Of a stretch of 64,000 nucleotides of DNA, positions 1 through 64,000 are shown piece after piece; positions within the stretch are counted from its first letter, which is position 1; each line of letters begins with the position of its first letter. The stretch is from NCBI GenBank assembly GCA_964650295.1, contig CAZYSY010000095.1, positions 74 through 64,073 on the forward strand. The letters are read 5' to 3'. The notes beneath the pieces were generated by a model. That model was given only the letters and a program-made list of their open reading frames with translations. It was not told the DNA's origin and made no database searches. The translations under genes were made by a program, and so were the position numbers. This DNA is from an uncultured Caldilineales bacterium. Lineage in GTDB: Bacteria; Chloroflexota; Anaerolineae; J102.

Positions 1-13
1 CTGGTTGGTGAAG

Positions 14-31
14 GGACGGCGTAGGCCGTCC
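14..31. repeat. GC-rich perfect hairpin (7-bp stem, 4-nt loop)
   Basis: 'ggacggc gtag gccgtcc' read directly. A second short hairpin 'ccgac ttca gtcgg' lies at 54-67. There is no U-tract and the function is unknown (REP-like element or end of an upstream transcript). Confidence 0.3.
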
Positions 32-99
32 GTTGGCCAAGGGCCTATAGAGACCGACTTCAGTCGGCCTGTCGGGCCGGCCGTCGCCTTCTTCCCTCA

Positions 100-206
100 A
101 AGCAGACTTAACTTAGTACTAGATATTGGCATGAGTCTAAGCGCACTCTCCACAAAGCACTTTTTCCAACTACACATTCTTGTTATTGTATTGATGAGGT
201 CATCTT
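100..206 (+). promoter_or_regulatory. AT-rich leader / probable promoter region upstream of the FAAL gene
   Basis: Composition switches from GC-rich hairpin sequence (1-99) to AT-rich sequence ending at the ATG at 207. Only weak hexamers are present: TTCCAA (164-169), 17-nt spacer, TGTATT (187-192). No clear Shine-Dalgarno. Confidence 0.2.
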
Positions 207-1982
207 ATGGCAGCACCGCAACCGCACCCCCTTGATCGTTTGGACATTCACAACCTTGTTTCTTTACTCCAATATCGGGCAGAAGAAAATCTGTTTCCAC
301 GAGCCTATGTCTTTCTTGAAGATGGTGAGCAAGATGAATCGGTGATGAGCTATGCCGATCTAGACCGTCGAGCCCGGGCCATTGCCGCAGCATTGCAAGA
401 GCGCGGCATCCAGCCGGGTGATCGTGCAGTGTTACTTTATCCGCCAGGTCTGGAATACATTGCCGGTTTTTTCGGATGTATTTACGCAGGCGTCATTGCT
501 GTGCCCGCGTACCCACCTAATCCCATGCGACTCGATCGCACCTTGCCTCGGCTGCAAGCCATTGTGGGGGATGCTGATGCAATAATCGCTCTAACTACCG
601 AGCCCATCCTACAAATGGCCCCCTTCGTCTTTGCTCAGGCGCCAGATCTCGCGGCCATGCAGTGGTTGGCCACCGACACCGTGGAGGATGAACATGCAAC
701 AGGGTGGAAGCCGCCCATGATCGGCCCAAATGACTTGGCCTTTTTGCAATACACATCTGGCTCTACCCAGACCCCGCGCGGGGTCATGCTCAGCCACGCC
801 AACCTGCTCTACAACCTCGAACTCATCCGCCAGGCATTCGAGTTGGTCACCGCCGAAGATATTGGCGTTATCTGGCTGCCGCCTTATCACGACATGGGGC
901 TGATTGGCGGCTTGCTCGAACCCATTTACAACTTGATGCGCGTGGTGCTCATGTCGCCTATTCATTTTCTGCAACGTCCGGTGCGTTGGGTGCAGGCCAT
1001 CTCCAAATATCAGGCCACCGTCAGCGGTGGGCCAAACTTCGCATATGATCTTGTAGCCCGCAAAATTACGCCCGAGCAGTTGCAGCAGCTGAATTTACGA
1101 CGCTGGACCATGGCCTTCAATGGGGCTGAGCCGGTGCGTCCCGCCACACTGGATCGCTTCACCCAGGTCTTCGGTCCCGTCGGATTCAAACGCGAAGCAT
1201 TCTATCCCACCTATGGCCTGGCCGAAGGCACGCTCATCGTCACGGGCGGACGCCGGGCGGAACCGCCTGTGCTGCGGGAATTTGCCGCCGAGATTCTTTC
1301 GGGTCTCCCCGATGATGCTCACCATGAGGTGTCATTGGTGGGGTGCGGCGTCGCCTTGGGGGAACAAAAGACCATTATTGTGGACGCCGACGCGGCCATC
1401 GAGTTGCCAGATGGACAGGTGGGAGAGCTCTGGCTGCAGGGCGATAGCGTTGCCCAGGGCTATTGGCGCAATCCCACGGCCACCGAGAACACCTTCCACG
1501 CCTACCTGGCCGATGGCTCCGGCCCCTTTCTGCGCACAGGCGATTTAGCACTACGAGATGTCGATGGTCAATTCTTCATCGCCGGACGCATCAAAGACCT
1601 GATCATCATCGACGGACGCAATCATTATCCGCAAGACATCGAGTTCACTGTGGAACGTGTGCATTCCGCCATCCGCCCCGGCTGCATCGCCGCCTTTGCA
1701 GTAGATGGCGACGAAGGCGAACGGTTGGTCATCGTTGCCGAGATTCGCAAGCAATACAAACCTGGCCCCGAGGGGGATGAGCCCCGGAATATCGATCCCG
1801 CCGCCCTGCGCCAACGAATTCGGCAGGCCATCAGCGAAAACCATGAATTGCGTGTATACGACATCTTCTTCCTACCCGCAGGCGAGATCCCCAAGACCTC
1901 CAGCGGCAAAATTCAGCGTTACGCCGCGCGTCAGGGTTATCTGGCGGGCTCTTTACCCCGATGGGATGGGACAGGAACATAG
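207..1982 (+). CDS. Fatty acyl-AMP ligase (FAAL), lipid starter activation
   Basis: 591-aa ORF with adenylate-forming motifs 'FLQYTSGSTQTPRGVMLSH', 'YGLAEGT', 'LRTGDLA', 'GRIKDLIIIDGRNHYPQDIE' (FadD32/FAAL-like) and 'SSGKIQR'. It lies directly upstream of a PKS that opens with a carrier domain. Confidence 0.9.
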   Translation: MAAPQPHPLDRLDIHNLVSLLQYRAEENLFPRAYVFLEDGEQDESVMSYADLDRRARAIAAALQERGIQPGDRAVLLYPPGLEYIAGFFGCIYAGVIAVPAYPPNPMRLDRTLPRLQAIVGDADAIIALTTEPILQMAPFVFAQAPDLAAMQWLATDTVEDEHATGWKPPMIGPNDLAFLQYTSGSTQTPRGVMLSHANLLYNLELIRQAFELVTAEDIGVIWLPPYHDMGLIGGLLEPIYNLMRVVLMSPIHFLQRPVRWVQAISKYQATVSGGPNFAYDLVARKITPEQLQQLNLRRWTMAFNGAEPVRPATLDRFTQVFGPVGFKREAFYPTYGLAEGTLIVTGGRRAEPPVLREFAAEILSGLPDDAHHEVSLVGCGVALGEQKTIIVDADAAIELPDGQVGELWLQGDSVAQGYWRNPTATENTFHAYLADGSGPFLRTGDLALRDVDGQFFIAGRIKDLIIIDGRNHYPQDIEFTVERVHSAIRPGCIAAFAVDGDEGERLVIVAEIRKQYKPGPEGDEPRNIDPAALRQRIRQAISENHELRVYDIFFLPAGEIPKTSSGKIQRYAARQGYLAGSLPRWDGTGT

Positions 1983-2063
1983 ATCGAAAAACCTGGCTGC
2001 ATCCTTTGCGGGCCGCCGTTCTTCGATTCATCCATAGTCGCTCTCTCAACTTAGGCAATATCC

Positions 2064-5000
2064 ATGATTACACCCTCATCCATCGATTCCATCCGCGATT
2101 GGCTCATCCAACAAGTAGCCGATCTGTTGGGCGTTCCTTCATCTGAAATCGATCCAGCAAAATCGCTGGAGCAATTTGGCATTGCCTCACGCGACGCCAT
2201 CACCCTGGTGGGAGATCTAGAAACCTGGACAGGGTTGAACCTTTCCCCCACCTTGGTTTATGAATATCCCACCATCAACGCTATCGCCCACTATATTGCC
2301 TCACAATTGCATCTTGTTGACGATGCTAAAATAACAAACAAGCCTGTCGTCCCCTTGCCTCGCTTTCGCTCCGCCGCGGATGATGCGCCCATTGCCATTG
2401 TTGGCATGGGGTGCCGTTTCCCCGGAGCCAACGATCCAGAGGCGTTTTGGGAGCTGCTTCGCAATGGCATCGACGCGATAACTGAAGTTCCTCCAGATCG
2501 CTGGGATGTGAATGCGGTGTATGATCCTGAGGGAGGGCCCGGGAAGATCGTTACCCGCTGGGGCGGATTCCTGGCCAACATCGCCGATTTCGATCCTGTG
2601 TTCTTCGGCATCTCTGCCCGCGAGGCCGAACACATGGATCCTCAGCAACGTCTGTTGTTGGAAGTCAGCTGGGAGGCGATGGAACATGCGGGCATTCCCC
2701 CGGAAAAATTGAAGGGAACCAATACAGGGGTTTTTGTGGGCGTCTCCAATCATGATTATTTACTTTTGCATCGGGGAGATCTCAAGGAGCTGAGCCCATA
2801 CAGTGGCGTGGGAAACGCCTTCAGTGTGGTGGCCAACCGCATTTCCTTCATCTACGATTTTCATGGCCCCAGTGTAGCGGTGGACACCGCTTGCTCTTCC
2901 AGTCTTGTGGCGTTGCATATGGCTTGCCAGGCGTTGCGCAGCGGCGAAGCGGACGCCGCCCTGGCCGGAGGCGTCAACGCAATCCTCACCCCCGAAACCA
3001 CTACCACCTTCTCGCAGGCGGGGATGATGTCTCCTACGGGGCGTTGCCGCACTTTCGACGCTGCCGCAGATGGTTATGTGCGTAGCGAAGGAGCAGGCAT
3101 GGTGTTGCTCAAGCGCCTCTCCGACGCCTTACAAGATGGCGATCGCATTCTAGCGGTCATCCGGGCAACCGCAACCAATCAAGATGGACACAGCAATGGC
3201 ATCTCTGCCCCCAACGCGGCGGCTCAAACCGCCGTTATTCGCACTGCCCTGGCCCGAGCCGGTCTGAGCCCCACCGATCTGGATTACATCGAGGCGCACG
3301 GCACAGGCACCCGCCTGGGCGATCCCATCGAGATGGAGGGATTGGCCGCCGCATTGGCTGATCGCCCTATAGAAGACCCTTGCTTTGTGGGCTCTGTCAA
3401 AACCAATGTTGGGCACATGGAATCAGCCGCGGGCATGGCAGGACTCATCAAAACCGTGTTAGCGCTGCAACATGAGACTATTCCCCCCCATATTCACTTT
3501 CGCCGCATCAACCCCCTTATTCCAATCGACGACCTGCCCGTCGAAATCCCCACCATGTCCATTCCCTGGCCTCGCGAGGCGGACCGCACCCGCTACGCAG
3601 GAGTCAGTTCTTTTGGCTTTGGCGGGGCCAATGCCTTCGTGGTGTTGCAAGAAGCACCCTTACCATCTTCGCCTGAAAATCCGATGGAGCGTCCCACCCA
3701 TCTTCTCACCCTTTCTGCACAAACGCCTGCAGGGTTGGATGAGTTGATTGAACACTATCGCCAATGGCTGGAGACGCATCCGCAGGCCATGTTGGCCGAT
3801 GTGGCCTTTACCGCCAACGCAGGACGCCAACATTTTAGCCAGCGGTTGGCTCTTGTGGCAGATCATCGAGAAGAGATGCTCGTCAGATTGCGGCAGGCCG
3901 CCACAGGGGAAACCGGACATGGCCTGCGTCGCGGTCAGGTCCGAGGCGGACAGCGCCGCCCCGTCGCCTGGCTTTTCACCGGACAGGGCGCTCAGTATGC
4001 GGGCATGGGCCGCCAGCTTTACGATACCCAGCCCACCTTCCGCGACGCATTGGAACGCTGCGCTCATATCCTGGATGATATTTTTGAGAAACCCTTACTC
4101 TCGATCATCTTTCCAGAAGATACTGAAGACGAAACCATTCATGACACCACCTACACCCAACCTGCACTCTTTGCCATCGAATACGCATTGGCTCGATTGT
4201 GGCAGAGTTGGGGCTTGCAGCCCGATTTCGTCATCGGACACAGCGTTGGCGAATATACCGCCGCTGTCATTGCCGGCGTGATGAGCCTGGAAGATGGGCT
4301 CAAACTCATCGCTGCTCGCGGACGTCTGATGGGCGCGCTGCCGCGAGATGGCAGCATGGCCGCAGTGTTCAGCGATATCCGCACCGTGGCTGCGGCCATT
4401 GCGACTCACATGCAAGAAGTTTCCATCGCCGGAGTCAATGGGCCGAACCTGGTGGTCATTTCGGGCAAGCAATCCCGGGTGGACGCCATCTCCGCCAGCC
4501 TAAAGGCGCAGGGCGTGCGGGTCAGCCCGCTGACCGTCTCTCACGCCTTCCATTCACCGCTAATGGATCCCATTCTCGATGCATTCGAGCAGGTGGCCAG
4601 CGAAATCGAGTTTCGCACTCCGGCCATCCCCCTGATCTCCAATGTCACAGGCATGGCGATCATGCCTGGCGAATCCATCGACGCCAGCTACTGGCGCCGC
4701 CACATCCGCATGGCGGTGCAATTCATGGCAGGTATGCAGACACTGGACCGCCTGGGAGCTGAAGTCTTCTTGGAGATCGGCCCGCATCCCACGCTCCTGG
4801 GCATGGCCCGTCGCATTCTCGACGACAAACAGCGAATTTGGGCCGCGTCGCTTCATCGCAAGCAGCCAGCGTGGTCTACCATTCTCGATGCGTTGGCGCA
4901 ACTTTATGTGGCCGGACAGACCGTGGATTGGGCGGGATTCGACGCCGATTATCAACGCCAGCGTTGTGCTCTTCCCACCTATCCCTTCCAGCGCCAGCGT

Positions 5001-8000
5001 TATTGGCACGCCATTTCGCTAGAGCACACCACCCCGCGAGAGCTGGATCATGCCATCCTGGCGCGACGCGTGCGTTCGCCACTACTCAAGGATATTGTCT
5101 TCGAAGCCCATCTTAGTCTGAGAGCTTATCCCTGGTTGGCAGATCACCGCATCGGCGACGCCGCGCTCTTTCCCGCGGCAGGTTTTCTGGAAATGCTCTC
5201 CGCCGCACAACGCATCGCGTTCGGCGACTCCGCTTCTGTGCTGCAAAATGTGAGTTTTTTGGATATGCTTCCTATGCCCGAGGAGGAGACTCGTACAGTG
5301 CAGGTGACTCTTTCGCCGCTGGAGGATGGCGAATCACTGATCCAGGTTTTCATGCTCGATGATGAAGCGCAGGACGTATGGCAGCTCAAAGCCAAGGCAT
5401 CGGGGAAAGTTGTTGCGCAGCAAAACATTACGGTCGATTTACAGCAGTTGCAAGCGTCGTGCGTCACACCTGTGAACATGGAATCTTTCTACGAGGATTT
5501 GGCGCAACATGGTTTGCGTTATGGCCCGGCCTTCCGAGGCGTGCAACAAGCCTGGGCAGGCGAGGCGCAGGCTCTGGGGCGTTTGATATTGCCCGAGGCT
5601 GCCGGAGACCTGTACGATTATTTCATCCACCCCGCATTGCTGGATGCAGCTTTTCATCTGGTGGCCGCTACGCTGGAACAGAAGGCGAACGCAGAAGACC
5701 GCATCTTCTTGCCCGTAGGTGTGGAGCGTTATCGGCTGTTGGCAAAGCCAACGGGACGTTTTTTTTGGAGCCATGTGCATTTGCTATCTACGGCGCAAGG
5801 CGATTGGATCCAGGCCGATGTGCAGGTGCTGAATGATGCGGGCGCAGTGCTGGTCGATGTCCAGGGGTTGCAACTCAAGCCTGTTTCTGCAGATGCGCTC
5901 TTGCGTGAATTGGGCCGACAACGGATCCAAGATTGGTTTTATCATCTCGAGTGGCGTCTACAAGCCCTGGACGGAGTGACGCATTTGGCCTCAGAATCGG
6001 GCTGGTGGTTGGTCTTTGCCGATTTTGCAGACGTGGCGCAGGCTTTGGCTCAGGGCTTGCAGGCCGGAGGAGATGAAGTTGTTTTGGTGGAGCGCGACCA
6101 TGAATTCGGCTCTACGCCGCGGGCCTGGAAAGTCAATCCCTTCCACCCTCATGATTTCGAGCGGTTGTTGTCTGTTTTGCAGCCGCAACATCCGCTGCCC
6201 CCACGCGGAGTCATCTTTGCCTGGGGGCTGGATGCACAAGAGGAGGGTGAATCTGCATTGGCGGGCGCGTTGCATCTCACCCAAGCGTTGCTGCTGACGC
6301 GTTGGCAAGAAAAGCCTCGGCTATGGCTCCTGACCGCCAATGCCCAACCTGTCGGTCAGGTAAGCGTGAACGTGGCGCCATCGCTACTGTGGGGGTTTGG
6401 TGCGTCCATTGCTGTCGAGCATCCAGAACTTTCTCCCACGCTGGTGGATCTGCCCGCACAACCCGCGGACATGGTCTCGGCTCTCATTGCCGAATTGTTG
6501 GCCTCTAGTGAAGAAAATCGCATTGCGCTGCGTCCGCAGCAGCGGTTTGTGGCCCGGTTGGTACGCGATGCATCCACCCAGGTCGCGTCTGCGACGGAAG
6601 ATGTGCGACGGTTGGAGATCTCTCAGCGTGGGCAATTGAGTCATCTTACACTGGCTCCCATGCAACGCCTCCGGCCCGGACCAGGTCAGATTGAGATTCA
6701 GGTGCGAGCGACCGGGCTGAATTTTCGTGATGTAATGAACGCCATGGGGTTATATCCTGGCGATCCCGGGCCTTTGGGGGGAGAGTGTGCAGGGGTTATC
6801 TCTGCGTTAGGGCCAGGGGTAACGCATCTTCAGGTGGGCGATGCGGTTATGGGCATTGTTCCCGCCAGTTTTGCCAGTTATGCCATCACCGACGCTCGGT
6901 TGGTGGTGAAACTGCCCGCGAACCTAACTTTTGAGGAAGCGGCCACCATTCCCATCGCCTTTCTCACCGCACATTATGCGCTCAATCGCCTGGGTAAGAT
7001 GAAGAAGGGAGAGCGAGTGTTCATCCATTCCGCCAGTGGCGGCGTGGGTTTAGCTGCAGTGCAACTGGCGCAGCGGGCGGGAGCAGAGCTCTTCGCCGCG
7101 GCGGGGACGGAAGCAAAGCGTGATTTTCTGCGTCGTGCCGGGGTAAAACATCTTTACAATTCTCGTGCGTTGGATTTCGCAACAGAGGTGCTGGATGACA
7201 GCAACGGCCAGGGCGTGCATCTGGTGTTGAATTCACTGGCGGGCGATTACATTCCAGCAAATCTCAGCATGTTGGCCGAGCATGGGCGTTTTCTTGAGAT
7301 TGGCAAGGTGGACATCTGGTCGCCAGCACGGATGGCGGAAGCCCGGCCTGACGTGGTTTATCATATCATTGCGCTGGACGAGCTATCGGCCCAGCGGCCC
7401 GAACTCATCCACGAGATGTTGGAAGAGCTGGTTCAGGCGTTTGCTGCAGGCGAGCTCAAACCGCTACACCATAGCGCCTATCCTCTGACAGAAGCTGAGG
7501 CGGCATTTCGTTTTATGGCGTTGGCTAAACACATTGGCAAAGTCGTCATCACCCAACCGAAACGAGATATTCGCAGCCTTATGCGCGATCCCATCCTGAT
7601 TCGCGATGATGGAATCTATCTCATCACTGGCGGGCTGGGCGCGTTGGGGCGTCTGGCGGTCCAATGGCTTGTACAACAGGGTGCTGGTGGCGTGGTTCTA
7701 CTTTCTCGCCGCTCACCCACAGTTACCGATATCATCTGGATGGATGAACTGAATGCCGCTGGCGCACATGTCGAGCACAGGCAGGCCGATGTGGCAGATT
7801 TCGACGCGTTGCAGGAGCTGCTGTTTGAGCTGGAGGACAATCCAGACCTGACGTTGCGCGGGATTATCCACGCTGCGGGCCTGTTGGCGGATGGTGTGCT
7901 TGTGCAGCAAGATTGGAAACGCTATGAGCAGGTTTTGCGTCCAAAAGTTGAAGGAGCGGCCAACCTTCACCGCCTCACCTATCATGCCGATCTCGATTTC

Positions 8001-8843
8001 TTCATCCTCTTCTCTTCCATTGCTTCGCTGCTGGGCTCGCCTGGTCAGAGCAACTATGCCGCGGCCAACGCCTATCTCGATGCGCTGGCACATCAACGGC
8101 ATGATGAAGGGCTGCCTGGACTCAGCATCAATTGGGGACCCTGGGATGAGGTGGGAATGGCGGTGCGGGATGGGATACAGGCTCGACGTTCGGGCAAAGG
8201 GATATGGCCCATCCCCCCAGATTTGGGCCTGCAAGCCCTGGAAACGTTGTTGGCCTCGCCGCGTCCACAGGTGGCGGTGATGTCGGTGCATTGGCCTACA
8301 TTTCTGCGCCATCTCCCACAAACGCCGCCATTGCTGAGTGATTTTCGCGCCGAGTCAGATCGGGATGAAACGCCTGCCGTCAATAAAAACCTCTCTGAAA
8401 TTCTGCAGCGATTGCAAGATTCGCCCGCCGATGAGCGCCATGAGATCATGGTTGCATTTTTGCGCGAGCAGGTGCGGCGCATTCTGGGGCTGACTTCCAT
8501 CGATCTCGTGGATGCGTATACTCCATTGAGCGAGATGGGCATGGATAGCTTGATGGCTGTGGAGTTGAAAAACGCTTTGGATGCTGCTTTGCACAAAAAT
8601 TTTCCCGCCACCATTGCTTTCGAGTATCCCACAGTTGACGCCATCGCCGATTATCTGGTAAAAGATATAGTACCTGACGTTTTCGACAGGCCTTCAGCTC
8701 TTCCGGTGGAAGATGCAGCAATATCATTGGTTGAGGAAGGCGTTGACGTCGATGTATCTGATCTGGATGCGCTCTCTGTCGAAGAGTTGGAAGCATTGTT
8801 AATGGAAAAGCTCGATGATCTCGATGATTTGGAGGACGAATAG
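2064..8843 (+). CDS. Type I PKS: loading ACP plus fully reducing module (ACP-KS-AT-DH-ER-KR-ACP), module M1
   Basis: 2259-aa ORF. Motifs in order: 'FGIASRDAITL' (carrier), 'DTACSSSLVALH' / 'EAHGTGTRLGDPIE' / 'KTNVGHMESAAG' (KS), 'GHSVGEY' and 'SHAFHSPLM' (AT, malonyl-type HAFH), 'HRIGDAALFPAAG' (DH), 'HSASGGVGLAAVQLA' (ER), 'YLITGGLGALG' and 'SNYAAANAYLD' (KR), 'GMDSLMAVELK' (ACP). Acidic C-terminal tail 'EELEALLMEKLDDLDDLEDE'. Confidence 0.95.
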   Translation: MITPSSIDSIRDWLIQQVADLLGVPSSEIDPAKSLEQFGIASRDAITLVGDLETWTGLNLSPTLVYEYPTINAIAHYIASQLHLVDDAKITNKPVVPLPRFRSAADDAPIAIVGMGCRFPGANDPEAFWELLRNGIDAITEVPPDRWDVNAVYDPEGGPGKIVTRWGGFLANIADFDPVFFGISAREAEHMDPQQRLLLEVSWEAMEHAGIPPEKLKGTNTGVFVGVSNHDYLLLHRGDLKELSPYSGVGNAFSVVANRISFIYDFHGPSVAVDTACSSSLVALHMACQALRSGEADAALAGGVNAILTPETTTTFSQAGMMSPTGRCRTFDAAADGYVRSEGAGMVLLKRLSDALQDGDRILAVIRATATNQDGHSNGISAPNAAAQTAVIRTALARAGLSPTDLDYIEAHGTGTRLGDPIEMEGLAAALADRPIEDPCFVGSVKTNVGHMESAAGMAGLIKTVLALQHETIPPHIHFRRINPLIPIDDLPVEIPTMSIPWPREADRTRYAGVSSFGFGGANAFVVLQEAPLPSSPENPMERPTHLLTLSAQTPAGLDELIEHYRQWLETHPQAMLADVAFTANAGRQHFSQRLALVADHREEMLVRLRQAATGETGHGLRRGQVRGGQRRPVAWLFTGQGAQYAGMGRQLYDTQPTFRDALERCAHILDDIFEKPLLSIIFPEDTEDETIHDTTYTQPALFAIEYALARLWQSWGLQPDFVIGHSVGEYTAAVIAGVMSLEDGLKLIAARGRLMGALPRDGSMAAVFSDIRTVAAAIATHMQEVSIAGVNGPNLVVISGKQSRVDAISASLKAQGVRVSPLTVSHAFHSPLMDPILDAFEQVASEIEFRTPAIPLISNVTGMAIMPGESIDASYWRRHIRMAVQFMAGMQTLDRLGAEVFLEIGPHPTLLGMARRILDDKQRIWAASLHRKQPAWSTILDALAQLYVAGQTVDWAGFDADYQRQRCALPTYPFQRQRYWHAISLEHTTPRELDHAILARRVRSPLLKDIVFEAHLSLRAYPWLADHRIGDAALFPAAGFLEMLSAAQRIAFGDSASVLQNVSFLDMLPMPEEETRTVQVTLSPLEDGESLIQVFMLDDEAQDVWQLKAKASGKVVAQQNITVDLQQLQASCVTPVNMESFYEDLAQHGLRYGPAFRGVQQAWAGEAQALGRLILPEAAGDLYDYFIHPALLDAAFHLVAATLEQKANAEDRIFLPVGVERYRLLAKPTGRFFWSHVHLLSTAQGDWIQADVQVLNDAGAVLVDVQGLQLKPVSADALLRELGRQRIQDWFYHLEWRLQALDGVTHLASESGWWLVFADFADVAQALAQGLQAGGDEVVLVERDHEFGSTPRAWKVNPFHPHDFERLLSVLQPQHPLPPRGVIFAWGLDAQEEGESALAGALHLTQALLLTRWQEKPRLWLLTANAQPVGQVSVNVAPSLLWGFGASIAVEHPELSPTLVDLPAQPADMVSALIAELLASSEENRIALRPQQRFVARLVRDASTQVASATEDVRRLEISQRGQLSHLTLAPMQRLRPGPGQIEIQVRATGLNFRDVMNAMGLYPGDPGPLGGECAGVISALGPGVTHLQVGDAVMGIVPASFASYAITDARLVVKLPANLTFEEAATIPIAFLTAHYALNRLGKMKKGERVFIHSASGGVGLAAVQLAQRAGAELFAAAGTEAKRDFLRRAGVKHLYNSRALDFATEVLDDSNGQGVHLVLNSLAGDYIPANLSMLAEHGRFLEIGKVDIWSPARMAEARPDVVYHIIALDELSAQRPELIHEMLEELVQAFAAGELKPLHHSAYPLTEAEAAFRFMALAKHIGKVVITQPKRDIRSLMRDPILIRDDGIYLITGGLGALGRLAVQWLVQQGAGGVVLLSRRSPTVTDIIWMDELNAAGAHVEHRQADVADFDALQELLFELEDNPDLTLRGIIHAAGLLADGVLVQQDWKRYEQVLRPKVEGAANLHRLTYHADLDFFILFSSIASLLGSPGQSNYAAANAYLDALAHQRHDEGLPGLSINWGPWDEVGMAVRDGIQARRSGKGIWPIPPDLGLQALETLLASPRPQVAVMSVHWPTFLRHLPQTPPLLSDFRAESDRDETPAVNKNLSEILQRLQDSPADERHEIMVAFLREQVRRILGLTSIDLVDAYTPLSEMGMDSLMAVELKNALDAALHKNFPATIAFEYPTVDAIADYLVKDIVPDVFDRPSALPVEDAAISLVEEGVDVDVSDLDALSVEELEALLMEKLDDLDDLEDE
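2076..2309 (+). other. Loading acyl carrier domain (probable acceptor of the FAAL-activated acyl group)
   Basis: Approximate bounds. Carrier-like helix II 'SLEQFGIASRDAITLVGDLE'. The Ser context is GIAS rather than the usual GxDS. Confidence 0.65.
2385..3660 (+). other. Ketosynthase domain, M1
   Basis: Starts 'PIAIVGMGCRFPG'. Cys-His-His triad motifs are intact. Ends 'FGFGGANAFVVLQEAP'. Confidence 0.95.
3961..4930 (+). other. Acyltransferase domain, M1, malonyl-type
   Basis: 'VAWLFTGQGAQYAGMG', 'GHSVGEYTAAVIAG', 'VSHAFHSPLM' (HAFH motif, conventionally malonyl-CoA). Confidence 0.85.
5041..5890 (+). other. Dehydratase domain, M1
   Basis: HxxxGxxxxP motif 'HRIGDAALFPAAGFLEM' at about 5145, with a later 'HPALLDAAFH' region. 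Confidence 0.85.
6610..7560 (+). other. Enoylreductase domain, M1
   Basis: MDR-type 'IEIQVRATGLNFRDV' and the NADPH motif 'IHSASGGVGLAAVQLAQRAGAELFA'. Ends 'AKHIGKVVITQP'. Confidence 0.85.
7611..8162 (+). other. Ketoreductase catalytic subdomain, M1
   Basis: Rossmann motif 'GIYLITGGLGALGRL', 'HAAGLLADGVL' (LxD, B-type-like, consistent with a following DH) and catalytic 'SNYAAANAYLD'. Confidence 0.85.
8440..8660 (+). other. ACP domain, M1
   Basis: 'LSEMGMDSLMAVELKNALD'. Confidence 0.85.
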
Positions 8844-8957
8844 CCTGTAAAAGATCGAATTGCTACGTTTATTTACATGGTACGCCAAATATGTGGCATT
8901 GAACGATCGGGCGACTTTTTTACGTAAGGCGCTTTTGCAGGCGTTCTGAATTATTTT

Positions 8958-11900
8958 ATGGCAGAGAAATCATCCCAAGCGATCCTAATCAAAAAAGCCC
9001 TGCTCAAAATCCAGAGGCTAGAAAGAGAACTGGCTGAAGTCCGAAAAGCAAAGGAGCAAGCGACGGGTGAGCCAATTGCCATTATCGGAATGGGGGTGCG
9101 TATGCCCGGTATGCAGGGGCGGGGGCCAGATGCGTTCTGGCAGATGCTGCATGAGGGGGTGGATGGCGTTACCGAGCCGCCACCGCAGCGTTGGGATGTC
9201 GATATGTTTTATGATCCACAGGGCGGACCTGGCAAAATGATCACCCGGTGGGGGGGCTTCTTGTCAGATGTGGATCAATTCGACGCTGCTTTTTTTGGCA
9301 TTTCTCCACGCGAGGCTGAGCGCATGGATCCTCAGCAGCGATTGTTGCTGGAAACTGTGTGGGAGGCGCTGGAAGATGCGGGAATATCTGTCGATGCCGT
9401 GGCTGGCACCAAAACTGGCGTGTTCGTGGGGGTTTCTAACAATGATTATAGCCGTCTGCAGGCTCGAATGCCAGGCTCCATTCAGCAGATCGATCCTTAC
9501 ACCGGCACAGGTAATGCTTTCAGCATCGTGGCCAATCGGCTATCCTATCTTCTGGATGTGCGCGGTCCTAGCATGGCCATTGATACGGCATGTTCCTCAT
9601 CGCTGGTGACAGCACATCTGGCCGCGAGCAGCCTGCGCCATAACGAATGCGATCTGGCGCTGGCGGCGGGGGTGAATCTTATCCTTTCACCTGAACTTAC
9701 CATCACGTTCTCTCAGGCGGGGATGTTATCTCCTGAGGGGCGCTGCAAGACTTTCGATGCCGCAGCCGATGGTTATGTCCGGGGCGAGGGCGTGGGTGTG
9801 ATTGTTCTTAAACGTCTCTCCGACGCCCTGCGGGATGGCGATCATATCTGGGCATTGATTCATGGCTCCGCCATCAACCAGGATGGTCACAGTAATGGTT
9901 TGACCGCACCCAATGGGCTCTCGCAGCAGGCTGTTATTCGGGCGGCCTGGGCTGAGGCCAAACTCAGACCTGAGCAAGCAGGATATATCGAGGCTCATGG
10001 CACTGGTACACATTTGGGCGATCCCATCGAGATGGAGGCCCTGGCAGCGGTGATGGCCCGCCGCAATATCGAGCAGCCTGTGTGGGTGGGGTCAGTCAAG
10101 ACGAATATCGGGCATCTGGAATCTGCCGCGGGGGTGGCAGGGCTGATCAAAGCGGCCCTTTCGCTGTATCACCAGGAGATACCGCCGCATTTGCATTTCC
10201 GACGTATCAATCCCCACATTCCCATCGAGCGTATGCCGTTGGCCATCCCCACTTCGCCTGTGCCCTGGCCTCGGGGGGAGCATCCCCGCTACGCGGGCGT
10301 GAGCTCTTTTGGTTTTGGCGGAACTAACGCCCACATCGTTTTGGGTGAGGCGCCCGTGACACAACCGGTACAACCACAGGATCGTACAGGTTATGTGCTG
10401 GCGTTGTCGGCCCAAGATGAAGGCGCGCTCAACGAGCTGGCCTCCTCTTACGCCCTTTTTTTGGATGATAATCCCGATCTTCCTTTGGTGGATGTATGCT
10501 ACAATGCTGCGACCACGCGTACGCATTTCGATGTGCGCCTGGCTGTTGTCGCTGAAGATCGAGCTGAATTGCGAGCCAGATTGCAAGAAGTCGCCCAGAG
10601 ACGGATGGGACTGGGCGTGCGTCGAGGACGCGTGCGCCGGGGAAAACGCCGCAAATTGGTTTGGCTTTTTACCGGACAAGGGGCGCAATACGCCAATATG
10701 GGCCGCGAGCTTTATGCCACTGAACCTGCGTTCCGAGCAGCGCTGGATGAGGTCGCGACAGCCTTGGACGCACATCTTTCTACTCCCCTTTTCAACATCC
10801 TTTTCCCGGCCGCAGCCGATGATCCCCGCATCCATGAGACCGAATTCACCCAACCAGCACTGTTCGCCATCGAGTATGCGTTGGCGCAGTTGTGGCGAAG
10901 CTGGGGGTTAACGCCCGACTTCGTGCTGGGACATAGCGTGGGCGAGTACGTGGCGGCAGTGATCGCTGGGGTCATGAGCCTAGCCGATGGCGCAACGCTG
11001 ATCGCCGCTCGTGGACGGTTGATGCAGACTTTACCGCGTGAGGGCTCCATGGCTGTGCTGTTTGCATCAGTCGCTGATGTGGCTCCAGTTGTGGCTCTTT
11101 TTGCTGACGATCTCGCTATTGCTGGTGTCAATGGGCCCAAAAATACGGTCATCTCAGGCCGCACCAAAGCTGTCGAGGCGGCAGTGACCCAATTCGAGGC
11201 TCAGGGTATCACGGCGCGCCGACTCAGAGTCTCACATGCATTTCATTCACCTTTGATGGAGCCGATGCTCGATGAATTCGAGGCCATCGCTCGCACTATT
11301 TCCTTCAAAGCGCCCGACATCCGCATGGTCTCAAATGTCACGGGAAGAATATTCGCTGAAAACGAGATTCCCGACGCCGAATATTGGCGGCGACACATCA
11401 TGGCTGCTGTGCAGTTCGAGGCGAGCATGCATGCGGTGAATGCTCGTGGCGCCCAGGTTTATCTCGAGGTGGGGCCACATCCTGCGCTCATTGGCATGGG
11501 CCGTCGTCTTCTCGACGATTCCAGTTTGACCTGGGTGGGTTCATTGCATCGTGAAGAGAAAGATCGAGTTGCAATTCTGGAGGCTGTGGCGGGATTGTAT
11601 GCTGGCGGTGTGCAGGTGGATTGGCGTGCATTTTATCCAGGGAAGCATCAACGCGTGCGACTTCCACTCTATCCCTTCCAGCAAAAGCGTTATTGGTTCG
11701 CCGCCACGCCCACTTGGGACGATGGGCTGAAGCTCGAATTGGAGCAGGTTTTGCCCACTGCCAGGGTGCAAGTAGTGGACGAAGCGGGCAATATCCTGCT
11801 CGAAAGTGAGCAACTTCATATGGCCAGGTTGCCAGATGGGCGGCGGGCGCTAGTGTTGGATGAGAAAGTGAGCGCGTCTGATATCGTGGTTGCTACAACC

Positions 11901-14900
11901 GAGACGCATGACGAACGCATCACGCCTGAGCAGTTGCGCACGATTGAGGCTGAGCAGAGGGAGATAGCGTTATCGCTGTATCTACGCCAAAAATTGGGCG
12001 ATGTGTTACGGATGGCGCCCGATGAGATTCCTGCCGATCAGCCCCTCATCTACCTGGGGATGGATTCGATTATGGCGGTGGAGCTGAAACATACAGTGGA
12101 GCAAGAGTTGAGTGTGGAGATTCCCATCGCCGAGTTGGTGCGGGGGCCCAGCGTCGAGGAATTAGTAACGCTGATTTCATCACAACTTTTGCACACAGAG
12201 GCTCGTGCTGATTCATTGGTTGTCTCGACTGAAGCGCAGAGAGATCATCCCTTGTCGCATGGGCAACGGGCCATGTGGTTTCAGCATCAAGTGTCACCCG
12301 ATAGCATCTTCAACCCCACCTATGCCGCGCGCGTCAGAGCTCCACTGGATGTCGAGCGTCTACAAGCACGTTTCGATCTACTCTTCCGACGGCATCCTTC
12401 TTTACGCACCACCTTTTTTGCTGTGGGCGGCGAGCCGCGTCAACGTACCCATGAGGAAATTCCTCCATATTTCTTTGTAGTTGATGCTCGGGGTTGGGAT
12501 GATGGGCGATTACAACAGGAGCTGGATCGTCTCGCCAACCAACCATTCAACTTGCAAACCGGTCCATTGTTGCGACTTTACGTGTTCGAGTTGGCTGAGG
12601 ATGACCACGCACTTTTGCTTCACGCCCATCACATTGTCGTAGATTTGTGGTCACTGGCGATATTGCTGGGCGAACTGGCATCCATTTGGCCTGCCGCGGA
12701 TCCTGAACACATATTGGCGCCGGCAACCATCCGCTACACCGATTTCGTGCAATGGCAGTTGCAGATGTTGGCGGGCGTTCGGGGTGAAAAACTGTGGGCC
12801 TATTGGCGCGATCGTCTGGCTGGCGATTTGCCCCTGCTCAATCTCCCCACCGATCATCCTCGCCCGCCCGTGCAAACGTTTCATGGGGCCACGAAGACCC
12901 TCAAACTAGGACGCACCCTCAGCCATGCGCTCAAGTCGTTATCGGAAAAAAATAGCGTTACCACATTCATGACGTTGCTGGCTGCATTCAATGTGTTGTT
13001 GCGACGCTATACTGGCCAAGATGACATCATCGTGGGCACGCCAACGGCTGGTCGCACCCAGCCCGGCCTGGATAATGTTGTGGGTTATTTTGTCAACCCG
13101 GTGCCGCTGCGCTCCGACTTATCAGGCAATCCGAAATTTGTGGATTTTCTGGCGCAGATCCAACAGACCGTACTCGATGCACTGACCCATCAAGATTATC
13201 CCTTCAATTTGATGGTTGAAAAACTGGCTCCTGAGCGTAGCGCTGCTTATACGCCGATTTTTCAGGTCATGTTCGTGTTGCAGCGGGCGCATCGTTTGCA
13301 TGAGGAGGGGCTTTCGCAATTTGCCCTGGATACGGAAGGATTGAGGATGGATTTGGCGGGCCTGCCGCTGAGCTCGCTTCACATCCAGGAGCAGAAGACG
13401 CCCATGGATTTGACCATGCTCATGGCCGAAGCTGGCAATGAACTGGCGGCATCCATCACCTACAATACCGATCTGTTCGAAGATCGCACCATCACCCGTA
13501 TGTTGCGTCATTTTCAAATGCTGTTACAGCGAATTGTAGATGATCCCGCCACGCCCATCGGCAATTTGCGCATGCTGACCGACACTGAACAGCGCACCCT
13601 GGTCGTGGACTGGAACTACACTCAGGCCCCTGTGCCCCAACGCTATTTCCATCAATTGGTGGAATCGCATGCCGCCAGGCGGCCTCGCGCCATTGCCCTG
13701 ACCGATGAGACCCAGGTATTGAGTTATGGCGAATTGAATCGGCGCGCCAATCAACTCGCTCATTATTTGCAGGCCAAGGGCGTTGGCCTGGATATGCCAG
13801 TGGGCATTATGCTGCCTCGTTCCCCGCAGATGATCGTGGCGTTGCTGGCAGTATTGAAGGCTGGCGGCGCTTACCTCCCCATCGATTCAACGTATCCGCC
13901 CGAACGCATTCGCTACATGATCGAAGACAGCGGCATTCAGTTTTTGCTGACAACAACAGAGATGATCTCCCAGTGGGGAGAAGAACGCACCAGCACCCCT
14001 TTGGCCTCGGTGCAAAATTTGATTTTATTGGATGCCAACGCCGCCGAGATTGAGCTCCACCCAATCATCAATCCCGATGTTGACATCACTCCCGACCACC
14101 TGGCCTACATCATCTACACCTCTGGTTCGACGGGCAGGCCCAAGGGGGTAATGCTTCATCACCGCGGCTTGATGAATTTCATTGCCGGGCAGCGAAAAGC
14201 TTATGGGGGCGACATTCGCATCAAGGTATTGCAATTCGCCTCCTTCAGTTTCGACGCTGCCACCAGCGAGATTGTGTGGGCATTGGCCAATGGCGGTTCG
14301 CTGCATCTGGCCGATCGTGCCACGTTGCTTTCGGAAAAAAAATTGGCGCAGCTGATGCGATTGCGTCAGATCAACGCAGCCATTCTGCCGCCCACCATCC
14401 TCAAAGATTATGACGCCTCCCGGTTCCCTATGCTGCGGACGGTGGTTTCGGCTGGCGAAGCCTGTACCTGGGATATCGTCGAAAAATGGTTGCCTGGGCG
14501 CACCTTCATCAACGGCTATGGCCCTACCGAGGCCACCATTGGCCCCACCAGCTACCGGGTGCGCCGCATCCTCAGCACCTCAACAGTGCCTGTTGGACGC
14601 CCGTTGGACAATGTGCGCGTGTATTTGCTGGATGAATTCTTGCAACCTGTGCCAGTGGGCGTGCCGGGTGAAATTTACATCGGCGGGCCCGGCGTAGCCC
14701 GGGGCTATCTTAATCGTCCAGAAATTACAGCTGAGCGGTTTATTCCAGATTCGTTTGCGTTGAAGGCTGGCGCGCGTATGTATCGCACCGGAGATCTGGC
14801 CCGCTGGCTGCCTGATGGCAACATCGAATACCTTGGTCGCGTTGATTTTCAAGTCAAAATTCGCGGCTTTCGGGTAGAGCTGGGTGAGATCGACAACCTG

Positions 14901-15512
14901 CTCCTGCGTCATCCCTCCGTTGAAAACGCCGTCACTTTGGCTTTGACTGATTCACCAGGCGGTCCGCGTTTGGTCTCCTATGTGCTGCCGCGACCAGAGC
15001 AAAATTTGACGTCGGGCGAGCTACGGGCATTTGTTGAAAAGGATCTGCCCGATTATATGGTTCCATCCTTCTTTGTGATCATGGACGCATTCCCCCTTTC
15101 GCCCAACGGTAAAGTGGATCGCAAGCGTCTGCCCATCCCTTCGGCCAATCGACCTGAGCTGGCCACCGATTATGTCCCCCCCCGCAATGAGGTGGAGCGC
15201 AAAATCGCGGCCATCTGGCAAGAAGTGTTGGGCATTGACAACGTTGGCGTGCATGATAACTTCTTCGAGCTCGGCGGACACTCGCTCCTGCTCGCCAAAG
15301 TCAATGATCAGTTGGAGAGCACATTCGAACAGTCCTTCAATATGGTGGATATGTTCCGATACCCCACCATTGCCGATCTCGCCCAACATCTTTCACACGA
15401 AATTCAGCAAACTTCTCTCACCGACGAAGCCAGACGTCGTGCAGAGAAACAGCGCAAGCAGCGCCGCCGTCGCCAACGCCCCTCGGCGCGAGGCGGAAAG
15501 GCAAATACATAA
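8958..15512 (+). CDS. Hybrid PKS-NRPS: KS-AT-ACP (M2, no reductive domains) fused to C-A-PCP (M3)
   Basis: 2184-aa ORF. N-terminal coiled-coil-like docking 'LIKKALLKIQRLERELAEVRKAKE'. KS 'DTACSSSLVTAH'. AT 'GHSVGEY' and 'SHAFHSPLM'. ACP 'LGMDSIMAVELKH'. C 'HAHHIVVDLWS'. A 'YIIYTSGSTGRPKGV'. PCP 'FFELGGHSLLLAKV'. Very basic C-terminal tail 'RRRAEKQRKQRRRRQRPSARGGKANT'. Confidence 0.95.
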   Translation: MAEKSSQAILIKKALLKIQRLERELAEVRKAKEQATGEPIAIIGMGVRMPGMQGRGPDAFWQMLHEGVDGVTEPPPQRWDVDMFYDPQGGPGKMITRWGGFLSDVDQFDAAFFGISPREAERMDPQQRLLLETVWEALEDAGISVDAVAGTKTGVFVGVSNNDYSRLQARMPGSIQQIDPYTGTGNAFSIVANRLSYLLDVRGPSMAIDTACSSSLVTAHLAASSLRHNECDLALAAGVNLILSPELTITFSQAGMLSPEGRCKTFDAAADGYVRGEGVGVIVLKRLSDALRDGDHIWALIHGSAINQDGHSNGLTAPNGLSQQAVIRAAWAEAKLRPEQAGYIEAHGTGTHLGDPIEMEALAAVMARRNIEQPVWVGSVKTNIGHLESAAGVAGLIKAALSLYHQEIPPHLHFRRINPHIPIERMPLAIPTSPVPWPRGEHPRYAGVSSFGFGGTNAHIVLGEAPVTQPVQPQDRTGYVLALSAQDEGALNELASSYALFLDDNPDLPLVDVCYNAATTRTHFDVRLAVVAEDRAELRARLQEVAQRRMGLGVRRGRVRRGKRRKLVWLFTGQGAQYANMGRELYATEPAFRAALDEVATALDAHLSTPLFNILFPAAADDPRIHETEFTQPALFAIEYALAQLWRSWGLTPDFVLGHSVGEYVAAVIAGVMSLADGATLIAARGRLMQTLPREGSMAVLFASVADVAPVVALFADDLAIAGVNGPKNTVISGRTKAVEAAVTQFEAQGITARRLRVSHAFHSPLMEPMLDEFEAIARTISFKAPDIRMVSNVTGRIFAENEIPDAEYWRRHIMAAVQFEASMHAVNARGAQVYLEVGPHPALIGMGRRLLDDSSLTWVGSLHREEKDRVAILEAVAGLYAGGVQVDWRAFYPGKHQRVRLPLYPFQQKRYWFAATPTWDDGLKLELEQVLPTARVQVVDEAGNILLESEQLHMARLPDGRRALVLDEKVSASDIVVATTETHDERITPEQLRTIEAEQREIALSLYLRQKLGDVLRMAPDEIPADQPLIYLGMDSIMAVELKHTVEQELSVEIPIAELVRGPSVEELVTLISSQLLHTEARADSLVVSTEAQRDHPLSHGQRAMWFQHQVSPDSIFNPTYAARVRAPLDVERLQARFDLLFRRHPSLRTTFFAVGGEPRQRTHEEIPPYFFVVDARGWDDGRLQQELDRLANQPFNLQTGPLLRLYVFELAEDDHALLLHAHHIVVDLWSLAILLGELASIWPAADPEHILAPATIRYTDFVQWQLQMLAGVRGEKLWAYWRDRLAGDLPLLNLPTDHPRPPVQTFHGATKTLKLGRTLSHALKSLSEKNSVTTFMTLLAAFNVLLRRYTGQDDIIVGTPTAGRTQPGLDNVVGYFVNPVPLRSDLSGNPKFVDFLAQIQQTVLDALTHQDYPFNLMVEKLAPERSAAYTPIFQVMFVLQRAHRLHEEGLSQFALDTEGLRMDLAGLPLSSLHIQEQKTPMDLTMLMAEAGNELAASITYNTDLFEDRTITRMLRHFQMLLQRIVDDPATPIGNLRMLTDTEQRTLVVDWNYTQAPVPQRYFHQLVESHAARRPRAIALTDETQVLSYGELNRRANQLAHYLQAKGVGLDMPVGIMLPRSPQMIVALLAVLKAGGAYLPIDSTYPPERIRYMIEDSGIQFLLTTTEMISQWGEERTSTPLASVQNLILLDANAAEIELHPIINPDVDITPDHLAYIIYTSGSTGRPKGVMLHHRGLMNFIAGQRKAYGGDIRIKVLQFASFSFDAATSEIVWALANGGSLHLADRATLLSEKKLAQLMRLRQINAAILPPTILKDYDASRFPMLRTVVSAGEACTWDIVEKWLPGRTFINGYGPTEATIGPTSYRVRRILSTSTVPVGRPLDNVRVYLLDEFLQPVPVGVPGEIYIGGPGVARGYLNRPEITAERFIPDSFALKAGARMYRTGDLARWLPDGNIEYLGRVDFQVKIRGFRVELGEIDNLLLRHPSVENAVTLALTDSPGGPRLVSYVLPRPEQNLTSGELRAFVEKDLPDYMVPSFFVIMDAFPLSPNGKVDRKRLPIPSANRPELATDYVPPRNEVERKIAAIWQEVLGIDNVGVHDNFFELGGHSLLLAKVNDQLESTFEQSFNMVDMFRYPTIADLAQHLSHEIQQTSLTDEARRRAEKQRKQRRRRQRPSARGGKANT
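9068..10350 (+). other. Ketosynthase domain, M2
   Basis: 'EPIAIIGMGVRMPG', 'DTACSSSLVTAH', 'EAHGTGTHLGDPIE', 'KTNIGHLESAAG', 'FGFGGTNAHIVLGEAP'. Confidence 0.95.
10655..11635 (+). other. Acyltransferase domain, M2, malonyl-type
   Basis: 'LVWLFTGQGAQYANMG', 'GHSVGEYVAAVIAG', 'VSHAFHSPLM'. Confidence 0.85.
11960..12190 (+). other. ACP domain, M2
   Basis: 'PLIYLGMDSIMAVELKHTVE'. Only about 110 aa of linker separates it from the AT, too short for KR, DH or an aminotransferase. Confidence 0.85.
12243..13560 (+). other. Condensation domain, M3 (polyketide-donor type), variant active site HHIVVDLWS
   Basis: 'HPLSHGQRAMWFQHQ' and the active-site motif at 12627-12653, where Leu replaces the usual Gly of HHxxxDG. 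The codons were read directly from the DNA. Confidence 0.85.
13648..15135 (+). other. Adenylation domain, M3; code DASIVAGIGK (Tyr/aromatic-like, uncertain)
   Basis: Anchors: 'FSFDAATSE', 'AAILPPT', 'VVSAGEA', 'INGYGPTEATIG', 'NGKVDR'. The nearest codes I recall are Tyr DASTVAAVCK and Bht/Tyr DASTLGAIGK. The match is only partial. Confidence 0.8.
15195..15395 (+). other. PCP domain, M3
   Basis: 'IWQEVLGIDNVGVHDNFFELGGHSLLLAKV'. Confidence 0.85.
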
Positions 15513-15813
15513 AAAAACGGCTGGGTGAAGTCGCCCAGGAAGCGTTTCAAAATAAGAGCGCTTTTCGCGTTCCTGGCCGACTCAAGTCGGGCGCTTCAGG
15601 CCTGCGGCCCGGGGACTGCCTCCGCCGTTCAGGTCGCCGCAGGGCAACCATGGGCGCTATCTGAACACCTTTCCATAACTCCTTCCCCGCCCATCTCGGA
15701 GCGGGGGAGGAAACTAAGGTGGAGCGGCGTTTGCAGAGCCCGAGTTCACTCGGTCTTGTGCATCATTCGACAACTTGCCCCAAAATTGAAACGCACCCAG
15801 TCGCCCAATTGTA

Positions 15814-15843
15814 TTGGCTTTTTCCTTTTAAATCCAGTATAAT
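15814..15843 (+). promoter_or_regulatory. Candidate sigma70-like internal promoter facing the 16089 gene
   Basis: TTGGCT (15814-15819), 18-nt spacer, perfect TATAAT (15838-15843). It lies in an AT-rich island inside the 576-bp gap between two assembly-line genes. Sequence pattern only. Confidence 0.25.
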
Positions 15844-16088
15844 ATGCTCTAATCTTGATGAGATTCACATCCCGTTTGTTTGGTTCATTATCAAAGCTAT
15901 TTACAGCGATAAAGGTCATTGTTACTCCATCCATTTTCTCATAACGGCTCTCGATTTTTCGGGATGCCATGTTGTCGGGGCTGTGAGTTGAGGAATTTAT
16001 CACATGTCGAGCATCAATAGTCATCGGATGTTGTATATTTTGGCTTGACTTGATGATGAAGCTTACGTTGTTGTTTTAGGAGACTCTT

Positions 16089-19000
16089 ATGAATGACTCG
16101 GGCTTCTCCGAGAGCCATGATTATAACGATCAAGAAATCGACCACGGTTATGATATCGCAGTGATTGGATTGGCTGGCCGTTTCCCTGGCGCCGAAACAA
16201 TTGAGGAATTTTGGCAAAATCTCATCCAGGGAGCCGAGTCGATCCAATTCTTTACGCGGGAGGAAATGGAGGCTGCCGGGGTGGACTCCAAACTGCTGGA
16301 ACATCCACAGTATGTCAACGCGGGGGGACATCTGGATGGCGCCGATCGCTTCGATTCCAGTTTTTTTGGGTTTTATCCACGCGAAGCCGATATTCTTGAT
16401 CCACAACATCGTATCTTTTTGGAGGTCGCCTGGGAAGCCATCGAGCGGGCGGGCTATAATCCTGATATTTACAAAGAGCCCATTGGGGTGTTCGCGGGCA
16501 TGAGCATGGGCTCATATCTCTATTTCAACTTGATGCACAACCGCCTCATCCGTAAGACCGTGCAGCCTTATCAGCTTCCCATGAGTAGCGATAAGGATTT
16601 CCTTACGACGCGAGTCTCTTACAAGCTCAATCTCAAAGGTCCGAGCGTGGATGTACAAACCGCCTGCTCTACTTCGTTGGTGGCGGTGCATTTGGCTTGT
16701 CAGTCATTATTGAATTACGAGTGTGATATGGCGCTGGCTGGCGGCGTTTCGATTCGGATTCCGCAAAAATCAGGCTATCTTTATCAGGAAGGAGGCATAC
16801 TCTCGCCTGATGGCCATTGTCGCCCATTTTCGGCTGACGCCAGGGGCACGGTGAGCGGCGAGGGTGCGGGCGTGGTGGTGCTAAAACGTCTGGAGGATGC
16901 TCTGCGTGATGGCGATACGATTTACGCCGTCATCAAAGGCACGGCTATCAATAATGATGGTGCGGGCAAGGTGGGCTATACGGCTCCAAGCGTGGATGGT
17001 CAGGCCAAAGTCATTGCCAGCGCCCAGGTGCTGGCGGGCGTGGCTCCCTTCGAGATTAGCTATATCGAGGCCCACGGCACCGGCACGATGCTGGGGGATC
17101 CCATCGAAATCGAGGCGCTTTCGCAGGTTTTTCGCGAGCACACCGACGAAAAACAGTTTTGCGCCATTGGTTCGGTCAAGGCCAATATCGGGCATCTGGA
17201 CGCAGCTGCGGGCGTGGCTGGCTTGATAAAAACAGTATTGGCCTTACAACATCGCCAGCTGCCTCCCTCCATCAACTTTACCGCGCCCAACCCGCAGATC
17301 GATTTTGCCGGTAGTCCCTTTTATGTGCAAGAGAAATTGACCGATTGGACCACGGATCGGTTGCCGAGGCGGGCAGGCGTAAGCTCTTTTGGCATGGGAG
17401 GAACCAATGCCCACGCCATCCTGGAAGAAGCGCCCCAGCGACCGGCTTCGGGGCCTTCTCGGGCCTGGCAGCTCATCACCCTTTCGGCCCGCACGCCCGC
17501 AGCCCTGGAGCAAATTACCGATAACTTCGCGATTTATCTACAACAGCATCCTCAGGTGAATCTGGCTGATGCGGCTTACACCCTGAAACTTGGGCGCAAG
17601 ACGTTCAAATATCGCCGCATGTTGGTGGCCCAAACGAGCGCTGAGGTCATCGCTGCAATTGAAAATCGGGACGGCGAGAGGATTTCTGACGCTGTGGAGG
17701 AATTCGAGGGACGGCCTGTGGCCTTCATGTTCAGCGGCCAGGGCGCACAATATGTGAACATGGCTCGCGATCTCTACCAGACTGAGCCAATCTTTGCCGA
17801 GCAGGTGGATCGCTGCGCCCACTTATTGCTCCCACACCTCCAGCTCGATATCCGCAGCCTTATCTTCCCCCCAGCAGAAAAAGAAGATGAGGCATCTGAA
17901 AAACTGCGTCAAACTCAATACACCCAACCCGCCCTCTTCATCATCGAATATGGTCTGGCCCAATTGTGGATGCATTGGGGGGTGCAACCCGCCGCCATGA
18001 TTGGCCATAGCATCGGCGAATATGTGGCCGCCACCCTGGCAGGCGTGTTTTCGTTGGAAGATGCTTTGGCTTTGGTCTCGGCCCGAGGAAAGCTGATGCA
18101 AGCCCTGCCGGGCGGAGCCATGCTCAGCGTGCAGTTGTCCGAAGCTGAGATTCGCCCCTGGTTGGAGACCGACTCCCGTCTCGCTCTGGCGGCCATCAAC
18201 ACCCCTGGCCTGGTGGCAGTTTCGGGGCCGTTCGACGCCATCGACACCTTGGAACAGGCTTTGGAGCAGGCCGGACACGGCGTGCGGAGGCTCCACACCT
18301 CCCATGCGTTCCACTCCGCCATGATGCAACCGATCTTGGAGCCATTCGCCCAACTGGTGGCCCAGGCCGCTCCCAAACCACCCACAACTCGTTTCATCTC
18401 CAATGTCACCGGAGATTGGATCACCGCAGAACAGGCCACTGATCCCACCTATTGGGCGCGGCATTTGCGCCAAACGGTGCGCTTTGCCGATGGCGTGGGG
18501 CAGCTGTTGGCCGATTCGGTCATGGCATTGCTCGAAATTGGACCTGGAAACACCCTGACTCGTCTTGCTGGTTGGCATCCCGCGGCAGGAAAAACGCGCA
18601 TCATTCTCGCTTCCCTGCGCCATCCTCGCACCCAACAACAGGATCAGGCCTTTTTGCTCAGAACATTGGGGCAGATGTGGCTGGCTGGAATTTCGTTGGA
18701 CTGGCAAGCTTTTTACGAAAACGAACGCCGTTATCGCATCCCTCTGCCCACCTACCCCTTCCAACGTCAGCGGCATTGGATTAAGCCTGATATGCGGGAG
18801 CTGGAAAACGTCGGAGGTGAGATGGAATTGATGCTGAGCAAGCGTCAACCGCCTGAAACATGGCTTTATGCACCTTCATGGCGGCGCGCGCCGTTGCCGG
18901 GAAACCTGCCACGGGGCGATCACATCAGCGCCCCCTGGCTCATCTTCCGCGACGAACTCGGCGATCCCATGTTGATGACCTTGTTGCAGGCAGGCTATCC

Positions 19001-22000
19001 GGTATTGCAAGTCATGCCCGGCTCTGAGTTTGCCATTTTTGATGAAAGCCGTTTCACCATACGCCCGGGCGTACAGGCAGATATTGACGCTCTGATTCGA
19101 CATCTGGATGAGCGCAACCAGCTTCCCAAAACCATCGTCATTGCCTGGAATCGAGCCGACGCCGATTTCAACGAAGCCCGTCAGCGTGGCGTCACCACCC
19201 TTACCTCTCTGGCACGCGCCCTATATCAGCGCGGCATTACCCAACAACTACAGCTGGTTTTCATTGGCCATCACGCGCTCGACTTCTCCAGCCTTTCCCA
19301 AATCCATCCTTTTCAGGCCATGGCTCTGGGACCATGTAGGGTGGTCGCCGAGGAGTTCTCCAACATCCGGTGTCGTTTTCTCGATGTGACCATTCCTGAC
19401 GGCTCAGAAGCACGATTAAAATTGGCACGAAAAATCGCACTCGACATCCTCAACTCGCACGATCCTGTGGTGGTCTATCGAGGGGGGCGGCGCTGGGTGC
19501 AGACCTTCGAACCTTTGTCACCTCAGGAAAGCGCCGAGGCGCGTTTGCGTTCACGCGGCGTCTACCTCATCACCGGCGGTCTGGGCAACATGGGCTTGCT
19601 GTTTGCCCGCTATCTGGCCCAAAAGGTGCAGGCTCGACTGATTTTGGTGGGCCGGACGCCACTGCCCCCGCGGCAAGATTGGGAATCCTGGTTGGATCGC
19701 TCCCAACCTGACGATGTTCTCGCTCAACGCATTCGTACTGTGCGCGAGTTAGAAAGTCTGGGCGCGGAAGTGTTGACTTTTGCCGCCGACGTGGCGGATG
19801 AAAGCGCCATGCGTCATGTGCTGGATGCTGCCCTGGCCCACTTTGGCGTTCTGCATGGCGTACTGCACGCTGCTGGCGTGGTGGGCCTGGACGCGTTGAC
19901 GCCATTAGCCGAGACCGCCGAAGAAGTGTGCGCGCGGCATATCCGGGCCAAGGTGTTGGGCAGTCTCAATCTGGCGCATCTGCTGGAAGACCAGCATCTC
20001 GACTTCGTCTTGCTTCAATCCTCCCTTTCCACGGTGCTGGGTGGATACGGCATGACCGCTTATGCCGCGACCAACGCCTTCATGGATTCTCTGGCCGCGC
20101 GTGAATTTTACCGCACCGGCACCCCCTGGATGAGCATCGACTGGGATGGGTGGGCCTTTGATGACGGCGGCATGAACAATGTCTCTCTGGGCGCTTCTGA
20201 ACTGGCCATCTTACCTGATGAAGGGCTGGAAGTGCTGGAGCATCTTCTGGCGTATGACGATTTGCCTCAAGTGGTGGTCTCTACTGCCGACTTGCAGGCC
20301 CGGCTGCAAAAGCTGGAGTCGATGAAAACCGGGCCGGAAGAAAGTCTGGATGAGGATGAGGATGGGGGAGAGGATTCACCATCAGAGATGCATCCTCGCC
20401 CAGACCTCGACACGCCTTTTGTCGAACCCACCACTAAACTCGAAAAAGAAATCGCCAGTTTGTGGGAGCAAACCCTGGGCATTGCTCCGGTAGGGTTGCA
20501 CGATGATTTTTTCGCTCTGGGAGGACATTCGCTACTGGCCACCCAGATCGTCTCCCGTTTGAGGGACGCCTATAAGGTTAATCTGCCTTTGCGACGTTTG
20601 TTCGAAGCGCCCACCATCGCTGGGTTGGCCCGCCTGATCCAGGCCGAAAGTGAACAGGTCGAGGGGAAGCCAGCGTTTTCCTCGACCATCCAGCCCGTAC
20701 CCAGGCAGAAATACATGCCCCTCTCGCCAGGACAGCAGCGCCTGTGGTTCCTGGATCGACTGGACCCAGGCGCGCCGCTCTATAACAACTTTTCCGCCAT
20801 CAAACTGCAGGGTGAGATTTCAACTCCCTTGCTGGAGCAAAGCCTTAATCTCATTGTGCAGCGACACGAGATTTTGCGCACCACCTTTCACGAAGTCGGC
20901 GGCAAGCCGGTGCAACACATCCATGATGAGATGCCCATCCACCTGCCCATGCGCGATCTCAGCGAAATGTCGTCCGCGACTCGCGAAGAATGGATTCTGC
21001 AGTTGGCCGCGAATCACGCCCGTCAGCCCTTCGATCTCAGCCAGGGGCCCTTGCTGCGGGCTGAGGCGTTGCGCCTGGCTGCGGATGAACACATCATCTT
21101 TTTTACCATGCATCATATCGTCTCCGATGGTTGGTCGGTGGCAGTGATGCTGGAAGAGCTGACCGCCATCTATCGGGCGTTGGCCGCAGGCGTTGATCCC
21201 GATCTGCCTCCTTTGCCCATCCAGTATGTCGATTTCGCCGCCTGGCAATTGACACGAGTGCGTTCCGACTTTATCGCCGAACAAATCGCATGGTGGCAGG
21301 AGCAATTGGCCCATCTCGAGCCGCTGGAACTTCCTACCGATCGCCCCCGTCCACCTGTTCAAACCTCCCATGGAGCGGTGGAATGGTTCCAACTCCCCGA
21401 TGAAACCTATCGGCAACTGTCGCACCTGGCACAGCAGCAAGGCGTGACCACGTTTATGATATTGTCCGCGGGATTGGCCGCGCTTTTACATCGCTACACC
21501 ATGCAAGATGACATCACATTGGGCACGCCCATTGCCAATCGCACCCGGGTCGAAACCGAGGGACTTATCGGTTTTCTGCTCAACACCCTGGTGCTAAGGA
21601 CCGATTTGGCGGGGGATCCCAGTTTTGGCGAATTGCTGGCGCGGGTGAAGCAAACTACCATAGATGCGTATGAACATCAGGACGTTCCTTTCGAGATGTT
21701 GGTGGATGCATTACAACCCGCACGGGACATGAGCCGCACGCCTCTCTTTCAGGTAATGATTGACTTTCAGCAGGCGCAACTTTCCCGTTTCCAATGGCCT
21801 GGGCTCACACTCTCGCTACTACGCTACGACGATGCCACAGCCAAATTCGATATGACGTTTTCGTTGGAAGAATCTCCACAGGGCATTGCTGGTTCTCTCA
21901 ATTATAACACCGATCTGTTCGATAGGAGAACCGCGCGGCAGATGGTGAAACATTACATCCGTCTCCTCAAGACCGTAGTGAATTCGCCCGACCTGCGCAT

Positions 22001-23975
22001 CTCGCAATTGCCTTTGCTGGATGAAGATGAACTGGCTCGTCTGGACGCGTGGGGCGGGCTGGACGCGTCCGCGCATGATGCCGCCGCGCCCGATCTGCTG
22101 CAACAATTCGCGGCCCAGGTCGCTGCTCGTCCCCACGCCCAGGCCGTGGTGCAAGAGGATGTGGCGCTAACCTATGCGCAGCTCGAAGCCCGCGCCAACC
22201 AGATCGCCCATGCTTTGTTGAGTAGAGGCGTGAAGCCAGAGCAGGTTGTCGGCCTGTTCCTGGAGCGCACGCCCGAGCTCATCGCCGCCATCATGGGCGT
22301 CCTCAAAGCTGGCGCCGCCTTTGTCGTTCTCTCAGCCGATTATCCCGCAGAGCGGACGCGCTTCATCCTTCAGGACGCTCAGGTGAAGGTGGCGCTTGGT
22401 GAGCAACCAGCTTTCGCCGTGCCGGAACCTCAACCACCGGCCACTTTGCCCCAATACATCACCCCGGATGACACGCTGGACCAGCCATCTACGCCTCCGG
22501 CACTCACCCCCTTCCCCAAAAGTGCGGCTTACATCATCTACACCTCGGGCACTACGGGCCAGCCCAAGGGGGTTGTGGTGGAGCGGGATGCGCTCTCCCG
22601 GCACATCGCCAGCATTGCCCGAGCGTTTGGCGTCACCTCTGGAGATCGGGTTTTGCAATTTGCGGCGCTCACGTTTGATCAAGGCTTGGAGCAGGTTTTT
22701 GTCACGCTCACCACGGGCGCAACCCTGGTGATGCGTGGGGATGAGGTGTGGCCTCCGGAGGATTTTGCCCGGGTGGTGCAGCAAAATCAGCTCTCGGTCA
22801 TCAATTTGCCTCCAGCCTATCTGAGTCAAGTGATGCGCGTTTGGGGAGAAGAAAATCCTCGTGATTTGGTGGGTGACCTGCACCTCATCATTTCGGGCGG
22901 CGATGCTCTGCCTCGGGAGATTGTGAAAATTTGGCGGCGGGTGTTGCCTGAAGTGCGACTCATCAATGCTTATGGCCCCACCGAGGCTGTCATCACCGCC
23001 ACCACCCACGACATTCCTACGCATGCTGTCGAGGATGAGGCTTTGTTTGGCGCTTTGCCCATCGGACGGCCTGTCTCTCCGCGCACTGCAGTCATTCTCG
23101 ATGACTATGGCAATCGCACCCCCATTGGTGTGCCCGGCGAATTGTGTTTGGGCGGCGCTGCCCTGGCCCGGGGCTATCTCCACCGCCCCGCCATCACCGC
23201 CCAGGCTTTTCAGCCAGATGTTTGGAGCAGCAAGGCGGGAGCGCGGCGCTATCGCACTGGTGATCTGGCTCGCTTCCGTGCGGATGGCGTCATCGAATTT
23301 CTGGGACGCATCGATCGTCAGATAAAGATGCGAGGTTTCCGCATCGAGCCCGGAGAGATCGAAGCGGCGTTGCATCAACATCCGGCCATCGATGTGGCTG
23401 TGGTGCAGCTGGTCTCGCGGGAGCCTGATGATAAAATTATGGCAGCCTACATCCATCGCGCTTCAGGAGATTTGCCCTCTGTGGCGCAGTTGCACGAATA
23501 TCTCAAAACGCGTTTGCCCCATTACATGATCCCTGGCGTTTTTGTGCCGCTCACAGAGCTTCCACTGACCCGCAGCGGCAAAATCGACTATCGGGCGTTA
23601 CCCCCGGTGGATGAAGGACACCGTTTGCACCACGGCCAGGAGTATGTGGCTCCGTCAACGCCTGTGGAAGAGGACTTGGCCCGTATCTGGGCTGAGGTGC
23701 TAGGCCTGGAGCAGGTTGGCGTCCACGACAATTTCTTCGAGCTGGGCGGGCATTCATTGCTGGCTACCCAGATCGCCTCTCGCATGCGTGAGCTTTATGA
23801 TGTGGAAATTCCTTTACGCTCCCTGTTTGCATCGCCCACCATTGCCCAGCTGGCTGCAATCATCACCGAAGCCATGCTGGAGCAAGCGACCGATGAGGAT
23901 ATGGCTGATTTGTGGGAGCAACTGGATGATCTTTCTGAGGAAGAATTGATGCGTCTTTTGCAAGAGGATGATTGA
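16089..23975 (+). CDS. Hybrid PKS-NRPS: KS-AT-KR-CP (M4) fused to C-A-PCP (M5)
   Basis: 2628-aa ORF preceded by 'aggag' 7 nt upstream. Acidic N-terminus 'MNDSGFSESHDYNDQEIDHGYD'. KS 'QTACSTSLVAVH'. AT 'GHSIGEY' and 'SHAFHSAMM'. KR 'YLITGGLGNMG' and 'YAATNAFMD'. PCP-like carrier 'FFALGGHSLLATQIVSRL'. C 'HHIVSDGWS'. A 'YIIYTSGTTGQPKGV'. PCP 'FFELGGHSLLATQIASRM'. Acidic tail 'LSEEELMRLLQEDD'. Confidence 0.95.
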   Translation: MNDSGFSESHDYNDQEIDHGYDIAVIGLAGRFPGAETIEEFWQNLIQGAESIQFFTREEMEAAGVDSKLLEHPQYVNAGGHLDGADRFDSSFFGFYPREADILDPQHRIFLEVAWEAIERAGYNPDIYKEPIGVFAGMSMGSYLYFNLMHNRLIRKTVQPYQLPMSSDKDFLTTRVSYKLNLKGPSVDVQTACSTSLVAVHLACQSLLNYECDMALAGGVSIRIPQKSGYLYQEGGILSPDGHCRPFSADARGTVSGEGAGVVVLKRLEDALRDGDTIYAVIKGTAINNDGAGKVGYTAPSVDGQAKVIASAQVLAGVAPFEISYIEAHGTGTMLGDPIEIEALSQVFREHTDEKQFCAIGSVKANIGHLDAAAGVAGLIKTVLALQHRQLPPSINFTAPNPQIDFAGSPFYVQEKLTDWTTDRLPRRAGVSSFGMGGTNAHAILEEAPQRPASGPSRAWQLITLSARTPAALEQITDNFAIYLQQHPQVNLADAAYTLKLGRKTFKYRRMLVAQTSAEVIAAIENRDGERISDAVEEFEGRPVAFMFSGQGAQYVNMARDLYQTEPIFAEQVDRCAHLLLPHLQLDIRSLIFPPAEKEDEASEKLRQTQYTQPALFIIEYGLAQLWMHWGVQPAAMIGHSIGEYVAATLAGVFSLEDALALVSARGKLMQALPGGAMLSVQLSEAEIRPWLETDSRLALAAINTPGLVAVSGPFDAIDTLEQALEQAGHGVRRLHTSHAFHSAMMQPILEPFAQLVAQAAPKPPTTRFISNVTGDWITAEQATDPTYWARHLRQTVRFADGVGQLLADSVMALLEIGPGNTLTRLAGWHPAAGKTRIILASLRHPRTQQQDQAFLLRTLGQMWLAGISLDWQAFYENERRYRIPLPTYPFQRQRHWIKPDMRELENVGGEMELMLSKRQPPETWLYAPSWRRAPLPGNLPRGDHISAPWLIFRDELGDPMLMTLLQAGYPVLQVMPGSEFAIFDESRFTIRPGVQADIDALIRHLDERNQLPKTIVIAWNRADADFNEARQRGVTTLTSLARALYQRGITQQLQLVFIGHHALDFSSLSQIHPFQAMALGPCRVVAEEFSNIRCRFLDVTIPDGSEARLKLARKIALDILNSHDPVVVYRGGRRWVQTFEPLSPQESAEARLRSRGVYLITGGLGNMGLLFARYLAQKVQARLILVGRTPLPPRQDWESWLDRSQPDDVLAQRIRTVRELESLGAEVLTFAADVADESAMRHVLDAALAHFGVLHGVLHAAGVVGLDALTPLAETAEEVCARHIRAKVLGSLNLAHLLEDQHLDFVLLQSSLSTVLGGYGMTAYAATNAFMDSLAAREFYRTGTPWMSIDWDGWAFDDGGMNNVSLGASELAILPDEGLEVLEHLLAYDDLPQVVVSTADLQARLQKLESMKTGPEESLDEDEDGGEDSPSEMHPRPDLDTPFVEPTTKLEKEIASLWEQTLGIAPVGLHDDFFALGGHSLLATQIVSRLRDAYKVNLPLRRLFEAPTIAGLARLIQAESEQVEGKPAFSSTIQPVPRQKYMPLSPGQQRLWFLDRLDPGAPLYNNFSAIKLQGEISTPLLEQSLNLIVQRHEILRTTFHEVGGKPVQHIHDEMPIHLPMRDLSEMSSATREEWILQLAANHARQPFDLSQGPLLRAEALRLAADEHIIFFTMHHIVSDGWSVAVMLEELTAIYRALAAGVDPDLPPLPIQYVDFAAWQLTRVRSDFIAEQIAWWQEQLAHLEPLELPTDRPRPPVQTSHGAVEWFQLPDETYRQLSHLAQQQGVTTFMILSAGLAALLHRYTMQDDITLGTPIANRTRVETEGLIGFLLNTLVLRTDLAGDPSFGELLARVKQTTIDAYEHQDVPFEMLVDALQPARDMSRTPLFQVMIDFQQAQLSRFQWPGLTLSLLRYDDATAKFDMTFSLEESPQGIAGSLNYNTDLFDRRTARQMVKHYIRLLKTVVNSPDLRISQLPLLDEDELARLDAWGGLDASAHDAAAPDLLQQFAAQVAARPHAQAVVQEDVALTYAQLEARANQIAHALLSRGVKPEQVVGLFLERTPELIAAIMGVLKAGAAFVVLSADYPAERTRFILQDAQVKVALGEQPAFAVPEPQPPATLPQYITPDDTLDQPSTPPALTPFPKSAAYIIYTSGTTGQPKGVVVERDALSRHIASIARAFGVTSGDRVLQFAALTFDQGLEQVFVTLTTGATLVMRGDEVWPPEDFARVVQQNQLSVINLPPAYLSQVMRVWGEENPRDLVGDLHLIISGGDALPREIVKIWRRVLPEVRLINAYGPTEAVITATTHDIPTHAVEDEALFGALPIGRPVSPRTAVILDDYGNRTPIGVPGELCLGGAALARGYLHRPAITAQAFQPDVWSSKAGARRYRTGDLARFRADGVIEFLGRIDRQIKMRGFRIEPGEIEAALHQHPAIDVAVVQLVSREPDDKIMAAYIHRASGDLPSVAQLHEYLKTRLPHYMIPGVFVPLTELPLTRSGKIDYRALPPVDEGHRLHHGQEYVAPSTPVEEDLARIWAEVLGLEQVGVHDNFFELGGHSLLATQIASRMRELYDVEIPLRSLFASPTIAQLAAIITEAMLEQATDEDMADLWEQLDDLSEEELMRLLQEDD
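16152..17435 (+). other. Ketosynthase domain, M4 (accepts an aminoacyl/peptidyl chain from the upstream PCP)
   Basis: 'DIAVIGLAGRFPG', 'QTACSTSLVAVH', 'EAHGTGTMLGDPIE', 'KANIGHLDAAAG', 'FGMGGTNAHAILEEAP'. Confidence 0.9.
17718..18715 (+). other. Acyltransferase domain, M4, malonyl-type
   Basis: 'VAFMFSGQGAQYVNM', 'GHSIGEYVAATLAG', 'TSHAFHSAMM'. Confidence 0.85.
19558..20160 (+). other. Ketoreductase catalytic subdomain, M4
   Basis: 'GVYLITGGLGNMGLLFARYL', 'LHAAGVVGLD', 'GMTAYAATNAFMD'. The region 18870-19550 looks like the KR structural subdomain. There is no DH or ER motif. Confidence 0.85.
20440..20640 (+). other. Carrier domain, M4 (PCP-like sequence in a PKS module)
   Basis: 'LWEQTLGIAPVGLHDDFFALGGHSLLATQIVSRL'. 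Confidence 0.8.
20712..22010 (+). other. Condensation domain, M5
   Basis: 'MPLSPGQQRLWFLDRLDP' and 'FTMHHIVSDGWS'. Confidence 0.9.
22096..23605 (+). other. Adenylation domain, M5; code DQENIGAITK (unassigned; nearest recalled code is Orn DMENLGLINK)
   Basis: Anchors: 'LTFDQGLEQ', 'SVINLPPA', 'LIISGGDA', 'INAYGPTEAVIT', 'SGKIDY'. Confidence 0.8.
23668..23865 (+). other. PCP domain, M5
   Basis: 'IWAEVLGLEQVGVHDNFFELGGHSLLATQIASRM'. Confidence 0.85.
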
Positions 23976-23986
23976 GAGTTGATTCT

Positions 23987-26900
23987 ATGAGCAAGAAGCT
24001 GCAAGATTTGTCTCCCGAAAAACGGGCGCTTTTAGAAAAATGGCTGAAGAAGAAAGCCATGGCCCGACGTCAGGCCCAAGCCATCACCCCGCGCCCTGAT
24101 CCCAATGAATATCCCCTTTCGTTTGGACAGCAGCAGTTGTGGTTTTTCGACCAACTGGAGCCAAACAGCTCCCTCTACAACATTTCGGGGGCAGTGCGAT
24201 TGCGCGGGACGTTAGATCGCCAGGCCTTGGCCCGTAGTATGAATCAGGTGGTGCAACGGCATGCGGTGCTGCGGGCCCGTTTTATTACAAAAGATGGCGA
24301 ACCTCGCCAGATCATCGCACCGGAACTTTCACTCCCACTGGCTTATGAGGATTTGCGCCATCTGCCTCCGGCGCAACGCGAAGCCCAGGCGCTGGCGATG
24401 GCCACCACCGAGGCTCAACGTCCTTTCGATCTGGCCAATGGCCCTTTGCTGCGGGCCATGCTGTTACAACTGGACGCACAGGAGCACATGGTGGTTGTCT
24501 CCATGCACCACATCGTAGCGGATGGCTGGTCGATTGGCATCTTCTTGCGAGAGATGGCTTTGCTCTATGACGCCTATGTGCAGGGACGTAATCCCGACCT
24601 GCCCTCTCTGCCCATCCAGTATGCAGATTACGCCCACTGGCAGCGGCAGCAGTTGCAAGGGGCGAAGTTAGATGAGCAGCTACAGTACTGGGAAAAACAA
24701 CTCTCTGGCATTCCTCCCCTGCTAGAACTACCCACCGATCATCCCCGCTCCGCGATTCTTTCGCATCAGGGCTCGCATTACCAGTTTCGACTTCCATCTC
24801 AGCTGACCGCTCAACTCAAGGCGTTGAGTCGCTCCCAGGGGGTCACCTTTTTTTCCACCTTGCTGGCGGCATATAGCGTTCTTCTTCATCGCTACTCCCG
24901 TCAGGACGATTTGGTGGTGGGGACGCCCTTTGCCCATCGCGACAAGACCGAGCTGGAAAACCTCATCGGCTATTTCGTCAATATGCTGGCTTTGCGCACC
25001 GATCTCGCTGGCAATCCCACCTTCCGCGAATTGTTGGGGCGGGTGCATCAGGTGGTGCAGGAGGCGCAAGAGCATCAGGATTTGCCCTTTGAGATGTTGG
25101 TTTCCCACATACAGCCCCGTCGCGATCCTGGTGTTAGCCCCATTTTTCAGGCAGCGCTGGTATTTCAGCAGGCATTGCCCCGGTTGCAGCTGGGAGAATT
25201 GGAGATGGAGCTGATTGCTACCGATATTGGCACGGCCAAGGTGGACCTTTCGCTGGTGGTGGAGGAGGATGCCGAGGGGATGCGCTGCGCTTTTCGCTAT
25301 CGCACGGACCTATTCGCCGCCAGCACCATGGCCCGCATGGCCCGCCATTTTATCCATCTGCTGCAAAGCATTGTCCAAAATCCCGATACGACTGTGGCTC
25401 GTCTACCCTTGATGGGGGCCGAGGAGCGGCAATTGTTGTTGGAAAAGTGGCGGGGATTTTCCATAGATTACGGGCCAACGTTAGCCATCCAGCAGCTTTT
25501 CGAAGAGCAAGCCGCACTGACGCCAGAGGCTGTCGCTCTGGAATTTGTTCCCCTTTCCCCAACCTGCCCTTATCCTCCGACTTATATGACGTATGCCGAA
25601 CTCAACCGGCGCGCCAATCAACTCGCTCATTATTTGCGTGATCTGGGGGTAGGGCCCGAGATCCTGGTGGGGCTGCAAATGCAACGCTCACCCGAGATGC
25701 TGGTGGGAATGTTGGGCATTCTCAAGGCGGGAGGCGCTTATTTGCCCCTAGACCCTGATTATCCAGCGGAACGCATTCGTTACATGATCGATGATTCGGG
25801 CGTGCAGATCGTCGTGACCAACATGGCTGTCACGAGCGAGGATGCTTCTGGCATACACTATGTCCATTGTCATGCTTCTGAGCTGGATAGCCAGCCTGAG
25901 ACCAATCCTGAGCCACTCACTCGCCCTGAACATCTGGCGTATGTCATCTACACCTCCGGCTCCACTGGTCAGCCTAAGGGTGTGGAGGTGTTGCAGCGGG
26001 GGCTCATCAATCATGCTCGCAGTCTGGCGAATATTTATGATTTGGGCGTGGGAGATCGGGTATTACAGTTCATTACCCTGAGTTTCGACGCCGCAGGTGA
26101 GGAAATTTATCCCGCGCTCATCTCTGGCGCCACGTTGGTGCTCATCAGCTCCGCGGCTGAGCTGGTAGGCGGGCGCTTGTTGCACTTCTGCGCTGCCCAT
26201 GACATTCATGTGCTGCATTTGCCAGCGTCTATTTGGCATCAGAGCGTGGATGACATGGCAGGCGCAGCACCGCTGGATTTATCTTTGCGAGTGCTGCTGG
26301 TGGGAGGCGAAAGGCCAGATCTAACCCGTCTGCGCACCTGGGCCCGGCTGCACCGTCATCCCGCCCGCTTCATCAACGCCTATGGCCCAACCGAGAGCAC
26401 CATCACTGCACTCTGGTTCGAGACTGCCAGCACACCTCAGATGGTAGACGCGCTGGAACTGATTCCGGTAGGACGGCCACTGCCTAATGTTCATGTTTAT
26501 ATTTTGGATGAAGCAATGCAGCCTGTACCTATTGGCGTGCCCGGCGAGCTGTATATTGGTGGTGTGGGCGTAGCTCGAGGATATTTGGGCCGACCACAAC
26601 TCACTTCCGAACGTTTTCTGCCCGATCCTTTTCTCTCATATCCCGGGGCCCGAATTTACAAGACTGGCGATTTGGCCCGCTGGTTGCCCAATGGTTACAT
26701 CGAATTCATGGGGCGGGTGGATGAACAGGTGAAAATCCGCGGCTTTCGCGTAGAGCTGGGTGAGATCGAAAGCGCTTTGGTCCTTTTATCTGCAGTGAAA
26801 GAGGCGGCTGTAACAGCGCGCGTGGACGATGGGCATCAACGTCTGGTGGCGTATGTCGTTCCTGCCCATGATTCGCTCGTCATCGATCAGGTGCGAGAAG

Positions 26901-29900
26901 CGTTGCGTCAGCGCCTACCCGAATACATGATTCCCGCGGCTTTTGTGCTGTTGGATGAATTGCCGCGGCTGCCCAATGGCAAGATCGACCGCCATTCTCT
27001 GCCTGAGCCAGAGGGTGAACGCCAGGTGGGGCAGGATTTCGTCGCGCCGCGCGATGCCTTGGAATTGTATTTGGCAGACATGTGGCGAGCGCTGTTGGGG
27101 GTGCGTGAGATTGGCGTAAACGACAATTTCTTCGAGTTGGGCGGCAATTCCATTCTGGGAGCGACATTTGTCAATCGTTTGCAGGATCGGTTGGGCGAAT
27201 ACATCTATCTGGTGGCGTTGTTCGACGCTCCCACCATTGCGCAACTGGCCGCTTATCTACGAGAAAACTATCCTATAGGCGTGGCGCGCATGTTGGGTGA
27301 GGATGCTGACGCGGCAGCTCAAACCGTGGCTCGGGCCGCACACGCTCAGGTGGTCACGCCGGCAGACCTGCGCCGGCTACGCGAGCTCATCGTTCCCCTG
27401 CCGCCCCGGCCCGCATCACTGGCGGGTGGGCCAAAAAATCCCCGGGCTGTGTTCATCCTTTCCGCACCTCGGTCTGGCTCCACGCTGCTGCGCGTCATCC
27501 TGGGAGGCAACCCCCGTCTTTTCGCTCCTCCTGAGTTGCAATTGCTCAATTACAACACCCTGGCCCATCAGCAGGCCGCATTGGGCAATGAGCGGGATGA
27601 ATTCTGGCTGGATGGCATCTTGCGGGCTATTATGGAGCTGCGTCAGTGTGATGTGGAGGAGGCCCAAGCCATCTTCCGTTCCTATATCGAACAGAATCTG
27701 ACCATTAAACAATTCTATGGCGTGCTCCAATCCTGGTTGGGCGACCGCATCTTTGTCGATAAAACGCCCAACTATGCTCTGGATGAGCAGGTGCTGCGGC
27801 GGGCGGAAGAGGATTTTGCCGATCCTCTTTACATCCACCTCGTCCGTCATCCATATGCAGTAATTCCCTCCTTCGAGAAAGCCAAGCTCCACGTCTTCTA
27901 TCCTCCCTTTTTCAAAGGAGAACATCCATTTACTCCTGGCCAACTGGCTGAACTCATCTGGCTCGTCAGCCATCAAAACATCCTCAGCTTCTTGCAAGAT
28001 GTGCCAGAGCAGCGGCAACATCGCGTGTATTACGAAGACTTGGTGCAACATCCTTATGAAACAATCAGCAACCTATGCAGTTTCCTCGGTGTCGATTTTC
28101 ATCCCGACATGTTGGAGCCGCAAAAGAACCCCAAGCGACGTATGACCGATGGCATCCATCCTCTGGCGCGCATGGTGGGCGATGTGCGTTTCTTTGAGCA
28201 CAAAGGCATTGATGGCCGTAACGCATATCGCTGGATGGAGAAGCTCGAGGTGGATTATCTCAGCGAGATGACCTGGCAAATGGCCAGCGATTTGGGGTAT
28301 GAGCGTTTACGAGGTTGGCCCAGGCCCGGCGAAAGCCAGGCGCTGGATGCGATCACGCCGCAGCCGCGGGTGGTGGACCAGGAAACTGGCGTTGTCGAAA
28401 ATCTGCCACTCTCCTTCGGACAGGAACGCCTCTGGTTTTTGCATCAGCTGGATCGGGAAAGCGCCAGCTATAACATGCCTTTGGCGTTGCGCATGAGGGG
28501 AGCGTTGCATGTTGCCGCTCTGGAAGAGAGCCTGAACCGGGTGATCCATCGGCATGAGGTGCTCCATACAAGTTTTCCTGCCATCCAGGGGCGCTCTGCC
28601 CTGGCACTGCATCCTGACCTGCATCTGACCTTGGTGGCAGAAGATCTGAACCCGTCGGCAGATGTCATGGCCAGCGCCCAGGAGCTGACTTCCGGTGAGG
28701 CGCAACGTCCTTTTGATTTGGAGCATGGGCCTTTGGTGCGGGCGCGACTTTTGCGCCTGGGGCCCGAGGATCATCTTTTGCTTCTCACCATGCATCACAT
28801 CGTGGCTGATGGCTGGTCCATGGGGGTGTTCGTGCGGGAGGTGGCGGCTTTTTATCGGGCGCTGGTGGCGGGGGAGGCAATAAACCTGCCTGAGCTGCCA
28901 GTGCAATACGCAGATTTCGCCTTTTGGCAACGCCAATGGTTGCAACGAGCGGCAGCGCAACGCCAATTGGCTTATTGGAAGCGCCAACTGGCTGGAGCTC
29001 CCGCACTGTTGGAACTTCCCACCGATTTTCCTCGCCCCCAGGAGCCTACCGAGCGGGGCACTTTCGAGACATTTGCATTGCCAGCGACTCTGGTGGAGCC
29101 ATTGCGCGATCTGGCCAATGAGCAGGGAGCTACCCTGTTCATGGCATTGGTCGCCCTTTTCGAAGTCCTCCTTTATCGCTATTCTGGACAAGAGGATTTC
29201 AACCTGGGCACGCCTGTGGCCGGGCGCACCCGCGCCGAGTTGGAGCCGCTCATCGGATTTTTCGTCAACACCCTGGTGTTACGGGCTGATCTTTCGGGCC
29301 AGCCCGACTTCCGGCAACTATTGGCCCGGGTGCAGGATGTGACCGTGCAGGCTTTCGCCAACCAGGATCTGCCCTTCGAGATGCTGGTGGACGCGTTGCA
29401 GCCGCAGCGGGCCCTGGGACATTCCCCTTTGTTTCAAGTTATGTTTGTGTTGCAAGACGCACCTACCGACGCGTTGCAGTTGCCCGAGTTGACCATCTTC
29501 CCTCAACCCGTAGACACAGGCGCGGCCAAGTTCGATCTCACCCTCTCCATCACCGACATGGGGGGGGAGCTGCGCGGCCTGTTGGAATACAATACAGACC
29601 TTTTTCATCAACAGACCATCCTCCGTATGATTCAGCATCTGCGTCTGCTATTGGAGGGCGTGGTGGCCAACCCGGATCAACCTGTATCCACGTTGCCCAT
29701 GCTCACTCCAGCCCAGAAACGCATGATTTTGCACGACTGGAATGGCCCCGAGGTTGAATATCTCCATTTGCGCCCCGTTCATGAATTGATCGCTGCTCAG
29801 GCCCAACGCACGCCTGAGGCCACTGCGCTCATCTTCGCTGGTCCTGAAAGCGCTCAGACCAAAACCATGAGCTATCGCGAGCTGGATCGCCGCGCCAATC

Positions 29901-32900
29901 AGCTTGCGCATCATCTGCGCACTTTGGGGGCGGGCCCCGATGTACTGGTGGGTTTGATGATGCCGCGTTCTTTGGAGATGATGGTGGGGTTGTTGGGCAT
30001 CCTCAAGGCCGGCGCTGCATATGTGCCCATCGATCCTGACTACCCTGGGGAGCGCATACGTTACATGCTGGATGATGCCGGGGTGCAGGTAGTGGTTTCC
30101 AACCTTCTTCTCGAGGATGACGCTTCTTCCCGTCTACTGCATGTTGTCGATCCCGCGGATGAGACGCTTTTCTCTTATCCTGAGACGCCTCCCAACATCT
30201 CCATCACCCTGGATAATTTGGCTTACGTCATTTATACCTCGGGCTCCACCGGTCAGCCCAAAGGGGTGATGATACCTCACCGCGGGGTGGCGAATCATGC
30301 GTTGGCCCTGAAAGAAATATATGACTTAAGGCCCGATGATCGCATGTTGCAGTTCATCACGCTGAGCTTCGATGCTGCTGGCGAGGAGATTTATCCAACA
30401 CTCATCAGCGGAGCATCTCTGGCGCTCATTCCTTCGGCCACCGATCTCATGGGTGCTGCCCTCTTCCGCTTTTTGCAGGAACACGACATCACCATCGTGC
30501 ATTTTCCCGCCGCGGCCTGGCATCAGAGCTTGGAGGCGTTTTTGGCTCAGGGCGGTCGCTTCCGCGGTAAATTACGCTTGTTGCTGCTGGGCGGAGAACG
30601 GCCAGATTTGCAACGCTTGTGCCAATGGGGGGATGAACTGTCGCAACCTCTGACCTTCATCAATGCTTACGGACCCACCGAAACCACCATCACCGCCACC
30701 CTTTACGCCACCGCCTGTCATAGTCACTCTCTGGCGCATCTCGATAACGTGCCCATTGGGCGACCGATTGCTAATGTCCGCGTCTATGTGTTGGATGAGT
30801 GGCAGCAACTCGCACCCATCGGCGTGCCCGGAGAATTGTACATTGGCGGTGCGGGGGTGGCCCGGGGCTATCTCCACAGGCCTGATCTCACTCCGGCCAG
30901 TTTCCTACCCGATCCTTTTAGTTCCGTGCCGGGGGAGCGCATCTATCGCACCGGCGATCTGGTGCGTTGGTTGCCTGATGGCAATCTGGAATTTTTGGGT
31001 CGCGTGGATGATCAGGTCAAGATCCGGGGATTCCGCGTGGAACTGGGCGAGATCGAGATCCATCTCAAGGCTCATCCGCAGGTGGCTGATGTTGTGGTGC
31101 AGACTCGCAAGAGCATTTCTGGCCATAATCGTTTGGTGGCTTATGTGGTGACTCGGGATGAGGATGTTTCTGCCGCACACCTGGCCGCACACTTGCGCCA
31201 GCGTTTACCCGAATACATGATCCCTTCTGCATTTCTCTTCTTGTCTGCGCTTCCCTTGTTGCCCAATGGCAAGGTGAATCGCCGGGCTTTGCCCGAGCCT
31301 GAATTCAATCGTCCCGAGCTTTCTGCCGAGTACGTGGCCCCGACCACGCCTTCGGAGAAGATTCTGGCCAACATCTGGACGGAGTTGCTGGGGTTGGAAC
31401 AGGTGGGCGTACATGACAATTTTTTCGAGCTTGGTGGTGATTCGATCCTCAGCATTCAGGTTATCGCCCGGGCGCAGCAAGCGGGCCTGCATCTGCAACC
31501 CAAACAGATTTTCCAACACCCCACCATCGCTGGCCTGGCCGCGGTGGCCATGCCCATCCAACCCATCCACGCGGAGCAGGGCGTTGTCGTTGGCGATGCG
31601 CCTCTGACGCCAATCCAGCATTGGTTCTTCCACCTGGATTTGCCAAATCCTCACCATTGGAACCAGTCCATCCTGCTGGAGGTGGATGAGCCGCTGGCAG
31701 AGGAACCCTTGCGGCAGGCTTTGGCTGCCTTGCTGAAACATCATGATGCCCTGCGGTTGCGTTTTCGACGTGAAGAAGATGGCTGGCGACAATGGATCGA
31801 GGATATGGAGGACGACATCCCCCTGGAGGTGGTGAACCTGGCGGACGCACCTGACGCGTCTTTGGCCGATCTCATCCAGCAGAGATCAGCCCAGGCCCAG
31901 GCCGGACTTCATCTGGAACATGGCCCCATGCTGCAAGTGATATATTTCAATCTCGGGCTGCGACGTGCGCATCGTCTGTTGCTGGTGTTGCATCATCTGG
32001 TGGTGGATGGCGTTTCCTGGCGCATCATCACCGAAGACTTACAGAGTGCTTATGCCCAGGCTGTCCAGGGAGATCAGGTTGTTCTTCCTCCCAAAACCAC
32101 CTCTTTCCGTTATTGGGCTCAGCGGTTGCAAGAGTATGCGGCCAGTGAGGATTTGAAGGCGCAAATGGAGTTCTGGCTCCAGGCAGTTGGCGCAGCGCCC
32201 TCTGCTCTGCCTTTGGATTTCCCTGGCGCTGAAAATACCGAGGCTTCGGCGCAATCCTTGAGTCTGGCATTGAGCGCCCAGGAAACCGCAGTTCTCTTGC
32301 AGGATATGCCCGCAGTTTATGGCAGCGATGTGAATCAGGCCTTGCTGACAGCGCTGGCCCTGGCTTTGGGGCGAGATGGCGCTGGCTCCGTACTCATCGA
32401 GCAGGAGGGACATGGCCGCGAAGACCTGTTCTCTGATGTGAATCTTTCACGAACCGTGGGATGGTTTACCTCCATCTACCCCCTGCATCTCGCTTTGCCC
32501 TCAGGCCCTCGCACCTCCGGCCCTCAGCGTCGTGCTGCGGGGTTGGGGCCAGGAGCTGGTTTGGGCGCAGCTGCACAGAAGCGAAGATCTGAGTTTTCGG
32601 CAGATGATTTGGTGGATGCGTTGCAGGCGGTGAGCGTCCAGGTTCGGGCCTTGCCTCAACATGGCCTGGGTTACGGACTGTTGCGCTATTTGCATCCCGA
32701 TCCCCAGGTGCGGGCGCAGCTGGCCGCATTGCCCCAGGCCCAGGTCAGCTTCAACTATTTGGGCCAGTTCGATGCTGGTACGCGACAGGATGACGTTTTT
32801 CGTCTGGCCGCGGAAGCGCGTGGACCTGAACGCGACCCTCGCGGGACACGTCAGCATGTGCTGGAAATCAGTGCCAGCATTGTCGCAGGCGAGTTGCTCA

Positions 32901-33097
32901 TCAACTGGCGTTATAGCCGCAATCTGCATCGCCCGGCCACGGTGCAGCGTCTGGCCGATGACTTTTTGCAGCTTTTGCGTCAGCTGATTGTCCGTTGTCG
33001 TCAAGATGCAGCCCAGGGCAAAACTGCAGTGGATCTCTCGCAGGCTGATCTTTCTGAGCAAGACTTGGATGCGCTGCTGGATGAATTGGATTTCTAA
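23987..33097 (+). CDS. NRPS: C-A-PCP-ST (M6) and C-A-PCP-E (M7)
   Basis: The ORF track starts it at a TTG (23972) that overlaps the upstream stop. ATG 23987 gives 'MSKKLQDLSPEKRALLEKWLKKK', a typical NRPS N-terminus, 11 nt after the upstream TGA. Motifs: C 'HHIVADGWS' (twice), A 'YVIYTSGSTGQPKGV' (twice), PCP 'GGNSILGATFVNRL', sulfotransferase 'FILSAPRSGSTLLRV', PCP 'GGDSILSIQVIARA', E 'TPIQHWFF' and 'HHLVVDGVSW'. Confidence 0.95.
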   Translation: MSKKLQDLSPEKRALLEKWLKKKAMARRQAQAITPRPDPNEYPLSFGQQQLWFFDQLEPNSSLYNISGAVRLRGTLDRQALARSMNQVVQRHAVLRARFITKDGEPRQIIAPELSLPLAYEDLRHLPPAQREAQALAMATTEAQRPFDLANGPLLRAMLLQLDAQEHMVVVSMHHIVADGWSIGIFLREMALLYDAYVQGRNPDLPSLPIQYADYAHWQRQQLQGAKLDEQLQYWEKQLSGIPPLLELPTDHPRSAILSHQGSHYQFRLPSQLTAQLKALSRSQGVTFFSTLLAAYSVLLHRYSRQDDLVVGTPFAHRDKTELENLIGYFVNMLALRTDLAGNPTFRELLGRVHQVVQEAQEHQDLPFEMLVSHIQPRRDPGVSPIFQAALVFQQALPRLQLGELEMELIATDIGTAKVDLSLVVEEDAEGMRCAFRYRTDLFAASTMARMARHFIHLLQSIVQNPDTTVARLPLMGAEERQLLLEKWRGFSIDYGPTLAIQQLFEEQAALTPEAVALEFVPLSPTCPYPPTYMTYAELNRRANQLAHYLRDLGVGPEILVGLQMQRSPEMLVGMLGILKAGGAYLPLDPDYPAERIRYMIDDSGVQIVVTNMAVTSEDASGIHYVHCHASELDSQPETNPEPLTRPEHLAYVIYTSGSTGQPKGVEVLQRGLINHARSLANIYDLGVGDRVLQFITLSFDAAGEEIYPALISGATLVLISSAAELVGGRLLHFCAAHDIHVLHLPASIWHQSVDDMAGAAPLDLSLRVLLVGGERPDLTRLRTWARLHRHPARFINAYGPTESTITALWFETASTPQMVDALELIPVGRPLPNVHVYILDEAMQPVPIGVPGELYIGGVGVARGYLGRPQLTSERFLPDPFLSYPGARIYKTGDLARWLPNGYIEFMGRVDEQVKIRGFRVELGEIESALVLLSAVKEAAVTARVDDGHQRLVAYVVPAHDSLVIDQVREALRQRLPEYMIPAAFVLLDELPRLPNGKIDRHSLPEPEGERQVGQDFVAPRDALELYLADMWRALLGVREIGVNDNFFELGGNSILGATFVNRLQDRLGEYIYLVALFDAPTIAQLAAYLRENYPIGVARMLGEDADAAAQTVARAAHAQVVTPADLRRLRELIVPLPPRPASLAGGPKNPRAVFILSAPRSGSTLLRVILGGNPRLFAPPELQLLNYNTLAHQQAALGNERDEFWLDGILRAIMELRQCDVEEAQAIFRSYIEQNLTIKQFYGVLQSWLGDRIFVDKTPNYALDEQVLRRAEEDFADPLYIHLVRHPYAVIPSFEKAKLHVFYPPFFKGEHPFTPGQLAELIWLVSHQNILSFLQDVPEQRQHRVYYEDLVQHPYETISNLCSFLGVDFHPDMLEPQKNPKRRMTDGIHPLARMVGDVRFFEHKGIDGRNAYRWMEKLEVDYLSEMTWQMASDLGYERLRGWPRPGESQALDAITPQPRVVDQETGVVENLPLSFGQERLWFLHQLDRESASYNMPLALRMRGALHVAALEESLNRVIHRHEVLHTSFPAIQGRSALALHPDLHLTLVAEDLNPSADVMASAQELTSGEAQRPFDLEHGPLVRARLLRLGPEDHLLLLTMHHIVADGWSMGVFVREVAAFYRALVAGEAINLPELPVQYADFAFWQRQWLQRAAAQRQLAYWKRQLAGAPALLELPTDFPRPQEPTERGTFETFALPATLVEPLRDLANEQGATLFMALVALFEVLLYRYSGQEDFNLGTPVAGRTRAELEPLIGFFVNTLVLRADLSGQPDFRQLLARVQDVTVQAFANQDLPFEMLVDALQPQRALGHSPLFQVMFVLQDAPTDALQLPELTIFPQPVDTGAAKFDLTLSITDMGGELRGLLEYNTDLFHQQTILRMIQHLRLLLEGVVANPDQPVSTLPMLTPAQKRMILHDWNGPEVEYLHLRPVHELIAAQAQRTPEATALIFAGPESAQTKTMSYRELDRRANQLAHHLRTLGAGPDVLVGLMMPRSLEMMVGLLGILKAGAAYVPIDPDYPGERIRYMLDDAGVQVVVSNLLLEDDASSRLLHVVDPADETLFSYPETPPNISITLDNLAYVIYTSGSTGQPKGVMIPHRGVANHALALKEIYDLRPDDRMLQFITLSFDAAGEEIYPTLISGASLALIPSATDLMGAALFRFLQEHDITIVHFPAAAWHQSLEAFLAQGGRFRGKLRLLLLGGERPDLQRLCQWGDELSQPLTFINAYGPTETTITATLYATACHSHSLAHLDNVPIGRPIANVRVYVLDEWQQLAPIGVPGELYIGGAGVARGYLHRPDLTPASFLPDPFSSVPGERIYRTGDLVRWLPDGNLEFLGRVDDQVKIRGFRVELGEIEIHLKAHPQVADVVVQTRKSISGHNRLVAYVVTRDEDVSAAHLAAHLRQRLPEYMIPSAFLFLSALPLLPNGKVNRRALPEPEFNRPELSAEYVAPTTPSEKILANIWTELLGLEQVGVHDNFFELGGDSILSIQVIARAQQAGLHLQPKQIFQHPTIAGLAAVAMPIQPIHAEQGVVVGDAPLTPIQHWFFHLDLPNPHHWNQSILLEVDEPLAEEPLRQALAALLKHHDALRLRFRREEDGWRQWIEDMEDDIPLEVVNLADAPDASLADLIQQRSAQAQAGLHLEHGPMLQVIYFNLGLRRAHRLLLVLHHLVVDGVSWRIITEDLQSAYAQAVQGDQVVLPPKTTSFRYWAQRLQEYAASEDLKAQMEFWLQAVGAAPSALPLDFPGAENTEASAQSLSLALSAQETAVLLQDMPAVYGSDVNQALLTALALALGRDGAGSVLIEQEGHGREDLFSDVNLSRTVGWFTSIYPLHLALPSGPRTSGPQRRAAGLGPGAGLGAAAQKRRSEFSADDLVDALQAVSVQVRALPQHGLGYGLLRYLHPDPQVRAQLAALPQAQVSFNYLGQFDAGTRQDDVFRLAAEARGPERDPRGTRQHVLEISASIVAGELLINWRYSRNLHRPATVQRLADDFLQLLRQLIVRCRQDAAQGKTAVDLSQADLSEQDLDALLDELDF
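25488..27005 (+). other. Adenylation domain, M6; code DAEHLGAITK (unassigned)
   Basis: Anchors: 'LSFDAAGEE', 'HVLHLPAS', 'LLVGGER', 'INAYGPTESTIT', 'NGKIDR'. Confidence 0.8.
27056..27258 (+). other. PCP domain, M6, ST-associated subtype
   Basis: 'NDNFFELGGNSILGATFVNRLQDRLG'. It shares 'ATF(V/I)NRLQ' only with the other ST-linked PCP at 60556-60756. Most other non-E PCPs here read 'GGHSLLATQ..SR'; M3 reads 'GGHSLLLAKV'. Confidence 0.8.
27431..28303 (+). other. Sulfotransferase domain ST1 (CurM/Ols ST-like), in-line between PCP(M6) and C(M7)
   Basis: 'AVFILSAPRSGSTLLRVILGGNPRLFAPPELQLL', 'FVDKTPNY', 'LYIHLVRHPYAVIPSF', 'VYYEDLVQHP', 'FLGVDFHPDML', 'GDVRFFEHKGID'. The reading frame was checked codon by codon at both ends. 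Confidence 0.85.
29776..31295 (+). other. Adenylation domain, M7; code DAEHLGAITK (same as M6; residue is epimerised)
   Basis: Anchors: 'LSFDAAGEE', 'TIVHFPAA', 'LLLGGER', 'INAYGPTETTIT', 'NGKVNR'. Confidence 0.8.
31571..33094 (+). other. Epimerisation domain, M7
   Basis: 'AEQGVVVGDAPLTPIQHWFFHLDLPNPHHWNQS', 'HHDALRLRF', 'VLHHLVVDGVSWRI', 'EGHGRED'. Co-linear with the GrsA E domain as I recall it. Confidence 0.9.
33023..33094 (+). other. COM-type donor tail at the end of the E domain
   Basis: 'TAVDLSQADLSEQDLDALLDELDF*', an acidic amphipathic tail like the GrsA/TycA donor COM region. Confidence 0.6.
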
Positions 33098-33127
33098 TAA
33101 TCTCTCCCTATTCCTACACCTCCCGCT

Positions 33128-33202
33128 ATGAGCAAATCTTCTCGCAAGAACATCGAATCTATTTATCCCCTTTCGCCTACACAACAGGGTATGTTGTTTC
33201 AC
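33128..33202 (+). other. COM-type acceptor N-terminus
   Basis: 'MSKSSRKNIESIYPLSPTQQGMLFH'. Compare 'MSKSNIENIYPLSPMQQGMLFH' at 47884. Confidence 0.6.
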
Positions 33203-36200
33203 AGCCTGTACGATCGCGATTCGGGTGTGTATGTGGAGCAACTGGCCGCCACTCTGGTGGGGCCTCTGGATGTGGACGCGTTTCGTCGGGCCTGGCAGCG
33301 AATCATCGACAGACATGAGGTGTTGCGCACCTCTTTTGTCTGGAAGAAACTGGATCGGATGATGCAGGTGGTGCATCGGCGAGTTGAAGCGCCCTTGCTT
33401 CTGGAGGATTGGCAGGGATTTTCGGTTGCGGAACAGGAAAAACGTCTGACCGCATTCATGGAAGCGGAGCGGCGGCAGGGATTCGATCTTGGCAGGGCGC
33501 CGCTCATGCGCCTGGCCCTGTTGCGCATCGGGCCTGAGCGGCACTTTTTTGTGTGGAGCCATCATCACGCCTTACTAGATGGTTGGTCGCTGGCGCAGGT
33601 GCTGCAGGAGGTGTTTGCGCTTTATGAGGGTTTTCGGCAGGGGCGGGATGTGCACCTGGGGGAAGTGCGTCCTTATCGCGATTACATCGAATGGTTGGCG
33701 CAACAGGATGAGGAAGAAGCTGCCACTTTTTGGCGTCGCCGGCTGCAGGGGTTTGATGCGCCCACCTCGCTGGTGGTGGATCGGCCCCGCGGGGCCGAGG
33801 CGGCAACGACAATGCGGTATGGCAAGGTGGAGGTGAAACTCTCTCGCGCCGAAACATCTCAATTGCAAGAGATGGCCCGTAGCAATCAACTTACTCTGAG
33901 CACGGTTTTGCAAGGGGCGTGGGCTTTGCTGCTCAGCCGGTACAATCAAAAGGCGGATGTGTTGTTTGGCGCCACAGTCTCCGGTCGCCCACCCGCATTG
34001 CGTGGAGTGGAGCGCATGGTGGGGCTTTTCATCAACACCATTCCCTTGCGAGTGCAAGTGGATGAATCGCAGCCAGTGGCTGCCTGGTTACAGTCGCTGA
34101 TGCAAGATGTGGGAGAAGCGCTTCTGTTCGATTACGCTCCTTTGACGAAAATTCAACAATGGAGCGATGTTCCGGCGGGAACGCCGCTGTTCGAGAGTAT
34201 TCTGGTTTTTGAAAATTATCCCAAGCAAGAAGCAGCCCAGGCGCAACATTCCAGCCTGGTTGTGACCGATGTGCATGGGGTTGAGTACAGCAACTATCCC
34301 CTGGCTGTGGTCTCGGCTCCCGCTGAGGAATTTACCGTGCGTCTGCGTTATGACCGTGTTCGTTTCGATGACGAGGCCATCGGCCGCATGGCTGGGCACT
34401 TGGCTCAGTTATTGCGAGGCTTTGCAAAAGCGCCCGCACGGGCACTGGCCGATATTGCCATGCTGGGGCAGGAGGAGCGCGACAAACTGTTGCAAGGCTG
34501 GAATGCCACGATCCGAACTTATCCTGATTCGACGGTGGCGGCGTTGTTCCAGGCTCAGGTTGCGGCCAGCCCGCAGGCTTCAGCATTATCCTTTGGCGAT
34601 GAACGATGGACATACGCCGAGCTCAATGCCCGGGCTAATCAGCTGGCTCACCACTTGCGAGCTCTGGGGCTGGGAGATAAACCAGTGGGGATCATGCTCA
34701 GGCATTCTCCTGAGATGATTCAGGCAGTGTTGGCTGCGCTCAAGGCGGGCGTTCCCTATGTGCCCATCGACCCCGATTATCCGCGGCAGCGAGTGCGGTT
34801 CATGGTGGAGGATGCAGGCATATCGGTGGTAATCACTGACGATGAGAGGTTAATGGTGGATGATGATTTTCGTCACATCATTTGGCTGCACCCTGCTCAA
34901 GCGGAGGTGGCGTCTCAGCCCGTTTACAATCCCGCAGGAAAAATCAAGCCCGGACAACTGGCCTATATCCTCTACACCTCCGGTTCAACTGGCCTACCCA
35001 AGGGCGTGATGATCACCCATGCCAATCTGACCAATTATCTGCACTGGGTGAATGAAACCATTTACAATGAAAAGATGCTCGCGCTGCCTCTGGTCACCAG
35101 GCTTTCTTTCGACGCCTCGCTCAAGCAGTTTTTGGCTCCCTTGCTGCGAGGAGGCGAGGTGTGGGGTGTTGTCGCAGAAGTGTTGCAAGACCCCGCGGCT
35201 TTGGTGCAGGAGTTGGGAACCAGAGAGCTGGTGGGATTCAATGGCGTGCCCTCTTTGTGGCGGGCCATGCTGGAGGCCATTCGGCGAGAGGGCGTGCCCT
35301 CTCCAGGAACGAAGCTGACTCGCCTTTTTCTGGGCGGCGAGTCATTAAGTCCCGACCTGGTGGCCGCAACGCTGGAGCTTTTCCCTCACATCGAAATCTA
35401 CAACGTGTATGGTCCCACCGAAACCACAGCCAATGCCAGCATGGGCCAGGTTCACGCTCCTGATGATGTCAACATTGGTTATCCTGTGGCTAACACTCGT
35501 TTGTATGTGTTGGATGAGCGGAGGCGACTGTTGCCGGTGGGCGTGCCTGGAGAGTTGTACATCGGCGGCGCCGGCGTGGCTCAGGGTTATCTCCACCGAC
35601 CTGCCCAAACCGCACACTCTTTTCTGCCAGATCCCTTTGCCAAGGAGCCTGGAGCGCGGTTGTATCGCAGTGGCGATGTGGTGCGCCGTCGGAATGATGG
35701 CGTATTGAGTTTTGTGGGACGTCATGATCAACAGGTTAAACTCAATGGTTATCGCATCGAATTAGGCGAGATCGAAGTTGTCTTGCAAGAGCATGCGGCG
35801 GTAGCGCAGGCCGTAGTGTTGGTGCGCCGCATCCCCGACCAGGCGGAAGACGGAATTGATGCGCAGCATCTGGTGGCCTACATCGCGCCAGAGGCAGGAA
35901 AGGAGCCATCGGTGGCTGAATTGCGCAACCATCTTCAGGATCGCCTACCCGCTTACATGATTCCGTCCATCTTCATTACGCTTAGGCAGATGCCGCTGCT
36001 ACCCAATGGCAAGATCGATCGTCAAGCGCTGCCCGATCCTGTCCAGGCGGATGCTTTGGTGGATGCTCCCTATCGCGCTCCGCGCTCTCCGGTTGAGGAA
36101 ATGTTGGTGGAGTTGTGGAGTCGGGTGTTGGGCGCGTCCCGGGTGGGCGTGGATGATGATTTCTTCCAACTGGGCGGGCATTCGTTGCTGGCCACCCAGC

Positions 36201-39200
36201 TGGTCTCTCGGGTGCGAGAAGTCTTTCAGGTGGATTTGCCCTTGCAGCAGGTATTCGAAACTCCCACCATCGCGGGCATGGCTGCTTACATTGAATCCGC
36301 TTTGCGGCGAGAAGGTGGCGTGGATACTCCTCCCATCCAGCCTGTGCCCCGAGATGGCCATCTTCCACTTTCTTACGCTCAGCAACGCCTGTGGTTTTTG
36401 GATCAGTTACAACCTGAAAGCCCTTTCTACAACGTGCCCATGGTGTTGCGCCTGCGGGGTGAGCTGGATGTGGCCGCATTGGAACAAAGCCTGAATGAGA
36501 TGGTGAGACGACATGAAACGTTGCGCACCATTTTTGCCAGCCGCAGGGGCGAACCTGTGCAGATCATCGTTCCAGAATTGACCATTCCTTTGGTGGTGGA
36601 CGATCTCAGCCATTTGGCCGTGGAGACGCGTGAACAAGAAGCTCGCAAACGGGCGATATCTACGGTGAATAAGCCTTTTGATCTCAGCGTCGGGCCATTG
36701 TTGCGGGTGCGTTTGTTGCGCCTTTCGTCTCAACATCATCTTGCAGTGGTGGTCATGCACCATATCGTTTCCGACGCCTGGTCGATGCGGGTCTTCTTTC
36801 GCGAGATGGCCGTGCTTTATCATAGCTTCAGTCAGGGACGTCCCTCGCCTTTGCCGCCTCTCGCCATTCAGTATGCTGATTTTGCCGCTTGGCAGCGCGA
36901 CTGGTTGCAGGGGCAGGTCCTTGAGCGACAGTTGGCCTACTGGCGTCAGCAATTACAGGGGGCTCCTGAATTGTTGGCGTTGCCCACCGACCGCCAGCGA
37001 CCACCGGTGCAAACGGCCAATGGCGCCAATTTTGCCTTTACCGTACCCATGGAGACCGCTGAACAACTGCGAGCCTTTGCTCGTCGCCAAGGCGCGACGT
37101 TGTTCATGGTGATGCTGGCTGCGTTCCAGGCGTTGTTGCATCGGTACACCGGTCAGGATGACATCTGCGTGGGCTCGCCCATTGCTAATCGAAATCGGCC
37201 TGAGGTGGAAAATCTGATCGGTTTCTTCCTCAACACATTGGTGCTACGCACGGGCTTTACTGGGGAGATGAACTTTCGCGAACTGGTGTCGCTTGTGCGA
37301 GAGGTGGTGTTGGGTGCATTCGCCCATCAGGATCTACCTTTCGAGATTCTGGTGGAGGAGCTCCAACCTGAACGGGACCTCAGCCATACCCCTCTCTTTC
37401 AGGTGGGCTTCACGCTACAAACCGCGGCTACCGAAAGTATAGATCTGCCCGAACTTGCTTTAGAACCAGTGCCCATCGACAACGGTTCTGCCAAATATGA
37501 CATTACCCTGCTCATGGCCGAAGGCCCTGATGGGCTGGTGGGTAATTTTGAATACAACACCGACCTCTTCGACGCGACCACCATTCGACGAATGTCTGCG
37601 CATTTCCTCACGTTACTGGCTGGCGTCGTGGCCGATCCCGAGTTGCCACTTGCCTATGCACCTCTTCTCACTCCAGCCGAGGAAGAACTTTTGTTGACTG
37701 CCTGGAATGATACTGCCATGCCCGCCCCCCTGGATCGTTGCGCTCATGAACTCTTCGAGGCTCAGGCCGCTCAGCATCCGCAGGCCCCTGCTGTCATCTT
37801 TGCTGATCAACAGCTGACCTACCAGCAGTTGAATCGTCGCTCTAATCAGTTGGCCCGTCATTTGCGTAAGTTAGGTGTGGGGCCAGAAACGTTGGTGGCC
37901 ATTGTCACCCACCGTTCGCCAGAGATGATCGTCGCTATTTTGGGGGTGATGAAGGCGGGGGGAGCTTATCTGCCGGTGGATCCCACCTATCCATCTGAGC
38001 GCGTGGCCTTCATGTTGAAGGATTCCGCCGCGCCTGTGCTGCTCACCCAGGAGCGTTTACGCGCCCAACTGCCCGCGCATGATGCTCGCGAGGTGCTGTT
38101 GGATGCAGATTGGCCCATCATCGCCCAGGAGGATGACGACAATCTCGATTTGACGACTACGCCCGAAAAAATAGCCTATGTCATCTATACCTCTGGCTCC
38201 ACAGGCAAGCCCAAAGGTGCAGCGCTACGCCATCGGGGGCTGAGCAATCTCACCGAAGTTCAGCGTCGGGCCTTTGGTGTGGGGCCAGGTGTGCGCGTGT
38301 TGCAATTCGCGCCCTTCAGCTTTGATGCTTCGGTGTGGGAAACCTTCATGGCTCTGGCCAATGGGGGGACATTGTGTCTGGCCCCACAAGAGCAACTGAC
38401 CTCGGGGCCAGAGCTGTTGCGCTTGATGCAGAAAATGAACATCAACATCGTCACTCTGCCTCCATCCATGTTAACAGTGCTGACGCCACAAAGCCTGCCA
38501 GATTTGAAGGTGGTGGTGGCAGCAGGGGAAAAATGCACGGCTGAGATTGTACAACAATGGGCCCCGGGCCGCGCCTTCTTCAATGCCTATGGTCCCACCG
38601 AAACCACTGTGTGTGCGTCCATGTATCGTTGTTCGGATGATGAACAACGCGACCCGCCCATTGGCCGTCCTATTGGCAACTGTCGGCTTTATGTGGTGGA
38701 TGATCATTTGCAAATCGCGCCTGTGGGCGTGCCTGGCGAGCTGGTCATTGGCGGCGTCAATGTGGGCAAAGGCTATCTCAACCGTCCCGAACTGACCAGA
38801 CAAAAATTCATTCCCGATCCCTTTGGCGGCCCCAACGATATGCTCTATCGCAGCGGCGACCTGGTGCGTTTTTTGCCCGATGGCAACATCGAATTCCTGG
38901 GCCGCATCGATCATCAGGTGAAGGTGCGGGGATTCCGCATCGAACTGGGTGAAATCGAGGCTGTACTGCGCCAGCATCCTGCTGTAAATGATGCAGTGGT
39001 TGTTGCCCGAGACCTGGGCGGCGACAAACGCCTGGTGGCTTATCTGCTGACCGCTGAAGAAGAGACGCCTCATGCTGCCAGTCTGCGGGATTTCATTCGG
39101 CTCTCCTTGCCCGATTATATGGTTCCCGCCTACTTCGTGGCGTTGGATGAATTCCCACTGACCCCTGCAGGCAAAGTGGATCGGCAGGCGTTACCCGCAC

Positions 39201-39565
39201 CAGATAGCGCCCGCACTGCGGCTGGAGCAGATTATGTCGCTCCGCGCACCGACATCGAAGAAAAATTGGTCGCCATCGCCACTGAACTATTAGCCCTAGA
39301 GCAGGTTGGCGTGTATGATAATTTCTTCGAGCTTGGCGGTCATTCGCTTTTGGCCACCCAATTCATCTCCCGGGTGCGGGAGGCTTTCGATGTGGAGCTG
39401 GAACTGCGCACCCTGTTCGAGAGTCCCACCGTGGCTCAGATTGCCGAAGTGCTCACCGCCAAGCTTCAGACTCAAATCCAGACCGCGGACACCGTGGCCG
39501 ATCTTCTTGCCCAGCTGGAAGAAATGTCTGAAGAGGATGTAAAGCGAATGTTGGGTGAGTCTTAG
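33128..39565 (+). CDS. NRPS: DCL-type C-A-PCP (M8) and C-A(Phe)-PCP (M9)
   Basis: 2145-aa ORF. 'MSKSSRKNIESIYPLSPTQQGMLFH' and 'HHHALLDGWS' (C domain type that follows E domains). A 'YILYTSGSTGLPKGV'. PCP 'FFQLGGHSLLATQLVSRV'. C 'HHIVSDAWS'. A 'YVIYTSGSTGKPKGA'. PCP 'FFELGGHSLLATQFISRV'. Tail 'LEEMSEEDVKRMLGES'. Confidence 0.95.
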   Translation: MSKSSRKNIESIYPLSPTQQGMLFHSLYDRDSGVYVEQLAATLVGPLDVDAFRRAWQRIIDRHEVLRTSFVWKKLDRMMQVVHRRVEAPLLLEDWQGFSVAEQEKRLTAFMEAERRQGFDLGRAPLMRLALLRIGPERHFFVWSHHHALLDGWSLAQVLQEVFALYEGFRQGRDVHLGEVRPYRDYIEWLAQQDEEEAATFWRRRLQGFDAPTSLVVDRPRGAEAATTMRYGKVEVKLSRAETSQLQEMARSNQLTLSTVLQGAWALLLSRYNQKADVLFGATVSGRPPALRGVERMVGLFINTIPLRVQVDESQPVAAWLQSLMQDVGEALLFDYAPLTKIQQWSDVPAGTPLFESILVFENYPKQEAAQAQHSSLVVTDVHGVEYSNYPLAVVSAPAEEFTVRLRYDRVRFDDEAIGRMAGHLAQLLRGFAKAPARALADIAMLGQEERDKLLQGWNATIRTYPDSTVAALFQAQVAASPQASALSFGDERWTYAELNARANQLAHHLRALGLGDKPVGIMLRHSPEMIQAVLAALKAGVPYVPIDPDYPRQRVRFMVEDAGISVVITDDERLMVDDDFRHIIWLHPAQAEVASQPVYNPAGKIKPGQLAYILYTSGSTGLPKGVMITHANLTNYLHWVNETIYNEKMLALPLVTRLSFDASLKQFLAPLLRGGEVWGVVAEVLQDPAALVQELGTRELVGFNGVPSLWRAMLEAIRREGVPSPGTKLTRLFLGGESLSPDLVAATLELFPHIEIYNVYGPTETTANASMGQVHAPDDVNIGYPVANTRLYVLDERRRLLPVGVPGELYIGGAGVAQGYLHRPAQTAHSFLPDPFAKEPGARLYRSGDVVRRRNDGVLSFVGRHDQQVKLNGYRIELGEIEVVLQEHAAVAQAVVLVRRIPDQAEDGIDAQHLVAYIAPEAGKEPSVAELRNHLQDRLPAYMIPSIFITLRQMPLLPNGKIDRQALPDPVQADALVDAPYRAPRSPVEEMLVELWSRVLGASRVGVDDDFFQLGGHSLLATQLVSRVREVFQVDLPLQQVFETPTIAGMAAYIESALRREGGVDTPPIQPVPRDGHLPLSYAQQRLWFLDQLQPESPFYNVPMVLRLRGELDVAALEQSLNEMVRRHETLRTIFASRRGEPVQIIVPELTIPLVVDDLSHLAVETREQEARKRAISTVNKPFDLSVGPLLRVRLLRLSSQHHLAVVVMHHIVSDAWSMRVFFREMAVLYHSFSQGRPSPLPPLAIQYADFAAWQRDWLQGQVLERQLAYWRQQLQGAPELLALPTDRQRPPVQTANGANFAFTVPMETAEQLRAFARRQGATLFMVMLAAFQALLHRYTGQDDICVGSPIANRNRPEVENLIGFFLNTLVLRTGFTGEMNFRELVSLVREVVLGAFAHQDLPFEILVEELQPERDLSHTPLFQVGFTLQTAATESIDLPELALEPVPIDNGSAKYDITLLMAEGPDGLVGNFEYNTDLFDATTIRRMSAHFLTLLAGVVADPELPLAYAPLLTPAEEELLLTAWNDTAMPAPLDRCAHELFEAQAAQHPQAPAVIFADQQLTYQQLNRRSNQLARHLRKLGVGPETLVAIVTHRSPEMIVAILGVMKAGGAYLPVDPTYPSERVAFMLKDSAAPVLLTQERLRAQLPAHDAREVLLDADWPIIAQEDDDNLDLTTTPEKIAYVIYTSGSTGKPKGAALRHRGLSNLTEVQRRAFGVGPGVRVLQFAPFSFDASVWETFMALANGGTLCLAPQEQLTSGPELLRLMQKMNINIVTLPPSMLTVLTPQSLPDLKVVVAAGEKCTAEIVQQWAPGRAFFNAYGPTETTVCASMYRCSDDEQRDPPIGRPIGNCRLYVVDDHLQIAPVGVPGELVIGGVNVGKGYLNRPELTRQKFIPDPFGGPNDMLYRSGDLVRFLPDGNIEFLGRIDHQVKVRGFRIELGEIEAVLRQHPAVNDAVVVARDLGGDKRLVAYLLTAEEETPHAASLRDFIRLSLPDYMVPAYFVALDEFPLTPAGKVDRQALPAPDSARTAAGADYVAPRTDIEEKLVAIATELLALEQVGVYDNFFELGGHSLLATQFISRVREAFDVELELRTLFESPTVAQIAEVLTAKLQTQIQTADTVADLLAQLEEMSEEDVKRMLGES
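34535..36035 (+). other. Adenylation domain, M8; code DAKNFGVANK (unassigned; nearest recalled code is Glu DAKDLGVVDK)
   Basis: Anchors: 'LSFDASLKQ', 'VGFNGVPS', 'LFLGGES', 'YNVYGPTETTAN', 'NGKIDR'. Confidence 0.75.
37742..39197 (+). other. Adenylation domain, M9; code DAWTVAAVCK (Phe)
   Basis: Anchors: 'FSFDASVWE', 'NIVTLPPS', 'VVVAAGEK', 'FNAYGPTETTVC', 'AGKVDR'. One conservative difference from the Phe code DAWTIAAVCK. Confidence 0.85.
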
Positions 39566-39584
39566 ATTGCGCCTCAACACTTCG

Positions 39585-39612
39585 TTGAAAATTACGCCGT
39601 TAGCAATACATT
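39585..39612 (+). promoter_or_regulatory. Candidate sigma70-like promoter in the 39566-39854 gap
   Basis: TTGAAA (39585-39590), 16-nt spacer, TACATT (39607-39612). Pattern only. It lies upstream of the twin palindromes. Confidence 0.25.
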
Positions 39613-39698
39613 TCTTACCCCAAACTGCGATCTTATTTATTTCGTCCTGGCGTCGTCGTAAAGCAAATTCAGTCGATCGCGATTGCGAGAGTATGTGT

Positions 39699-39723
39699 CC
39701 CGCCGGATTCGCAATCCGGCGGG
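39699..39723. repeat. Perfect palindromic hairpin (11-bp stem, 3-nt loop) followed by TTT
   Basis: 'cccgccggatt cgc aatccggcggg' followed by 'ttt', read directly. Confidence 0.7.
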
Positions 39724-39741
39724 TTTGACGCTCGAATCACC

Positions 39742-39760
39742 GCCGGATCACGGATCCGGC
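39742..39760. repeat. Second palindromic hairpin (8-bp stem, 3-nt loop) sharing the GCCGGAT/ATCCGGC core
   Basis: 'gccggatc acg gatccggc'. Its 5' arm plus flank ('ccgccggat') is also complementary to the 3' arm of the first hairpin. Confidence 0.7.
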
Positions 39761-39854
39761 TCTGCGCATCATGGAAAATCGTGATCTACTGAAATTGACG
39801 AAGGCGCGACAACCTCGCAGAGATGATTTTTCCCACCCATTATTGATTTTTTCT

Positions 39855-42800
39855 ATGCCAAATTATCTTCAGCAACTCGCCAAATTATCGCCCGAAAAGA
39901 GAAAGTTGTTTGAGCAGATGTTGCGCGCCCGGGGCATAGATATTCTGGAACTCGGGATTCCGCCCCAGCCGCGTGAGCAAGAGGGATATCCCCTTTCTTT
40001 CGCTCAACAGCGTTTGTGGTTCCTGGAACAATTGGAGCCAGGCACCGCCATGTACAACATCCCTCTGGCTGTGCGTTTGCAGGGGCGCGTGGATGTCGCG
40101 GTGTTGGAGCGCAGCATCAATGCCATTGTGCAGCGGCATGAGACCCTGCGCACGGTTTTTCGCTCTCATCAGGGTGAGCCTCAGCAGGTGATTTTACCCG
40201 AGCTTCATATTCCCATTCCTGTGGACGATCTGCGCGTCCTGCCTCTAGAATCGCAGGAGGCGCAGGCCATGCAGCTGGCCCAGAACGAGGCTCGCCAGCC
40301 GTTCGATCTTGAGCGCGGGCCATTGCTGCGAGTGCGCTTGCTGCAATTGGCCGCGGATGATTTCATCGCCCTCCTCACCATGCATCACATCATCTCTGAT
40401 GGCTGGTCGTTGGGCGTCATGTTGCAGGAACTGGCCACGTTTTACCAGGCCTTTGCCCAAGGAGAATCGCCGAATCTGCCCCAGCTCAGCATTCAGTATG
40501 TCGATTTTGCCATTTGGCAGCGGCAATGGTTGGCAGGAGAGCGGCTGGATGTGCAACTGGATTACTGGAAGCAAGAACTGGCGGATATTCCCTCCCTCCT
40601 CACATTGCCCGCAGACCATCCCCGACCGCCAGTGCAATCCACCCGTGGCGGGACGCATTCCTTCGAGCTTTCACCCCAGCTCAGTCGCGACCTGCGATCC
40701 CTGGCCCGGCGTTATGATGTGACCCCATTCATGCTGCTCATGGCCGCATTTCAGGCGCTGCTGGCGCGCTATTCGGGCCAGGATGATATTTGTGTGGGCA
40801 CACCAGTGGCCAATCGCCAACGCACCGAGATTGAGCCCCTCATCGGTTTTTTCGCCAACACCCTGGTCATCCGCGGCCAGCTTTATGATGATCCCTCCTT
40901 CGCCGACTTTTTGCAGCTGATAAAACAACGGGTGATCGCCGCCCAGGCCCATCAGGATGTGCCTTTCGAGACCCTGGTGGATGAGCTGGAGCCAGAACGG
41001 GACATGAGTTACACGCCTCTCTTTCAGGTGATGTTCTCCTTCCAGGCTGCGGCCAATCAGGCTATTCAGTTACCTGGTCTGCGCATGATGCAAATGCCAA
41101 TGGACAGTGGCGCGATTAAATTTGATCTTAGCCTGGTGATGATTGATCATCCCCAACAGTTGCGGGGACGCATTGCCTACAACCGCGATATTTTCGAGCC
41201 GGAAACCGTGGCCCGGATGATGAATCATTTCATCACCCTGCTGCAAGGCGTCGCCCAACACCCAGAGCAATCCATTTCGAGATTGCCTTTGCTGACAAAT
41301 AAAGAGCGTCTGCATGTGCTGAATGCATTTCCCCATGCCCGGAGTTTTCCTGCATCACGCCCACTCAGCCAGTGGTTCGAAGAGCAAGCTGCGGCCACGC
41401 CTGACCGCATCGCCCTCACCTTCGAAGATAAGCACTACACCTATCGCCAACTCAACGCCCGGGCCAACCAGCTGGCCCACTATCTGCGCAGCCAGGGCGT
41501 CGGGCCTGAAACCCTGGTAGGATTGCTCTTGGAACGTTCTGAAGCGTTGGTCATTGCCATTCTGGGCATACTCAAGGCTGGAGCTGCCTATGTGCCCATC
41601 GATCCCATCTATCCGTCTGAACGCATGGCCTTCATGCTGCAAGACACTGCCGCTCCGGTGCTCATTACCCAGGCATCGCTGAAGGATCGGGCAGCAGGGA
41701 TGCCACTGGAGCTGGTAATTTTGGATGAAATGTCATCGGTATTGGATGTCCAGTCCCAACAAAACCCCACGTCCCTGGCCACGCCTCAAAACTTGGCTTA
41801 CGTCATTTACACCTCTGGCTCCACGGGCCAGCCCAAGGGCGTGCTCATCACCCACGCCAACGTGGCGCGTTTGATGACCGCAACCGAACCCTGGTATCAC
41901 TTCAATGAGGAAGATGTATGGACGCTGTTCCATTCCTACGCATTCGATTTTTCGGTGTGGGAGCTATGGGGGCCTTTGCTCTATGGCGGACGTTTGGTGG
42001 TGGTTCCCTACATGGCCAGCCGTTCGCCCGAAGCCTTTTACGAGTTGCTGTTGCGGGAACGCATTACCGTTCTCAACCAGACCCCCTCTGCCTTTCGCCA
42101 GCTGATTCGTGTGGCCGAGGCCCGGGAAAAACCCGCGGAAATGCCTCTGCGTCTGATCATCTTTGGTGGCGAAGCCCTGGAATTGCAAAGCCTGCGACCA
42201 TGGTTCCATCTGTTTGGCGATGAGAAACCACAGCTGGTTAACATGTATGGAATCACCGAAACCACGGTGCACGTCACATATCGCCCCATCCGCATGGTAG
42301 ATTTGGATAACGCTCCGGGAAGCGTTATTGGTGGTCCTATTCCCGATCTAGAACTTTATGTGTTAGACCCCCATGGCCAGCTTCAGCCCTTCGGCGTACC
42401 CGGAGAGCTGTATGTGGGGGGCGCTGGCGTGGCCCGGGGCTATCTCAACCGTCCCGGACTCACTGCCCAGCGATTTGTTCCCAACCCCTTTGGCTCACGT
42501 GCTGGAGACAGACTATATAAAACCGGAGACCTGGCCCGCATGCTGCCGGGCGGCGATGTGGAGTATTTGGGGCGCATCGACTTTCAGGTCAAAATCCGTG
42601 GTTTCCGCGTGGAGCTGGGGGAGATCGAAAGTGTGTTGGCGCAACACGAAAGCGTGGGCGAGAGCGTCGCGCTGGTGCGGGAAGACACCCCCGGAGATCA
42701 ACGTCTGGTGGCCTATGTGGTGGCCGCACCAGGACATGAAATCGATTCAGCCCAGCTGCGGGCGCACTGTCAGCGTTCGTTGCCCGACTACATGGTTCCA

Positions 42801-45800
42801 GCCGCCTTCGTCACTCTAAACGCTATTCCTCTCACCCCCAATGGCAAGGTAGATCGCCGCGCCCTGCCTCCACCCGACTGGAGCCAGACCACAGTGAAGG
42901 TGGTGTATGAGCCGCCCCGCACCCCCACCGAGGAGATCATCGCCACTATTTGGTCTCAGGTGTTGGGGGTGGAACCCATCGGTGCATTCGATCACTTCTT
43001 CCACCGCGGCGGGCATAGCCTTCTGGCCACCCAGGTCATCTCTCGCCTGCGCGAGGCTTTTCAAATCGATTTGCCCTTGCGCGCTCTCTTCGAGCATAGC
43101 ACAGTGGCGGAATTGGCACAGGTGGTTGATATAACTTTGCACGAGGCGCAGGGGCTGCATCTTCCCCCTATCGAGCCCCTGCCGCGCGATGGCTCATCTC
43201 GGCCTCTTTCTTTTGCCCAACAACGTTTGTGGTTTTTAGATCAACTGGAGCCCCACAGCCCGCAATACAACATTCCCGACGCTGTGCGCATACGTGGACA
43301 TCTGGATGTTTCCGCATTGGAAAAGAGTCTGAACGAGGTGGTGCGACGGCATGATGTGTTGAGAGCCATCTTCCCTACCGTGGATGGCGTGGCCCACCAA
43401 ATCATCCAACCACAGTTGCACATCCCCCTGACGGTGCAAGACCTCGGCCATCTTTCCCCACTGGAACGGGAGACCGAGGCGATGCGTCGTGCTCAGGCCG
43501 AAGCTAAACGTCCCTTTGATCTGGCCCAAGGCCCGCTAATACGAACCACCCTGTTGCGATTGGACGAGGAAGACCACCTTTTCTTGCTGACCATGCACCA
43601 CATCGTTTCTGATGGCTGGTCGACAGGCGTGCTTATTCGCGAGCTATCTGCGCTCTATCCCGCCTTTTTGCGAGGCCAACCTTCGCCTTTACCTGATTTG
43701 CGCATCCAGTACCCCGATTTTGCCGCATGGCAACGGAATTGGTTGCAGGGAGAACAACTCGAACGGCAGCTAGATTACTGGCGACAAACCCTGGCTGGCA
43801 TGCCTCCCACCTTACACCTACCCACCGATCGCGCCCGACCTCCAGTGCAGACCCACACCGGCGGTTATTACCCGTTCGCATTGGATCCAGAGCTGACTCA
43901 GCAGATCAAAGCCTTTAGCCAGCAAGAAGATGCCACGTTGTTCATGACGCTATTGGCTGCATTTCAGGCGTTTCTTTATCGTTATTCGGGTCAAGATGAT
44001 TTTGGCGTGGGTACGCCAGTGGCCAATCGTAGCCATCCTGATCTGGAAAAACTCATCGGCTTTTTTGTCAATACCTTGGTGCTGCGAGCTGATCTCAGAG
44101 ATAGCCCCGGATTTCGGCAGTTGTTGGCGCGAGTGCGAGAGACCGCATTGGGTGCGTATGCGCATCAGGATTTGCCTTTCGAGATGTTGGTTGACGCATT
44201 GCAGCCACATCGCGACCTTCGTCAATCACCCTTATTCCAGGTGATGTTCATGTTGAATCCGGCGGGCAACGCGCCCTCGTTGCCATTGGCGGATCTGAAA
44301 TTCGAGCGGGTGGCCACTGAAACTGGCATCTCTCTGTTTGATTTGACTCTGATTTTGAACGAAGGACCCGAGGGCATTGCTGGCGGAGTAGAGTACAACG
44401 CGGATCTTTTCGATGAAAGCACCATCGCCCGCATGATGCGGCATTTTCAACAGCTTTTGGTTCACATGTTGGCCGCGCCCGACGCTGAAATTGCTGCTTT
44501 GCCCCTGTTGGACGAGCTGGAACGCCAGCGGCTGGTGGCAACGTGGCGACAAACGCCCATCCATGCTCCTGAGCTCTGCCTGCATCATCTGTTCGAAGAT
44601 CAGGCGCAACGCTCGCCTGAGGCCATAGCAGTGCTGCAAGAGAATGTGGCTCTAACCTATCGGGAACTGGAACAGCGAGCCAACCGTTTGGCTCACCATC
44701 TGCGCAGTCTGGGCGTTGGGCCCGAGGTGTTGGTGGGATTGAGCGTAGAACGTTCACCTCAGATGTTGGTGGGCCTATTGGGTATTCTCAAAGCTGGAGG
44801 CGCCTACCTGCCTCTGGACCCTCACTATCCCCAGGAACGTTTGCAAACCATGCTGGAGGATGCAGGCGCCACCATCATTGTCACCGATGATGCTGCCACG
44901 GTCTATCACTACGCGAGCCCAGATACTGTTTTAGTATCGCCCGAGGGAGATCACCTTTCCGGCTATCCGATGACGCCGCCACAGGTGGATGTTGCGCCCG
45001 AGAATCTGGCGTATGTCATCTACACCTCTGGCTCCACCGGCCAGCCCAAAGGAGTGGCTGTGGCCCATGCTTCGGTGGTTAATCATAATTTAGCCATGGC
45101 CGCTAGTTTTGAGTTGACGTCTGCAGATAAATTTTTGCAATTCTCCACCATCAATTTCGACGCCGCCCTGGAGGAGATATTCCCGGCCTGGTCGCGAGGC
45201 GCCACGGTGGTGTTACGTGGGCGTGAGCGGATTGTGGCTCCAGCAGAGCTGAATCACCTAGTGCGCCGGTTTGATGTCACCATTTTGGATTTTCCCACTG
45301 CTTATTGGCATCAGTGGGTGCAGGAGATGGCCAATGCAGGGGAGAGTCTGCCCCCTTCGGTGCGTCTGGTGATTGTGGGCGGCGAAAAAGCTTTGCAGCA
45401 GATTTATGAGACCTGGCGCAAGTTGACGGGCGGACAGGTGCGTTGGTTGAACACCTACGGTCCCACCGAGGGCGCAATTGTCGTCACCACTTATGATCCT
45501 GTCGCAGATACCTTCTGGCAACCAGGCCGCGACTTGCCCATTGGCCAGCCTTTGCCAAATGTGCGCTGTTATGTGTTGGATGATGGTTTGGAGCCAACGC
45601 CAGTGGGGGTAGCTGGCGAACTTTACATCGGGGGCGTGGCTGTGGCCCGTGGCTATCTCAACCGCCCTCAGCTCACGGCCCAGGCCTTCATTCCTGATCC
45701 GTTCAGCATTGAACCTGGCGCCCGCATGTATCGTACCGGCGACTTGGCCCGGGTGCTGCCGGGCGGAAATATCGAATATGTGGGGCGGCGAGATCATCAG

Positions 45801-47774
45801 GTGAAGGTGCGAGGTTTTCGGGTGGAGTTGGGCGAGATCGAGAGCATCTTGCGCACGCATCCCCAAGTGCAGGATGTGGTGGTCGACGCGCGGCGCGATG
45901 GCGCTGCCGGCGATGTCACGCGGCTGGTCGCATACTTCGTGCCATTGACTGGAGCAGATCTATCCCCGGTCCAGTTGCGCAACTTCTTGCAATCTCGACT
46001 GCCCGAATATATGGTTCCCGCCTTTTTCGTGGCCATGGAGAAGCTGCCTCTTTCTTCCGTTGGCAAGGTCAATCGGCGCGCACTGCCTCCGCCAGATGTT
46101 TCCAGCATGGAGCGGGAAAGCCTCTTTGTTCCGCCTCGCACAGAGAAAGAGAGTATCCTGGCCCGCGTGTGGGCTGATGTGTTGGGATTGGAACAAGTAA
46201 GTGTGGAGGATAATTTCTTCCAGTTGGGCGGCGATTCCATCCTCAGCATTCAGGTGGTGGCGCGGGCCAGTCAGGCAGGATTGAAACTTTCGCCCCAGGA
46301 CATCTTTCAATATCCCACTATCGGGCAGTTGGCCGCAGTGGCCCAGAAAGGGGTGCGCATCCAGGCTGAACAAGGCATCGTCACTGGCTCAGTTCCGCTA
46401 ACACCCATTCAACATTGGTTCTTCCAACAGAATTTCGCAGACAAACATCATTGGAATCAGAGTCTGTTGTTGGAAGTGAAGCAAGAGCTCGACATAAAAA
46501 TTTTACAGAAGGCCATCGCCGCACTGTTGGCTCATCATGATGCTTTGCGTTTGCGATTTCGGCAAACGCCCGCTGGGTGGACGCAGGAGCTCTCCGGGTT
46601 GGAGACTTCTTCACCGGTGGAGGTAGTGGACCTGAGCGCGACCTTGAATCCAAATCAAGCGGTGATTGAGGTGGCTCGTCGCATCCAGGCCAGTTTCGAT
46701 CTGGAGCGGGGACCATTGCTGCGAGTGGCTTACATGCGGCTGGGACCCGCCTCCACCGATCGTTTGCTGATCGTGGCGCACCATTTGGCTGTTGATGGCG
46801 TTTCCTGGCGCATCCTCATGGAGGATTTGCAACGGGCATATCTGCAACTCTCGCAGGGACTGGCGCTTTCATTGCCCGCAAAAACCACCTCATACCAACA
46901 TTGGGCCCAACGCCTGCAATCGTATGCTCTGTCTGAAGATGTGGCCCAACAGGCCCGTTTCTGGCTGGAGATGCCATTCCCGTCGCAGATTTCGGTGGAC
47001 TACGAAGGAGGGAGAAACACCGAGGTGTTGGCCCGAAGCGTGATCTCGGAGCTAGATGAGGCCAACACGCGAGCCTTGTTGCACGATGTGCCTCCAGTTT
47101 ATCGCACCGAAATCAATGATGTGTTACTAACCGCACTGGCTCAGGCTATTTTGCGCTGGCAGGGCGTGGCCGCGTGGGTGGGGCTGGAGGGACACGGTCG
47201 GGCGGATTTATTCCCAGATGTGGATATCTCCCGCACGGTGGGTTGGTTCACCACCCTTCATCCGCTGTTATTGGACGTGAGTCGGGTCTATGGACCGGGC
47301 GAGGCAATGATGCAGATCAAGGAACAATTGCGTGCCGTGCCCGATCATGGCATCGCTTTTGGCCTAGCAAAGTACATGCGCGACGATGATGTGGCTCAGG
47401 TTTTGCAGGCTTTGCCTGAGCCTGATATCGTGTTCAACTACCTGGGGCAGGCTCAGCCGGGCGTTGCCGCTGGCGGTCTGTTTGGCCCCGCGCCCGAACC
47501 AAAAGGCCCAGACCGCAGTCCTCGCGCCCATCGCGCCCACCTCATCGAGGTCAATGGCGGCGTGAGCGCCGGGCGTTTAAGCATGGTCTGGACATTTAGC
47601 CGCGAGCAATTCCAGCAGGAAAGTATCCAGCGCCTGGCCGATCATTTTACCGAAGCGCTATTGCAGATCATTGCCCATTGCCAGCGCCCTGACGCTGGCG
47701 GAGTCACTCCTTCTGACTTTGATCTGGCGGATCTGGATCAACACGATCTGGACAACATTCTGGGCAAATTTTGA
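39855..47774 (+). CDS. NRPS: C-A(Thr)-PCP (M10) and C-A-PCP-E (M11)
   Basis: The track starts it at ATG 39771. The internal ATG 39855 gives 'MPNYLQQLAKLSPEKRKLFEQMLRARG', which parallels the 23987 N-terminus, and has the same 'ttctATG' context as 23987 and 54328. Motifs: C 'HHIISDGWS', A 'YVIYTSGSTGQPKGV', PCP 'FFHRGGHSLLATQVISRL', C 'HHIVSDGWS', A, PCP 'GGDSILSIQVVARA', E 'HHLAVDGVSW'. Confidence 0.9.
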   Translation: MPNYLQQLAKLSPEKRKLFEQMLRARGIDILELGIPPQPREQEGYPLSFAQQRLWFLEQLEPGTAMYNIPLAVRLQGRVDVAVLERSINAIVQRHETLRTVFRSHQGEPQQVILPELHIPIPVDDLRVLPLESQEAQAMQLAQNEARQPFDLERGPLLRVRLLQLAADDFIALLTMHHIISDGWSLGVMLQELATFYQAFAQGESPNLPQLSIQYVDFAIWQRQWLAGERLDVQLDYWKQELADIPSLLTLPADHPRPPVQSTRGGTHSFELSPQLSRDLRSLARRYDVTPFMLLMAAFQALLARYSGQDDICVGTPVANRQRTEIEPLIGFFANTLVIRGQLYDDPSFADFLQLIKQRVIAAQAHQDVPFETLVDELEPERDMSYTPLFQVMFSFQAAANQAIQLPGLRMMQMPMDSGAIKFDLSLVMIDHPQQLRGRIAYNRDIFEPETVARMMNHFITLLQGVAQHPEQSISRLPLLTNKERLHVLNAFPHARSFPASRPLSQWFEEQAAATPDRIALTFEDKHYTYRQLNARANQLAHYLRSQGVGPETLVGLLLERSEALVIAILGILKAGAAYVPIDPIYPSERMAFMLQDTAAPVLITQASLKDRAAGMPLELVILDEMSSVLDVQSQQNPTSLATPQNLAYVIYTSGSTGQPKGVLITHANVARLMTATEPWYHFNEEDVWTLFHSYAFDFSVWELWGPLLYGGRLVVVPYMASRSPEAFYELLLRERITVLNQTPSAFRQLIRVAEAREKPAEMPLRLIIFGGEALELQSLRPWFHLFGDEKPQLVNMYGITETTVHVTYRPIRMVDLDNAPGSVIGGPIPDLELYVLDPHGQLQPFGVPGELYVGGAGVARGYLNRPGLTAQRFVPNPFGSRAGDRLYKTGDLARMLPGGDVEYLGRIDFQVKIRGFRVELGEIESVLAQHESVGESVALVREDTPGDQRLVAYVVAAPGHEIDSAQLRAHCQRSLPDYMVPAAFVTLNAIPLTPNGKVDRRALPPPDWSQTTVKVVYEPPRTPTEEIIATIWSQVLGVEPIGAFDHFFHRGGHSLLATQVISRLREAFQIDLPLRALFEHSTVAELAQVVDITLHEAQGLHLPPIEPLPRDGSSRPLSFAQQRLWFLDQLEPHSPQYNIPDAVRIRGHLDVSALEKSLNEVVRRHDVLRAIFPTVDGVAHQIIQPQLHIPLTVQDLGHLSPLERETEAMRRAQAEAKRPFDLAQGPLIRTTLLRLDEEDHLFLLTMHHIVSDGWSTGVLIRELSALYPAFLRGQPSPLPDLRIQYPDFAAWQRNWLQGEQLERQLDYWRQTLAGMPPTLHLPTDRARPPVQTHTGGYYPFALDPELTQQIKAFSQQEDATLFMTLLAAFQAFLYRYSGQDDFGVGTPVANRSHPDLEKLIGFFVNTLVLRADLRDSPGFRQLLARVRETALGAYAHQDLPFEMLVDALQPHRDLRQSPLFQVMFMLNPAGNAPSLPLADLKFERVATETGISLFDLTLILNEGPEGIAGGVEYNADLFDESTIARMMRHFQQLLVHMLAAPDAEIAALPLLDELERQRLVATWRQTPIHAPELCLHHLFEDQAQRSPEAIAVLQENVALTYRELEQRANRLAHHLRSLGVGPEVLVGLSVERSPQMLVGLLGILKAGGAYLPLDPHYPQERLQTMLEDAGATIIVTDDAATVYHYASPDTVLVSPEGDHLSGYPMTPPQVDVAPENLAYVIYTSGSTGQPKGVAVAHASVVNHNLAMAASFELTSADKFLQFSTINFDAALEEIFPAWSRGATVVLRGRERIVAPAELNHLVRRFDVTILDFPTAYWHQWVQEMANAGESLPPSVRLVIVGGEKALQQIYETWRKLTGGQVRWLNTYGPTEGAIVVTTYDPVADTFWQPGRDLPIGQPLPNVRCYVLDDGLEPTPVGVAGELYIGGVAVARGYLNRPQLTAQAFIPDPFSIEPGARMYRTGDLARVLPGGNIEYVGRRDHQVKVRGFRVELGEIESILRTHPQVQDVVVDARRDGAAGDVTRLVAYFVPLTGADLSPVQLRNFLQSRLPEYMVPAFFVAMEKLPLSSVGKVNRRALPPPDVSSMERESLFVPPRTEKESILARVWADVLGLEQVSVEDNFFQLGGDSILSIQVVARASQAGLKLSPQDIFQYPTIGQLAAVAQKGVRIQAEQGIVTGSVPLTPIQHWFFQQNFADKHHWNQSLLLEVKQELDIKILQKAIAALLAHHDALRLRFRQTPAGWTQELSGLETSSPVEVVDLSATLNPNQAVIEVARRIQASFDLERGPLLRVAYMRLGPASTDRLLIVAHHLAVDGVSWRILMEDLQRAYLQLSQGLALSLPAKTTSYQHWAQRLQSYALSEDVAQQARFWLEMPFPSQISVDYEGGRNTEVLARSVISELDEANTRALLHDVPPVYRTEINDVLLTALAQAILRWQGVAAWVGLEGHGRADLFPDVDISRTVGWFTTLHPLLLDVSRVYGPGEAMMQIKEQLRAVPDHGIAFGLAKYMRDDDVAQVLQALPEPDIVFNYLGQAQPGVAAGGLFGPAPEPKGPDRSPRAHRAHLIEVNGGVSAGRLSMVWTFSREQFQQESIQRLADHFTEALLQIIAHCQRPDAGGVTPSDFDLADLDQHDLDNILGKF
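41363..42870 (+). other. Adenylation domain, M10; code DFWNIGMVHK (Thr)
   Basis: Anchors: 'YAFDFSVWE', 'TVLNQTPS', 'LIIFGGEA', 'VNMYGITETTVH', 'NGKVDR'. Exact match to the canonical Thr code. Confidence 0.9.
44581..46090 (+). other. Adenylation domain, M11; code DAEDIGTIVK (unassigned, Lys/basic-like; residue is epimerised)
   Basis: Anchors: 'INFDAALEE', 'TILDFPTA', 'LVIVGGEK', 'LNTYGPTEGAIV', 'VGKVNR'. Confidence 0.8.
46365..47771 (+). other. Epimerisation domain, M11
   Basis: 'AEQGIVTGSVPLTPIQHWFFQQNFADKHHWNQS', 'HHDALRLRF', 'VAHHLAVDGVSWRI', 'EGHGRAD'. Confidence 0.9.
47700..47771 (+). other. COM-type donor tail
   Basis: 'GVTPSDFDLADLDQHDLDNILGKF*', close to the GrsA-type 'TPSDF...L...D.I' donor motif as I recall it. 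Confidence 0.65.
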
Positions 47775-47883
47775 TGCATCATCCTTATCAATGGCGTATC
47801 TATGAGCCGCCTCAAAAATCTAAAACTTTTCATTACACAATAGTCAAAGCAATTTTCAGAACAAGCTCCAACCACATTTCACC

Positions 47884-47949
47884 ATGTCAAAGTCAAACAT
47901 CGAGAACATTTACCCCCTTTCACCCATGCAGCAAGGCATGCTCTTCCAC
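47884..47949 (+). other. COM-type acceptor N-terminus
   Basis: 'MSKSNIENIYPLSPMQQGMLFH'. Confidence 0.6.
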
Positions 47950-50900
47950 AGCCTTTACGATCCTGAGGACGATGTCTATGTAGAGCAAATGTACTGCAAG
48001 CTCGTAGGGCCGCTGGACACAGTAGCCTTTGCCACGGCTTGGCGTCAGCTCATCCAGCGTCATGCCATTTTGCGCACCGCCTATGTGTGGGAAGATGTGA
48101 AGGAGCCGTTACAGGTTGTGTTACGACAGGTGGAATTGCCCCTGGTGCAGGAGGACTGGCGGAGCTTATCGCCTGCGGAGCAGGAACAGCGATTGCACGA
48201 GGCGCTTACCACAGCTCGAAAACAAGGATTCGATCTGGGCAAGCCCCCTTTGATGACCCTGGCCCTCTATCAAATTGCCGATGATGTGTATTATTTCGTG
48301 TGGACCCATCATCACATCCTTTTTGATGGTTGGTCTTTCCCCATTTTGTTGCAAGAAACGTTTACTCTGTACGAGGCTGCACGCCAGGGCCGACGGGCGC
48401 ATTTGCCTCCGGCCAGGCCCTTCAGTCATTACATCGCCTGGCTGAAGAAGCAAGATAAGGAGCAGGCCCGTGCCTACTGGCAGCGCACCCTGGCTGGATT
48501 TACAACGCCCACCCCCCTGGTGGTGGATGAGCCCAAGCCGCAACAGGGGCAGGGTGGCGGCTCTCGGGCAGAGCAAGAGGTGTGGCTTTCGCCCGAAATT
48601 TCAGACAAATTGAACGCGTTGGCCCGGCAAAATCAGCTCACCATGAGCACCCTGGTGCAGGGAGCCTGGGCCTTGTTGCTGCATCGCTACAGTGGCGAGG
48701 ATGATGTGATGTTCGGGGCCACAGTTTCGGGGCGTCCCCCAGAGCTGCCTGGTGCGGAGATGATGGTAGGGCTGTTTATCAACACCCTGCCTGTGCGAGC
48801 ACTCATCGATGAAGAGTTGCCGCTGCGGGTGTGGCTACAGGATTTGCAGGCCCGGCAGGCGGAACAGCGTCGCTACGAATATAGCACCCTGGTGCAAATT
48901 CGCGAGTGGAGCGACGCCCAGCGCGGCGTTCCTTTATTCGAGAGCATCCTGGTCTTTGAAAATTATCCTGTCGACCCTGCTATGGCCAGCCAGCAAGGGA
49001 GTTTGCGCATCGAAGATCTGCATTCCATCGAACGCACCAATTATCCCCTAACCTTGGTTTCGGGCTCGGGCCAGCAATTGTTGCTGAAAATTTCTTACGA
49101 TACTTCCCGCTTCCACGATGACACCATCCAGCGCATGTTGGGGCATTTGCGAACCTTGCTGGAGGGCATGGCAGTCGATTTGGAGCAGCCATTGCGCACG
49201 CTGCCCATGCTAACCACGGAGGAGCAGCAACAGTTGCTGGTGGAATGGCAGGGGCCAGAGGTTAATTTTCCGGCTGAAGCCACAGTGGTAAGCTTGTTCG
49301 ATGCCCAGGCTGCGGCCACACCAGCCGCGCCAGCTTTGCAGTTTGGGGATCAGGTGGTCTCTTATGCCGAGCTTCAGGCTCGCGCTAATCAGCTGGCGCA
49401 TCATTTGCTGGGCCTGGGTGTGCAGCCCGGTGAGATGGTGGGGTTGTTCGTAGAAAAGTCGGTCGAGATGGTGGTGGGGCTGTTGGGCATCCTCAAAGCA
49501 GGCGCCGCCTATGTCCCCATCGATCCTACCTATCCGGCGGAGCGCGTGGCCTACATGCTACGCACTGCTGATGCGTGCTGGCTCATCACCGATACGCCAG
49601 AGCGAGCGCAGATGGCCGCCCGCACCACTTCTCCTGAGCACATCCTGCTGCTTACGGATGCTGCAGTGGCTCAGGCCCCGCCAACGCGGCCCCCTGTGCT
49701 AATCAATCCTGAACAAACCGCCTATGTCATCTTTACCTCAGGCTCCACAGGTCAGCCCAAAGGCGTACTGGTGTCGCATCGCGCTTTAGCCAATCATGCC
49801 CAGGCCATGATGGCAGCGACCGAATTGGGGCCCAGCGATCGGATGTTGCAACTTATCTCACTCAGTTTCGATGCCGCCGGCGAAGAGATTTATCCCACCC
49901 TGTTGGCTGGGGCTACTCTGGTCATTCCCGCTTCCAGCCGTGAGTTGTTGGGGCAAGAAGTGGCCCGGGCCTGTGAGGAGGCTGGAATCACTGTGTTGCA
50001 CATGCCCGCGGCTGTGTGGCATGTGGTGGTGGATGATTTGTTGGCCAACGATGGCAGGTTGGAGGCCCATTTAAGGCTGTTGATGTTAGGTGGCGACGCT
50101 CCTTCTGCGTCGCGACTGCACGCGTTTGGCCACATGTTGGGGAAGGATATTCCCTTCATCAATCTTTATGGCCCCACCGAGGCCACCATCACCAGCGTTT
50201 TTTATCGCACTACCATAGCTGATGCTGTCGATCCTGTACCCATTGGGCGTCCCATCGCCAATAACCAGGTCTATGTATTGGATAAAGCCCAGCGCCTCGC
50301 GCCGGTGGGAGTGCCTGGCGAGCTTTACATTGGCGGTGCTGGGCTGGCTAATGGCTATCTTAACCAGCCCCAATTGACCGCTCAGGCATTTGTAGAAAAT
50401 CCTTTCCACCCGGGCCAGCGACTCTATCGCACCGGTGACCTGGTGCGTTGGCTACCCGATGGCAATTTGCTCTTTTTGGGACGGGTGGATGATCAAGTGA
50501 AAATTCGAGGCTTTCGCGTGGAGCCTGGCGAAGTAGAGCATGTACTCAACAGTCTGGCTGCAGTTCAAGATGCAGCGGTGGTGGTGAGAGAGGATGAGTC
50601 ATCTGGTCAAAAGCAACTCGTCGCTTACGTGGCGCCCGAAGAGGTTGATGCTGCCGCCCTGCGCACTCAGTTGCAGACTCGTTTGCCCGAATATCTCATT
50701 CCCTCTGCCTTTGTATTTCTGCCCGAACTGCCTCGTTTACCCGGAGGCAAGCTGGATCGTCGCTCCTTGCCCTCGCCCACCCCCACCCGCGCCGCGTCTG
50801 GTGCAGGATACGCCCCGGCCCGCACGCCCGCAGAAGAACTTTTAATCGCCATCTGGCAGGGTGTGTTGGGCGTGGAGCAGTTGGGAGTGCACGACAATTT

Positions 50901-53900
50901 CTTCGAGCTGGGTGGACATTCTTTGCTGGCCACGCAGTTGATCTCGCGGGTGCGCAGCGCCTTTCAGGTCGAGATCCCTGTGCGCACCCTTTTCGAACAT
51001 CCCACCATTGCTCAGTTGGCTCAGGCCATCCAACAGGCTCAGGAAGACGCCGCAGGCCTGAATTTACCCCCAATCGCGCCGGGCGAGCGGGATGATCGCA
51101 TTCCCCTTTCCTTTGCCCAGCAGCGTTTGTGGTTTCTGGATCAATTGGAACCTGGAAATCTGGCTTACAACATTCCAACGGTAGTGCGCTTGCAGGGACA
51201 GCTGGATGTGGTCGCGTTACAACGGAGCTTACAAGAAATCGTGCGACGGCATGAGGTGCTGCGCACCCGTTTCCTGGCCGACGGAGGCCAGCCCCACCAG
51301 GTCATCGAGCCCGAGCTGCAACTGGAACTGCCTGTCATTGATCTCAGCCATCTGCCCGAGACCGAGCGAGAGGTGGAAGCCCGACGGCGCGCCACAGAAC
51401 TGGTGCGCCAACCTTTCGATCTGGCTCGGGATCCCCTGTTGCGAGGGATGTTGCTGCGCCTGGGAGCTGAAGAGCATATGGCGGTCATGGTCATGCACCA
51501 CATCGTCTCCGACGCTTGGTCGATTGGCATTTTTATTAATGAATTGACGATGCTCTACCAAGCCTTTCATCAAGGCCAGCCTTCGCCTCTGCCCGAACTT
51601 CCCATTCAGTACGCCGACTACGCTATGTGGCAGCAGCGCCATTTGCAGGGCGAAGCTCTGGACGCACAATTAGCCTACTGGAGGCGGCAACTGGCGGGAG
51701 CCCCCGCGTTGTTGGATATTCCCACCGATCGCCCCCGACCTCCAGTACAGACTTCCACCGGCGCCAGCTACAACTTTCAGCTTAGTCCCAAACTTTCGCG
51801 TCGGTTACGGCAGGTGGGGCGCGAGCAGGGGGCGACGTTGTTCATGGTGTTACTGGCTGGCTACCAGGCATTGCTTTCGCGCTATTCGGGCCAGGAGGAT
51901 ATCAGCGTGGGCTCCGCGTTGGCCAATCGCACCCGGGCTGAGACCGAACCCCTAATTGGATTTTTCATCAACACTCTGGTCTTCCGCACCAGCTTGGCGG
52001 GCGATCCCAGCTTTCGAGAGCTGTTGCGACGGGTGCGAGAAGTGGCTTTGGGCGCATATGCGCATCAGGATGCACCCTTTGAGATGTTGGTAGATGCATT
52101 ACAGCCCGAACGCGATCTCAGCCATTCCCCTCTGTTCCAGGCCGCGTTCTCTTGGCAAAACATCCCCATGCAGGCCCGGCGACTCGAGGGGCTGACAGTG
52201 GCTCCGGTGGAGTTGGAAAGTGGCGTGGCACAGTTTGATTTGCTGCTGACCATGGAGGAGCGCGGTGAGATCATCACTGGTAACATGGATTATAACGCAG
52301 ATCTCTTCGATGCGAGCACCATCCAGCGTATGATGGGGCATTATCAACGTTTGTTGGAAGGCGCTGTGGCGCATTTGGATACTCCAGTGAACCGTCTGCC
52401 CTTGCTGACGCCCGAAGAAGAGCAACTGATGTTGGTGGAGTGGAATCGCACCGAAGCGCATTTCTCTGCGGATACTACTATTCATCAGCTTTTCCATGAG
52501 CAGGCGGCTCGCACTCCTGCAGCGCCCGCGGTTTGCTTTGCAGATCACGTACTCACTTACGCCGAGTTGGAGGCCCGCGCCAATCAGCTGGCGCATCACC
52601 TGCAGAAGCTGGGGGTGGGCCCTGAAACAGTGGTGGGGGTTTGCACTACTCGTTCTCCCGAGATGGTGGTGGGGATTTTGGGCGTGTTGAAAGCGGGTGG
52701 AGCGTATTTGCCTCTGGACCCCAACTACCCCGCTGAGCGTCTGGCCTACATGATCCAGGATTCCCGCACGCCGGTGCTATTGACCCAGGCTTCGTTGTTG
52801 CCCCGTCTGCCAGTGCATGAAGCCACGACCGTGTTGTTGGATGAGCATTGGCCACAGATTGCGCGGGGACCAGCATATGCCCCCGAATGTCGATCCACAG
52901 CCGACAACCTGGCGTATGTAATCTACACGTCGGGCTCGACGGGCAAACCCAAGGGCGCGATGTTGCAACACCGCGGTTTGTGCAATCTCACCGAGGTGCA
53001 GCGACGGGCGTTCTTCTTGCAAGAGGGCAAGCGCGTGTTACAATTCTCGGCGCTCAGTTTCGACGCTTCGGTGTGGGAGATCTTTCAGGCGTTGCGCAAT
53101 GGCGCGGCCATCTGCCTGGCGCGACAGGAGCAACTGACCTCTGGCCCCGAATTACTGAAGTTGATGCAGGAGCAGCGCATCACAACTGCCACGCTCCCTC
53201 CATCCTTGCTTTCGGTGCTGCCCGTGGCAGAGCTCCCTCATCTCGAGACGTTGATCTCGGCGGGAGAGCATTGTGCGGGCGAAATTGTGGCCCGTTGGGC
53301 TCCGGGACGCCGGTTTTTCAATGCTTATGGCCCGACCGAAACCACGGTGTGTGCGTCCATGTATCTCATCGATGGCGAGAAGTCATACCCGCAAGGGCCG
53401 CCCATCGGCAAACCCATTGCCAACTTCAAGTTGTATGTGTTGGACTCCCATTTGTTGCCTACACCCATCGGCGTGCCCGGTGAACTTTACATTGCTGGCG
53501 TTGGCTTGGCCAGGGGATATCTGCATCGACCCGAGCTTACCGCCCAGCGTTTCTTGCCCAATCCATTTGTGACAGAGCCTGGAGCTCGCATGTATCGCAC
53601 CGGCGACCTGGTGCGCTGGCTACCCGATGGCAACATCGAGTTCCTGGGCCGTATCGATCATCAGGTGAAGGTGCGGGGCTTCCGCATCGAGCTGGGAGAG
53701 ATCGAGGCGGTATTGCGCACGCATCCCCAGGTGGATGATGCGGTGGTGTTGGCTCGTTCCGATGTGCCCGGCGACACACGATTGGTGGGCTATGTGGTCA
53801 CTAGCGCTGGAGAAGCGCCCTCTACCGATGATTTGCGTCACTTTTTGCGCTCCAAATTGCCCGAATACATGGTTCCCGCTTTTATCATTCCCCTGGAAGC

Positions 53901-54300
53901 GTTTCCGCTGACGCCCAGCGGTAAGGTCGATCGTCAGTCGCTGCCCGCACCAGACGCCACTCGTCCTCAGCAAGAGACGCCCTACGTGGCTCCACGCACC
54001 TCCACCGAGGAAAAACTGGCGAGTATTGCCGCCACCTTGTTGGGGTTGGAACGAGTGGGCGTTGAAGACAATTTCTTCGAGCTGGGTGGGCACAGCCTGT
54101 TGGCCACGCAATTCATTTCCCGTGTGCGCGACGCCTTCGGCGTAGAGGTGTCCCTGCGGCAGTTGTTCGAGGCGCCCACCGTGGCTGGCATCGCCGCGGC
54201 TATCGAAAAGATGCAGCAGGCTGGGCCGTCGACGCAACGCCCCAGTATTGGTCGGGCGTCGCGCCGCGGCCGCCGTATGAAACGCTCCGACTTGAAATAA
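47884..54300 (+). CDS. NRPS: DCL-type C-A-PCP (M12) and C-A(Phe)-PCP (M13)
   Basis: 2138-aa ORF. 'MSKSNIENIYPLSPMQQGMLFH' and 'HHHILFDGWS'. A 'YVIFTSGSTGQPKGV'. PCP 'FFELGGHSLLATQLISRV'. C 'HHIVSDAWS'. A 'YVIYTSGSTGKPKGA'. PCP 'FFELGGHSLLATQFISRV'. Basic tail 'QRPSIGRASRRGRRMKRSDLK'. Confidence 0.95.
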   Translation: MSKSNIENIYPLSPMQQGMLFHSLYDPEDDVYVEQMYCKLVGPLDTVAFATAWRQLIQRHAILRTAYVWEDVKEPLQVVLRQVELPLVQEDWRSLSPAEQEQRLHEALTTARKQGFDLGKPPLMTLALYQIADDVYYFVWTHHHILFDGWSFPILLQETFTLYEAARQGRRAHLPPARPFSHYIAWLKKQDKEQARAYWQRTLAGFTTPTPLVVDEPKPQQGQGGGSRAEQEVWLSPEISDKLNALARQNQLTMSTLVQGAWALLLHRYSGEDDVMFGATVSGRPPELPGAEMMVGLFINTLPVRALIDEELPLRVWLQDLQARQAEQRRYEYSTLVQIREWSDAQRGVPLFESILVFENYPVDPAMASQQGSLRIEDLHSIERTNYPLTLVSGSGQQLLLKISYDTSRFHDDTIQRMLGHLRTLLEGMAVDLEQPLRTLPMLTTEEQQQLLVEWQGPEVNFPAEATVVSLFDAQAAATPAAPALQFGDQVVSYAELQARANQLAHHLLGLGVQPGEMVGLFVEKSVEMVVGLLGILKAGAAYVPIDPTYPAERVAYMLRTADACWLITDTPERAQMAARTTSPEHILLLTDAAVAQAPPTRPPVLINPEQTAYVIFTSGSTGQPKGVLVSHRALANHAQAMMAATELGPSDRMLQLISLSFDAAGEEIYPTLLAGATLVIPASSRELLGQEVARACEEAGITVLHMPAAVWHVVVDDLLANDGRLEAHLRLLMLGGDAPSASRLHAFGHMLGKDIPFINLYGPTEATITSVFYRTTIADAVDPVPIGRPIANNQVYVLDKAQRLAPVGVPGELYIGGAGLANGYLNQPQLTAQAFVENPFHPGQRLYRTGDLVRWLPDGNLLFLGRVDDQVKIRGFRVEPGEVEHVLNSLAAVQDAAVVVREDESSGQKQLVAYVAPEEVDAAALRTQLQTRLPEYLIPSAFVFLPELPRLPGGKLDRRSLPSPTPTRAASGAGYAPARTPAEELLIAIWQGVLGVEQLGVHDNFFELGGHSLLATQLISRVRSAFQVEIPVRTLFEHPTIAQLAQAIQQAQEDAAGLNLPPIAPGERDDRIPLSFAQQRLWFLDQLEPGNLAYNIPTVVRLQGQLDVVALQRSLQEIVRRHEVLRTRFLADGGQPHQVIEPELQLELPVIDLSHLPETEREVEARRRATELVRQPFDLARDPLLRGMLLRLGAEEHMAVMVMHHIVSDAWSIGIFINELTMLYQAFHQGQPSPLPELPIQYADYAMWQQRHLQGEALDAQLAYWRRQLAGAPALLDIPTDRPRPPVQTSTGASYNFQLSPKLSRRLRQVGREQGATLFMVLLAGYQALLSRYSGQEDISVGSALANRTRAETEPLIGFFINTLVFRTSLAGDPSFRELLRRVREVALGAYAHQDAPFEMLVDALQPERDLSHSPLFQAAFSWQNIPMQARRLEGLTVAPVELESGVAQFDLLLTMEERGEIITGNMDYNADLFDASTIQRMMGHYQRLLEGAVAHLDTPVNRLPLLTPEEEQLMLVEWNRTEAHFSADTTIHQLFHEQAARTPAAPAVCFADHVLTYAELEARANQLAHHLQKLGVGPETVVGVCTTRSPEMVVGILGVLKAGGAYLPLDPNYPAERLAYMIQDSRTPVLLTQASLLPRLPVHEATTVLLDEHWPQIARGPAYAPECRSTADNLAYVIYTSGSTGKPKGAMLQHRGLCNLTEVQRRAFFLQEGKRVLQFSALSFDASVWEIFQALRNGAAICLARQEQLTSGPELLKLMQEQRITTATLPPSLLSVLPVAELPHLETLISAGEHCAGEIVARWAPGRRFFNAYGPTETTVCASMYLIDGEKSYPQGPPIGKPIANFKLYVLDSHLLPTPIGVPGELYIAGVGLARGYLHRPELTAQRFLPNPFVTEPGARMYRTGDLVRWLPDGNIEFLGRIDHQVKVRGFRIELGEIEAVLRTHPQVDDAVVLARSDVPGDTRLVGYVVTSAGEAPSTDDLRHFLRSKLPEYMVPAFIIPLEAFPLTPSGKVDRQSLPAPDATRPQQETPYVAPRTSTEEKLASIAATLLGLERVGVEDNFFELGGHSLLATQFISRVRDAFGVEVSLRQLFEAPTVAGIAAAIEKMQQAGPSTQRPSIGRASRRGRRMKRSDLK
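49285..50773 (+). other. Adenylation domain, M12; code DAEHMGLITK (unassigned, same family as M6/M7)
   Basis: Anchors: 'LSFDAAGEE', 'TVLHMPAA', 'LLMLGGDA', 'INLYGPTEATIT', 'GGKLDR'. Confidence 0.8.
52480..53947 (+). other. Adenylation domain, M13; code DAWTIAAVCK (Phe)
   Basis: Anchors: 'LSFDASVWE', 'TTATLPPS', 'TLISAGEH', 'FNAYGPTETTVC', 'SGKVDR'. Confidence 0.88.
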
Positions 54301-54327
54301 CACAATCTTTCTCTCCTTCTTTTTTCT

Positions 54328-57300
54328 ATGACCGACGAACAACACCTCTCCCCATCCGATTTACCACCAGAACCTAAGGCCGAGGAGGAGGTCTTTGTAT
54401 TTCCCACCACCTTTGGCCAAAAGCGGTTGTGGTTCCTGGATCAATTCGAGCCTGATAGCCCTTTCTATAACATTCCTATGGTTTTGCGCATTGGCGGGCC
54501 GTTGCAGGTGGATGTATTGACGCGGGCTTTGAATGGGGTGATTCAACGACATGAGATCTTGCGCACCACTTTTGCGGTGATGGATGGCGAGCCCGTGCAG
54601 GTCATTTCTCCTCGCTTGTCGCTGGAAATCCCGTTGGAGGATTTGAGTCATCTTCCCGCAGAGGTGCGTGAGCAAGAGGCGCTGCGCCAGGCCATGCAAG
54701 AAGCGAAACGACCTTTTAATCTCTCCACTGGCCCCCTGCTGCGCGGCAAGATCATTCGCTTGCAGCCGCAAGAGCACATCATTCTCTTTACCATGCACCA
54801 CATCATCTCTGATGGTTGGTCCATGGGGATTTTTGTGCGAGAGATCGCCATTCTGTACAATGCTTTTTCTCAGGGACGGCCATCTCCTCTGCCCGAGTTG
54901 CCCATCCAATATGCCGATTATGCGTTGTGGCAGGAGGAGCAGTTGCAAGGTGAGACGTTGGAACGACAACTGAGGTATTGGCAGGAAAAATTGGGCGGGG
55001 AGTTGTCCTTGCTGGAACTGCCCAGCGATAGACCTCGGCCCGCAGTGCTGAGTTCGCGCGGAGCCACAGTGGCGCGACATCTACCCGAAAAACTGGTCAC
55101 GGGCCTGAAGAAGCTGGCCAACGAAGAGGGGGCAACCTTGTTCATGGTTTTATTGGCTGCGTTTCAGACTCTGCTCTATCGCTACACTGGCCAGGAAGAC
55201 ATTAGCGTGGGCTCGCCCATCGCCAACCGCACGCTGCCAGAGGTGGAGCCCCTCATCGGGCTTTTCATCAATACTCTGGTCTTTCGCACCGATCTGTCTG
55301 GCGACCCTAGCTTCCGTGAGTTGGTGCGGCGGGTGCGGGAAACCGCACTGGGTGCGTTTGCCCACCAGGACCTGCCTTTCGAGCAGCTGGTAGAGGCGTT
55401 GCAGCCTGAACGAGATATGAGCCATACGCCTCTATTTCAGGTGATGTTCATCCTGCAGAACGCGCCCATGCAGGCCCAACCCGTAGGAGATTTGGTTTTC
55501 AGCAGTATCGATGTGGATGCGGGTACGGCCACTTTCGATTTGACGTTGGCCATGACCGAACTGGCCGATGGATTCGATGCATCGGTGGAGTATAGCACCG
55601 ATCTTTTCGACGAGCCCACCATTCAGCGTCTATTGGATCATTTCCAGACCCTGTTGGAAGGCGTGATTGCCCAACCCGACGTAGCCATTAGCGCTTTACC
55701 CATCATGTCTGCGGCGGAGCTTGAACGGCTGCAGGCGATGTGGGCTCCAGCACATCAGGTTTTGCCCTCCACCGATGTAGCGCAGCTCATTGCAGAGCAG
55801 GCGCAGGTCTCGCCCACGGCGATCGCTGTGGAGCAGGGCCAGGTGCAGTTGAGTTATGCCGAACTGAACCGGCGCGCCAATCAGCTGGCGCATTATCTGC
55901 AAACGCTGGGGGTGGGGCCTGATGTGTTGGTGGGGATCAGTCTACCTCGTTCTCCTCAGTTGATTGTGGGATTGCTTGGCATTCTCAAGGCAGGGGGCGC
56001 TTATCTGCCCCTAGACCCATCCTATCCTGCCGATCGTCTCACGTTCATGGTGCAGGATGCCGGGCTGGAATATTTACTGACACAAACCGATTTGAGTTCC
56101 TTGCCCGCGTTTGCCCATGTCTCTACCGTGGTGGCCTTAGATGAGTTGGAGGGAACACTGGCGCAACAGCCCGGAAGCGATCCTGAACTGGCGGTAGCAG
56201 GCTCACATCTGGCCTATATCATCTACACATCTGGCTCCACGGGCCAACCCAAAGGCGTGGCTGTGACAAGACGCGCTTTGCTGAACCATAATCTGGCTGT
56301 GGCGGATTTGTTCGAGTTGACGCCTGAAGATCGGGTGTTGCAGTTTGCCACCATCAATTTCGACGCCGCTGTAGAAGAGATTTTCCCCACCTTACAACAG
56401 GGGGCAACCCTGGTCCTGCGGAAAGCGGGAGATGTCATTTCTCCTCTGGAACTGACCCGCATGGTAGCGGAGAAACGACTAACTTTCCTGGATCTACCCA
56501 CCGCGTACTGGCATCAGTGGGTGCAGGAACTGGCGCGAGCAGGCATGGCTTTGCCCGATTCATTGCGTTTGCTGGTGGTGGGAGGCGAAAAGGTTGAGCC
56601 AGCTCGCTATGACGCCTGGCGTAAACTGGCAGGCCCTGATGTGATCTGGCTCAATACCTACGGCCCCACCGAAACTACCATCATCGCCACTTCCTACAAT
56701 CCCGCCTCTTGGGAAGATCACCGTCCGGGCCAGGAGCTTCCTATTGGCCTGCCTTTGCCCAATGTGCGTTGCTACGTGTTGGATCAGCATCTGCAACCTG
56801 CGCCGGTGGGCGTGCCCGGAGAATTGTGGATTGGCGGCGAAGCCCTGGCCAGGGGCTATTTACACCGGCCCGAGCTGACGGCATCTTCATTTTTGCCTGA
56901 TCCTTTTGCCGCTGAACCTGGAGCTCGCATGTATCGCACCGGTGATTTGGTTCGTTTTCGCCCCGATGGCAGGCTGGAGTATCTGGGAAGGGTGGACACC
57001 CAGGTGAAGATTCGTGGCTATCGCATCGAACCGGGCGAGGTGGAATCGATGCTGAGCAGACATCCGGGTCTGCGTGAGTGTGCGGTGGTGGCGGTTACAG
57101 ATCCTGCGGGCAACAAACGCCTGGTGGCCTATGTGACGCCCGCACAGCAGCCTTCTCCCTCACCCGGGGAATTGCGTCGCTATCTGCTGGAGCGCCTCCC
57201 CGAATACATGGTTCCTTCCTTGTTCATGTTGCTGGAAGAACTGCCTCTGACCCCCACAGGCAAGTTGGATCGCAGGCATCTGCCTGAGCCCAACTGGGAG

Positions 57301-60300
57301 GAGCGGATTAGTGAGAAGGAGTTTGTTTCTCCTCGCACTCCCACCGAAGAAATGATGACCGGTCTCTGGCGCGAGGTGTTGGGGTTGAGCCACATCAGCG
57401 TCTTGGATGATTTCTTCGAGTTGGGGGGGCATAGCCTGCTGGCAACGCAGCTGCTTTCCCGCATCCGCGAAAGTTTTAATATCGAATTGCCTTTGCGCGT
57501 TATCTTCGAATCCTCTATCCTGGCCGATTTGGCGGAGATGGTCGATGTGGCCCAACGTAGCGCCGCTGGCCTGGCTCCTCCTCCCATCCGGCCTGCCCCC
57601 CGCCAGGGTCCCCAACCTGTTTCTTTTGCCCAGCAACGCTTGTGGTTCCTGGATCAACTCGAGCCCAATAGTCCCTACTACAACATCCCTGAGGGTATGC
57701 GGGTTCGGGGCCCCCTGGATGTGAATGTCCTGGAACGCTGCCTGAACGAAGAGGTGCGACGGCATGAGTCCTTACGCACCACCTTTAGCACGGTGGATGG
57801 CAAACCTGTGCAAGTCATCCATCCCCAACTCTCGTTGCATGTTTCTGTCGTCGATCTTAGCCATCTGCCTCGCGCAAAGCGAGAGGCGGAAGTCATGCGG
57901 TGGTCCCGCGAAGAGGCCCGCACACCTTTCGTGCTTTCCGAAGGGCCTTTGCTGCGGATGCGGGTGTTGCGGCTGGCCGCAGATGAGCATGTCATCCTCA
58001 CCACCATGCACCACATCATCAGTGATGAATGGTCGGCCAATGTCTTTAGTCGTGAGATTGCAATTCTTTACGACGCCTTTTCTCATGGTCGACCTTCACC
58101 CCTGCCCGATCTACCTATCCAATATGCAGATTTTGCTCGCTGGCAGCGGGAATGGTTACAGGGCGAAGTGTTGGAGGCGCAATTAGCCTATTGGCGTGAA
58201 CAATTGCAGGGCGCTCCCGCCTTACTGGAACTGCCCACCGATTATCCCCGTCCTCCCATTCAGACCTATGCGGGCGATTATATGGCCTTCAAGCTTTCGC
58301 CCCAGCTCAGCGCGGACATCAAGCAGCTGTTCCAGCAAGAGGGCGTGACGCTGTTCATGGGATTGTTGGCCGCGTTCAAGACCTTACTCTATCGCTATTC
58401 GGGGCAAGAAGATATTGTAGTGGGCACTCCCATCGCCAACCGTACCCGGGCCGAACTGGAAAATATCATCGGCTTTTTCGTCAACACCCTGGTGTTACGC
58501 ACCCATCTGAGTGGTGAACCCACATTTCGAGAGGTGTTGCAGCGGGTGCGCGAGACCTCCTTGGGCGCTTATGCGCATCAGGATACGCCTTTCGAGATGT
58601 TGGTGGACGAGCTACAGCCGAAGCGAGACCTGAGCCATTCTCCGCTGTTTCAGGTGATGTTTGTCATCCAAAACGCTCGGCCGGGCGAAGCTCAGGTCAT
58701 GTCTGATTTGTTGCTAACGCCGCTGGAGGCTCATAGCGGCGCCGCCAAGTTTGATTTGACCATGTTCGTGCTGGATGAGCCAGATGGCCTGAGCGGCGCT
58801 CTAGAATACAACACCGATCTCTTTGCCGCCTCCACCATCGAGCGGATGCTGGCACATTTTCAAAATCTGTTAACCGCGTTGGTGGCTGAACCAGATCTGC
58901 CCATCTCCCGCCTGTCGCTGCTGAGTCAAGATGAGCGACATTACCTTTTGCATGAATGGAACAATACTGCCGCACCCTATCCTGACCTCTGCGTGCATGA
59001 TCTAGTGCAGGCGCAGGTGCAGCGCACTCCGCAAGCTGTCGCAGTCACTGATGGCGAAAGTGTTCTGACCTACGCCCAACTTGACGCTCAGGCTAATCAG
59101 GTAGCTCATTTTCTGCGCAGTCAGGGGGTGGGGCCAGATGATCTGGTGGGAGTCATGATGCACCGAACTCCCGATGTTGTGTCCTCTCTTCTGGGAGTGC
59201 TGAAGGCTGGGGCCGCGTATGCGCCTATGGATCCCACCTATCCCGCAGAACGCATTCGCTACATGATTCAGGATGCAAATATTCGAGTATTACTCATCGA
59301 TGGTGATGTGCGACGGGATGCTGGTTGGTGGGACGTGCTGCAAGCAGCATTGGCCGATGTATTGGTGATCTCTCTGGATCATCCCGCCATCGTCTCTCAG
59401 CCCACGACCAGTCCCGCCCCCCTGGCTGCGCCCCACCATCTGGCTTATGTGATCTACACCTCGGGCTCCACCGGAAGACCCAAAGGCGTGATGTTGGAGC
59501 ATCGCAATGTGGTCAACTATCTCACTTGGTGTCAGCATGCTTATCCCGTCGGCCAAGGCGTGGGGTCCCCGGTTCACTCCTCCATCTCCTTCGATCTTAC
59601 AGTCACCAGCATATTCACTCCCCTGATCAGCGGCGGAGCGGTGCGTCTGGTGAGGGAGGATGCAGGCATCGAAGGTTTGGGCGAGGCCATGTTGGAAAGC
59701 GACGGATTCAGTCTGGTCAAGCTCACTCCCGCCCATCTCGAGTTGTTGAGCCAACAAATATCGCCCCAACAGGCGGCGACGTGCACCCGCGCCTTTATCA
59801 TTGGCGGCGAAGCCCTGATGCCGGGACATATTGCCTTCTGGCGTGAACATGCGCCCGAGGTGAAGTTGGTGAATGAGTACGGTCCCACTGAGACCGCGGT
59901 GGGATGTTGCGTTTATACAGCATCGCCTGATGTACGTTACGAAAGTTCCATTCCCATTGGTCGCCCCATCATCAATGCTCGTCTCTATGTGTTGGATGAA
60001 TATCTTGAGCCTGTGCCCATTGGCGTGCCAGGTGAGCTTTACATCGCGGGCGCAGGCGTGGGCAGAGGCTACCTCCACCAGCCAGACCTGACCGCAGAGC
60101 GATTTTTGCCCGATCCCTTTAATTCTGAACCTGGCTCCCGCATGTATCGCACTGGCGATCTGGCCCGTCATACTATTCATGGCGAACTGGAATTCCTGGG
60201 ACGGATCGATTATCAAGTGAAAGTGCGAGGCTTCCGTATTGAACTGGGCGAGATTGAGGCCAACCTGGCAGAATTCCCTGGCTTGCGTGATGTAATCGTG

Positions 60301-63300
60301 TTGGCGCGCGAAGATACGCCAGGACAAAAGCGTCTGGTGGCCTATGTGCGTGCAGCGGCGGGAACAGAGGTTAGACTGTCTGAGCTTCGGGAATTTTTAC
60401 GAGATCGCCTGCCCGAATACATGATTCCCGCGGCCTTTGTGGTGCTGGATGAATTTCCTCTGACGCCCAATGGCAAAGTAGACCGCAAAGCCTTGCCCGC
60501 GCCTGATGTCCGTCGAGATGAATTGGATAAACCCTATGTGGCCCCACGCACGCCGGTGGAGGAATTTTTGGCGCAACAGTTCCAGGAAGTGTTGGGCGTG
60601 GAACGCGTCGGCATTCATGACAACTTCTTCGAACTGGGGGGCGATTCATTGCAAGCCGCAACGTTCATCAATCGTCTCCAGGAGAAATTCCAGGTGGCCA
60701 CTCGTGTGCGTTCAATCTTCTTGGCGCCCACTGTGGCTGAACTGGCCTATTACCTGCAAGAATATTACCCGACCATTGTCTCCCAAATCGCCCACGGCGA
60801 ACAAGAAACCATCCCCGATGAGCTGCGTCATGAATTGCTGCAAGCCACCACCGTCATCGATGGCGATGTTGTGGCCGCTTTTCGGCAATTGATTCCTGCT
60901 GCGCCGCAAAGGGAGACGCTCGCGCCAGCAGGAAAGAACCCTCCGGCAGTGTTCATCATCTCCCCGCCCCGTTCTGGCTCAACCCTGTTGCGAGTGATGT
61001 TGGCGGGGCATCCTCAGCTCTTCGCTCCTCCTGAGCTCGATTTACTCTCCTTCGCCACCATGTCCGAGCGACGACGCGCCTTTCGCGGGCGTTACGAATT
61101 CTGGCTAGAAGGTGCAATCAAGGCCGTGTCTGAGGCCCGCGGCATTTCTGTGGCTGAGGCGGAGCAATTGCTCAGCCAGTATGAGGCCCAGGACATGAGC
61201 ACCCGGCAGTTTTACGCCTTGCTGCAGGAATGGATCGGCGAACGGTTGTTGGTGGACAAGACGCCCGTCTACGCGCTGAACCTGGATGTTTTGCAGCGGG
61301 CGGAAATAGATTTCGAAAACGCCCTTTACATCCATCTGGTGCGCAATCCCTACGCCACCATTTATTCCTTCGTCGAAGCCAGATTGGATAATCTATTTTG
61401 CCGTTTCGAGCATCCATATAGCCGTCGCGAACTGGCTGAGCTCACCTGGATTGTCAGCCATCAAAACATCTTGCACTTCCTGGCAGATATCCCCGACTCC
61501 AGGCAACATCGCATTTATTACGAGGATATGGTGAGACACCCCCAGGAGGAAATGCAGCGCTTAAGCGATTTTCTTGGCATCACCTACCACCCAGACATGA
61601 CTCGTCCCTATCTGGGCGATCGTATGACCTCGGGCCTAAAACCCGGCATGCAGATGGTGGGAGATTTCAAGTTCTATTTACACAAAGGCATCGACGCTAA
61701 CGCCGCCAACCGGTGGCGTAAGCGACATATCGGGAACTTCCTTAGCGGTGTGGGCGTCGAACTGGCCCGCAGCCTGGGTTATGATGAATCAAGCCTCTTT
61801 GTGCCGCCAGTGGGTAGCATCTCCACCTGGCTACCCATCCAGCCCGCGCCCAGAGATGGTGATTTACCCCTTTCTTTTGCCCAGCAGCGCCTGTGGTATC
61901 TGGATCAGATCGAGCCCGGCAACCCCTTCTACAACATGCCCACCGCAGTGCGATTGCAAGGGGAGTTGGATGTGGCGGCGCTCTCCGCGGCCATCAATGA
62001 GATCGTACGCAGGCACGAAACCTTACGCACCAGCATTATCACCGAGGTGGGAGAGCCCCGACAAGAGATTTCTCCCCACGCTCAGGTAGTCTTGCGAGTC
62101 ATCGATCTTTCTTTCCTGCCTGCACCTGAACGTGAGGAGCAAGCCCAGGCCATGGCCGAAGAAGAAGCCGAGACGCCTTTTTATCTGGATCATGGTCCCC
62201 TATTCCGGGCGCGGTTGCTACGCCTGGCCACAGAGGATCATGTGCTGTTACTCACCTTCCACCACATCATCTCCGATGGTTGGTCGATGCGGGTATTTGT
62301 GCGAGAGCTTGCCACCCTCTATCGCTCATTCCGGCAAGGAAAACCCTCCCCTCTCCCCGAGCTGCCCATCCAGTACGCCGATTTTGCCTACTGGCAGCGA
62401 CAATGGTTTCAGGGGGAGGCATTGGAAGCGGAGCTAAACTATTGGCGACAACAACTGGAGGGGGCGCCTGTCTTGCTGGAGCTTCCTAGCGACCATCCTC
62501 GCCCTCCAGTGCAAACCTATCATGGCGCCGCCTTATATTTCTCGGTTCCCCCAAACCTGGTGCGGCGTCTGGAAGCATTGAGCCAACGTGAAGGCGTCAC
62601 CCTATTCATGACGTTGCTGGCCGCATTTCAGACCCTGCTGCACCGCTACTCCCGTCAGGATGATATCTGCGTCGGCGCTCCCATTGCTAATCGTCCCCGC
62701 GCCGAGTTGGAGTCACTCATCGGTTTCTTCGTCAACACCCTAGTAATGCGCACCGATCTCTCGGGCGCTCCCAGCTTCAGCGAATTGTTGCAGCGGGTGC
62801 GCGAGACCGCCATCGGCGCATACGATCATCAAGATTTGCCCTTCGAATATCTGGTGGATCATCTGGGCGTGGAGCGCAGCCTGAGTCATAGTCCCCTCTT
62901 CCAAGTCATGTTCACTCTGGATTCAGCCGCGGCCACAACTCAGGAAGTGAGACTTTCAGAACTCACCATCCGCGCGGTGGAAACCGATGTCACCACCGCT
63001 CGCTTCGATCTGGTGCTTTCGATGATTCAGGATGGTGATAGTCTGGCCGGGGCCATGGAGTACAACACCGATTTGTTCGAGGAGGAGACCATTCAGCGCA
63101 TGGTGGAGCATTTCCTCACTCTGCTGGAGGACGTTGCGGTTCGCCCCAACGCGTCGATCGAGCATCTGCGGCTGATGTCTACAGCTGAGATAGCACAGGT
63201 GCGGGCCTGGAATGCAACCGAGAGCGACGTCCCTCTGCATGAGCCGGTCTTCTTGCGCATCCAACAGCATGCACGAACACAACCCCAGGCAGTGGCTGTG

Positions 63301-64000
63301 CGCTTCGTTGGCCAGGATGAGATAGAGCTAACCTATGCTGAATTGAACGCTCGCGCCAATCAACTGGGGCATCATTTGCGGGCTCTGGGCGTGCAGCCTG
63401 ACACCCCGGTGGGCATCCTGATGAATCGCTCCGCGGATATGATCGTGGCTCTGTTGGGGGTGATGAAGGCGGGCGCGGCCTACTTGCCTATCGATCCAAC
63501 CTATCCTCCAGAACGCATCCGCTACATGATCCAAGATGCGGGTGTGCAGGTGATGATTGCGGAGGCAGGAAGCGCGTTTGATGAAGTTTGGGCGCAGATC
63601 TGCCAGAATGAAATTCAAGATGTCGAACGCATCATGCTCGACCATCCAGCAATTGCAGCCCGCCCCACCACTGATCTCCCTCTTACCATTACGCCCGATA
63701 ATCTGGCCTACATCATCTACACTTCGGGCTCCACCGGTCGGCCCAAGGGCGTGATGTTGCATCATCGCGGGTTGACCAATCTGGTGTGGGCCCAGACGCG
63801 TGGGTTTGGGGTGGATGATCACGCACGTGTGTTGCAATTCGCGTCTTTTAGCTTCGATGCTTCGGTTTCCGAAATTTTCATGGCCTTGTATCCTGGGGGC
63901 GTTTTGGTGCTGAGTCCGCGCGAAACATTGCTTTCTCCTCCCGATCTGCTGAACTTGTTGCGCCAGCAGCGCATTACTGTGGTGACTCTGCCCCCCTCAT
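54328..64000 (+). CDS. NRPS, 3'-truncated by the window: C-A-PCP (M14), C-A(Asn)-PCP-ST (M15), C-A... (M16)
   Basis: Absent from the ORF track because it has no stop before 64000. I translated frame 1 directly over roughly 54328-54840, 56221-56700, 57961-58035, 59521-59940, 60901-61785 and 63841-64000 with no stops. No other frame-1 ORF is listed after 54300. Starts '[39 protein letters not shown]'. Motifs: C 'HHIISDGWS', 'HHIISDEWS', 'HHIISDGWS'; A '[15 protein letters not shown]', '[15 protein letters not shown]', '[15 protein letters not shown]'; ST '[15 protein letters not shown]'. Confidence 0.9.
   Translation, partial: [3224 protein letters not shown]
55777..57285 (+). other. Adenylation domain, M14; code DAEDVGTIIK (unassigned, Lys/basic-like, same family as M11)
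   Basis: Anchors translated from DNA: 'INFDAAVEE', 'TFLDLPTA', 'LLVVGGEK', '[12 protein letters not shown]', 'TGKLDR'. Confidence 0.8.
58993..60500 (+). other. Adenylation domain, M15; code DLTKIGEVGK (Asn)
   Basis: Anchors translated from DNA: 'ISFDLTVTS', 'SLVKLTPA', 'AFIIGGEA', '[12 protein letters not shown]', 'NGKVDR'. 9 of 10 match the canonical Asn code DLTKLGEVGK, with a conservative L/I change. Confidence 0.85.
60556..60756 (+). other. PCP domain, M15, ST-associated subtype
   Basis: '[26 protein letters not shown]'. Confidence 0.8.
60931..61785 (+). other. Sulfotransferase domain ST2 (CurM/Ols ST-like), in-line between PCP(M15) and C(M16)
   Basis: Translated codon by codon: '[34 protein letters not shown]', 'LVDKTPVY', '[16 protein letters not shown]', '[10 protein letters not shown]', '[10 protein letters not shown]', '[12 protein letters not shown]'. 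Co-linear with ST1 over its whole length. Confidence 0.85.
63247..64000 (+). other. Adenylation domain, M16 (partial); code begins D-A-S-T (Tyr-like), remainder outside the window
   Basis: '[15 protein letters not shown]', 'FSFDASVSE', 'TVVTLPPS'. Only positions 235, 236, 239 and 278 are visible. Confidence 0.7.

Follow-up and report, generated by a model that had tools for sequence, protein, structure and literature searches.

The closest described counterparts of the sulfotransferase (ST) domains analyzed here are those of CurM, which belongs to curacin A, and OLS from Synechococcus PCC 7002. Both have the order ACP-ST-TE, in which an ST of the same family lies right behind a carrier; this carrier holds a beta-hydroxyacyl chain, and the TE releases the chain with decarboxylation. 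STs are also embedded in NRPS proteins, namely OciA from Planktothrix and DysB, where they belong to a glycerate-loading starter module. In the cyanopeptolin and dysinosin synthetases the embedded STs adjoin the glycerate-loading domains, and sulfated glyceric acid is part of the products (PMC2533009, PMC6520454). SulN (sulfazecin) and StaL (A47934) also perform PAPS-dependent sulfonation of a nonribosomal peptide, and SulN acts on a carrier-bound intermediate; however, both belong to other ST families and are stand-alone proteins to which no dedicated carrier is fused (see also PMC11298585). The searchable literature matched only CurM/OLS, OciA, DysB and stand-alone STs; we found in it no description of an ST-specific PCP subtype or of mid-line PCP-ST-C modules, and neither a product nor biochemical work for a mid-line ST.

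The window, by which we mean the whole analyzed stretch of 64,000 nucleotides, contains a FAAL-PKS-NRPS lipopeptide assembly line with two cassettes (27056-28303 and 60556-61785), each of which codes for a PCP, a linker of approximately 52 aa and a CurM-type ST. Pfam assigned PP-binding and Sulfotransfer_3 domains to both proteins, O4 and O8. The cassettes are located in elongation modules 3 and 12 (Table 1), behind amino-acid A domains, which differs from the starter-module position in OciA and DysB. The placement also differs from that in CurM and OLS: in both copies the carrier receives an amino acid from an upstream A domain instead of a beta-hydroxyacyl chain, and a C domain comes after the ST, so that the chain goes on instead of being released by a TE. 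Domain searches revealed no TE on the contig and no FkbH domain at either cassette, where both STs follow A-PCP. None of the other NRPS contigs of the MAG continues the assembly line, and the O4 protein is on record only in its own contig of ~67.6 kb.

Table 1. Positions in the window of the domains that make up the two ST modules.
Feature	Position	Strand	Details
A domain, first ST module	25487..27031	+	domain HMMs; in ORF 23972-33097 (O4); code DAEHLGAITK
ST-type PCP, copy 1	27050..27274	+	Ppant serine 27149-27151; GGNSILGATFVNRLQ; C-terminal tail AQLAAYLRENYP
Linker, copy 1, ~52 aa	27275..27430	+	variable first half, then conserved element VTPADLRRLRELIVPLPP
CurM-type sulfotransferase, copy 1	27431..28303	+	Pfam PF13469; PRSGST at 27467-27484
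Downstream C domain, copy 1	28397..29731	+	ordinary LCL-like; HHIVADG intact
A domain, second ST module	58993..60525	+	ORF from 54328 (O8); code DLTKIGEVGK, Asn-like
ST-type PCP, copy 2	60547..60771	+	Ppant serine 60646-60648; GGDSLQAATFINRLQ; tail AELAYYLQEYYP
Linker, copy 2	60772..60930	+	18% identical to linker 1
CurM-type sulfotransferase, copy 2	60931..61785	+	PRSGST at 60967-60984
Downstream C domain, copy 2	61843..63180	+	ordinary LCL-like; HHIISDG

The strings singled out in the first-pass annotation were recovered from both cassettes at the positions it gave: the PCP strings GGNSILGATFVNRLQDRLG and GGDSLQAATFINRLQEKFQ, the tails AQLAAYLRENYP and AELAYYLQEYYP and the ST starts (G)PKNPRAVFILSAPRSGSTLLRV and GKNPPAVFIISPPRSGSTLLRV. 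The motifs it gave for the remaining carriers were likewise present, the ordinary PCPs having GGHSLLATQ, that of the first NRPS module GGHSLLLAKV and those preceding E domains GGDSILSIQV. An end-to-end alignment of the two cassettes gave 47% identical residues across 416 aa (E 6e-134), a similarity far beyond chance. The estimate that roughly half of the positions are identical along the whole unit fits the PCP (47%) and the ST (52%), but not the linker (18%).

The assignment of the ST to the CurM/OLS family was confirmed by sequence and by structural comparison, both of which cover the ST part alone. ST copy 1 matched PDB entries 4gbm (E 4.7e-67) and 4gox (E 3.9e-57), and Foldseek gave a TM score of 0.93 with both, with rmsd values of 2.2 and 1.8, respectively. 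When aligned with the CurM ST, both copies have an intact PRSGST loop, PPEL glutamate, DK(T/S)P lysine and RHPY/RNPY. We take PRSGST to be the PAPS 5'-PSB (5'-phosphosulfate) loop and RHPY to be the 3'-PB region, and the roles of the PPEL Glu and the DK(T/S)P Lys are presumed from the CurM ST.

PCP subtypes follow the downstream partner, as seen in the 'GGHSL' of PCP-C and the 'GGDSI' of PCP-E. The ST-linked PCPs share the consensus GG(N/D)S(I/L)xxAxx(I/V)NRLQ and a LAxYLxxxYP tail, and thus differ from C-linked and E-linked PCPs; FDAPT or FLAPT also occurs with the ST-type PCP. With ST-type and generic PCP HMMs that were built with the window sequences left out, the ST-type model was preferred by 34.0 bits for PCP copy 1 (O4) and by 10.1 bits for copy 2 (O8), whereas the 12 other PCPs of the window gave differences of -13.6 to -41.6 bits. 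Copy 2 is a more divergent member of the subtype. In a set gathered by PCP similarity only, all 25 ST-linked PCPs among the matches listed scored 25-43 bits better on the ST-type HMM than on the generic one, which was preferred by 432 of the 437 other PCPs. A FastTree phylogeny of 327 PCPs placed 151/151 ST-linked PCPs in one clade of 159, at a support of 0.38, and an IQ-TREE branch with 96/97 support held 30/30 sampled ST-linked PCPs, the two window copies among them, together with three PCPs without an ST. The first-pass view that both STs ride on a distinct PCP subtype therefore holds, and it is true beyond the window. Since at least 13 ST-type PCPs among the matches listed have no ST, the signature is not strictly diagnostic.

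A tree of the window's own carriers had been expected to group the two ST-linked PCPs, but it placed them in a polytomy outside the main PCP clade. Within the window they are only weakly closest to each other: the two share 47% identity, and the O8 copy matches two ordinary PCPs better, at 53-54%. The three pre-E PCPs of the window formed a clade with 100/99 support in the same tree. The window-only tree is too short to decide, and external sequences were therefore needed. As in the PCP-C and PCP-E subtypes, the helix-2 region varies with the domain that receives the Ppant arm; unlike these, the ST-linked carriers form a third partner-specific subtype, with its own signature and C-terminal tail. 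The ST carrier subtype parallels the GGDSI subtype for E domains: in each case the carrier is adapted to the domain that follows it.

The linker did not bear out the expectation of raised identity between the copies: the overall value is 18%, with 4% over the first 24 residues, which are variable, and 26% over the last 19, which are conserved. Nevertheless, both copies have the family feature of a linker of ~50 aa with a conserved R.LI.PLPP ahead of KNPPAVF; this element reads RRLRELIVPLPP in O4 and a weaker FRQLIPAAPQ in O8. The family conservation profile placed a conserved helix-forming element of copy 1, VTPADLRRLRELIVPLPP, at about 27359-27409. An AlphaFold model of the PCP-ST didomain (pLDDT 86.6, pTM 0.86) predicted helices at cassette residues 73-79, 84-97 and 102-111, with a mean pLDDT of 94 for residues 101-110.

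A search with the cassette returned 2202 proteins at E<=1e-30, and the best 150 of the 50%-identity cluster representatives, which are megasynthase-length proteins, all cover cassette residues ~2-416, nearly all in one stretch. In 381 megasynthases among the matches listed, 288 of 291 STs lie directly behind a carrier that matches the ST-type PCP model, and the remaining three, which have no such carrier upstream, are all at truncated N-termini; because proteins were selected for resemblance to the cassette or its PCP, with the best 120-150 matches per search, these frequencies are biased. Of the units among the matches listed, 129 precede a C domain, 132 (of 291) a TE, 24 the protein end and 1 a KS. 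Upstream, the cassette follows A domains or PKS KS-AT(-KR) modules, and it also occurs in FkbH-annotated proteins; its relatives include KS-AT-CP-ST-TE and KS-AT-KR-CP-ST-C. The trees, the HMMs and the adjacency counts among the matches listed agree with the proposal that carrier and ST are inherited as one unit, and extend it to hundreds of synthetases. The unit was also correctly described as evolutionarily portable, because its upstream and downstream neighbors change many times. In addition, the nearest ST relative was within the top three PCP relatives for 31/60 units, compared with 15/60 for the A domain and 17/60 for the C domain. Broad distance correlations (PCP-ST 0.57 vs ST-C 0.65) did not single out the PCP-ST pair. 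Among the distance measures for A, PCP, linker, ST and C, nearest-neighbor agreement alone was informative. Traits that mark sub-lineages of the PCP and of the ST also vary together; in O8 and L016, for instance, IFLAPT is paired with GDFKFYLHK.

Two alternative histories have to be weighed against inheritance of an old carrier-ST unit. Ordinary PCPs could have adapted repeatedly to an adjacent ST, in which case the signature would record interface selection and not common descent. The residues that set the subtype apart are indeed located around helix 2 and in the tail, the regions expected to touch a partner domain. Trees of so short a domain as the PCP are weak, as seen in the FastTree support given above, and ST-type PCPs without an ST exist. 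However, the more careful tree gives the well-supported clade, PCP and ST agree in their nearest neighbors twice as often as the ST does with A or C, their sub-lineage traits co-vary, and one and the same carrier type is found after A domains, after PKS KS-AT(-KR) and in FkbH-annotated proteins, as movement of a unit predicts. We regard such convergence as quite improbable. The other history, one of those proposed in the first-pass annotation, is a local duplication in which one PCP-linker-ST unit of 1.2 kb was copied within the cluster to a second A/C junction. It would explain why one cluster has two copies with the same domain order and 47% identity, and the best in-window match of the O4 ST-linked PCP is indeed its O8 counterpart. 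The phylogenetic results speak strongly against it: the copies fall into different strongly supported clades of the whole-cassette tree, and the AU test on the whole cassette rejected their sisterhood (p = 5.7e-7, delta lnL 146). On the 73-column PCP alignment the sisterhood of the two PCPs was not rejected (p = 0.2), and interface positions under selection could account for part of the signal in a tree of these columns. Moreover, when 154 family members are ranked by closeness to one copy, the other copy comes only 121st in one case and 70th in the other. Each copy has closer relatives in other genomes: among the matches listed, the O4 copy is 86% identical to P0182 and the O8 copy 56% to P0135, which together with P0063 is also nearest to the O8 ST. 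The linker identity between the copies is below the family median for O4 (26%), and neither the flanking A domains nor the flanking C domains of the two copies are closest to one another; the C domain downstream of copy 1 is 51.5% identical to that of copy 2, no closer than to the other C domains of the cluster. A duplication within the cluster can hardly be reconciled with these results. On these comparisons, the two cassettes are best described as two deep lineages of the family, not as mutual duplicates.

To assign substrates, Stachelhaus codes were extracted with a GrsA fragment as the ruler. The ruler returned DAWTIAAICK and the cluster gave recognizable Phe, Thr, Asn and Ser codes, which indicates that the extraction register is right. 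The code of the first ST module gave no predictable substrate and is also present in two modules of the cluster without an ST, including the next A domain, and the second ST module is Asn-like. The residues loaded by these two modules have no obvious hydroxyl, so the sulfate acceptor may require a hydroxylase acting in trans, absent from the contig. Among the matches listed, the A codes before mid-line STs are enriched in Ser-like (25/61) and Tyr-like (8/61) codes, and 19/84 of the ST modules before a TE have Tyr-like codes. ST lineage tracks the A-code class, with 28 changes compared with 66.8 in shuffled data. An APS kinase is present in the source genome.

As judged from sequence, the most likely function is PAPS-dependent O-sulfonation of the intermediate on the ST's own carrier. 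The A domain would load the residue of its module onto the ST-type PCP, the in-cis ST would most likely use PAPS to sulfate a hydroxyl group on the aminoacyl or peptidyl intermediate bound there, and the C domain that follows, an ordinary one, would hand the sulfated intermediate on. It is plausible, and consistent with the data, that the ST acts on its own cognate carrier. Altogether, we consider it probable that the cassettes are members of a widespread, coherent carrier-ST didomain that likely sulfonates in cis, present here as two old lineages and not as mutual duplicates.

Alternatively, the sulfate might not be kept but serve, as in CurM, as a leaving group; the outcome could be a dehydroamino acid formed mid-line by beta-elimination of Ser/Thr-O-sulfate, or a decarboxylative elimination in the C-A-PCP-ST-TE relatives. 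The ST shares 40-50% identity with the activating STs of CurM and OLS, Ser-like codes dominate the mid-line ST modules among the matches listed, and nearly half of the units listed above continue into a TE, as in CurM. On the other hand, Tyr-like codes are frequent, and a phenol sulfate cannot eliminate; the characterized embedded STs, of cyanopeptolin and dysinosin, go with products that bear a sulfated residue; and in the window the downstream C domains are ordinary and neither of the two ST modules, one Asn-like and one unassigned, has a Ser or Thr code. A leaving-group role thus seems unlikely, although not strikingly so. That the ST domains are inactive relics serving as structural spacers would fit the missing hydroxyl acceptor in the two loaded residues, but is contradicted by the intact PRSGST, PPEL glutamate, DKTP and RHPY/RNPY that align to the CurM ST, by the 86% identity of the O4 cassette to its nearest homologs among the matches listed and by strong column conservation across the family; we give this idea almost no credence.

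Beyond in-cis sulfonation itself, the didomain might be an autonomous plug-in with context-dependent chemistry. A sulfate ester would then be retained on Tyr-type or other hydroxyls, whereas in Ser/Thr modules sulfate would act as a leaving group and give dehydroamino acids mid-line. The abundant terminal C-A(Ser)-PCP-ST-TE modules would carry out CurM-like decarboxylative elimination to a C-terminal enamide, and the unassigned and Asn-like residues of the window would be hydroxylated in trans and then sulfated. Mutremdamide A, a sulfated sponge depsipeptide with a beta-sulfated Asn, offers a comparison for the last case. We consider this plug-in reading rather unlikely. A main cause of failed domain swaps in NRPS engineering is that carrier subtypes are partner-specific. 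A carrier that is specific to STs and moves together with its ST would constitute a defined exchange unit of ~1.2 kb, composed of the PCP, the linker of ~50 aa and the ST, which evolution has already placed behind A domains or PKS modules and ahead of a C, TE or KS domain. In uncharacterized clusters, the signature would also serve as a simple finder of probable sulfation points; clusters of this kind occur in Chloroflexota, Calditrichota and Bacteroidota, and most of all in Acidobacteriota.

Domain annotation revealed nine co-directional ORFs forming a single FAAL-PKS-NRPS line in the window (GC 56.7%), with two PCP-linker-ST cassettes, one in ORF O4 and one in ORF O8. In HMMER searches, the sulfotransferase domain (ST) matched the CurM/OLS structures 4gbm and 4gox (E 4.7e-67 and 3.9e-57, respectively), with which its PRSGST, PPEL, DKTP and RHPY motifs were aligned. 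The AlphaFold model of the whole cassette (pLDDT 86.6, pTM 0.86) showed a TM of 0.93 to both structures, and the tyrosylprotein sulfotransferases were the fold family that ranked next. Judged by sequence and predicted fold, both STs are members of the CurM/OLS family, as the first-pass annotation had assumed. The only model segment with a pLDDT below 50 (cassette residues 375-384) fell in the MVGDVRFFEH region, which varied between the two cassette sub-lineages; it may be a mobile active-site flap.

Features of the assembly line and related genes (window positions unless a contig is named; C12, C42 and C68 are other contigs of the genome)
Feature	Domains or motif	Position
ORF 1	FAAL	
ORF 2	ACP-KS-AT-DH-ER-KR-ACP	
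ORF 3	KS-AT-ACP-C-A-PCP	
ORF 4	KS-AT-KR-CP-C-A-PCP	
ORF 5 (O4)	C-A-PCP-ST-C-A-PCP-E	23972-33097
ORF 6	C-A-PCP-C-A-PCP	
ORF 7	C-A-PCP-C-A-PCP-E	
ORF 8	C-A-PCP-C-A-PCP	
ORF 9 (O8)	C-A-PCP-C-A-PCP-ST-C-A-PCP-E	from 54328, end past window
Cassette copy 1 (O4)	PCP-linker-ST	27056-28303
Cassette copy 2 (O8)	PCP-linker-ST	60556-61785
Low-pLDDT segment	MVGDVRFFEH region	28178-28207
A domain, ST behind its carrier	DAEH(L/M)G(A/L)ITK	25487-27031
A domain	DAEH(L/M)G(A/L)ITK	29780-31330
A domain	DAEH(L/M)G(A/L)ITK	~49350-50880
PKS carrier after KS-AT-KR (ORF 16089-23975)	PCP-like	20400-20650
C domain, Asn-like ST module (O8)	HHIISDE	57550-58960
Two other C domains	HHIVSDA	36758 and 51496
LivJ-type lipoprotein-like gene		contig of window, 66568-67533, beyond window
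Sulfotransfer_3 genes, stand-alone		C12:16750-17484, C68:8937-9641, C42:3671-4300
APS kinase in 578-aa ORF		C68:16760-17209

It had been proposed that both STs ride on a distinct PCP subtype, and every sequence string quoted for this was found in the window. The window alone pointed only weakly to such a subtype: the two ST-linked PCPs were 47% identical, the O8 copy was 53-54% identical to two ordinary PCPs, and in a tree of the 17 window carriers the pair lay outside the main PCP clade, in a polytomy rather than as a group. External sequences settle the question in favor of the subtype. A profile-free search with the 416-aa cassette against 1.84 billion cluster representatives identified 2202 proteins at E<=1e-30; among the best 150, every match was within a long NRPS/PKS protein and nearly all covered cassette residues ~2-416 as a single stretch. 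In the proteins from this search, the PCP region past the Ppant serine varied with the next domain, its consensus being GGnSI.GAvLINRLQe.LGEIVh before ST, GGHSLLATqlvSRlReaFGVELP before C and GGDSILSIQVIARA before E; the tail LAaYL.e.YP.AVaRl.G was also present on ST-linked PCPs. All 151 of 151 ST-linked PCPs fell within a single clade of 159 (FastTree, 327 PCPs), and a 96/97 branch held 30/30 of them, including both window copies, together with three ST-less PCPs (IQ-TREE, 74 PCPs).

ST-type and generic HMMs were built from the cassette-search set without the window sequences, and a PCP-only search (116 proteins, 462 PCPs) was scored with both to lower ascertainment bias. The ST-type HMM was favored by 25/25 ST-linked PCPs, by 25-43 bits, and the generic HMM by 432 of the 437 others. 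In the window, the difference (ST-type minus generic) was +34.0 bits for the O4 ST-linked PCP, +10.1 bits for that of O8 and -13.6 to -41.6 bits for the 12 other PCPs. Among 381 proteins gathered by similarity to the cassette or its PCP, an ST-type carrier was immediately upstream of 288 of 291 STs; the remaining three were all at truncated N-termini. The converse, that the signature is always followed by ST, was not borne out, as 13 ST-type PCPs had C or TE directly next and a shortened linker. These PCPs, mostly in proteins with complete cassettes at other positions, retained the YLxxxYPxAVAR tail (in relatives P0159, residue 1020; P0153, 2405; P0154, 3800; P0176, 1809; P0017, P0036 and others) and look like cases of ST loss or deletion. 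The signature is not an absolute marker of a downstream ST. Partner-specific PCP subtypes are established for PCP-C and PCP-E, and the ST-type carrier is, by its sequence, a further one. Our full-text literature searches found no description of an ST-specific PCP subtype or of mid-line PCP-ST-C modules, and no embedded NRPS STs outside glycerate starter modules.

The closest relative by ST was also one of the three closest by PCP in 31/60 units, and the same measure gave 20/60 for ST and linker, 15/60 for ST and upstream A domain and 17/60 for ST and downstream C domain; broad distance correlations (PCP-ST 0.57, ST-C 0.65) were uninformative on PCP-ST co-inheritance. Sub-lineage traits of PCP and ST co-varied across cassettes. 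In both O8 and a Cytophagia locus (L016), the PCP read RSIFLAPT and the ST read MVGDFKFYLHK, with 3 aa deleted at FYPPFF; O4-type cassettes had VALFDAPT, HVFYPPFF and MVGDVRFFEH. The linker consisted of a variable stretch and then a conserved element, rvD.a.va.lR.LIpPLpP, modeled as a confident helix (residues 102-111; mean pLDDT 94 for 101-110), which argues that the linker is partly an N-terminal extension of ST.

The suggested portability of the unit was borne out by its neighbors. ST was followed by TE in 132 of 291 units, C in 129, the protein end in 24, KS in one and other features in five, and the cassette tree required a minimum of 6-10 switches of the C/TE label. Among the upstream partners were A domains and PKS modules (KS-AT-KR-CP-ST-C, KS-AT-CP-ST-TE), and some relatives were annotated as FkbH-like proteins. 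Two relatives (P0009, P0061) contained tandem PCP-ST-PCP-ST, and 2-3 cassettes per cluster were common in MAGs of Anaerolineae and Calditrichota. One Anaerolineae MAG locus (L007) had three consecutive ST-ended modules and then a TE-terminated protein.

The same annotation had viewed the two copies as possible local duplicates, roughly half identical along the whole unit. They were indeed 47% identical across 416 residues (E 6e-134), which held for PCP (47%) and ST (52%) but not for the linker, whose 18% (variable first half 4%, conserved second half 26%) did not exceed background in the pairwise comparison. In a 63-cassette tree, the O4 cassette clustered with P0182 and P0181 (86% identical), next P0221 and P0010, and the O8 cassette with P0135 (56%), P0063, P0009 and P0102. 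Forcing the two together cost 146 log-likelihood units (AU p = 5.7e-7), and each copy ranked only 121st or 70th of 154 relatives of the other. Their flanking A domains were 44% identical with different codes. The C domains after the STs were 51.5% identical, which did not exceed the identity of either one to the remaining C domains in the line. On these sequence comparisons, the cassettes are not duplicates of each other, and their nearer relatives are in other genomes. Among the matches listed, the closest were from Caldilineae (75%) and Anaerolineae (66%) MAGs, so that best hits suggest a probable Chloroflexota source.

Mid-line STs were preceded by Ser-like codes in 25/61 cases, Tyr-like in 8/61, DAEHxG in 8/61 (other genomes) and other or unassigned codes in 20/61. 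A-code class changed 28 times on the ST tree versus 66.8 after shuffling, and the nearest ST below 65% identity had the same class in 34/75 cases versus 14.5 expected; ST lineage thus tracks A-code class. The window ST modules had the unassigned code DAEHLGAITK (O4) and the Asn-like code DLTKIGEVGK (O8); two modules of the line that lack an ST had the former code or a nearly identical one. Embedded STs have been reported in the cyanopeptolin and dysinosin synthetases, whose products hold sulfated glyceric acid (PMC2533009, PMC6520454). The ST would O-sulfonate the residue tethered to the cassette's own carrier, which fits these data; the residues of the window modules could possibly be hydroxylated in trans. 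The code-class correlation is not proof of O-sulfonation because whole-module co-inheritance confounds it. A live alternative is that sulfate serves as a leaving group as in CurM, mainly in Ser modules and ST-TE termini. The CurM ACP-ST-TE ending has an NRPS analogue in the abundant C-A-PCP-ST-TE terminal modules (~1700 aa; P0276-P0375), mostly of Acidobacteriota (Pyrinomonadaceae, Thermoanaerobaculia, Blastocatellia), with often Tyr-like or Ser-like codes. The CurM context of an upstream beta-hydroxyacyl ACP and a TE is absent for the window STs. Other contigs of the genome carried an ORF with an APS kinase and three Sulfotransfer_3 genes that stand alone, one of which was ~7 kb from the APS kinase-containing ORF.

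The window covers positions 74-64073 of a 67.5-kb contig. The last NRPS protein ended in an E domain. The contig contained no TE and no additional C domain to follow it, nor did the rest of the MAG (3.15 Mb, 78% complete); the final part of the line is therefore either missing or encoded at a different place. The LivJ-type amino-acid-binding lipoprotein-like gene started ~600 bp past this protein. The carrier after KS-AT-KR read FFALGGHSLLATQIVSRL and preceded a C domain; by sequence, carrier type here matches the domain that comes next rather than the type of module that comes before. Additionally, active-site motifs of several C domains differed from HHxxxDG (table), and the first NRPS C domain had HHIVVDL.

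Follow-up and report, generated by a model that had tools for sequence, protein, structure and literature searches.

The window, the whole 64,000-nucleotide stretch of DNA analysed here, carries a giant lipopeptide assembly line read from the forward strand (Table 1). Two of its elongation modules, the sixth and about the fifteenth, contain a sulfotransferase (ST) domain. ST1 is located in O5, a single uninterrupted 3041-aa open reading frame whose domains span residues 45–490 (C), 511–991 (A), 1031–1100 (T), 1154–1444 (ST) and 1476–1920 (C), followed by A-T-E. The condensation domain downstream of ST1 starts with ENLPLSFGQERLWFLHQ and contains HHIVADGWS. ST1 itself translates to 291 aa without a stop. 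A first-pass annotation had placed an ST domain here between PCP and C, and we found every string that it quoted; its A-domain code for the ST1 module, DAEHLGAITK, was the same on re-derivation. The code is present in two consecutive O5 modules, of which only the first has an ST. The annotation had overlooked a second T-ST-C unit, which contains ST2 and follows an Asn-type module in O9. Long minus-strand open reading frames across the window gave no Pfam match and were set aside as antisense artefacts of coding DNA with 57% GC.

Table 1 Features of the assembly line in the window
Feature	Position	Strand	Basis or detail
O1, FAAL	207–1982	+	ORF calling and Pfam
O2, ACP-KS-AT-DH-ER-KR-ACP	2064–8843	+	ORF calling, Pfam, domain map
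O3, KS-AT-ACP-C-A-T	8958–15512	+	ORF calling, Pfam, domain map
O4, KS-AT-KR-ACP-C-A-T	16089–23975	+	ORF calling, Pfam, domain map
Upstream portion of the line (O1–O4)	207–23975	+	A codes DASIVAGIGK and DQENIGAITK
O5, C-A-T-ST1-C-A-T-E	23972–33097	+	
A domain of the ST1 module	25502–27055	+	Code DAEHLGAITK
Carrier (T) domain feeding ST1	27062–27271	+	ST-type signature GGNSILGATFVNRLQ
T-ST1 linker	27272–27430	+	About 53 aa
ST1, predicted PAPS-dependent sulfotransferase domain	27431–28303	+	CurM/Ols family
Canonical condensation domain after ST1	28397–29731	+	LCL type; motif HHIVADG
Module following ST1, A-T-E	29792–33097	+	Code DAEHLGAITK
O9, C-A-T-C-A-T-ST2-C-A...	54328–64000	+	Continues past the window end
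A domain of the ST2 module	59008–60549	+	Code DLTKIGEVGK
Carrier domain feeding ST2	60559–60768	+	Signature GGDSLQAATFINRLQ
ST2, second sulfotransferase domain	60931–61785	+	CurM family
Canonical condensation domain after ST2	61858–63201	+	LCL type; motif HHIISDG

Both domains belong to the family of the CurM and Ols STs. ST1 matches the Pfam family Sulfotransfer_3 (PF13469) with E 2e-29 and 103.6 bits, where the cut-off is 27, and aligns over its full length with the STs of CurM (PDB 4gbm; E 2.2e-66, 42% identity) and Ols (PDB 4gox; E 2.2e-57, 41% identity). The corresponding E values for ST2 are 8e-34, above the Pfam cut-off, 2.1e-68 and 6.7e-58, and the two window domains are 52% identical to each other. 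An AF2 model of ST1 obtained with a 122-sequence alignment as input has a pLDDT of 92.6 and superposes in Foldseek on 4gbm with a TM-score of 0.92 and an rmsd of 1.9 Å, and on 4gox with a TM-score of 0.87; an AlphaFold run from the single sequence reached a pLDDT of 35 and its model was discarded. Arg39, Ser40 and Thr43 of the PRSGST loop, Glu60, Lys133 and the arginine of LVRHP are all present in ST1 and ST2, and Arg39, Glu60 and Lys133 are each kept in 197 of the 199 family members sampled. We take PRSGST to be the PAPS-binding loop, the LVRHP arginine to be the 3'-phosphate residue, and Glu60 and Lys133 to be catalytic. Numbering and roles are reportedly those given for the CurM ST by McCarthy et al. 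in 2012, and the residue numbers are consistent with a +3 offset in chain 4gbm_A.

The match to CurM and Ols proposed in the first pass holds at the level of the structural family, although ST1 falls into a separate subfamily. ST1 and ST2 cluster apart from CurM and Ols, and the loop aligned to CurM KLVGLGEENPY has an insertion of 3–5 residues in both. The position of CurM His62, two residues past the catalytic Glu, is occupied by Gln in ST1 and by Asp in ST2; of the 199 sequences sampled, just 5, among them those of CurM and Ols, have His there. This exchange is the one feature that might be taken to indicate an insert that is catalytically dead and has a structural or docking role, and nothing specific points that way. 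With the PAPS-binding and catalytic residues all kept and near-invariant in 199 homologues, a high-confidence structural model, and variation at position 62 that is systematic with substrate class rather than random, a dead insert is barely credible. The sequence and the model are best explained if ST1 and ST2 are catalytically competent PAPS-dependent STs.

The order A-T-ST-C or A-T-ST-TE recurs in NRPSs at 37 genome loci and in most of the 150 best database representatives. PCP-ST-C in elongation modules is thus widespread in metagenomic NRPSs, and several homologous lines have two STs each. An orthologous locus occurs in the Caldilineae MAG G439, with 73% nucleotide identity over 5.7 kb. 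The first-pass view that a mid-line PCP-ST-C is uncharacterised survives insofar as we found no paper describing it in an NRPS elongation module in the searchable literature library; the domain order itself, however, is known from loading modules and common in metagenomes. A Pfam scan of ten flanking ORFs of related loci revealed no hydroxylase or PAPS gene clearly linked to an ST; these ORFs encode ABC exporters, an iron-containing redox enzyme, a methyltransferase and regulators. Cyanobacterial ACP-ST proteins of about 430 aa, which headed a word-index search, proved to be cassettes of ACP-ST and an alpha/beta-hydrolase and not NRPS parts.

The STs co-vary with the modules in which they are found. 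All code-to-substrate assignments used here follow published code tables. On this basis, codes of the Ser/Thr/Tyr/Hse type are found in 43 of the 104 A domains that precede an ST and in 11 of the 78 remaining A domains of these proteins (Fisher p = 7e-5), with Ser and Thr the most enriched residues. In 62 of 75 cases an ST and its nearest neighbour by sequence follow A domains of one and the same code class, where 12% would be expected by chance. The closest relatives of ST1 all follow DAEH-type A domains, and those of ST2 (79% identity) follow Asn-type A domains. Position 62 is Glu after Thr (21/21), Ser (17/20) and Tyr (8/9) codes, Gln after DAEH codes (9/9), Asp after aliphatic codes (12/16), and His in CurM and Ols. 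Carriers before STs have a helix-II signature of their own, with the consensus GGxSIxGAx(L/F)(I/V)NRLQ (n = 114), which both window carriers bear. From sequence, each ST looks tuned to its own module, with subfamily, position 62 and carrier signature all tracking the upstream A code. The shared ancestry of whole modules is a confounder of this co-variation.

Starter modules of the form A(Ser)-T-ST-C (P0166, P0200) and a stand-alone A(Tyr)-T-ST-TE protein (P0253) have no upstream chain, so that the loaded residue is the sole possible acceptor. A further protein, P0140, with the order A(DAEHLGAITK)-T-ST-TE, was considered as a stand-alone enzyme and rejected: its upstream "gene" consists of a C domain and the start of an A domain, which indicates a split gene call and makes P0140 a terminal module.

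Three candidate acceptors had been named for ST1 in the first pass, and the comparative evidence favours the own-module residue over the statine-type hydroxyl and the Tyr-like phenol. Action on such a remote hydroxyl, be it the statine-type beta-hydroxyl set by the O4 KR or the phenol of O3, would account for the lack of a predicted hydroxyl on the ST-module residues of the window and for the Gly-type codes ahead of some STs. The related clusters L009, L018, L022 and L032 also place an ST one or two modules past a KR-ACP. But the layout expected for that target is a dedicated ST right after the O4 ACP, ST2 is 11 modules (12 carrier domains) downstream of the KR, and several lines have two STs. 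Together with the ST-bearing starter modules and the tracking of the adjacent A code, this makes a remote acceptor very unlikely.

We favour, at a probability of about one half, PAPS-dependent O-sulfonation in cis, directed at the residue bound to the neighbouring carrier; the product would keep the sulfate. The peptide chain would be tethered to the specialised carrier directly upstream of the ST, which would sulfonate a side-chain hydroxyl of the residue loaded by the A domain of the same module. That ST1 is confined to the first of two O5 modules with the same code fits such a tethered, position-specific action. For ST1 the acceptor would be the residue loaded by the DAEHLGAITK A domain. 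For ST2 it would be Asn, most likely beta-hydroxylated first by a trans-acting enzyme encoded outside the window. The sulfated peptidyl thioester would then move to the ordinary LCL condensation domain, and the product would be a doubly sulfated lipopeptide, at least 13 residues long.

Against O-sulfonation stands the nature of the two residues: neither is predicted to bear a hydroxyl, and Asn has none. We take the ST2-module code DLTKIGEVGK to be of Asn type, and O7, which has no ST, to hold a Thr-type module. The co-variation that supports own-module action is confounded by module co-ancestry, and ST modules with Gly or aliphatic codes occur outside the window. A hydroxylase and PAPS-supply genes are also absent from view. 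The check for the latter that the first-pass annotation had suggested returned none, as the window and its 67.6-kb source contig (ENA ERZ27262694, k141_25861) are, as far as readable, occupied by megasynthase genes. The contig extends only about 165 bp before the window start and about 3.4 kb beyond its end, which leaves little flanking DNA in which such genes could be seen; an exact-match scan of metagenome_contigs with the last 45 bases of the window gave no match.

Alternatively, ST1 may sulfonate nitrogen, giving a sulfamate or sulfo-ureido group on an amine or ureido side chain (Dab, Orn, Lys or citrulline) in the manner of SulN. DAEHLGAITK contains Glu239, as do five other A codes of this line, a residue typical of cationic or basic substrates; a full-text literature search for this and 11 other Stachelhaus codes found no paper. 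Gln at the His62 position is seen only in the ST1 clade and in an Agrobacterium vitis protein (pRvVAT039a), a stand-alone A(DAEVVGAVAK)-T-ST-TE that adjoins ectB (Dab synthesis) and cysDN. The DIWE(I/L)TADDK codes that recur ahead of STs are Dab-like. As for precedent, SulN performs PAPS-dependent N-sulfonation of a residue in a PCP-bound peptide (PMC11298585), and sulfolipodiscamides contain sulfo-ureido citrulline (PMC12426817). The CurM/Ols-type ST family, on the other hand, is not known to N-sulfonate, its enrichment is for hydroxyl residues, and ST2 after Asn would be left unexplained. We regard N-sulfonation as unlikely.

Another rival to retained O-sulfonation concerns the fate of the sulfate, which may be transient: placed on a beta-hydroxyl of the residue that the carrier bears, it would serve to be expelled again. 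Beta-elimination on the line would then produce an alpha,beta-dehydro residue, or displacement would close a ring, either ahead of the next condensation or in the course of it. CurM and Ols, the closest characterised homologues and closest solved relatives, are "activating" STs that work in this sense, with sulfate as leaving group on beta-hydroxyacyl thioesters (PMC11730487). The enrichment of Ser and Thr before STs would suit such chemistry, the alpha-proton of a beta-sulfated aminoacyl thioester should be acidic, and the C-A(Ser/Thr)-T-ST-TE termini of Acidobacteriota NRPSs mirror ACP-ST-TE. However, the C domains after STs form no separate clade and include no dehydrating or specialised type; they are ordinary LCL domains, which points to retention. 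Elimination is impossible in Tyr-type ST modules, which could give only a stable aryl sulfate. In the window, the ST-module residues are not Ser or Thr, and the Thr module O7 is without an ST. Where the product of an ST-C system is known, the sulfate is still in it. An activating role is accordingly unlikely, and so are the dehydro-amino acids, small rings or nitrile (by sulfonation and dehydration of the Asn carboxamide) to which in-line STs of that kind would lead.

Two analogies lend further weight to retention. P0172, with FkbM, about 560 unassigned aa and T-ST-C-A-T-E, is among the best family matches to ST1 and ST2 (392 bits against the ST1/ST2 profile). By domain order it resembles AerB and DysB, and the AerB/DysB-type pathways yield products that keep a sulfated glyceric acid. 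Beta-sulfated Asn, the residue that we would expect from ST2, exists in mutremdamide A (PMC3280575).

In-line STs have so far been known from PKS termini, where they serve alkene formation, and from glycerate loading modules. The window and its roughly 200 homologues suggest a third role on a much larger scale, tailoring in amino-acid elongation modules, with linked features: a carrier subtype of its own, residue-matched ST subfamilies, and one active-site position that predicts residue class. This offers a genetic entry point to the possible origin of sulfated residues such as beta-sulfated Asn in mutremdamide and sulfo-ureido citrulline in sulfolipodiscamides, for which a 2025 review of sponge peptides mentions no sulfotransferase. 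It also provides a mining rule for sulfated lipopeptides in MAGs of Chloroflexota, Calditrichota, Acidobacteriota and Bacteroidota, and a portable T-ST unit for engineering the charge and solubility of nonribosomal peptides. Should the sulfate prove to be a leaving group, the modules would represent a new route to dehydro residues, a sulfate counterpart of the phosphorylation and glutamylation by which lanthipeptides are dehydrated, served across many uncultured phyla by a PCP subtype of its own and by ST subfamilies matched to their substrates.

Like the window STs, the STs of CurM (curacin A) and of the olefin synthase Ols of Synechococcus PCC 7002 are fused right after a carrier, act on a thioester-tethered substrate, and share the fold, the PRSGST loop, Glu60, Lys133 and LVRHP. 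They differ in position and outcome: in CurM and Ols the order is ACP-ST-TE at a PKS terminus, with a decarboxylating TE for hydrolysis and decarboxylative elimination of the sulfate, whereas the window STs follow the A-loaded PCP of NRPS elongation modules, are succeeded by an LCL domain, and probably leave the sulfate in place. The next-closest solved folds, TPST1/2 (TM-score about 0.6), also sulfonate a peptide side chain, but are remote (17–21% identity in structural alignments) and not carrier-linked. Unlike the window STs, which are fused in cis, SulN of sulfazecin biosynthesis is a separate protein. Its acceptor is the amine of Dap in the final module, where sulfonation primes TE-catalysed closure of the beta-lactam ring.

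The MAG A-T-ST-C modules agree with the window in architecture, carrier signature and the matching of ST subclade to A code, whereas the Acidobacteriota and Agrobacterium vitis versions end in a TE. The order PCP-ST-C inside an NRPS is common to the window STs and the FkbH-PCP-ST-C loading modules of OciA (cyanopeptolin/oscillapeptin), for which the first-pass annotation had named an ST in the loading region, DysB (dysinosin) and AerB (suomilide, varlaxin), all of which hand the sulfated acyl group to a C domain and retain the sulfate. In those systems the ST belongs to a starter module and the glycerate is loaded by FkbH, while in the window C-A precedes the PCP and two elongation modules of one line each have their own ST.

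The sulfotransferase domain ST1 is encoded in a stop-free frame of 291 residues and contains all of the motifs on which the first-pass annotation had based its claim of a CurM-type sulfotransferase placed mid-line in an NRPS elongation module (PCP-ST-C). It matches Pfam Sulfotransfer_3 (E 2e-29) and, over their full length, the ST domains of CurM (curacin; PDB 4gbm, E 2.2e-66) and the olefin synthase Ols (PDB 4gox, E 2.2e-57), the two solved "activating" sulfotransferases. An AlphaFold model of ST1 (input alignment of 122 homologues; pLDDT 92.6) superposes on 4gbm with a TM score of 0.92 and an rmsd of 1.9 Å; tyrosylprotein sulfotransferases are the next-best folds (TM ~0.6). The CurM-type assignment is upheld. 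A second domain, ST2, had escaped the first-pass annotation. It lies in O9, the last gene in the window, again in the order T-ST-C, matches Sulfotransfer_3 (E 8e-34) and 4gbm (E 2e-68), and shares 52% identity with ST1.

Alignment with CurM and Ols shows that both domains retain the PRSGST PAPS loop, the PPEL glutamate (CurM Glu60), the VDK(T/S)P lysine (Lys133) and the LVRHP arginine. Glu60 is the proposed base; the residue roles are those reportedly given by McCarthy et al. 2012, and the numbering matches a +3 offset of chain 4gbm_A. Of 199 family members, 197 conserve Glu60, and the same count holds for Lys133 and for Arg39. The sole active-site difference from CurM is at His62, where ST1 has Gln and ST2 has Asp.

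The entire window (57% GC) is taken up by one plus-strand PKS-NRPS line of successive genes O1-O9. ST1 is situated within an uninterrupted ORF of 3041 aa, in agreement with the mid-line placement.

Features of the PKS-NRPS line and its surroundings (window positions)
Feature	Position	Strand	Content
O1		+	FAAL
O2		+	ACP-KS-AT-DH-ER-KR-ACP
O3		+	KS-AT-ACP-C-A-T
O3 PKS part	within 8958-15512	+	KS-AT-ACP
O4		+	KS-AT-KR-ACP-C-A-T
O4 KS	16089-17300	+	both His motifs; DTACSS unmatched by regex
O4 stop/O5 start overlap	23972-23975	+	4 bases
O5	23972-33097	+	C-A-T-ST1-C-A-T-E
Carrier before ST1	27062-27271	+	GGNSILGATFVNRLQ
ST1	27431-28303	+	sulfotransferase
O6		+	C-A-T-C-A-T
O7		+	C-A-T-C-A-T-E
O8		+	C-A-T-C-A-T
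O9		+	C-A-T-C-A-T-ST2-C-A..., continuing past the window end
Carrier before ST2	60559-60768	+	GGDSLQAATFINRLQ
ST2	~60931-61785	+	sulfotransferase
Region collinear with MAG G439	56740-62430		5.7 kb
Rejected ORFs (examples)	27416-28051; 28307-29191; 59290-60327	-	no Pfam match in four scanned

Stachelhaus codes were derived by alignment to a GrsA reference sequence, which itself gave DAWTIAAICK. In line order they read DASIVAGIGK, DQENIGAITK, DAEHLGAITK (ST1 module), DAEHLGAITK, DAKNFGVANK, DAWTVAAVCK, DFWNIGMVHK, DAEDIGTIVK, DAEHMGLITK, DAWTIAAVCK, DAEDVGTIIK, DLTKIGEVGK (ST2 module) and DAST...; the ST1 code, independently derived, is the one first reported. By published code tables, DFWNIGMVHK reads as Thr, DAWT(V/I)AAVCK as Phe and DLTKIGEVGK as Asn; no residue is assigned to the DAE-type codes.

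The PKS part of O3 lacks a KR or aminotransferase, so a β-ketoacyl chain would pass to the next C domain, which carries HHIVVDL in place of HHxxxDG; the second C domain of O9 has HHIISDE. The overlap of the O4 stop with the proposed TTG start of O5 suggests translational coupling. Throughout the window, long minus-strand ORFs overlie the megasynthase genes; translations of those scanned resemble reversed NRPS sequence, and we regard these ORFs as artefacts of GC-rich coding DNA. The region around ST2 is collinear and orthologous with a Caldilineae MAG (G439, DUEF01000176.1; loci L035/L045) at 73% nucleotide identity, the strongest pointer to taxonomy, which makes a Chloroflexota bacterium the probable source. 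An ENA metagenome contig (ERZ27262694 k141_25861, 67.6 kb) holds the window plus ~165 bp before and ~3.4 kb after it. No PAPS-supply genes, for which the first-pass annotation had proposed a search, and no hydroxylase genes are visible in the window, because megasynthase genes fill it and the contig adds only these short flanks.

A genome scan with an ST1+ST2 profile yielded 37 loci, in MAGs of Calditrichota, Acidobacteriota, Chloroflexota, Bacteroidota (Cytophagia, Cyclobacteriaceae and Kordia MAGs), Thiothrix and Phormidesmis. The majority are mid-line A-T-ST-C, frequently with two STs per line and in some cases with tandem carriers, while the Acidobacteriota loci terminate in C-A-T-ST-TE. 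When 1.84 billion cluster representatives were searched exhaustively by HMM (E<=1e-30), 1266 proteins matched. The best 150 of these are nearly all megasynthases, in which 77 STs lead into a C domain and 47 into a TE, and proteins of ~3000 aa resembling O5 (C-A-T-ST-C-A-T-E) recur among them. Given this recurrence in genomes and representatives, modules with a mid-line ST are a widespread type, and this one is no isolated case.

Tandem T-T-ST carriers occur at five loci (L008, L009, L033, L036, L039; Calditrichota and Cytophagia MAGs), with an upstream DAEN- or DAEK-type code at the four of five that have an A domain on the contig. Doubled carriers are typical for modules served by trans-acting tailoring enzymes. 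The nearest word-index matches to ST1 are ACP-ST proteins of ~430 aa; in Anabaena sp. PCC 7108 (L004, KB235896.1 1351110-1372414) an alpha/beta hydrolase follows such a gene to make a free-standing ACP-ST plus TE-like cassette unattached to a PKS, and an APS kinase and another sulfotransferase lie nearby. An Agrobacterium vitis plasmid (L001, NZ_AP023281.1 330867-342091) encodes a stand-alone 1215-aa A-T-ST-TE with the code DAEVVGAVAK, adjoining ectB, cysDN, a SET-domain methyltransferase, a class I methyltransferase and a DMT transporter; it looks like a small pathway sulfonating a Dab-like amino acid.

The probable acceptor is the residue that the ST's own module loads, as five lines of evidence indicate. 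Ser/Thr/Tyr/Hse-type codes are found in 43/104 A domains preceding an ST vs 11/78 other A domains of the same proteins (odds ratio 4.3, Fisher p=7e-5). When an ST is paired with its nearest sequence neighbour from a different protein, the upstream A-code classes agree in 62/75 cases vs 12% by chance. Common descent of whole modules partly confounds this and the other correlations given here, yet they extend over many phyla, in C-type as well as TE-type contexts. The best relatives of ST1 (58-67% identity) are preceded by DAEH-type A domains and those of ST2 (79%) by DLTKIGEVGK domains, and the two belong to separate ST subfamilies. Nine of the 11 members of the ST1 cluster follow DAEH-type A domains, and ten lead into C and one into TE. 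The ST2 cluster (34 members) follows mainly aliphatic (12), DAEN (5), Ser (4) and Asx (3) codes and leads into C only, four members being ended by the sequence end. The largest cluster (118) is associated with Thr, Ser, Tyr and other codes, followed by C or TE; CurM and Ols form a cluster of two, between PKS KR-ACP and TE. The residue at position 62 tracks the upstream code: Glu in the Thr (21/21), Ser (17/20) and Tyr (8/9) classes, Gln in the DAEH class (9/9) and the A. vitis enzyme, Asp in the aliphatic class (12/16), and His in CurM and Ols. P0166 and P0200 have true starter modules with an ST, A(Ser)-T-ST-C, and P0253 is a stand-alone A(Tyr)-T-ST-TE, so no acceptor other than the loaded residue is possible there. 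Outside the five lines, O5 loads the same code in two consecutive modules with an ST in the first only, which fits a tethered, position-specific reaction.

As the fifth line, carriers preceding an ST have a distinct signature after the Ppant serine, GGxSIxGAx(L/F)(I/V)NRLQ (n=114), vs GGHSLLATQVxSRxR before C (n=41) and GGDSILSIQVIARA before E (n=17). The signature suggests a dedicated PCP subtype that evolved together with the ST.

The C domains downstream of STs are ordinary LCL domains (HHIVADG and HHIISDG in the window pair) and form no special clade, since their nearest neighbours are a mixture of post-ST and post-T domains. For Tyr-type ST modules, a stable aryl sulfate is the one possible outcome. 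Products are known for just one kind of ST-C system, the FkbH-PCP-ST-C loading module found in OciA, DysB and AerB, where the sulfate is kept as sulfated glyceric acid; P0172, of similar layout, belongs to the ST family of ST1 and ST2. Among natural products, mutremdamide A contains β-sulfated asparagine (PMC3280575) and sulfolipodiscamides contain N-sulfonated citrulline (PMC12426817); a 2025 sponge-peptide review makes no mention of a sulfotransferase. Together, the LCL domains, Tyr modules, loading-module precedent, P0172 and sulfated natural products favour on-line sulfonation of the carrier-bound residue with retention of the sulfate. The sulfate may instead serve as a leaving group, a role that matches the CurM precedent and the Ser/Thr enrichment before STs.

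At loci in Pyrinomonadaceae and Thermoanaerobaculia MAGs (L011-L017, L042, L043), the NRPS ends in C-A-T-ST-TE, with a Ser or Thr code or the code DVENVGVILK. These termini are a peptide counterpart of CurM ACP-ST-TE and could yield C-terminal enamides via decarboxylative elimination. The one such flank scanned (L015) encodes an iron-containing redox enzyme, a PRMT-like methyltransferase and two ABC exporters.

On the favoured reading, the acceptor for ST1 would be the side chain of the DAEHLGAITK-coded residue. An amine or ureido group, yielding a sulfamate, is a live alternative here, in line with this code's Glu239, with the Gln found at position 62 and with the ectB gene beside the A. vitis enzyme. 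For ST2, we infer from the retention reading that Asn would be β-hydroxylated before sulfonation, by an enzyme encoded outside the window. This step fits the link of the ST2 subfamily to Asn, Asp and aliphatic residues, which trans-acting β-hydroxylases usually target.

Full-text searching, without most subscription journals, brought up no account of an ST within an NRPS elongation module. The main interest, beyond this locus, is the large class of A-T-ST-C modules that it exposes, which have a carrier subtype of their own and ST subfamilies matched to the substrate. In sequence, fold and catalytic residues, ST1 and ST2 are members of the CurM/Ols structural family. However, unlike the CurM system, they lack His62 and are not part of an ACP-ST-TE terminus. 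The closest way of working is that of the cyanopeptolin/aeruginosin-type loading-module STs; in contrast to these, ST1 and ST2 sit in amino-acid elongation modules, both in a single line.

What the first reader, a model, noticed from the sequence alone, without database searches (positions are those of the whole stretch)
60931..61785. Second in-line sulfotransferase domain, attached to an asparagine-activating module
Seen in sequence:
- I translated 60901-61785 directly. ST2 ('[34 protein letters not shown]', 'LVDKTPVY', 'LYIHLVRNPYATIYSF', 'IYYEDMVRHP', 'GDFKFYLHKGID') follows the PCP of M15.
- The M15 A-domain code DLTKIGEVGK is 9 of 10 identical to the canonical Asn code.
- ST2 precedes a canonical C domain ('LPLSFAQQRLWYLDQ', 'HHIISDGWS').
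- The next A domain starts with a Tyr-like code (D-A-S-T).

Established knowledge: CurM-type STs sulfonate hydroxyls of carrier-bound substrates using PAPS. Asn has no hydroxyl.

Inference (speculative alternatives):
- (a) Asn is beta-hydroxylated in trans and then O-sulfated.
- (b) The acceptor is a remote hydroxyl already in the chain (Thr from M10, the statine OH, or a phenol).
- (c) The ST acts on the neighbouring Tyr-like residue.
- (d) The carboxamide is activated, for example toward a nitrile or a cyclised product.

Two mid-line ST domains in one NRPS suggest either a doubly sulfated product or repeated use of sulfate-leaving-group chemistry. I know of no described precedent for either.
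Basis: partly seen in the sequence, partly recalled or inferred. Interest (0 to 1): 0.85.

Follow-up and report, generated by a model that had tools for sequence, protein, structure and literature searches.

The report
In-line sulfotransferase after an asparagine module
A complete, evolutionarily constrained CurM-type sulfotransferase domain sits between the carrier domain of an asparagine-loading module and the next condensation domain of a giant lipopeptide synthetase, and it belongs to a widespread, apparently undescribed class of mid-line sulfotransferase domains that mostly follow threonine, serine and tyrosine modules.

Summary
Window 60901-61785 encodes an intact sulfotransferase (ST) domain: Pfam Sulfotransfer_3 at 1e-34, CurM ST 4gbm at 7e-69, and a model with TM 0.85-0.89. 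It lies in the order C-A(DLTKIGEVGK, Asn)-PCP-ST2-C-A(DAST..). All PAPS-binding and catalytic motifs are present. Against its Caldilineae ortholog, dN/dS is about 0.05.

ST2 is not unique. Across 67 related loci from at least 8 phyla, A-PCP-ST-C is common. The ST is always fused to the upstream carrier. The A domain before it codes for Thr, Ser or Tyr far more often than A domains elsewhere (20/36 against 9/60). Seven NRPS termination modules end in A-PCP-ST-TE.

My best reading is that ST2 sulfonates, in cis, the beta-hydroxyl of a 3-hydroxy-Asn thioester on PCP15. The sulfate is either kept, as in the beta-sulfated Asn of mutremdamide A, or lost as a leaving group.

No hydroxylase is visible, because the contig ends inside the synthetase, so the acceptor remains inferred. 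Action on the downstream Tyr-like residue is disfavoured. Carboxamide activation has no support.

In-line NRPS ST domains are already known from OciA and DysB, but only on glyceric-acid starter units. I rate this a new variant of a known kind, with interest about 0.6.

The parts
54328..64000 (+). NRPS gene (last ORF, runs off the window): C14-A14-PCP14-C15-A15-PCP15-ST2-C16-A16(partial)
   Evidence: The ATG is at 54328 and there is no stop before the window end.
57616..58947 (+). C15 condensation domain of the Asn module; the active-site motif is the variant HHIISDEWS
59008..60480 (+). A15 adenylation domain, Stachelhaus code DLTKIGEVGK (Asn-type); normal length, with no inserted tailoring domain
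60553..60762 (+). PCP15 carrier domain with the GGDSL phosphopantetheine site (Ser codon about 60646-60648)
60763..60942 (+). PCP15-ST2 linker of about 60 aa; poorly conserved (55% identity to the L001 ortholog)
60901..61785 (+). ST2, a CurM-type PAPS-dependent sulfotransferase domain (Pfam core 60943-61590)
60967..60984 (+). 5'-phosphosulfate-binding loop PRSGST of ST2
   Evidence: Invariant in all 48 ST domains tabulated; see also the alignment to 4gbm.
61033..61041 (+). Catalytic Glu of the PPEL motif (61033-61035), and the residue two positions later, Asp (61039-61041), where CurM and OLS have His
   Evidence: The Glu aligns with the EET Glu of TPST2.
61258..61260 (+). Conserved Lys of VDKTP (K120 of ST2)
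   Evidence: Invariant.
61342..61368 (+). 3'-phosphate-binding motif R148...S156 (VRNPYATIYS)
   Evidence: R148 and S156 are invariant.
61867..63201 (+). C16, an ordinary LCL-type condensation domain after ST2 (HHIISDGWS)
63262..63999 (+). A16 (partial); its code starts D-A-S-T (Tyr-like)
27404..28303 (+). ST1, the other in-line ST of the same assembly line. It follows the PCP of the module coded DAEHLGAITK, has Gln at the +2 position, and belongs to a different ST lineage

Best explanation
ST2 is a catalytically competent, PAPS-dependent sulfotransferase domain. It works in cis on the intermediate held by the carrier domain immediately upstream (PCP15).

The acceptor is most likely the beta-hydroxyl of a 3-hydroxy-asparagine residue. 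That residue could be loaded as such by the Asn-coded A15, or made by a trans-acting beta-hydroxylase encoded outside the window. Its hydroxyl sits at the same position relative to the thioester as the beta-hydroxyl that CurM ST sulfonates.

The catalytic Glu (PPE) deprotonates the hydroxyl, which attacks the sulfur of PAPS held by the PRSGST loop, Lys120 and R148/S156. The ordinary C16 domain then passes the O-sulfonated peptidyl chain on. The released lipopeptide therefore most likely carries a beta-sulfated Asn, as in mutremdamide A.

What is shown: the domain's identity, its intact motifs, purifying selection, fusion to the upstream PCP, and the family-wide link to hydroxy-amino-acid modules.

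What is inferred: the hydroxylation of Asn, the exact acceptor atom, and the fate of the sulfate.
For: 1. Identity and integrity. Pfam gives 1e-34. 4gbm and 4gox match at 7e-69 and 1e-58, with the PSB loop, Glu, Lys and R..S motifs aligned. The model reaches TM 0.85-0.89 to 4gbm.

2. Selection. Against the Caldilineae ortholog L001, which has the same A(Asn)-PCP-ST-C order, the ST is 78% identical with dN/dS about 0.05. It is as constrained as C15, A15 and PCP15.

3. Partner carrier. In 59 ST-bearing ORFs the ST is always fused to the upstream carrier. In 21 of them the protein ends after PCP-ST or PCP-ST-TE. It is never fused only to the downstream C.

4. Acceptor class. A domains directly before an ST code for Thr, Ser or Tyr in 20 of 36 cases, against 9 of 60 elsewhere in the same loci (Fisher p = 6e-5, not corrected for phylogeny). 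Six more such cases occur in the metagenome loci. Counted as ST clusters at 70% identity, 16 of 33 clusters follow a Thr, Ser or Tyr module.

5. CurM-like geometry. NRPS endings A(Thr)-PCP-ST-TE exist in L023 and L047, which places the sulfonated OH at the beta position of the tethered acyl group.

6. Acceptor pocket. The residue two positions after the catalytic Glu tracks the upstream A code. It is Glu in 15 of 15 Thr cases, including L002, which sits inside the otherwise Asp-type Chloroflexota clade. It is Gln in 6 of 8 Ser cases, and His only in PKS or stand-alone STs.

7. Chemistry precedent. An N-delta-carbamoyl-beta-sulfated Asn residue occurs in mutremdamide A (perthamide C) (PMC3280575).

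8. The post-ST C domains are ordinary LCL domains, closest to other C domains of their own lines. There is therefore no sign of a partner specialised for elimination.
Against: - No Asn beta-hydroxylase is seen. The window holds only FAAL, PKS and NRPS genes. The source contig starts 370 nt before the FAAL gene and ends inside ORF9. Upstream of the FAAL in two orthologous clusters there is only an S8 peptidase followed by housekeeping genes.
- The Stachelhaus code cannot tell Asn from 3-hydroxy-Asn.
- ST2's closest relatives (the Chloroflexota 'Asp' clade) follow modules coded for Val-, Ile- or Leu-like and unknown residues. For all of them one must again assume trans-hydroxylation.
- At the ST1-type position the residue before the ST varies between related clusters, while the KR-containing PKS module two modules upstream is conserved. 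That pattern would equally fit a remote acceptor.
- One starter module coded Gly-like carries an ST (L056). This does not fit a beta-hydroxyl rule.
- Whether the sulfate is retained is not addressed by any result.
Confidence: 0.38

Rival explanations
1. The first step is the same: O-sulfonation of a beta-hydroxy-Asn on PCP15. The sulfate then serves as a leaving group. Loss of the acidic alpha-proton of the thioester gives an alpha,beta-dehydro-Asn, or a neighbouring nucleophile displaces the sulfate to close a ring. The final product then carries no sulfur at this position.
For: The nearest characterised relatives, CurM ST and OLS ST, exist only to make a leaving group (4gbm and 4gox; established knowledge of curacin and olefin synthase). 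NRPS endings A(Thr)-PCP-ST-TE copy that logic. ST-fold enzymes that dehydrate or cyclise through sulfate appear among the structural hits: retinol dehydratase and LGS1. A beta-sulfate next to a thioester should be prone to elimination (inference).
Against: No TE or other elimination partner follows ST2, and C16 is an ordinary LCL domain that is not part of any special clade. Three STs follow Tyr-coded modules, where elimination is impossible unless the residue is beta-hydroxylated. A stable beta-sulfated Asn is known in a natural product.
Confidence: 0.22
2. ST2 sulfonates a hydroxyl elsewhere in the peptidyl chain while the chain hangs on PCP15. Candidates are the Thr of module 10, the statine-type hydroxyl made by the KS-AT-KR-ACP module in ORF 16089-23975, or a phenol. 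On this reading the Asn itself is not modified.
For: Asn has no hydroxyl and no hydroxylase is visible. In the related clusters L002, L006, L007, L008, L015 and L024 an ST keeps a fixed place two NRPS modules after the KR-containing PKS module. The residue before it varies: Thr, Ser, Val- or Ile-like, or DAEH-type.
Against: Family-wide, the ST tracks the specificity of the immediately upstream A domain, and its +2 pocket residue covaries with that specificity. In-line tailoring domains normally act on the residue nearest the thioester (established NRPS knowledge). The Asn-PCP-ST-C unit is conserved as a block in L001 while the module before it was exchanged: A14 is only 50% identical and has a different code.
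Confidence: 0.15
3. ST2 acts on the Asn carboxamide itself. This could be N-sulfonation to an acyl sulfamate, or O-sulfonation of the imidic form followed by loss of sulfate to give a nitrile (beta-cyano-Ala) or a cyclised product.
For: The A15 code is plain Asn. The pocket residue is Asp instead of the His of CurM/OLS or the Glu of Thr-linked STs. N-sulfonation of a PCP-bound peptide is known for SulN in sulfazecin biosynthesis (PMC11298585).
Against: A carboxamide is a poor nucleophile, and no sulfotransferase is known to use one (own knowledge). The same Asp-type STs follow Val-, Ile- or Leu-like and Ser modules, which have no amide. SulN sulfonates an amine, not an amide.
Confidence: 0.07
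4. ST2 reaches forward and sulfates the phenol of the Tyr-like residue loaded by the next module (A16).
For: The A16 code starts D-A-S-T. Tyr-coded modules are associated with STs in three loci.
Against: In those three loci the Tyr module is upstream of the ST. Two of the proteins end right after PCP-ST (L016, L020). The ST is never fused only to a downstream module, in 0 of 59 ORFs. The codes of the A domains after STs are diverse: 15 of 20 are neither Thr, Ser nor Tyr.
Confidence: 0.04
5. ST2 is an inactive relic, or serves only as a structural spacer.
For: None beyond the absence of an obvious acceptor on Asn.
Against: All cofactor and catalytic motifs are intact. dN/dS is about 0.05 against the ortholog, as low as in the essential neighbouring domains. 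The fold is predicted with confidence.
Confidence: 0.03

Closest known systems
CurM ST (curacin A pathway, PDB 4gbm) and OLS ST (Synechococcus PCC 7002 olefin synthase, PDB 4gox)
   Same: The same domain family and fold: about 50% identity by my reading of the alignment; E = 7e-69 and 1e-58; TM 0.85-0.89. The PRSGST loop, catalytic Glu, VDKxP Lys and R..S motif are shared. Both are fused directly behind a carrier domain and act on its cargo.
   Different: CurM and OLS are the middle of an ACP-ST-TE ending of a PKS, and they prepare a decarboxylative elimination. ST2 sits mid-line between a PCP and a C domain of an NRPS elongation module, behind an Asn-coded A domain, with no TE. The residue two positions after the catalytic Glu is Asp instead of His.
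ST domains of OciA (Planktothrix cyanopeptolin/oscillapeptin E) and DysB (dysinosin)
   Same: A sulfotransferase domain built into an NRPS polypeptide. The sulfate is retained in the product (PMC2533009, PMC6520454).
   Different: Those STs belong to starter modules that load glyceric acid through an FkbH-like (GA) domain. ST2 follows an amino-acid A-PCP pair in the fifteenth module, and no FkbH-like domain is present.
SulN of sulfazecin biosynthesis
   Same: PAPS-dependent sulfonation of a peptide while it is still bound to an NRPS carrier domain (PMC11298585).
   Different: SulN is a separate protein acting in trans. It N-sulfonates the beta-amine of Dap, and the sulfamate then directs beta-lactam closure by the TE.
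Beta-sulfated asparagine of mutremdamide A (perthamide C), a Theonella sponge peptide
   Same: The predicted residue chemistry: a 3-hydroxy-Asn carrying an O-sulfate within a non-ribosomal-type peptide (PMC3280575).
   Different: This is only a product-level analogy. That review gives no biosynthetic genes for it. The residue is also N-carbamoylated, and the peptide is an 8-residue cyclic depsipeptide, not a line of 16 or more modules with a fatty acyl-polyketide start.
Tyrosylprotein sulfotransferases (TPST1/2)
   Same: The next-closest solved fold (E about 2e-8 by sequence, TM about 0.57). They have a Glu base in the equivalent position, and they sulfate a residue within a peptide.
   Different: They are free-standing Golgi enzymes that act on ribosomal proteins, and they use no carrier protein.

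Membership tests
CurM/OLS-type carrier-linked sulfotransferase domain (Pfam Sulfotransfer_3) | Significant match to the family profile over its full length | tested here: met
   PF13469 at 1.1e-34, 121 bits (cutoff 27), profile positions 1-215 of 216.
CurM/OLS-type carrier-linked sulfotransferase domain (Pfam Sulfotransfer_3) | Same fold as the solved CurM and OLS ST structures | tested here: met
   AlphaFold model with pLDDT 88.7. Foldseek gives 4gbm at E = 2e-27 with TM 0.85/0.89, and 4gox with TM 0.83/0.88.
CurM/OLS-type carrier-linked sulfotransferase domain (Pfam Sulfotransfer_3) | PAPS-binding motifs: the 5'-PSB loop PRSGST, the Lys of VDKxP, and the 3'-PB R...S | tested here: met
   All are present in ST2 and invariant across the 48 ST domains tabulated.
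CurM/OLS-type carrier-linked sulfotransferase domain (Pfam Sulfotransfer_3) | Catalytic Glu in the PPEL motif | tested here: met
   E45 of ST2 aligns with the Glu of CurM and OLS and with the EET Glu of TPST2. Its role as the general base is from my own knowledge of the CurM ST and TPST2 papers; I could not read the CurM ST paper.
CurM/OLS-type carrier-linked sulfotransferase domain (Pfam Sulfotransfer_3) | His two residues after the catalytic Glu (PPELH) | tested here: not met
   ST2 has Asp (PPELD) and ST1 has Gln. His occurs only in PKS-type or stand-alone STs and in one NRPS-linked ST known only from its first ~70 residues (L067).
CurM/OLS-type carrier-linked sulfotransferase domain (Pfam Sulfotransfer_3) | Fused directly after a carrier domain | tested here: met
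   PCP15 (GGDSL), then a linker of about 60 aa, then ST2.
CurM/OLS ACP-ST-TE off-loading tridomain | A thioesterase directly after the ST, carrying out decarboxylative elimination | tested here: not met
   ST2 is followed by a canonical C domain (HHIISDGWS) and another A domain. ST-TE endings do occur in other loci.
CurM/OLS-type carrier-linked sulfotransferase domain (Pfam Sulfotransfer_3) | PAPS-dependent sulfonation of a carrier-bound beta-hydroxyl | not testable with these tools
   This needs an enzyme assay or intact-protein MS.
NRPS starter-module ST for sulfated glyceric acid (OciA/DysB type) | An FkbH-like glyceric-acid loading domain next to the ST | tested here: not met
   The module is C-A-PCP-ST, with an amino-acid A domain of normal length and an Asn code.
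Asn-activating NRPS module | Stachelhaus code matching DLTKLGEVGK | tested here: met
   DLTKIGEVGK, 9 of 10. The same 9-residue code occurs in the ortholog L001 and in the non-ST Asn modules of L011 and L049.
3-hydroxy-Asn pathways (AsnO/SyrP/diiron hydroxylase plus an Asn-coded A domain) | A beta-hydroxylase gene in the cluster | tested here: inconclusive
   There is none in the window and none upstream of the FAAL in two orthologous clusters. The downstream end of the cluster is beyond the contig.

The most novel reading that the evidence does not exclude
Mid-line CurM-type ST domains may form a widespread, undescribed class of NRPS tailoring domain that uses sulfate as a leaving group on beta-hydroxy-aminoacyl thioesters. 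On this reading ST2 converts a hydroxy-Asn into a dehydro-Asn, or into a ring-closed or otherwise rearranged residue. The sister architecture A(Thr)-PCP-ST-TE would release peptides with a C-terminal enamide by decarboxylative elimination. This would be a new route to dehydro and enamide residues in non-ribosomal peptides.
Probability: 0.25. Interest if true: 0.8.

Novelty: new variant of a known kind. Interest (0 to 1): 0.6.

Why it matters
Sulfotransferase domains inside assembly lines are textbook only for the curacin and olefin-synthase off-loading trick, plus two glyceric-acid starter modules. This study shows that the same domain is embedded behind amino-acid modules in dozens of clusters from Chloroflexota, Acidobacteriota, Calditrichota, Verrucomicrobiota, cable bacteria and others. 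There is a clear preference for Thr and Ser modules, and a pocket residue tracks that preference.

This gives genome miners a rule for predicting sulfated, or sulfate-activated, residues in peptides from uncultured phyla. It also points to a possible biosynthetic origin for rare residues such as beta-sulfated Asn.

The Asn-linked ST2 is the member that fits the simple rule least well, so it is the most informative one to test.

Tried and rejected
1. Looking for an Asn beta-hydroxylase. The window has no non-PKS/NRPS gene except the FAAL. The source contig (ENA ERZ27262694 k141_25861, 67.6 kb) starts 370 nt before the FAAL and ends inside ORF9. FAAL orthologs show only an S8 peptidase and housekeeping genes upstream.

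2. Testing whether the C domain after the ST is a specialised, elimination-coupled subtype. It is not. Post-ST C domains cluster with ordinary C domains of their own lines.

3. Looking for hydroxylase domains inserted in the A domains before STs. The Chloroflexota A domains, including A15, are of normal length.

4. Pfam scans of small genes between or next to NRPS genes in related loci. These found a discrete ST (L015), a methyltransferase, transporters and regulators, but no oxygenase.

5. Reading the CurM ST structure paper for the role of the His. It is not held, so residue roles rest on the alignments and on my own knowledge.

6. Literature searches for mid-line NRPS ST domains and for the unusual A-domain codes DAEH.. 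and DAED.. Nothing was found.

7. L067 looked like an ST2 relative placed directly after a Lys-like module. It turned out to be an unrelated line (about 40% identity), with only the conserved N-terminus of the ST present. I draw no inference from it.

8. NCBIfam gives only a weak NoeE match, far below its cutoff.
Full report
**What is in the window.** All large ORFs lie on the + strand and form one hybrid assembly line:
- 207-1982: fatty acyl-AMP ligase (FAAL).
- 2064-8843: ACP-KS-AT-DH-ER-KR-ACP.
- 8958-15512: KS-AT-ACP-C-A-PCP.
- 16089-23975: KS-AT-KR-ACP-C-A-PCP.
- 23972-33097: C-A-PCP-ST1-C-A-PCP-E.
- 33128-39565 and 47884-54300: C-A-PCP-C-A-PCP each.
- 39771-47774: C-A-PCP-C-A-PCP-E.
- 54328 to the window end: C-A-PCP-C-A-PCP-ST2-C-A(partial).

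The window is part of ENA contig ERZ27262694:k141_25861 (67.6 kb). That contig starts 370 nt before the FAAL gene and ends inside the last NRPS gene. No tailoring genes are therefore visible. The closest relatives of ST2 are in Chloroflexota MAGs (Caldilineae 77%, Chloroflexia 65%, Anaerolineae about 60%), so the source is probably a Caldilineae- or Anaerolineae-like bacterium.

**Check of the observation.**
- It matches Pfam Sulfotransfer_3 over the whole profile (1e-34). It matches the crystal-structure sequences of CurM ST (4gbm, 7e-69) and OLS ST (4gox, 1e-58).
- An AlphaFold model built on 28 sequences has pLDDT 88.7 and superposes on 4gbm with TM 0.85/0.89. Only the segment around residues 241-260 is uncertain.
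- My own extraction of the specificity code gives DLTKIGEVGK for the A domain just before ST2 (Asn-type, 9 of 10) and D-A-S-T.. for the truncated A domain after it.
- PCP15 has an intact GGDSL site, and C16 has HHIISDGWS.

**Is ST2 functional?** The PRSGST 5'-phosphosulfate loop, the Glu of PPEL, the Lys of VDKTP and the R148...S156 3'-phosphate motif are all present. They are invariant in the 48 ST domains tabulated. The Glu aligns with the EET Glu of TPST2, which I know as that enzyme's catalytic base.

Against the ortholog in Caldilineae MAG contig L001, which has the same A(Asn)-PCP-ST-C order, the ST is 78% identical with dN/dS about 0.05. The comparison values are 0.07 for C15, 0.11 for A15 and 0.07 for PCP15. 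dS is saturated, so these ratios are only rough. The A domain of the preceding module has been exchanged (50% identity, different code). The Asn-PCP-ST-C block is thus conserved as a unit. A decayed domain is excluded.

**The wider family.** Scans with ST2 returned 44 genome loci and 21 metagenome loci. I annotated them with HMMs built from the window's own domains and extracted all A-domain codes.
- A-PCP-ST-C is common. It occurs in Chloroflexota, Acidobacteriota, Calditrichota, Verrucomicrobiota (Chthoniobacterales), Bacteroidota, a cable bacterium (Electronema), Sphaerotilus and others.
- Two STs in one line also recur. L013 has Tyr-ST and Thr-ST in one ORF, L003 has two, and L031 has a tandem ST-ST.
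- The A domain directly upstream of an ST is Thr-coded (DFWNIGMVH) in 15 cases, Ser-coded in 8 and Tyr-coded in 3.
- In the genome loci this amounts to 20 of 36 against 9 of 60 for all other A domains (Fisher p = 6e-5, not corrected for phylogeny).
- Counted as ST clusters at 70% identity, 16 of 33 clusters with a readable amino-acid code follow a Thr, Ser or Tyr module.
- The A domains after the ST are diverse.

**Which carrier does the ST serve?** In 59 ST-bearing ORFs the ST is fused to the upstream carrier without exception. In 38 the chain continues into C, KS or ST. In 21 the protein stops after PCP-ST or PCP-ST-TE, and the next module is on a separate protein. The ST is never attached only to the downstream module.

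**A link back to CurM chemistry.** Seven ORFs end in ST followed by a thioesterase domain (Pfam Thioesterase 1e-20 to 1e-39). One is a PKS of the OLS type (L026). Six are NRPS termination modules C-A-PCP-ST-TE. Two of these have a Thr code (L023, L047), three have DGFFHGEVW and one has DAFGFGMME.

In Thr-S-PCP the hydroxyl occupies the same beta position relative to the thioester as the hydroxyl sulfonated by CurM ST. The simplest family rule is therefore that the ST sulfonates the beta-hydroxyl of whatever acyl group sits on its own carrier.

**A pocket residue that tracks the acceptor.** Two residues after the catalytic Glu, CurM, OLS and the other PKS or stand-alone STs have His.
- All 15 Thr-linked STs have Glu. 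This includes L002, which sits inside the otherwise Asp-type Chloroflexota clade.
- Six of 8 Ser-linked STs and 2 of 3 Tyr-linked STs have Gln.
- ST2, L001 and their Chloroflexota relatives have Asp. ST1 has Gln.

In TPST2 the equivalent position (Arg101) contacts the substrate peptide; this is from my own knowledge and was not checked here. The covariation supports the view that the acceptor is the residue loaded by the upstream A domain. It also shows that ST1 and ST2 are different tools. They are 51% identical and fall in different clades: ST1 with the Calditrichota locus L024, whose upstream code DAEHFGMIA resembles that of module 6.

**What ST2 most likely does.** Asn has no hydroxyl, but 3-hydroxy-Asn is a frequent NRPS building block. 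Its modules carry Asn-type codes (own knowledge of CDA and lysobactin-type pathways). A beta-sulfated Asn is documented in mutremdamide A (perthamide C) (PMC3280575).

I therefore favour O-sulfonation of a 3-hydroxy-Asn thioester on PCP15. The hydroxyl would be supplied either by a free-amino-acid hydroxylase plus direct activation, or by a trans-acting hydroxylase on the PCP. The same assumption is needed for ST2's closest relatives. These follow Val-like (DALWLGGTF), Ile- or Leu-like (DAFFLGVTF, DAWFLGVTY) and unknown (DVWYLGGIC) modules. An Asp in place of Glu would leave more room for a bulkier beta-substituent, but this is speculation.

**Fate of the sulfate.** The C domains after STs are ordinary LCL domains, closest to other C domains of their own lines. 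For example, C16 is 57% identical to C15, and one post-ST C domain of L013 is 75% identical to a normal C domain in the same protein. No specialised elimination partner is present, and I lean slightly towards retention. Elimination to a dehydro residue remains a serious rival, given the CurM precedent and the ST-TE endings.

**Weak points.**
- No hydroxylase has been seen.
- At the ST1-type position in related clusters (L002, L006-L008, L015, L024), the ST keeps its place two modules after the KS-AT-KR-ACP module while the preceding residue varies. That pattern would also fit a remote, conserved acceptor such as the statine-type hydroxyl.
- One Gly-like starter module carries an ST (L056).
- The enrichment statistic is not corrected for phylogeny.

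**Comparison with what is known.**
- ST2 is a member of the CurM/OLS ST domain family by sequence, fold and motifs. It is not part of an ACP-ST-TE off-loading unit, and it lacks the family's His.
- In-line NRPS STs are published for OciA (PMC2533009) and DysB (PMC6520454), but only beside FkbH-type glyceric-acid loading.
- SulN sulfonates a PCP-bound peptide in trans, on an amine (PMC11298585).
- Four literature searches found no description of ST domains behind amino-acid elongation modules. The library lacks most subscription journals, so this is not proof of absence.

**Verdict.** ST2 is a real and functional-looking domain. It is a new variant of a known kind, and a member of a widespread family that I found no description of. 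The acceptor (3-hydroxy-Asn) and the fate of the sulfate are inferred, not shown. Interest is about 0.6.

Noticed in passing
window 27404-28303 (ST1), with L002, L006, L007, L008, L015 and L024: ST1 follows a module coded DAEHLGAITK. That A domain scores closer to the Lys-activating MxcG than A15 does (379 against 308 bits). In related clusters an ST keeps the same place, two NRPS modules after a KS-AT-KR-ACP module and a conserved D[AQ]ENIGAIT module. The residue before the ST varies: Thr, Ser, Val- or Ile-like, or DAEH-type. The ST1 acceptor is unclear. It could be a hydroxylated basic residue, an amine (sulfamate), or the statine-type hydroxyl.
   Followed up: partly
L023:4926-5858, L047:9129-10034, L010:10868-11665, L012:10877-11674, L066:10868-11791, L058:5279-6109: These NRPS termination modules have the order C-A-PCP-ST-TE, and two of them have a Thr code. 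This is the CurM off-loading didomain grafted onto an amino-acid module. By analogy it would release a C-terminal enamide through decarboxylative elimination. I found no description of this arrangement.
   Followed up: partly
L013 6539-20860; L003 3-15589; L031 2-10342: Other lines also carry two in-line STs. L013 has Tyr-ST and Thr-ST in one ORF, and L003 has two in consecutive ORFs. L031 has a tandem ST-ST after a Ser module.
   Followed up: partly
L057 2093-12085: The order is KS-AT-KR-ACP-ST-C-C-A(DIWEVTADD)-PCP. The A code after the ST resembles the Dap codes listed for sulfazecin-type monobactam clusters (DIWEITADDK). This may be an in-line-ST variant of that chemistry.
   Followed up: no
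L015 15378-16460: A discrete sulfotransferase gene (weak Sulfotransfer_3/1 match) sits between NRPS genes of a Calditrichaeota cluster that also has an in-line ST after a Ser module.
   Followed up: no
L068 5761-9384 (-) and L069 4382-6988 (+); also L016 547-1938: A large subtilase (Peptidase_S8 with a PA domain) lies directly next to the FAAL gene at the start of two orthologous clusters, followed by housekeeping genes. An S8 peptidase also precedes the Tyr-ST module of L016. It could be a maturation or processing protease.
   Followed up: no
window 57616-58947 (C15); also the C domains starting at ORF6 aa 1080 and ORF8 aa 1074: The C domain of the Asn module has HHIISDEWS (Gly replaced by Glu in HHxxxDG). 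Two other C domains have HHIVSDAWS. The catalytic His is kept in all of them.
   Followed up: no
window 15513-16088: This is the only sizeable gap in the line (577 nt, between ORF3 and ORF4). GC drops to 39-45% at 15700-16100, against about 57% elsewhere. There is a promoter-like site at 15814-15843 and no convincing ORF (no MbtH-like gene).
   Followed up: partly
window modules 5, 6, 7, 11, 12 and 14 (A codes DQENIGAIT, DAEHLGAIT x2, DAEDIGTIV, DAEHMGLIT, DAEDVGTII): Six of the 12 complete A domains have Glu at code position 239, as Orn/Lys-type domains do (own knowledge). The product may be a polycationic lipopeptide that also carries one or two sulfates. None of these codes appears in the searchable literature.
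   Followed up: partly
hits P0015, P0019, P0082, P0109 and others: Most database relatives of ST2 are proteins of about 430-450 aa; many carry a carrier (PP-binding) domain ahead of the ST. They occur in cyanobacteria and Thiothrix (for example Anabaena sp. PCC 7108 and Thiothrix nivea). Their function was not examined.
   Followed up: no
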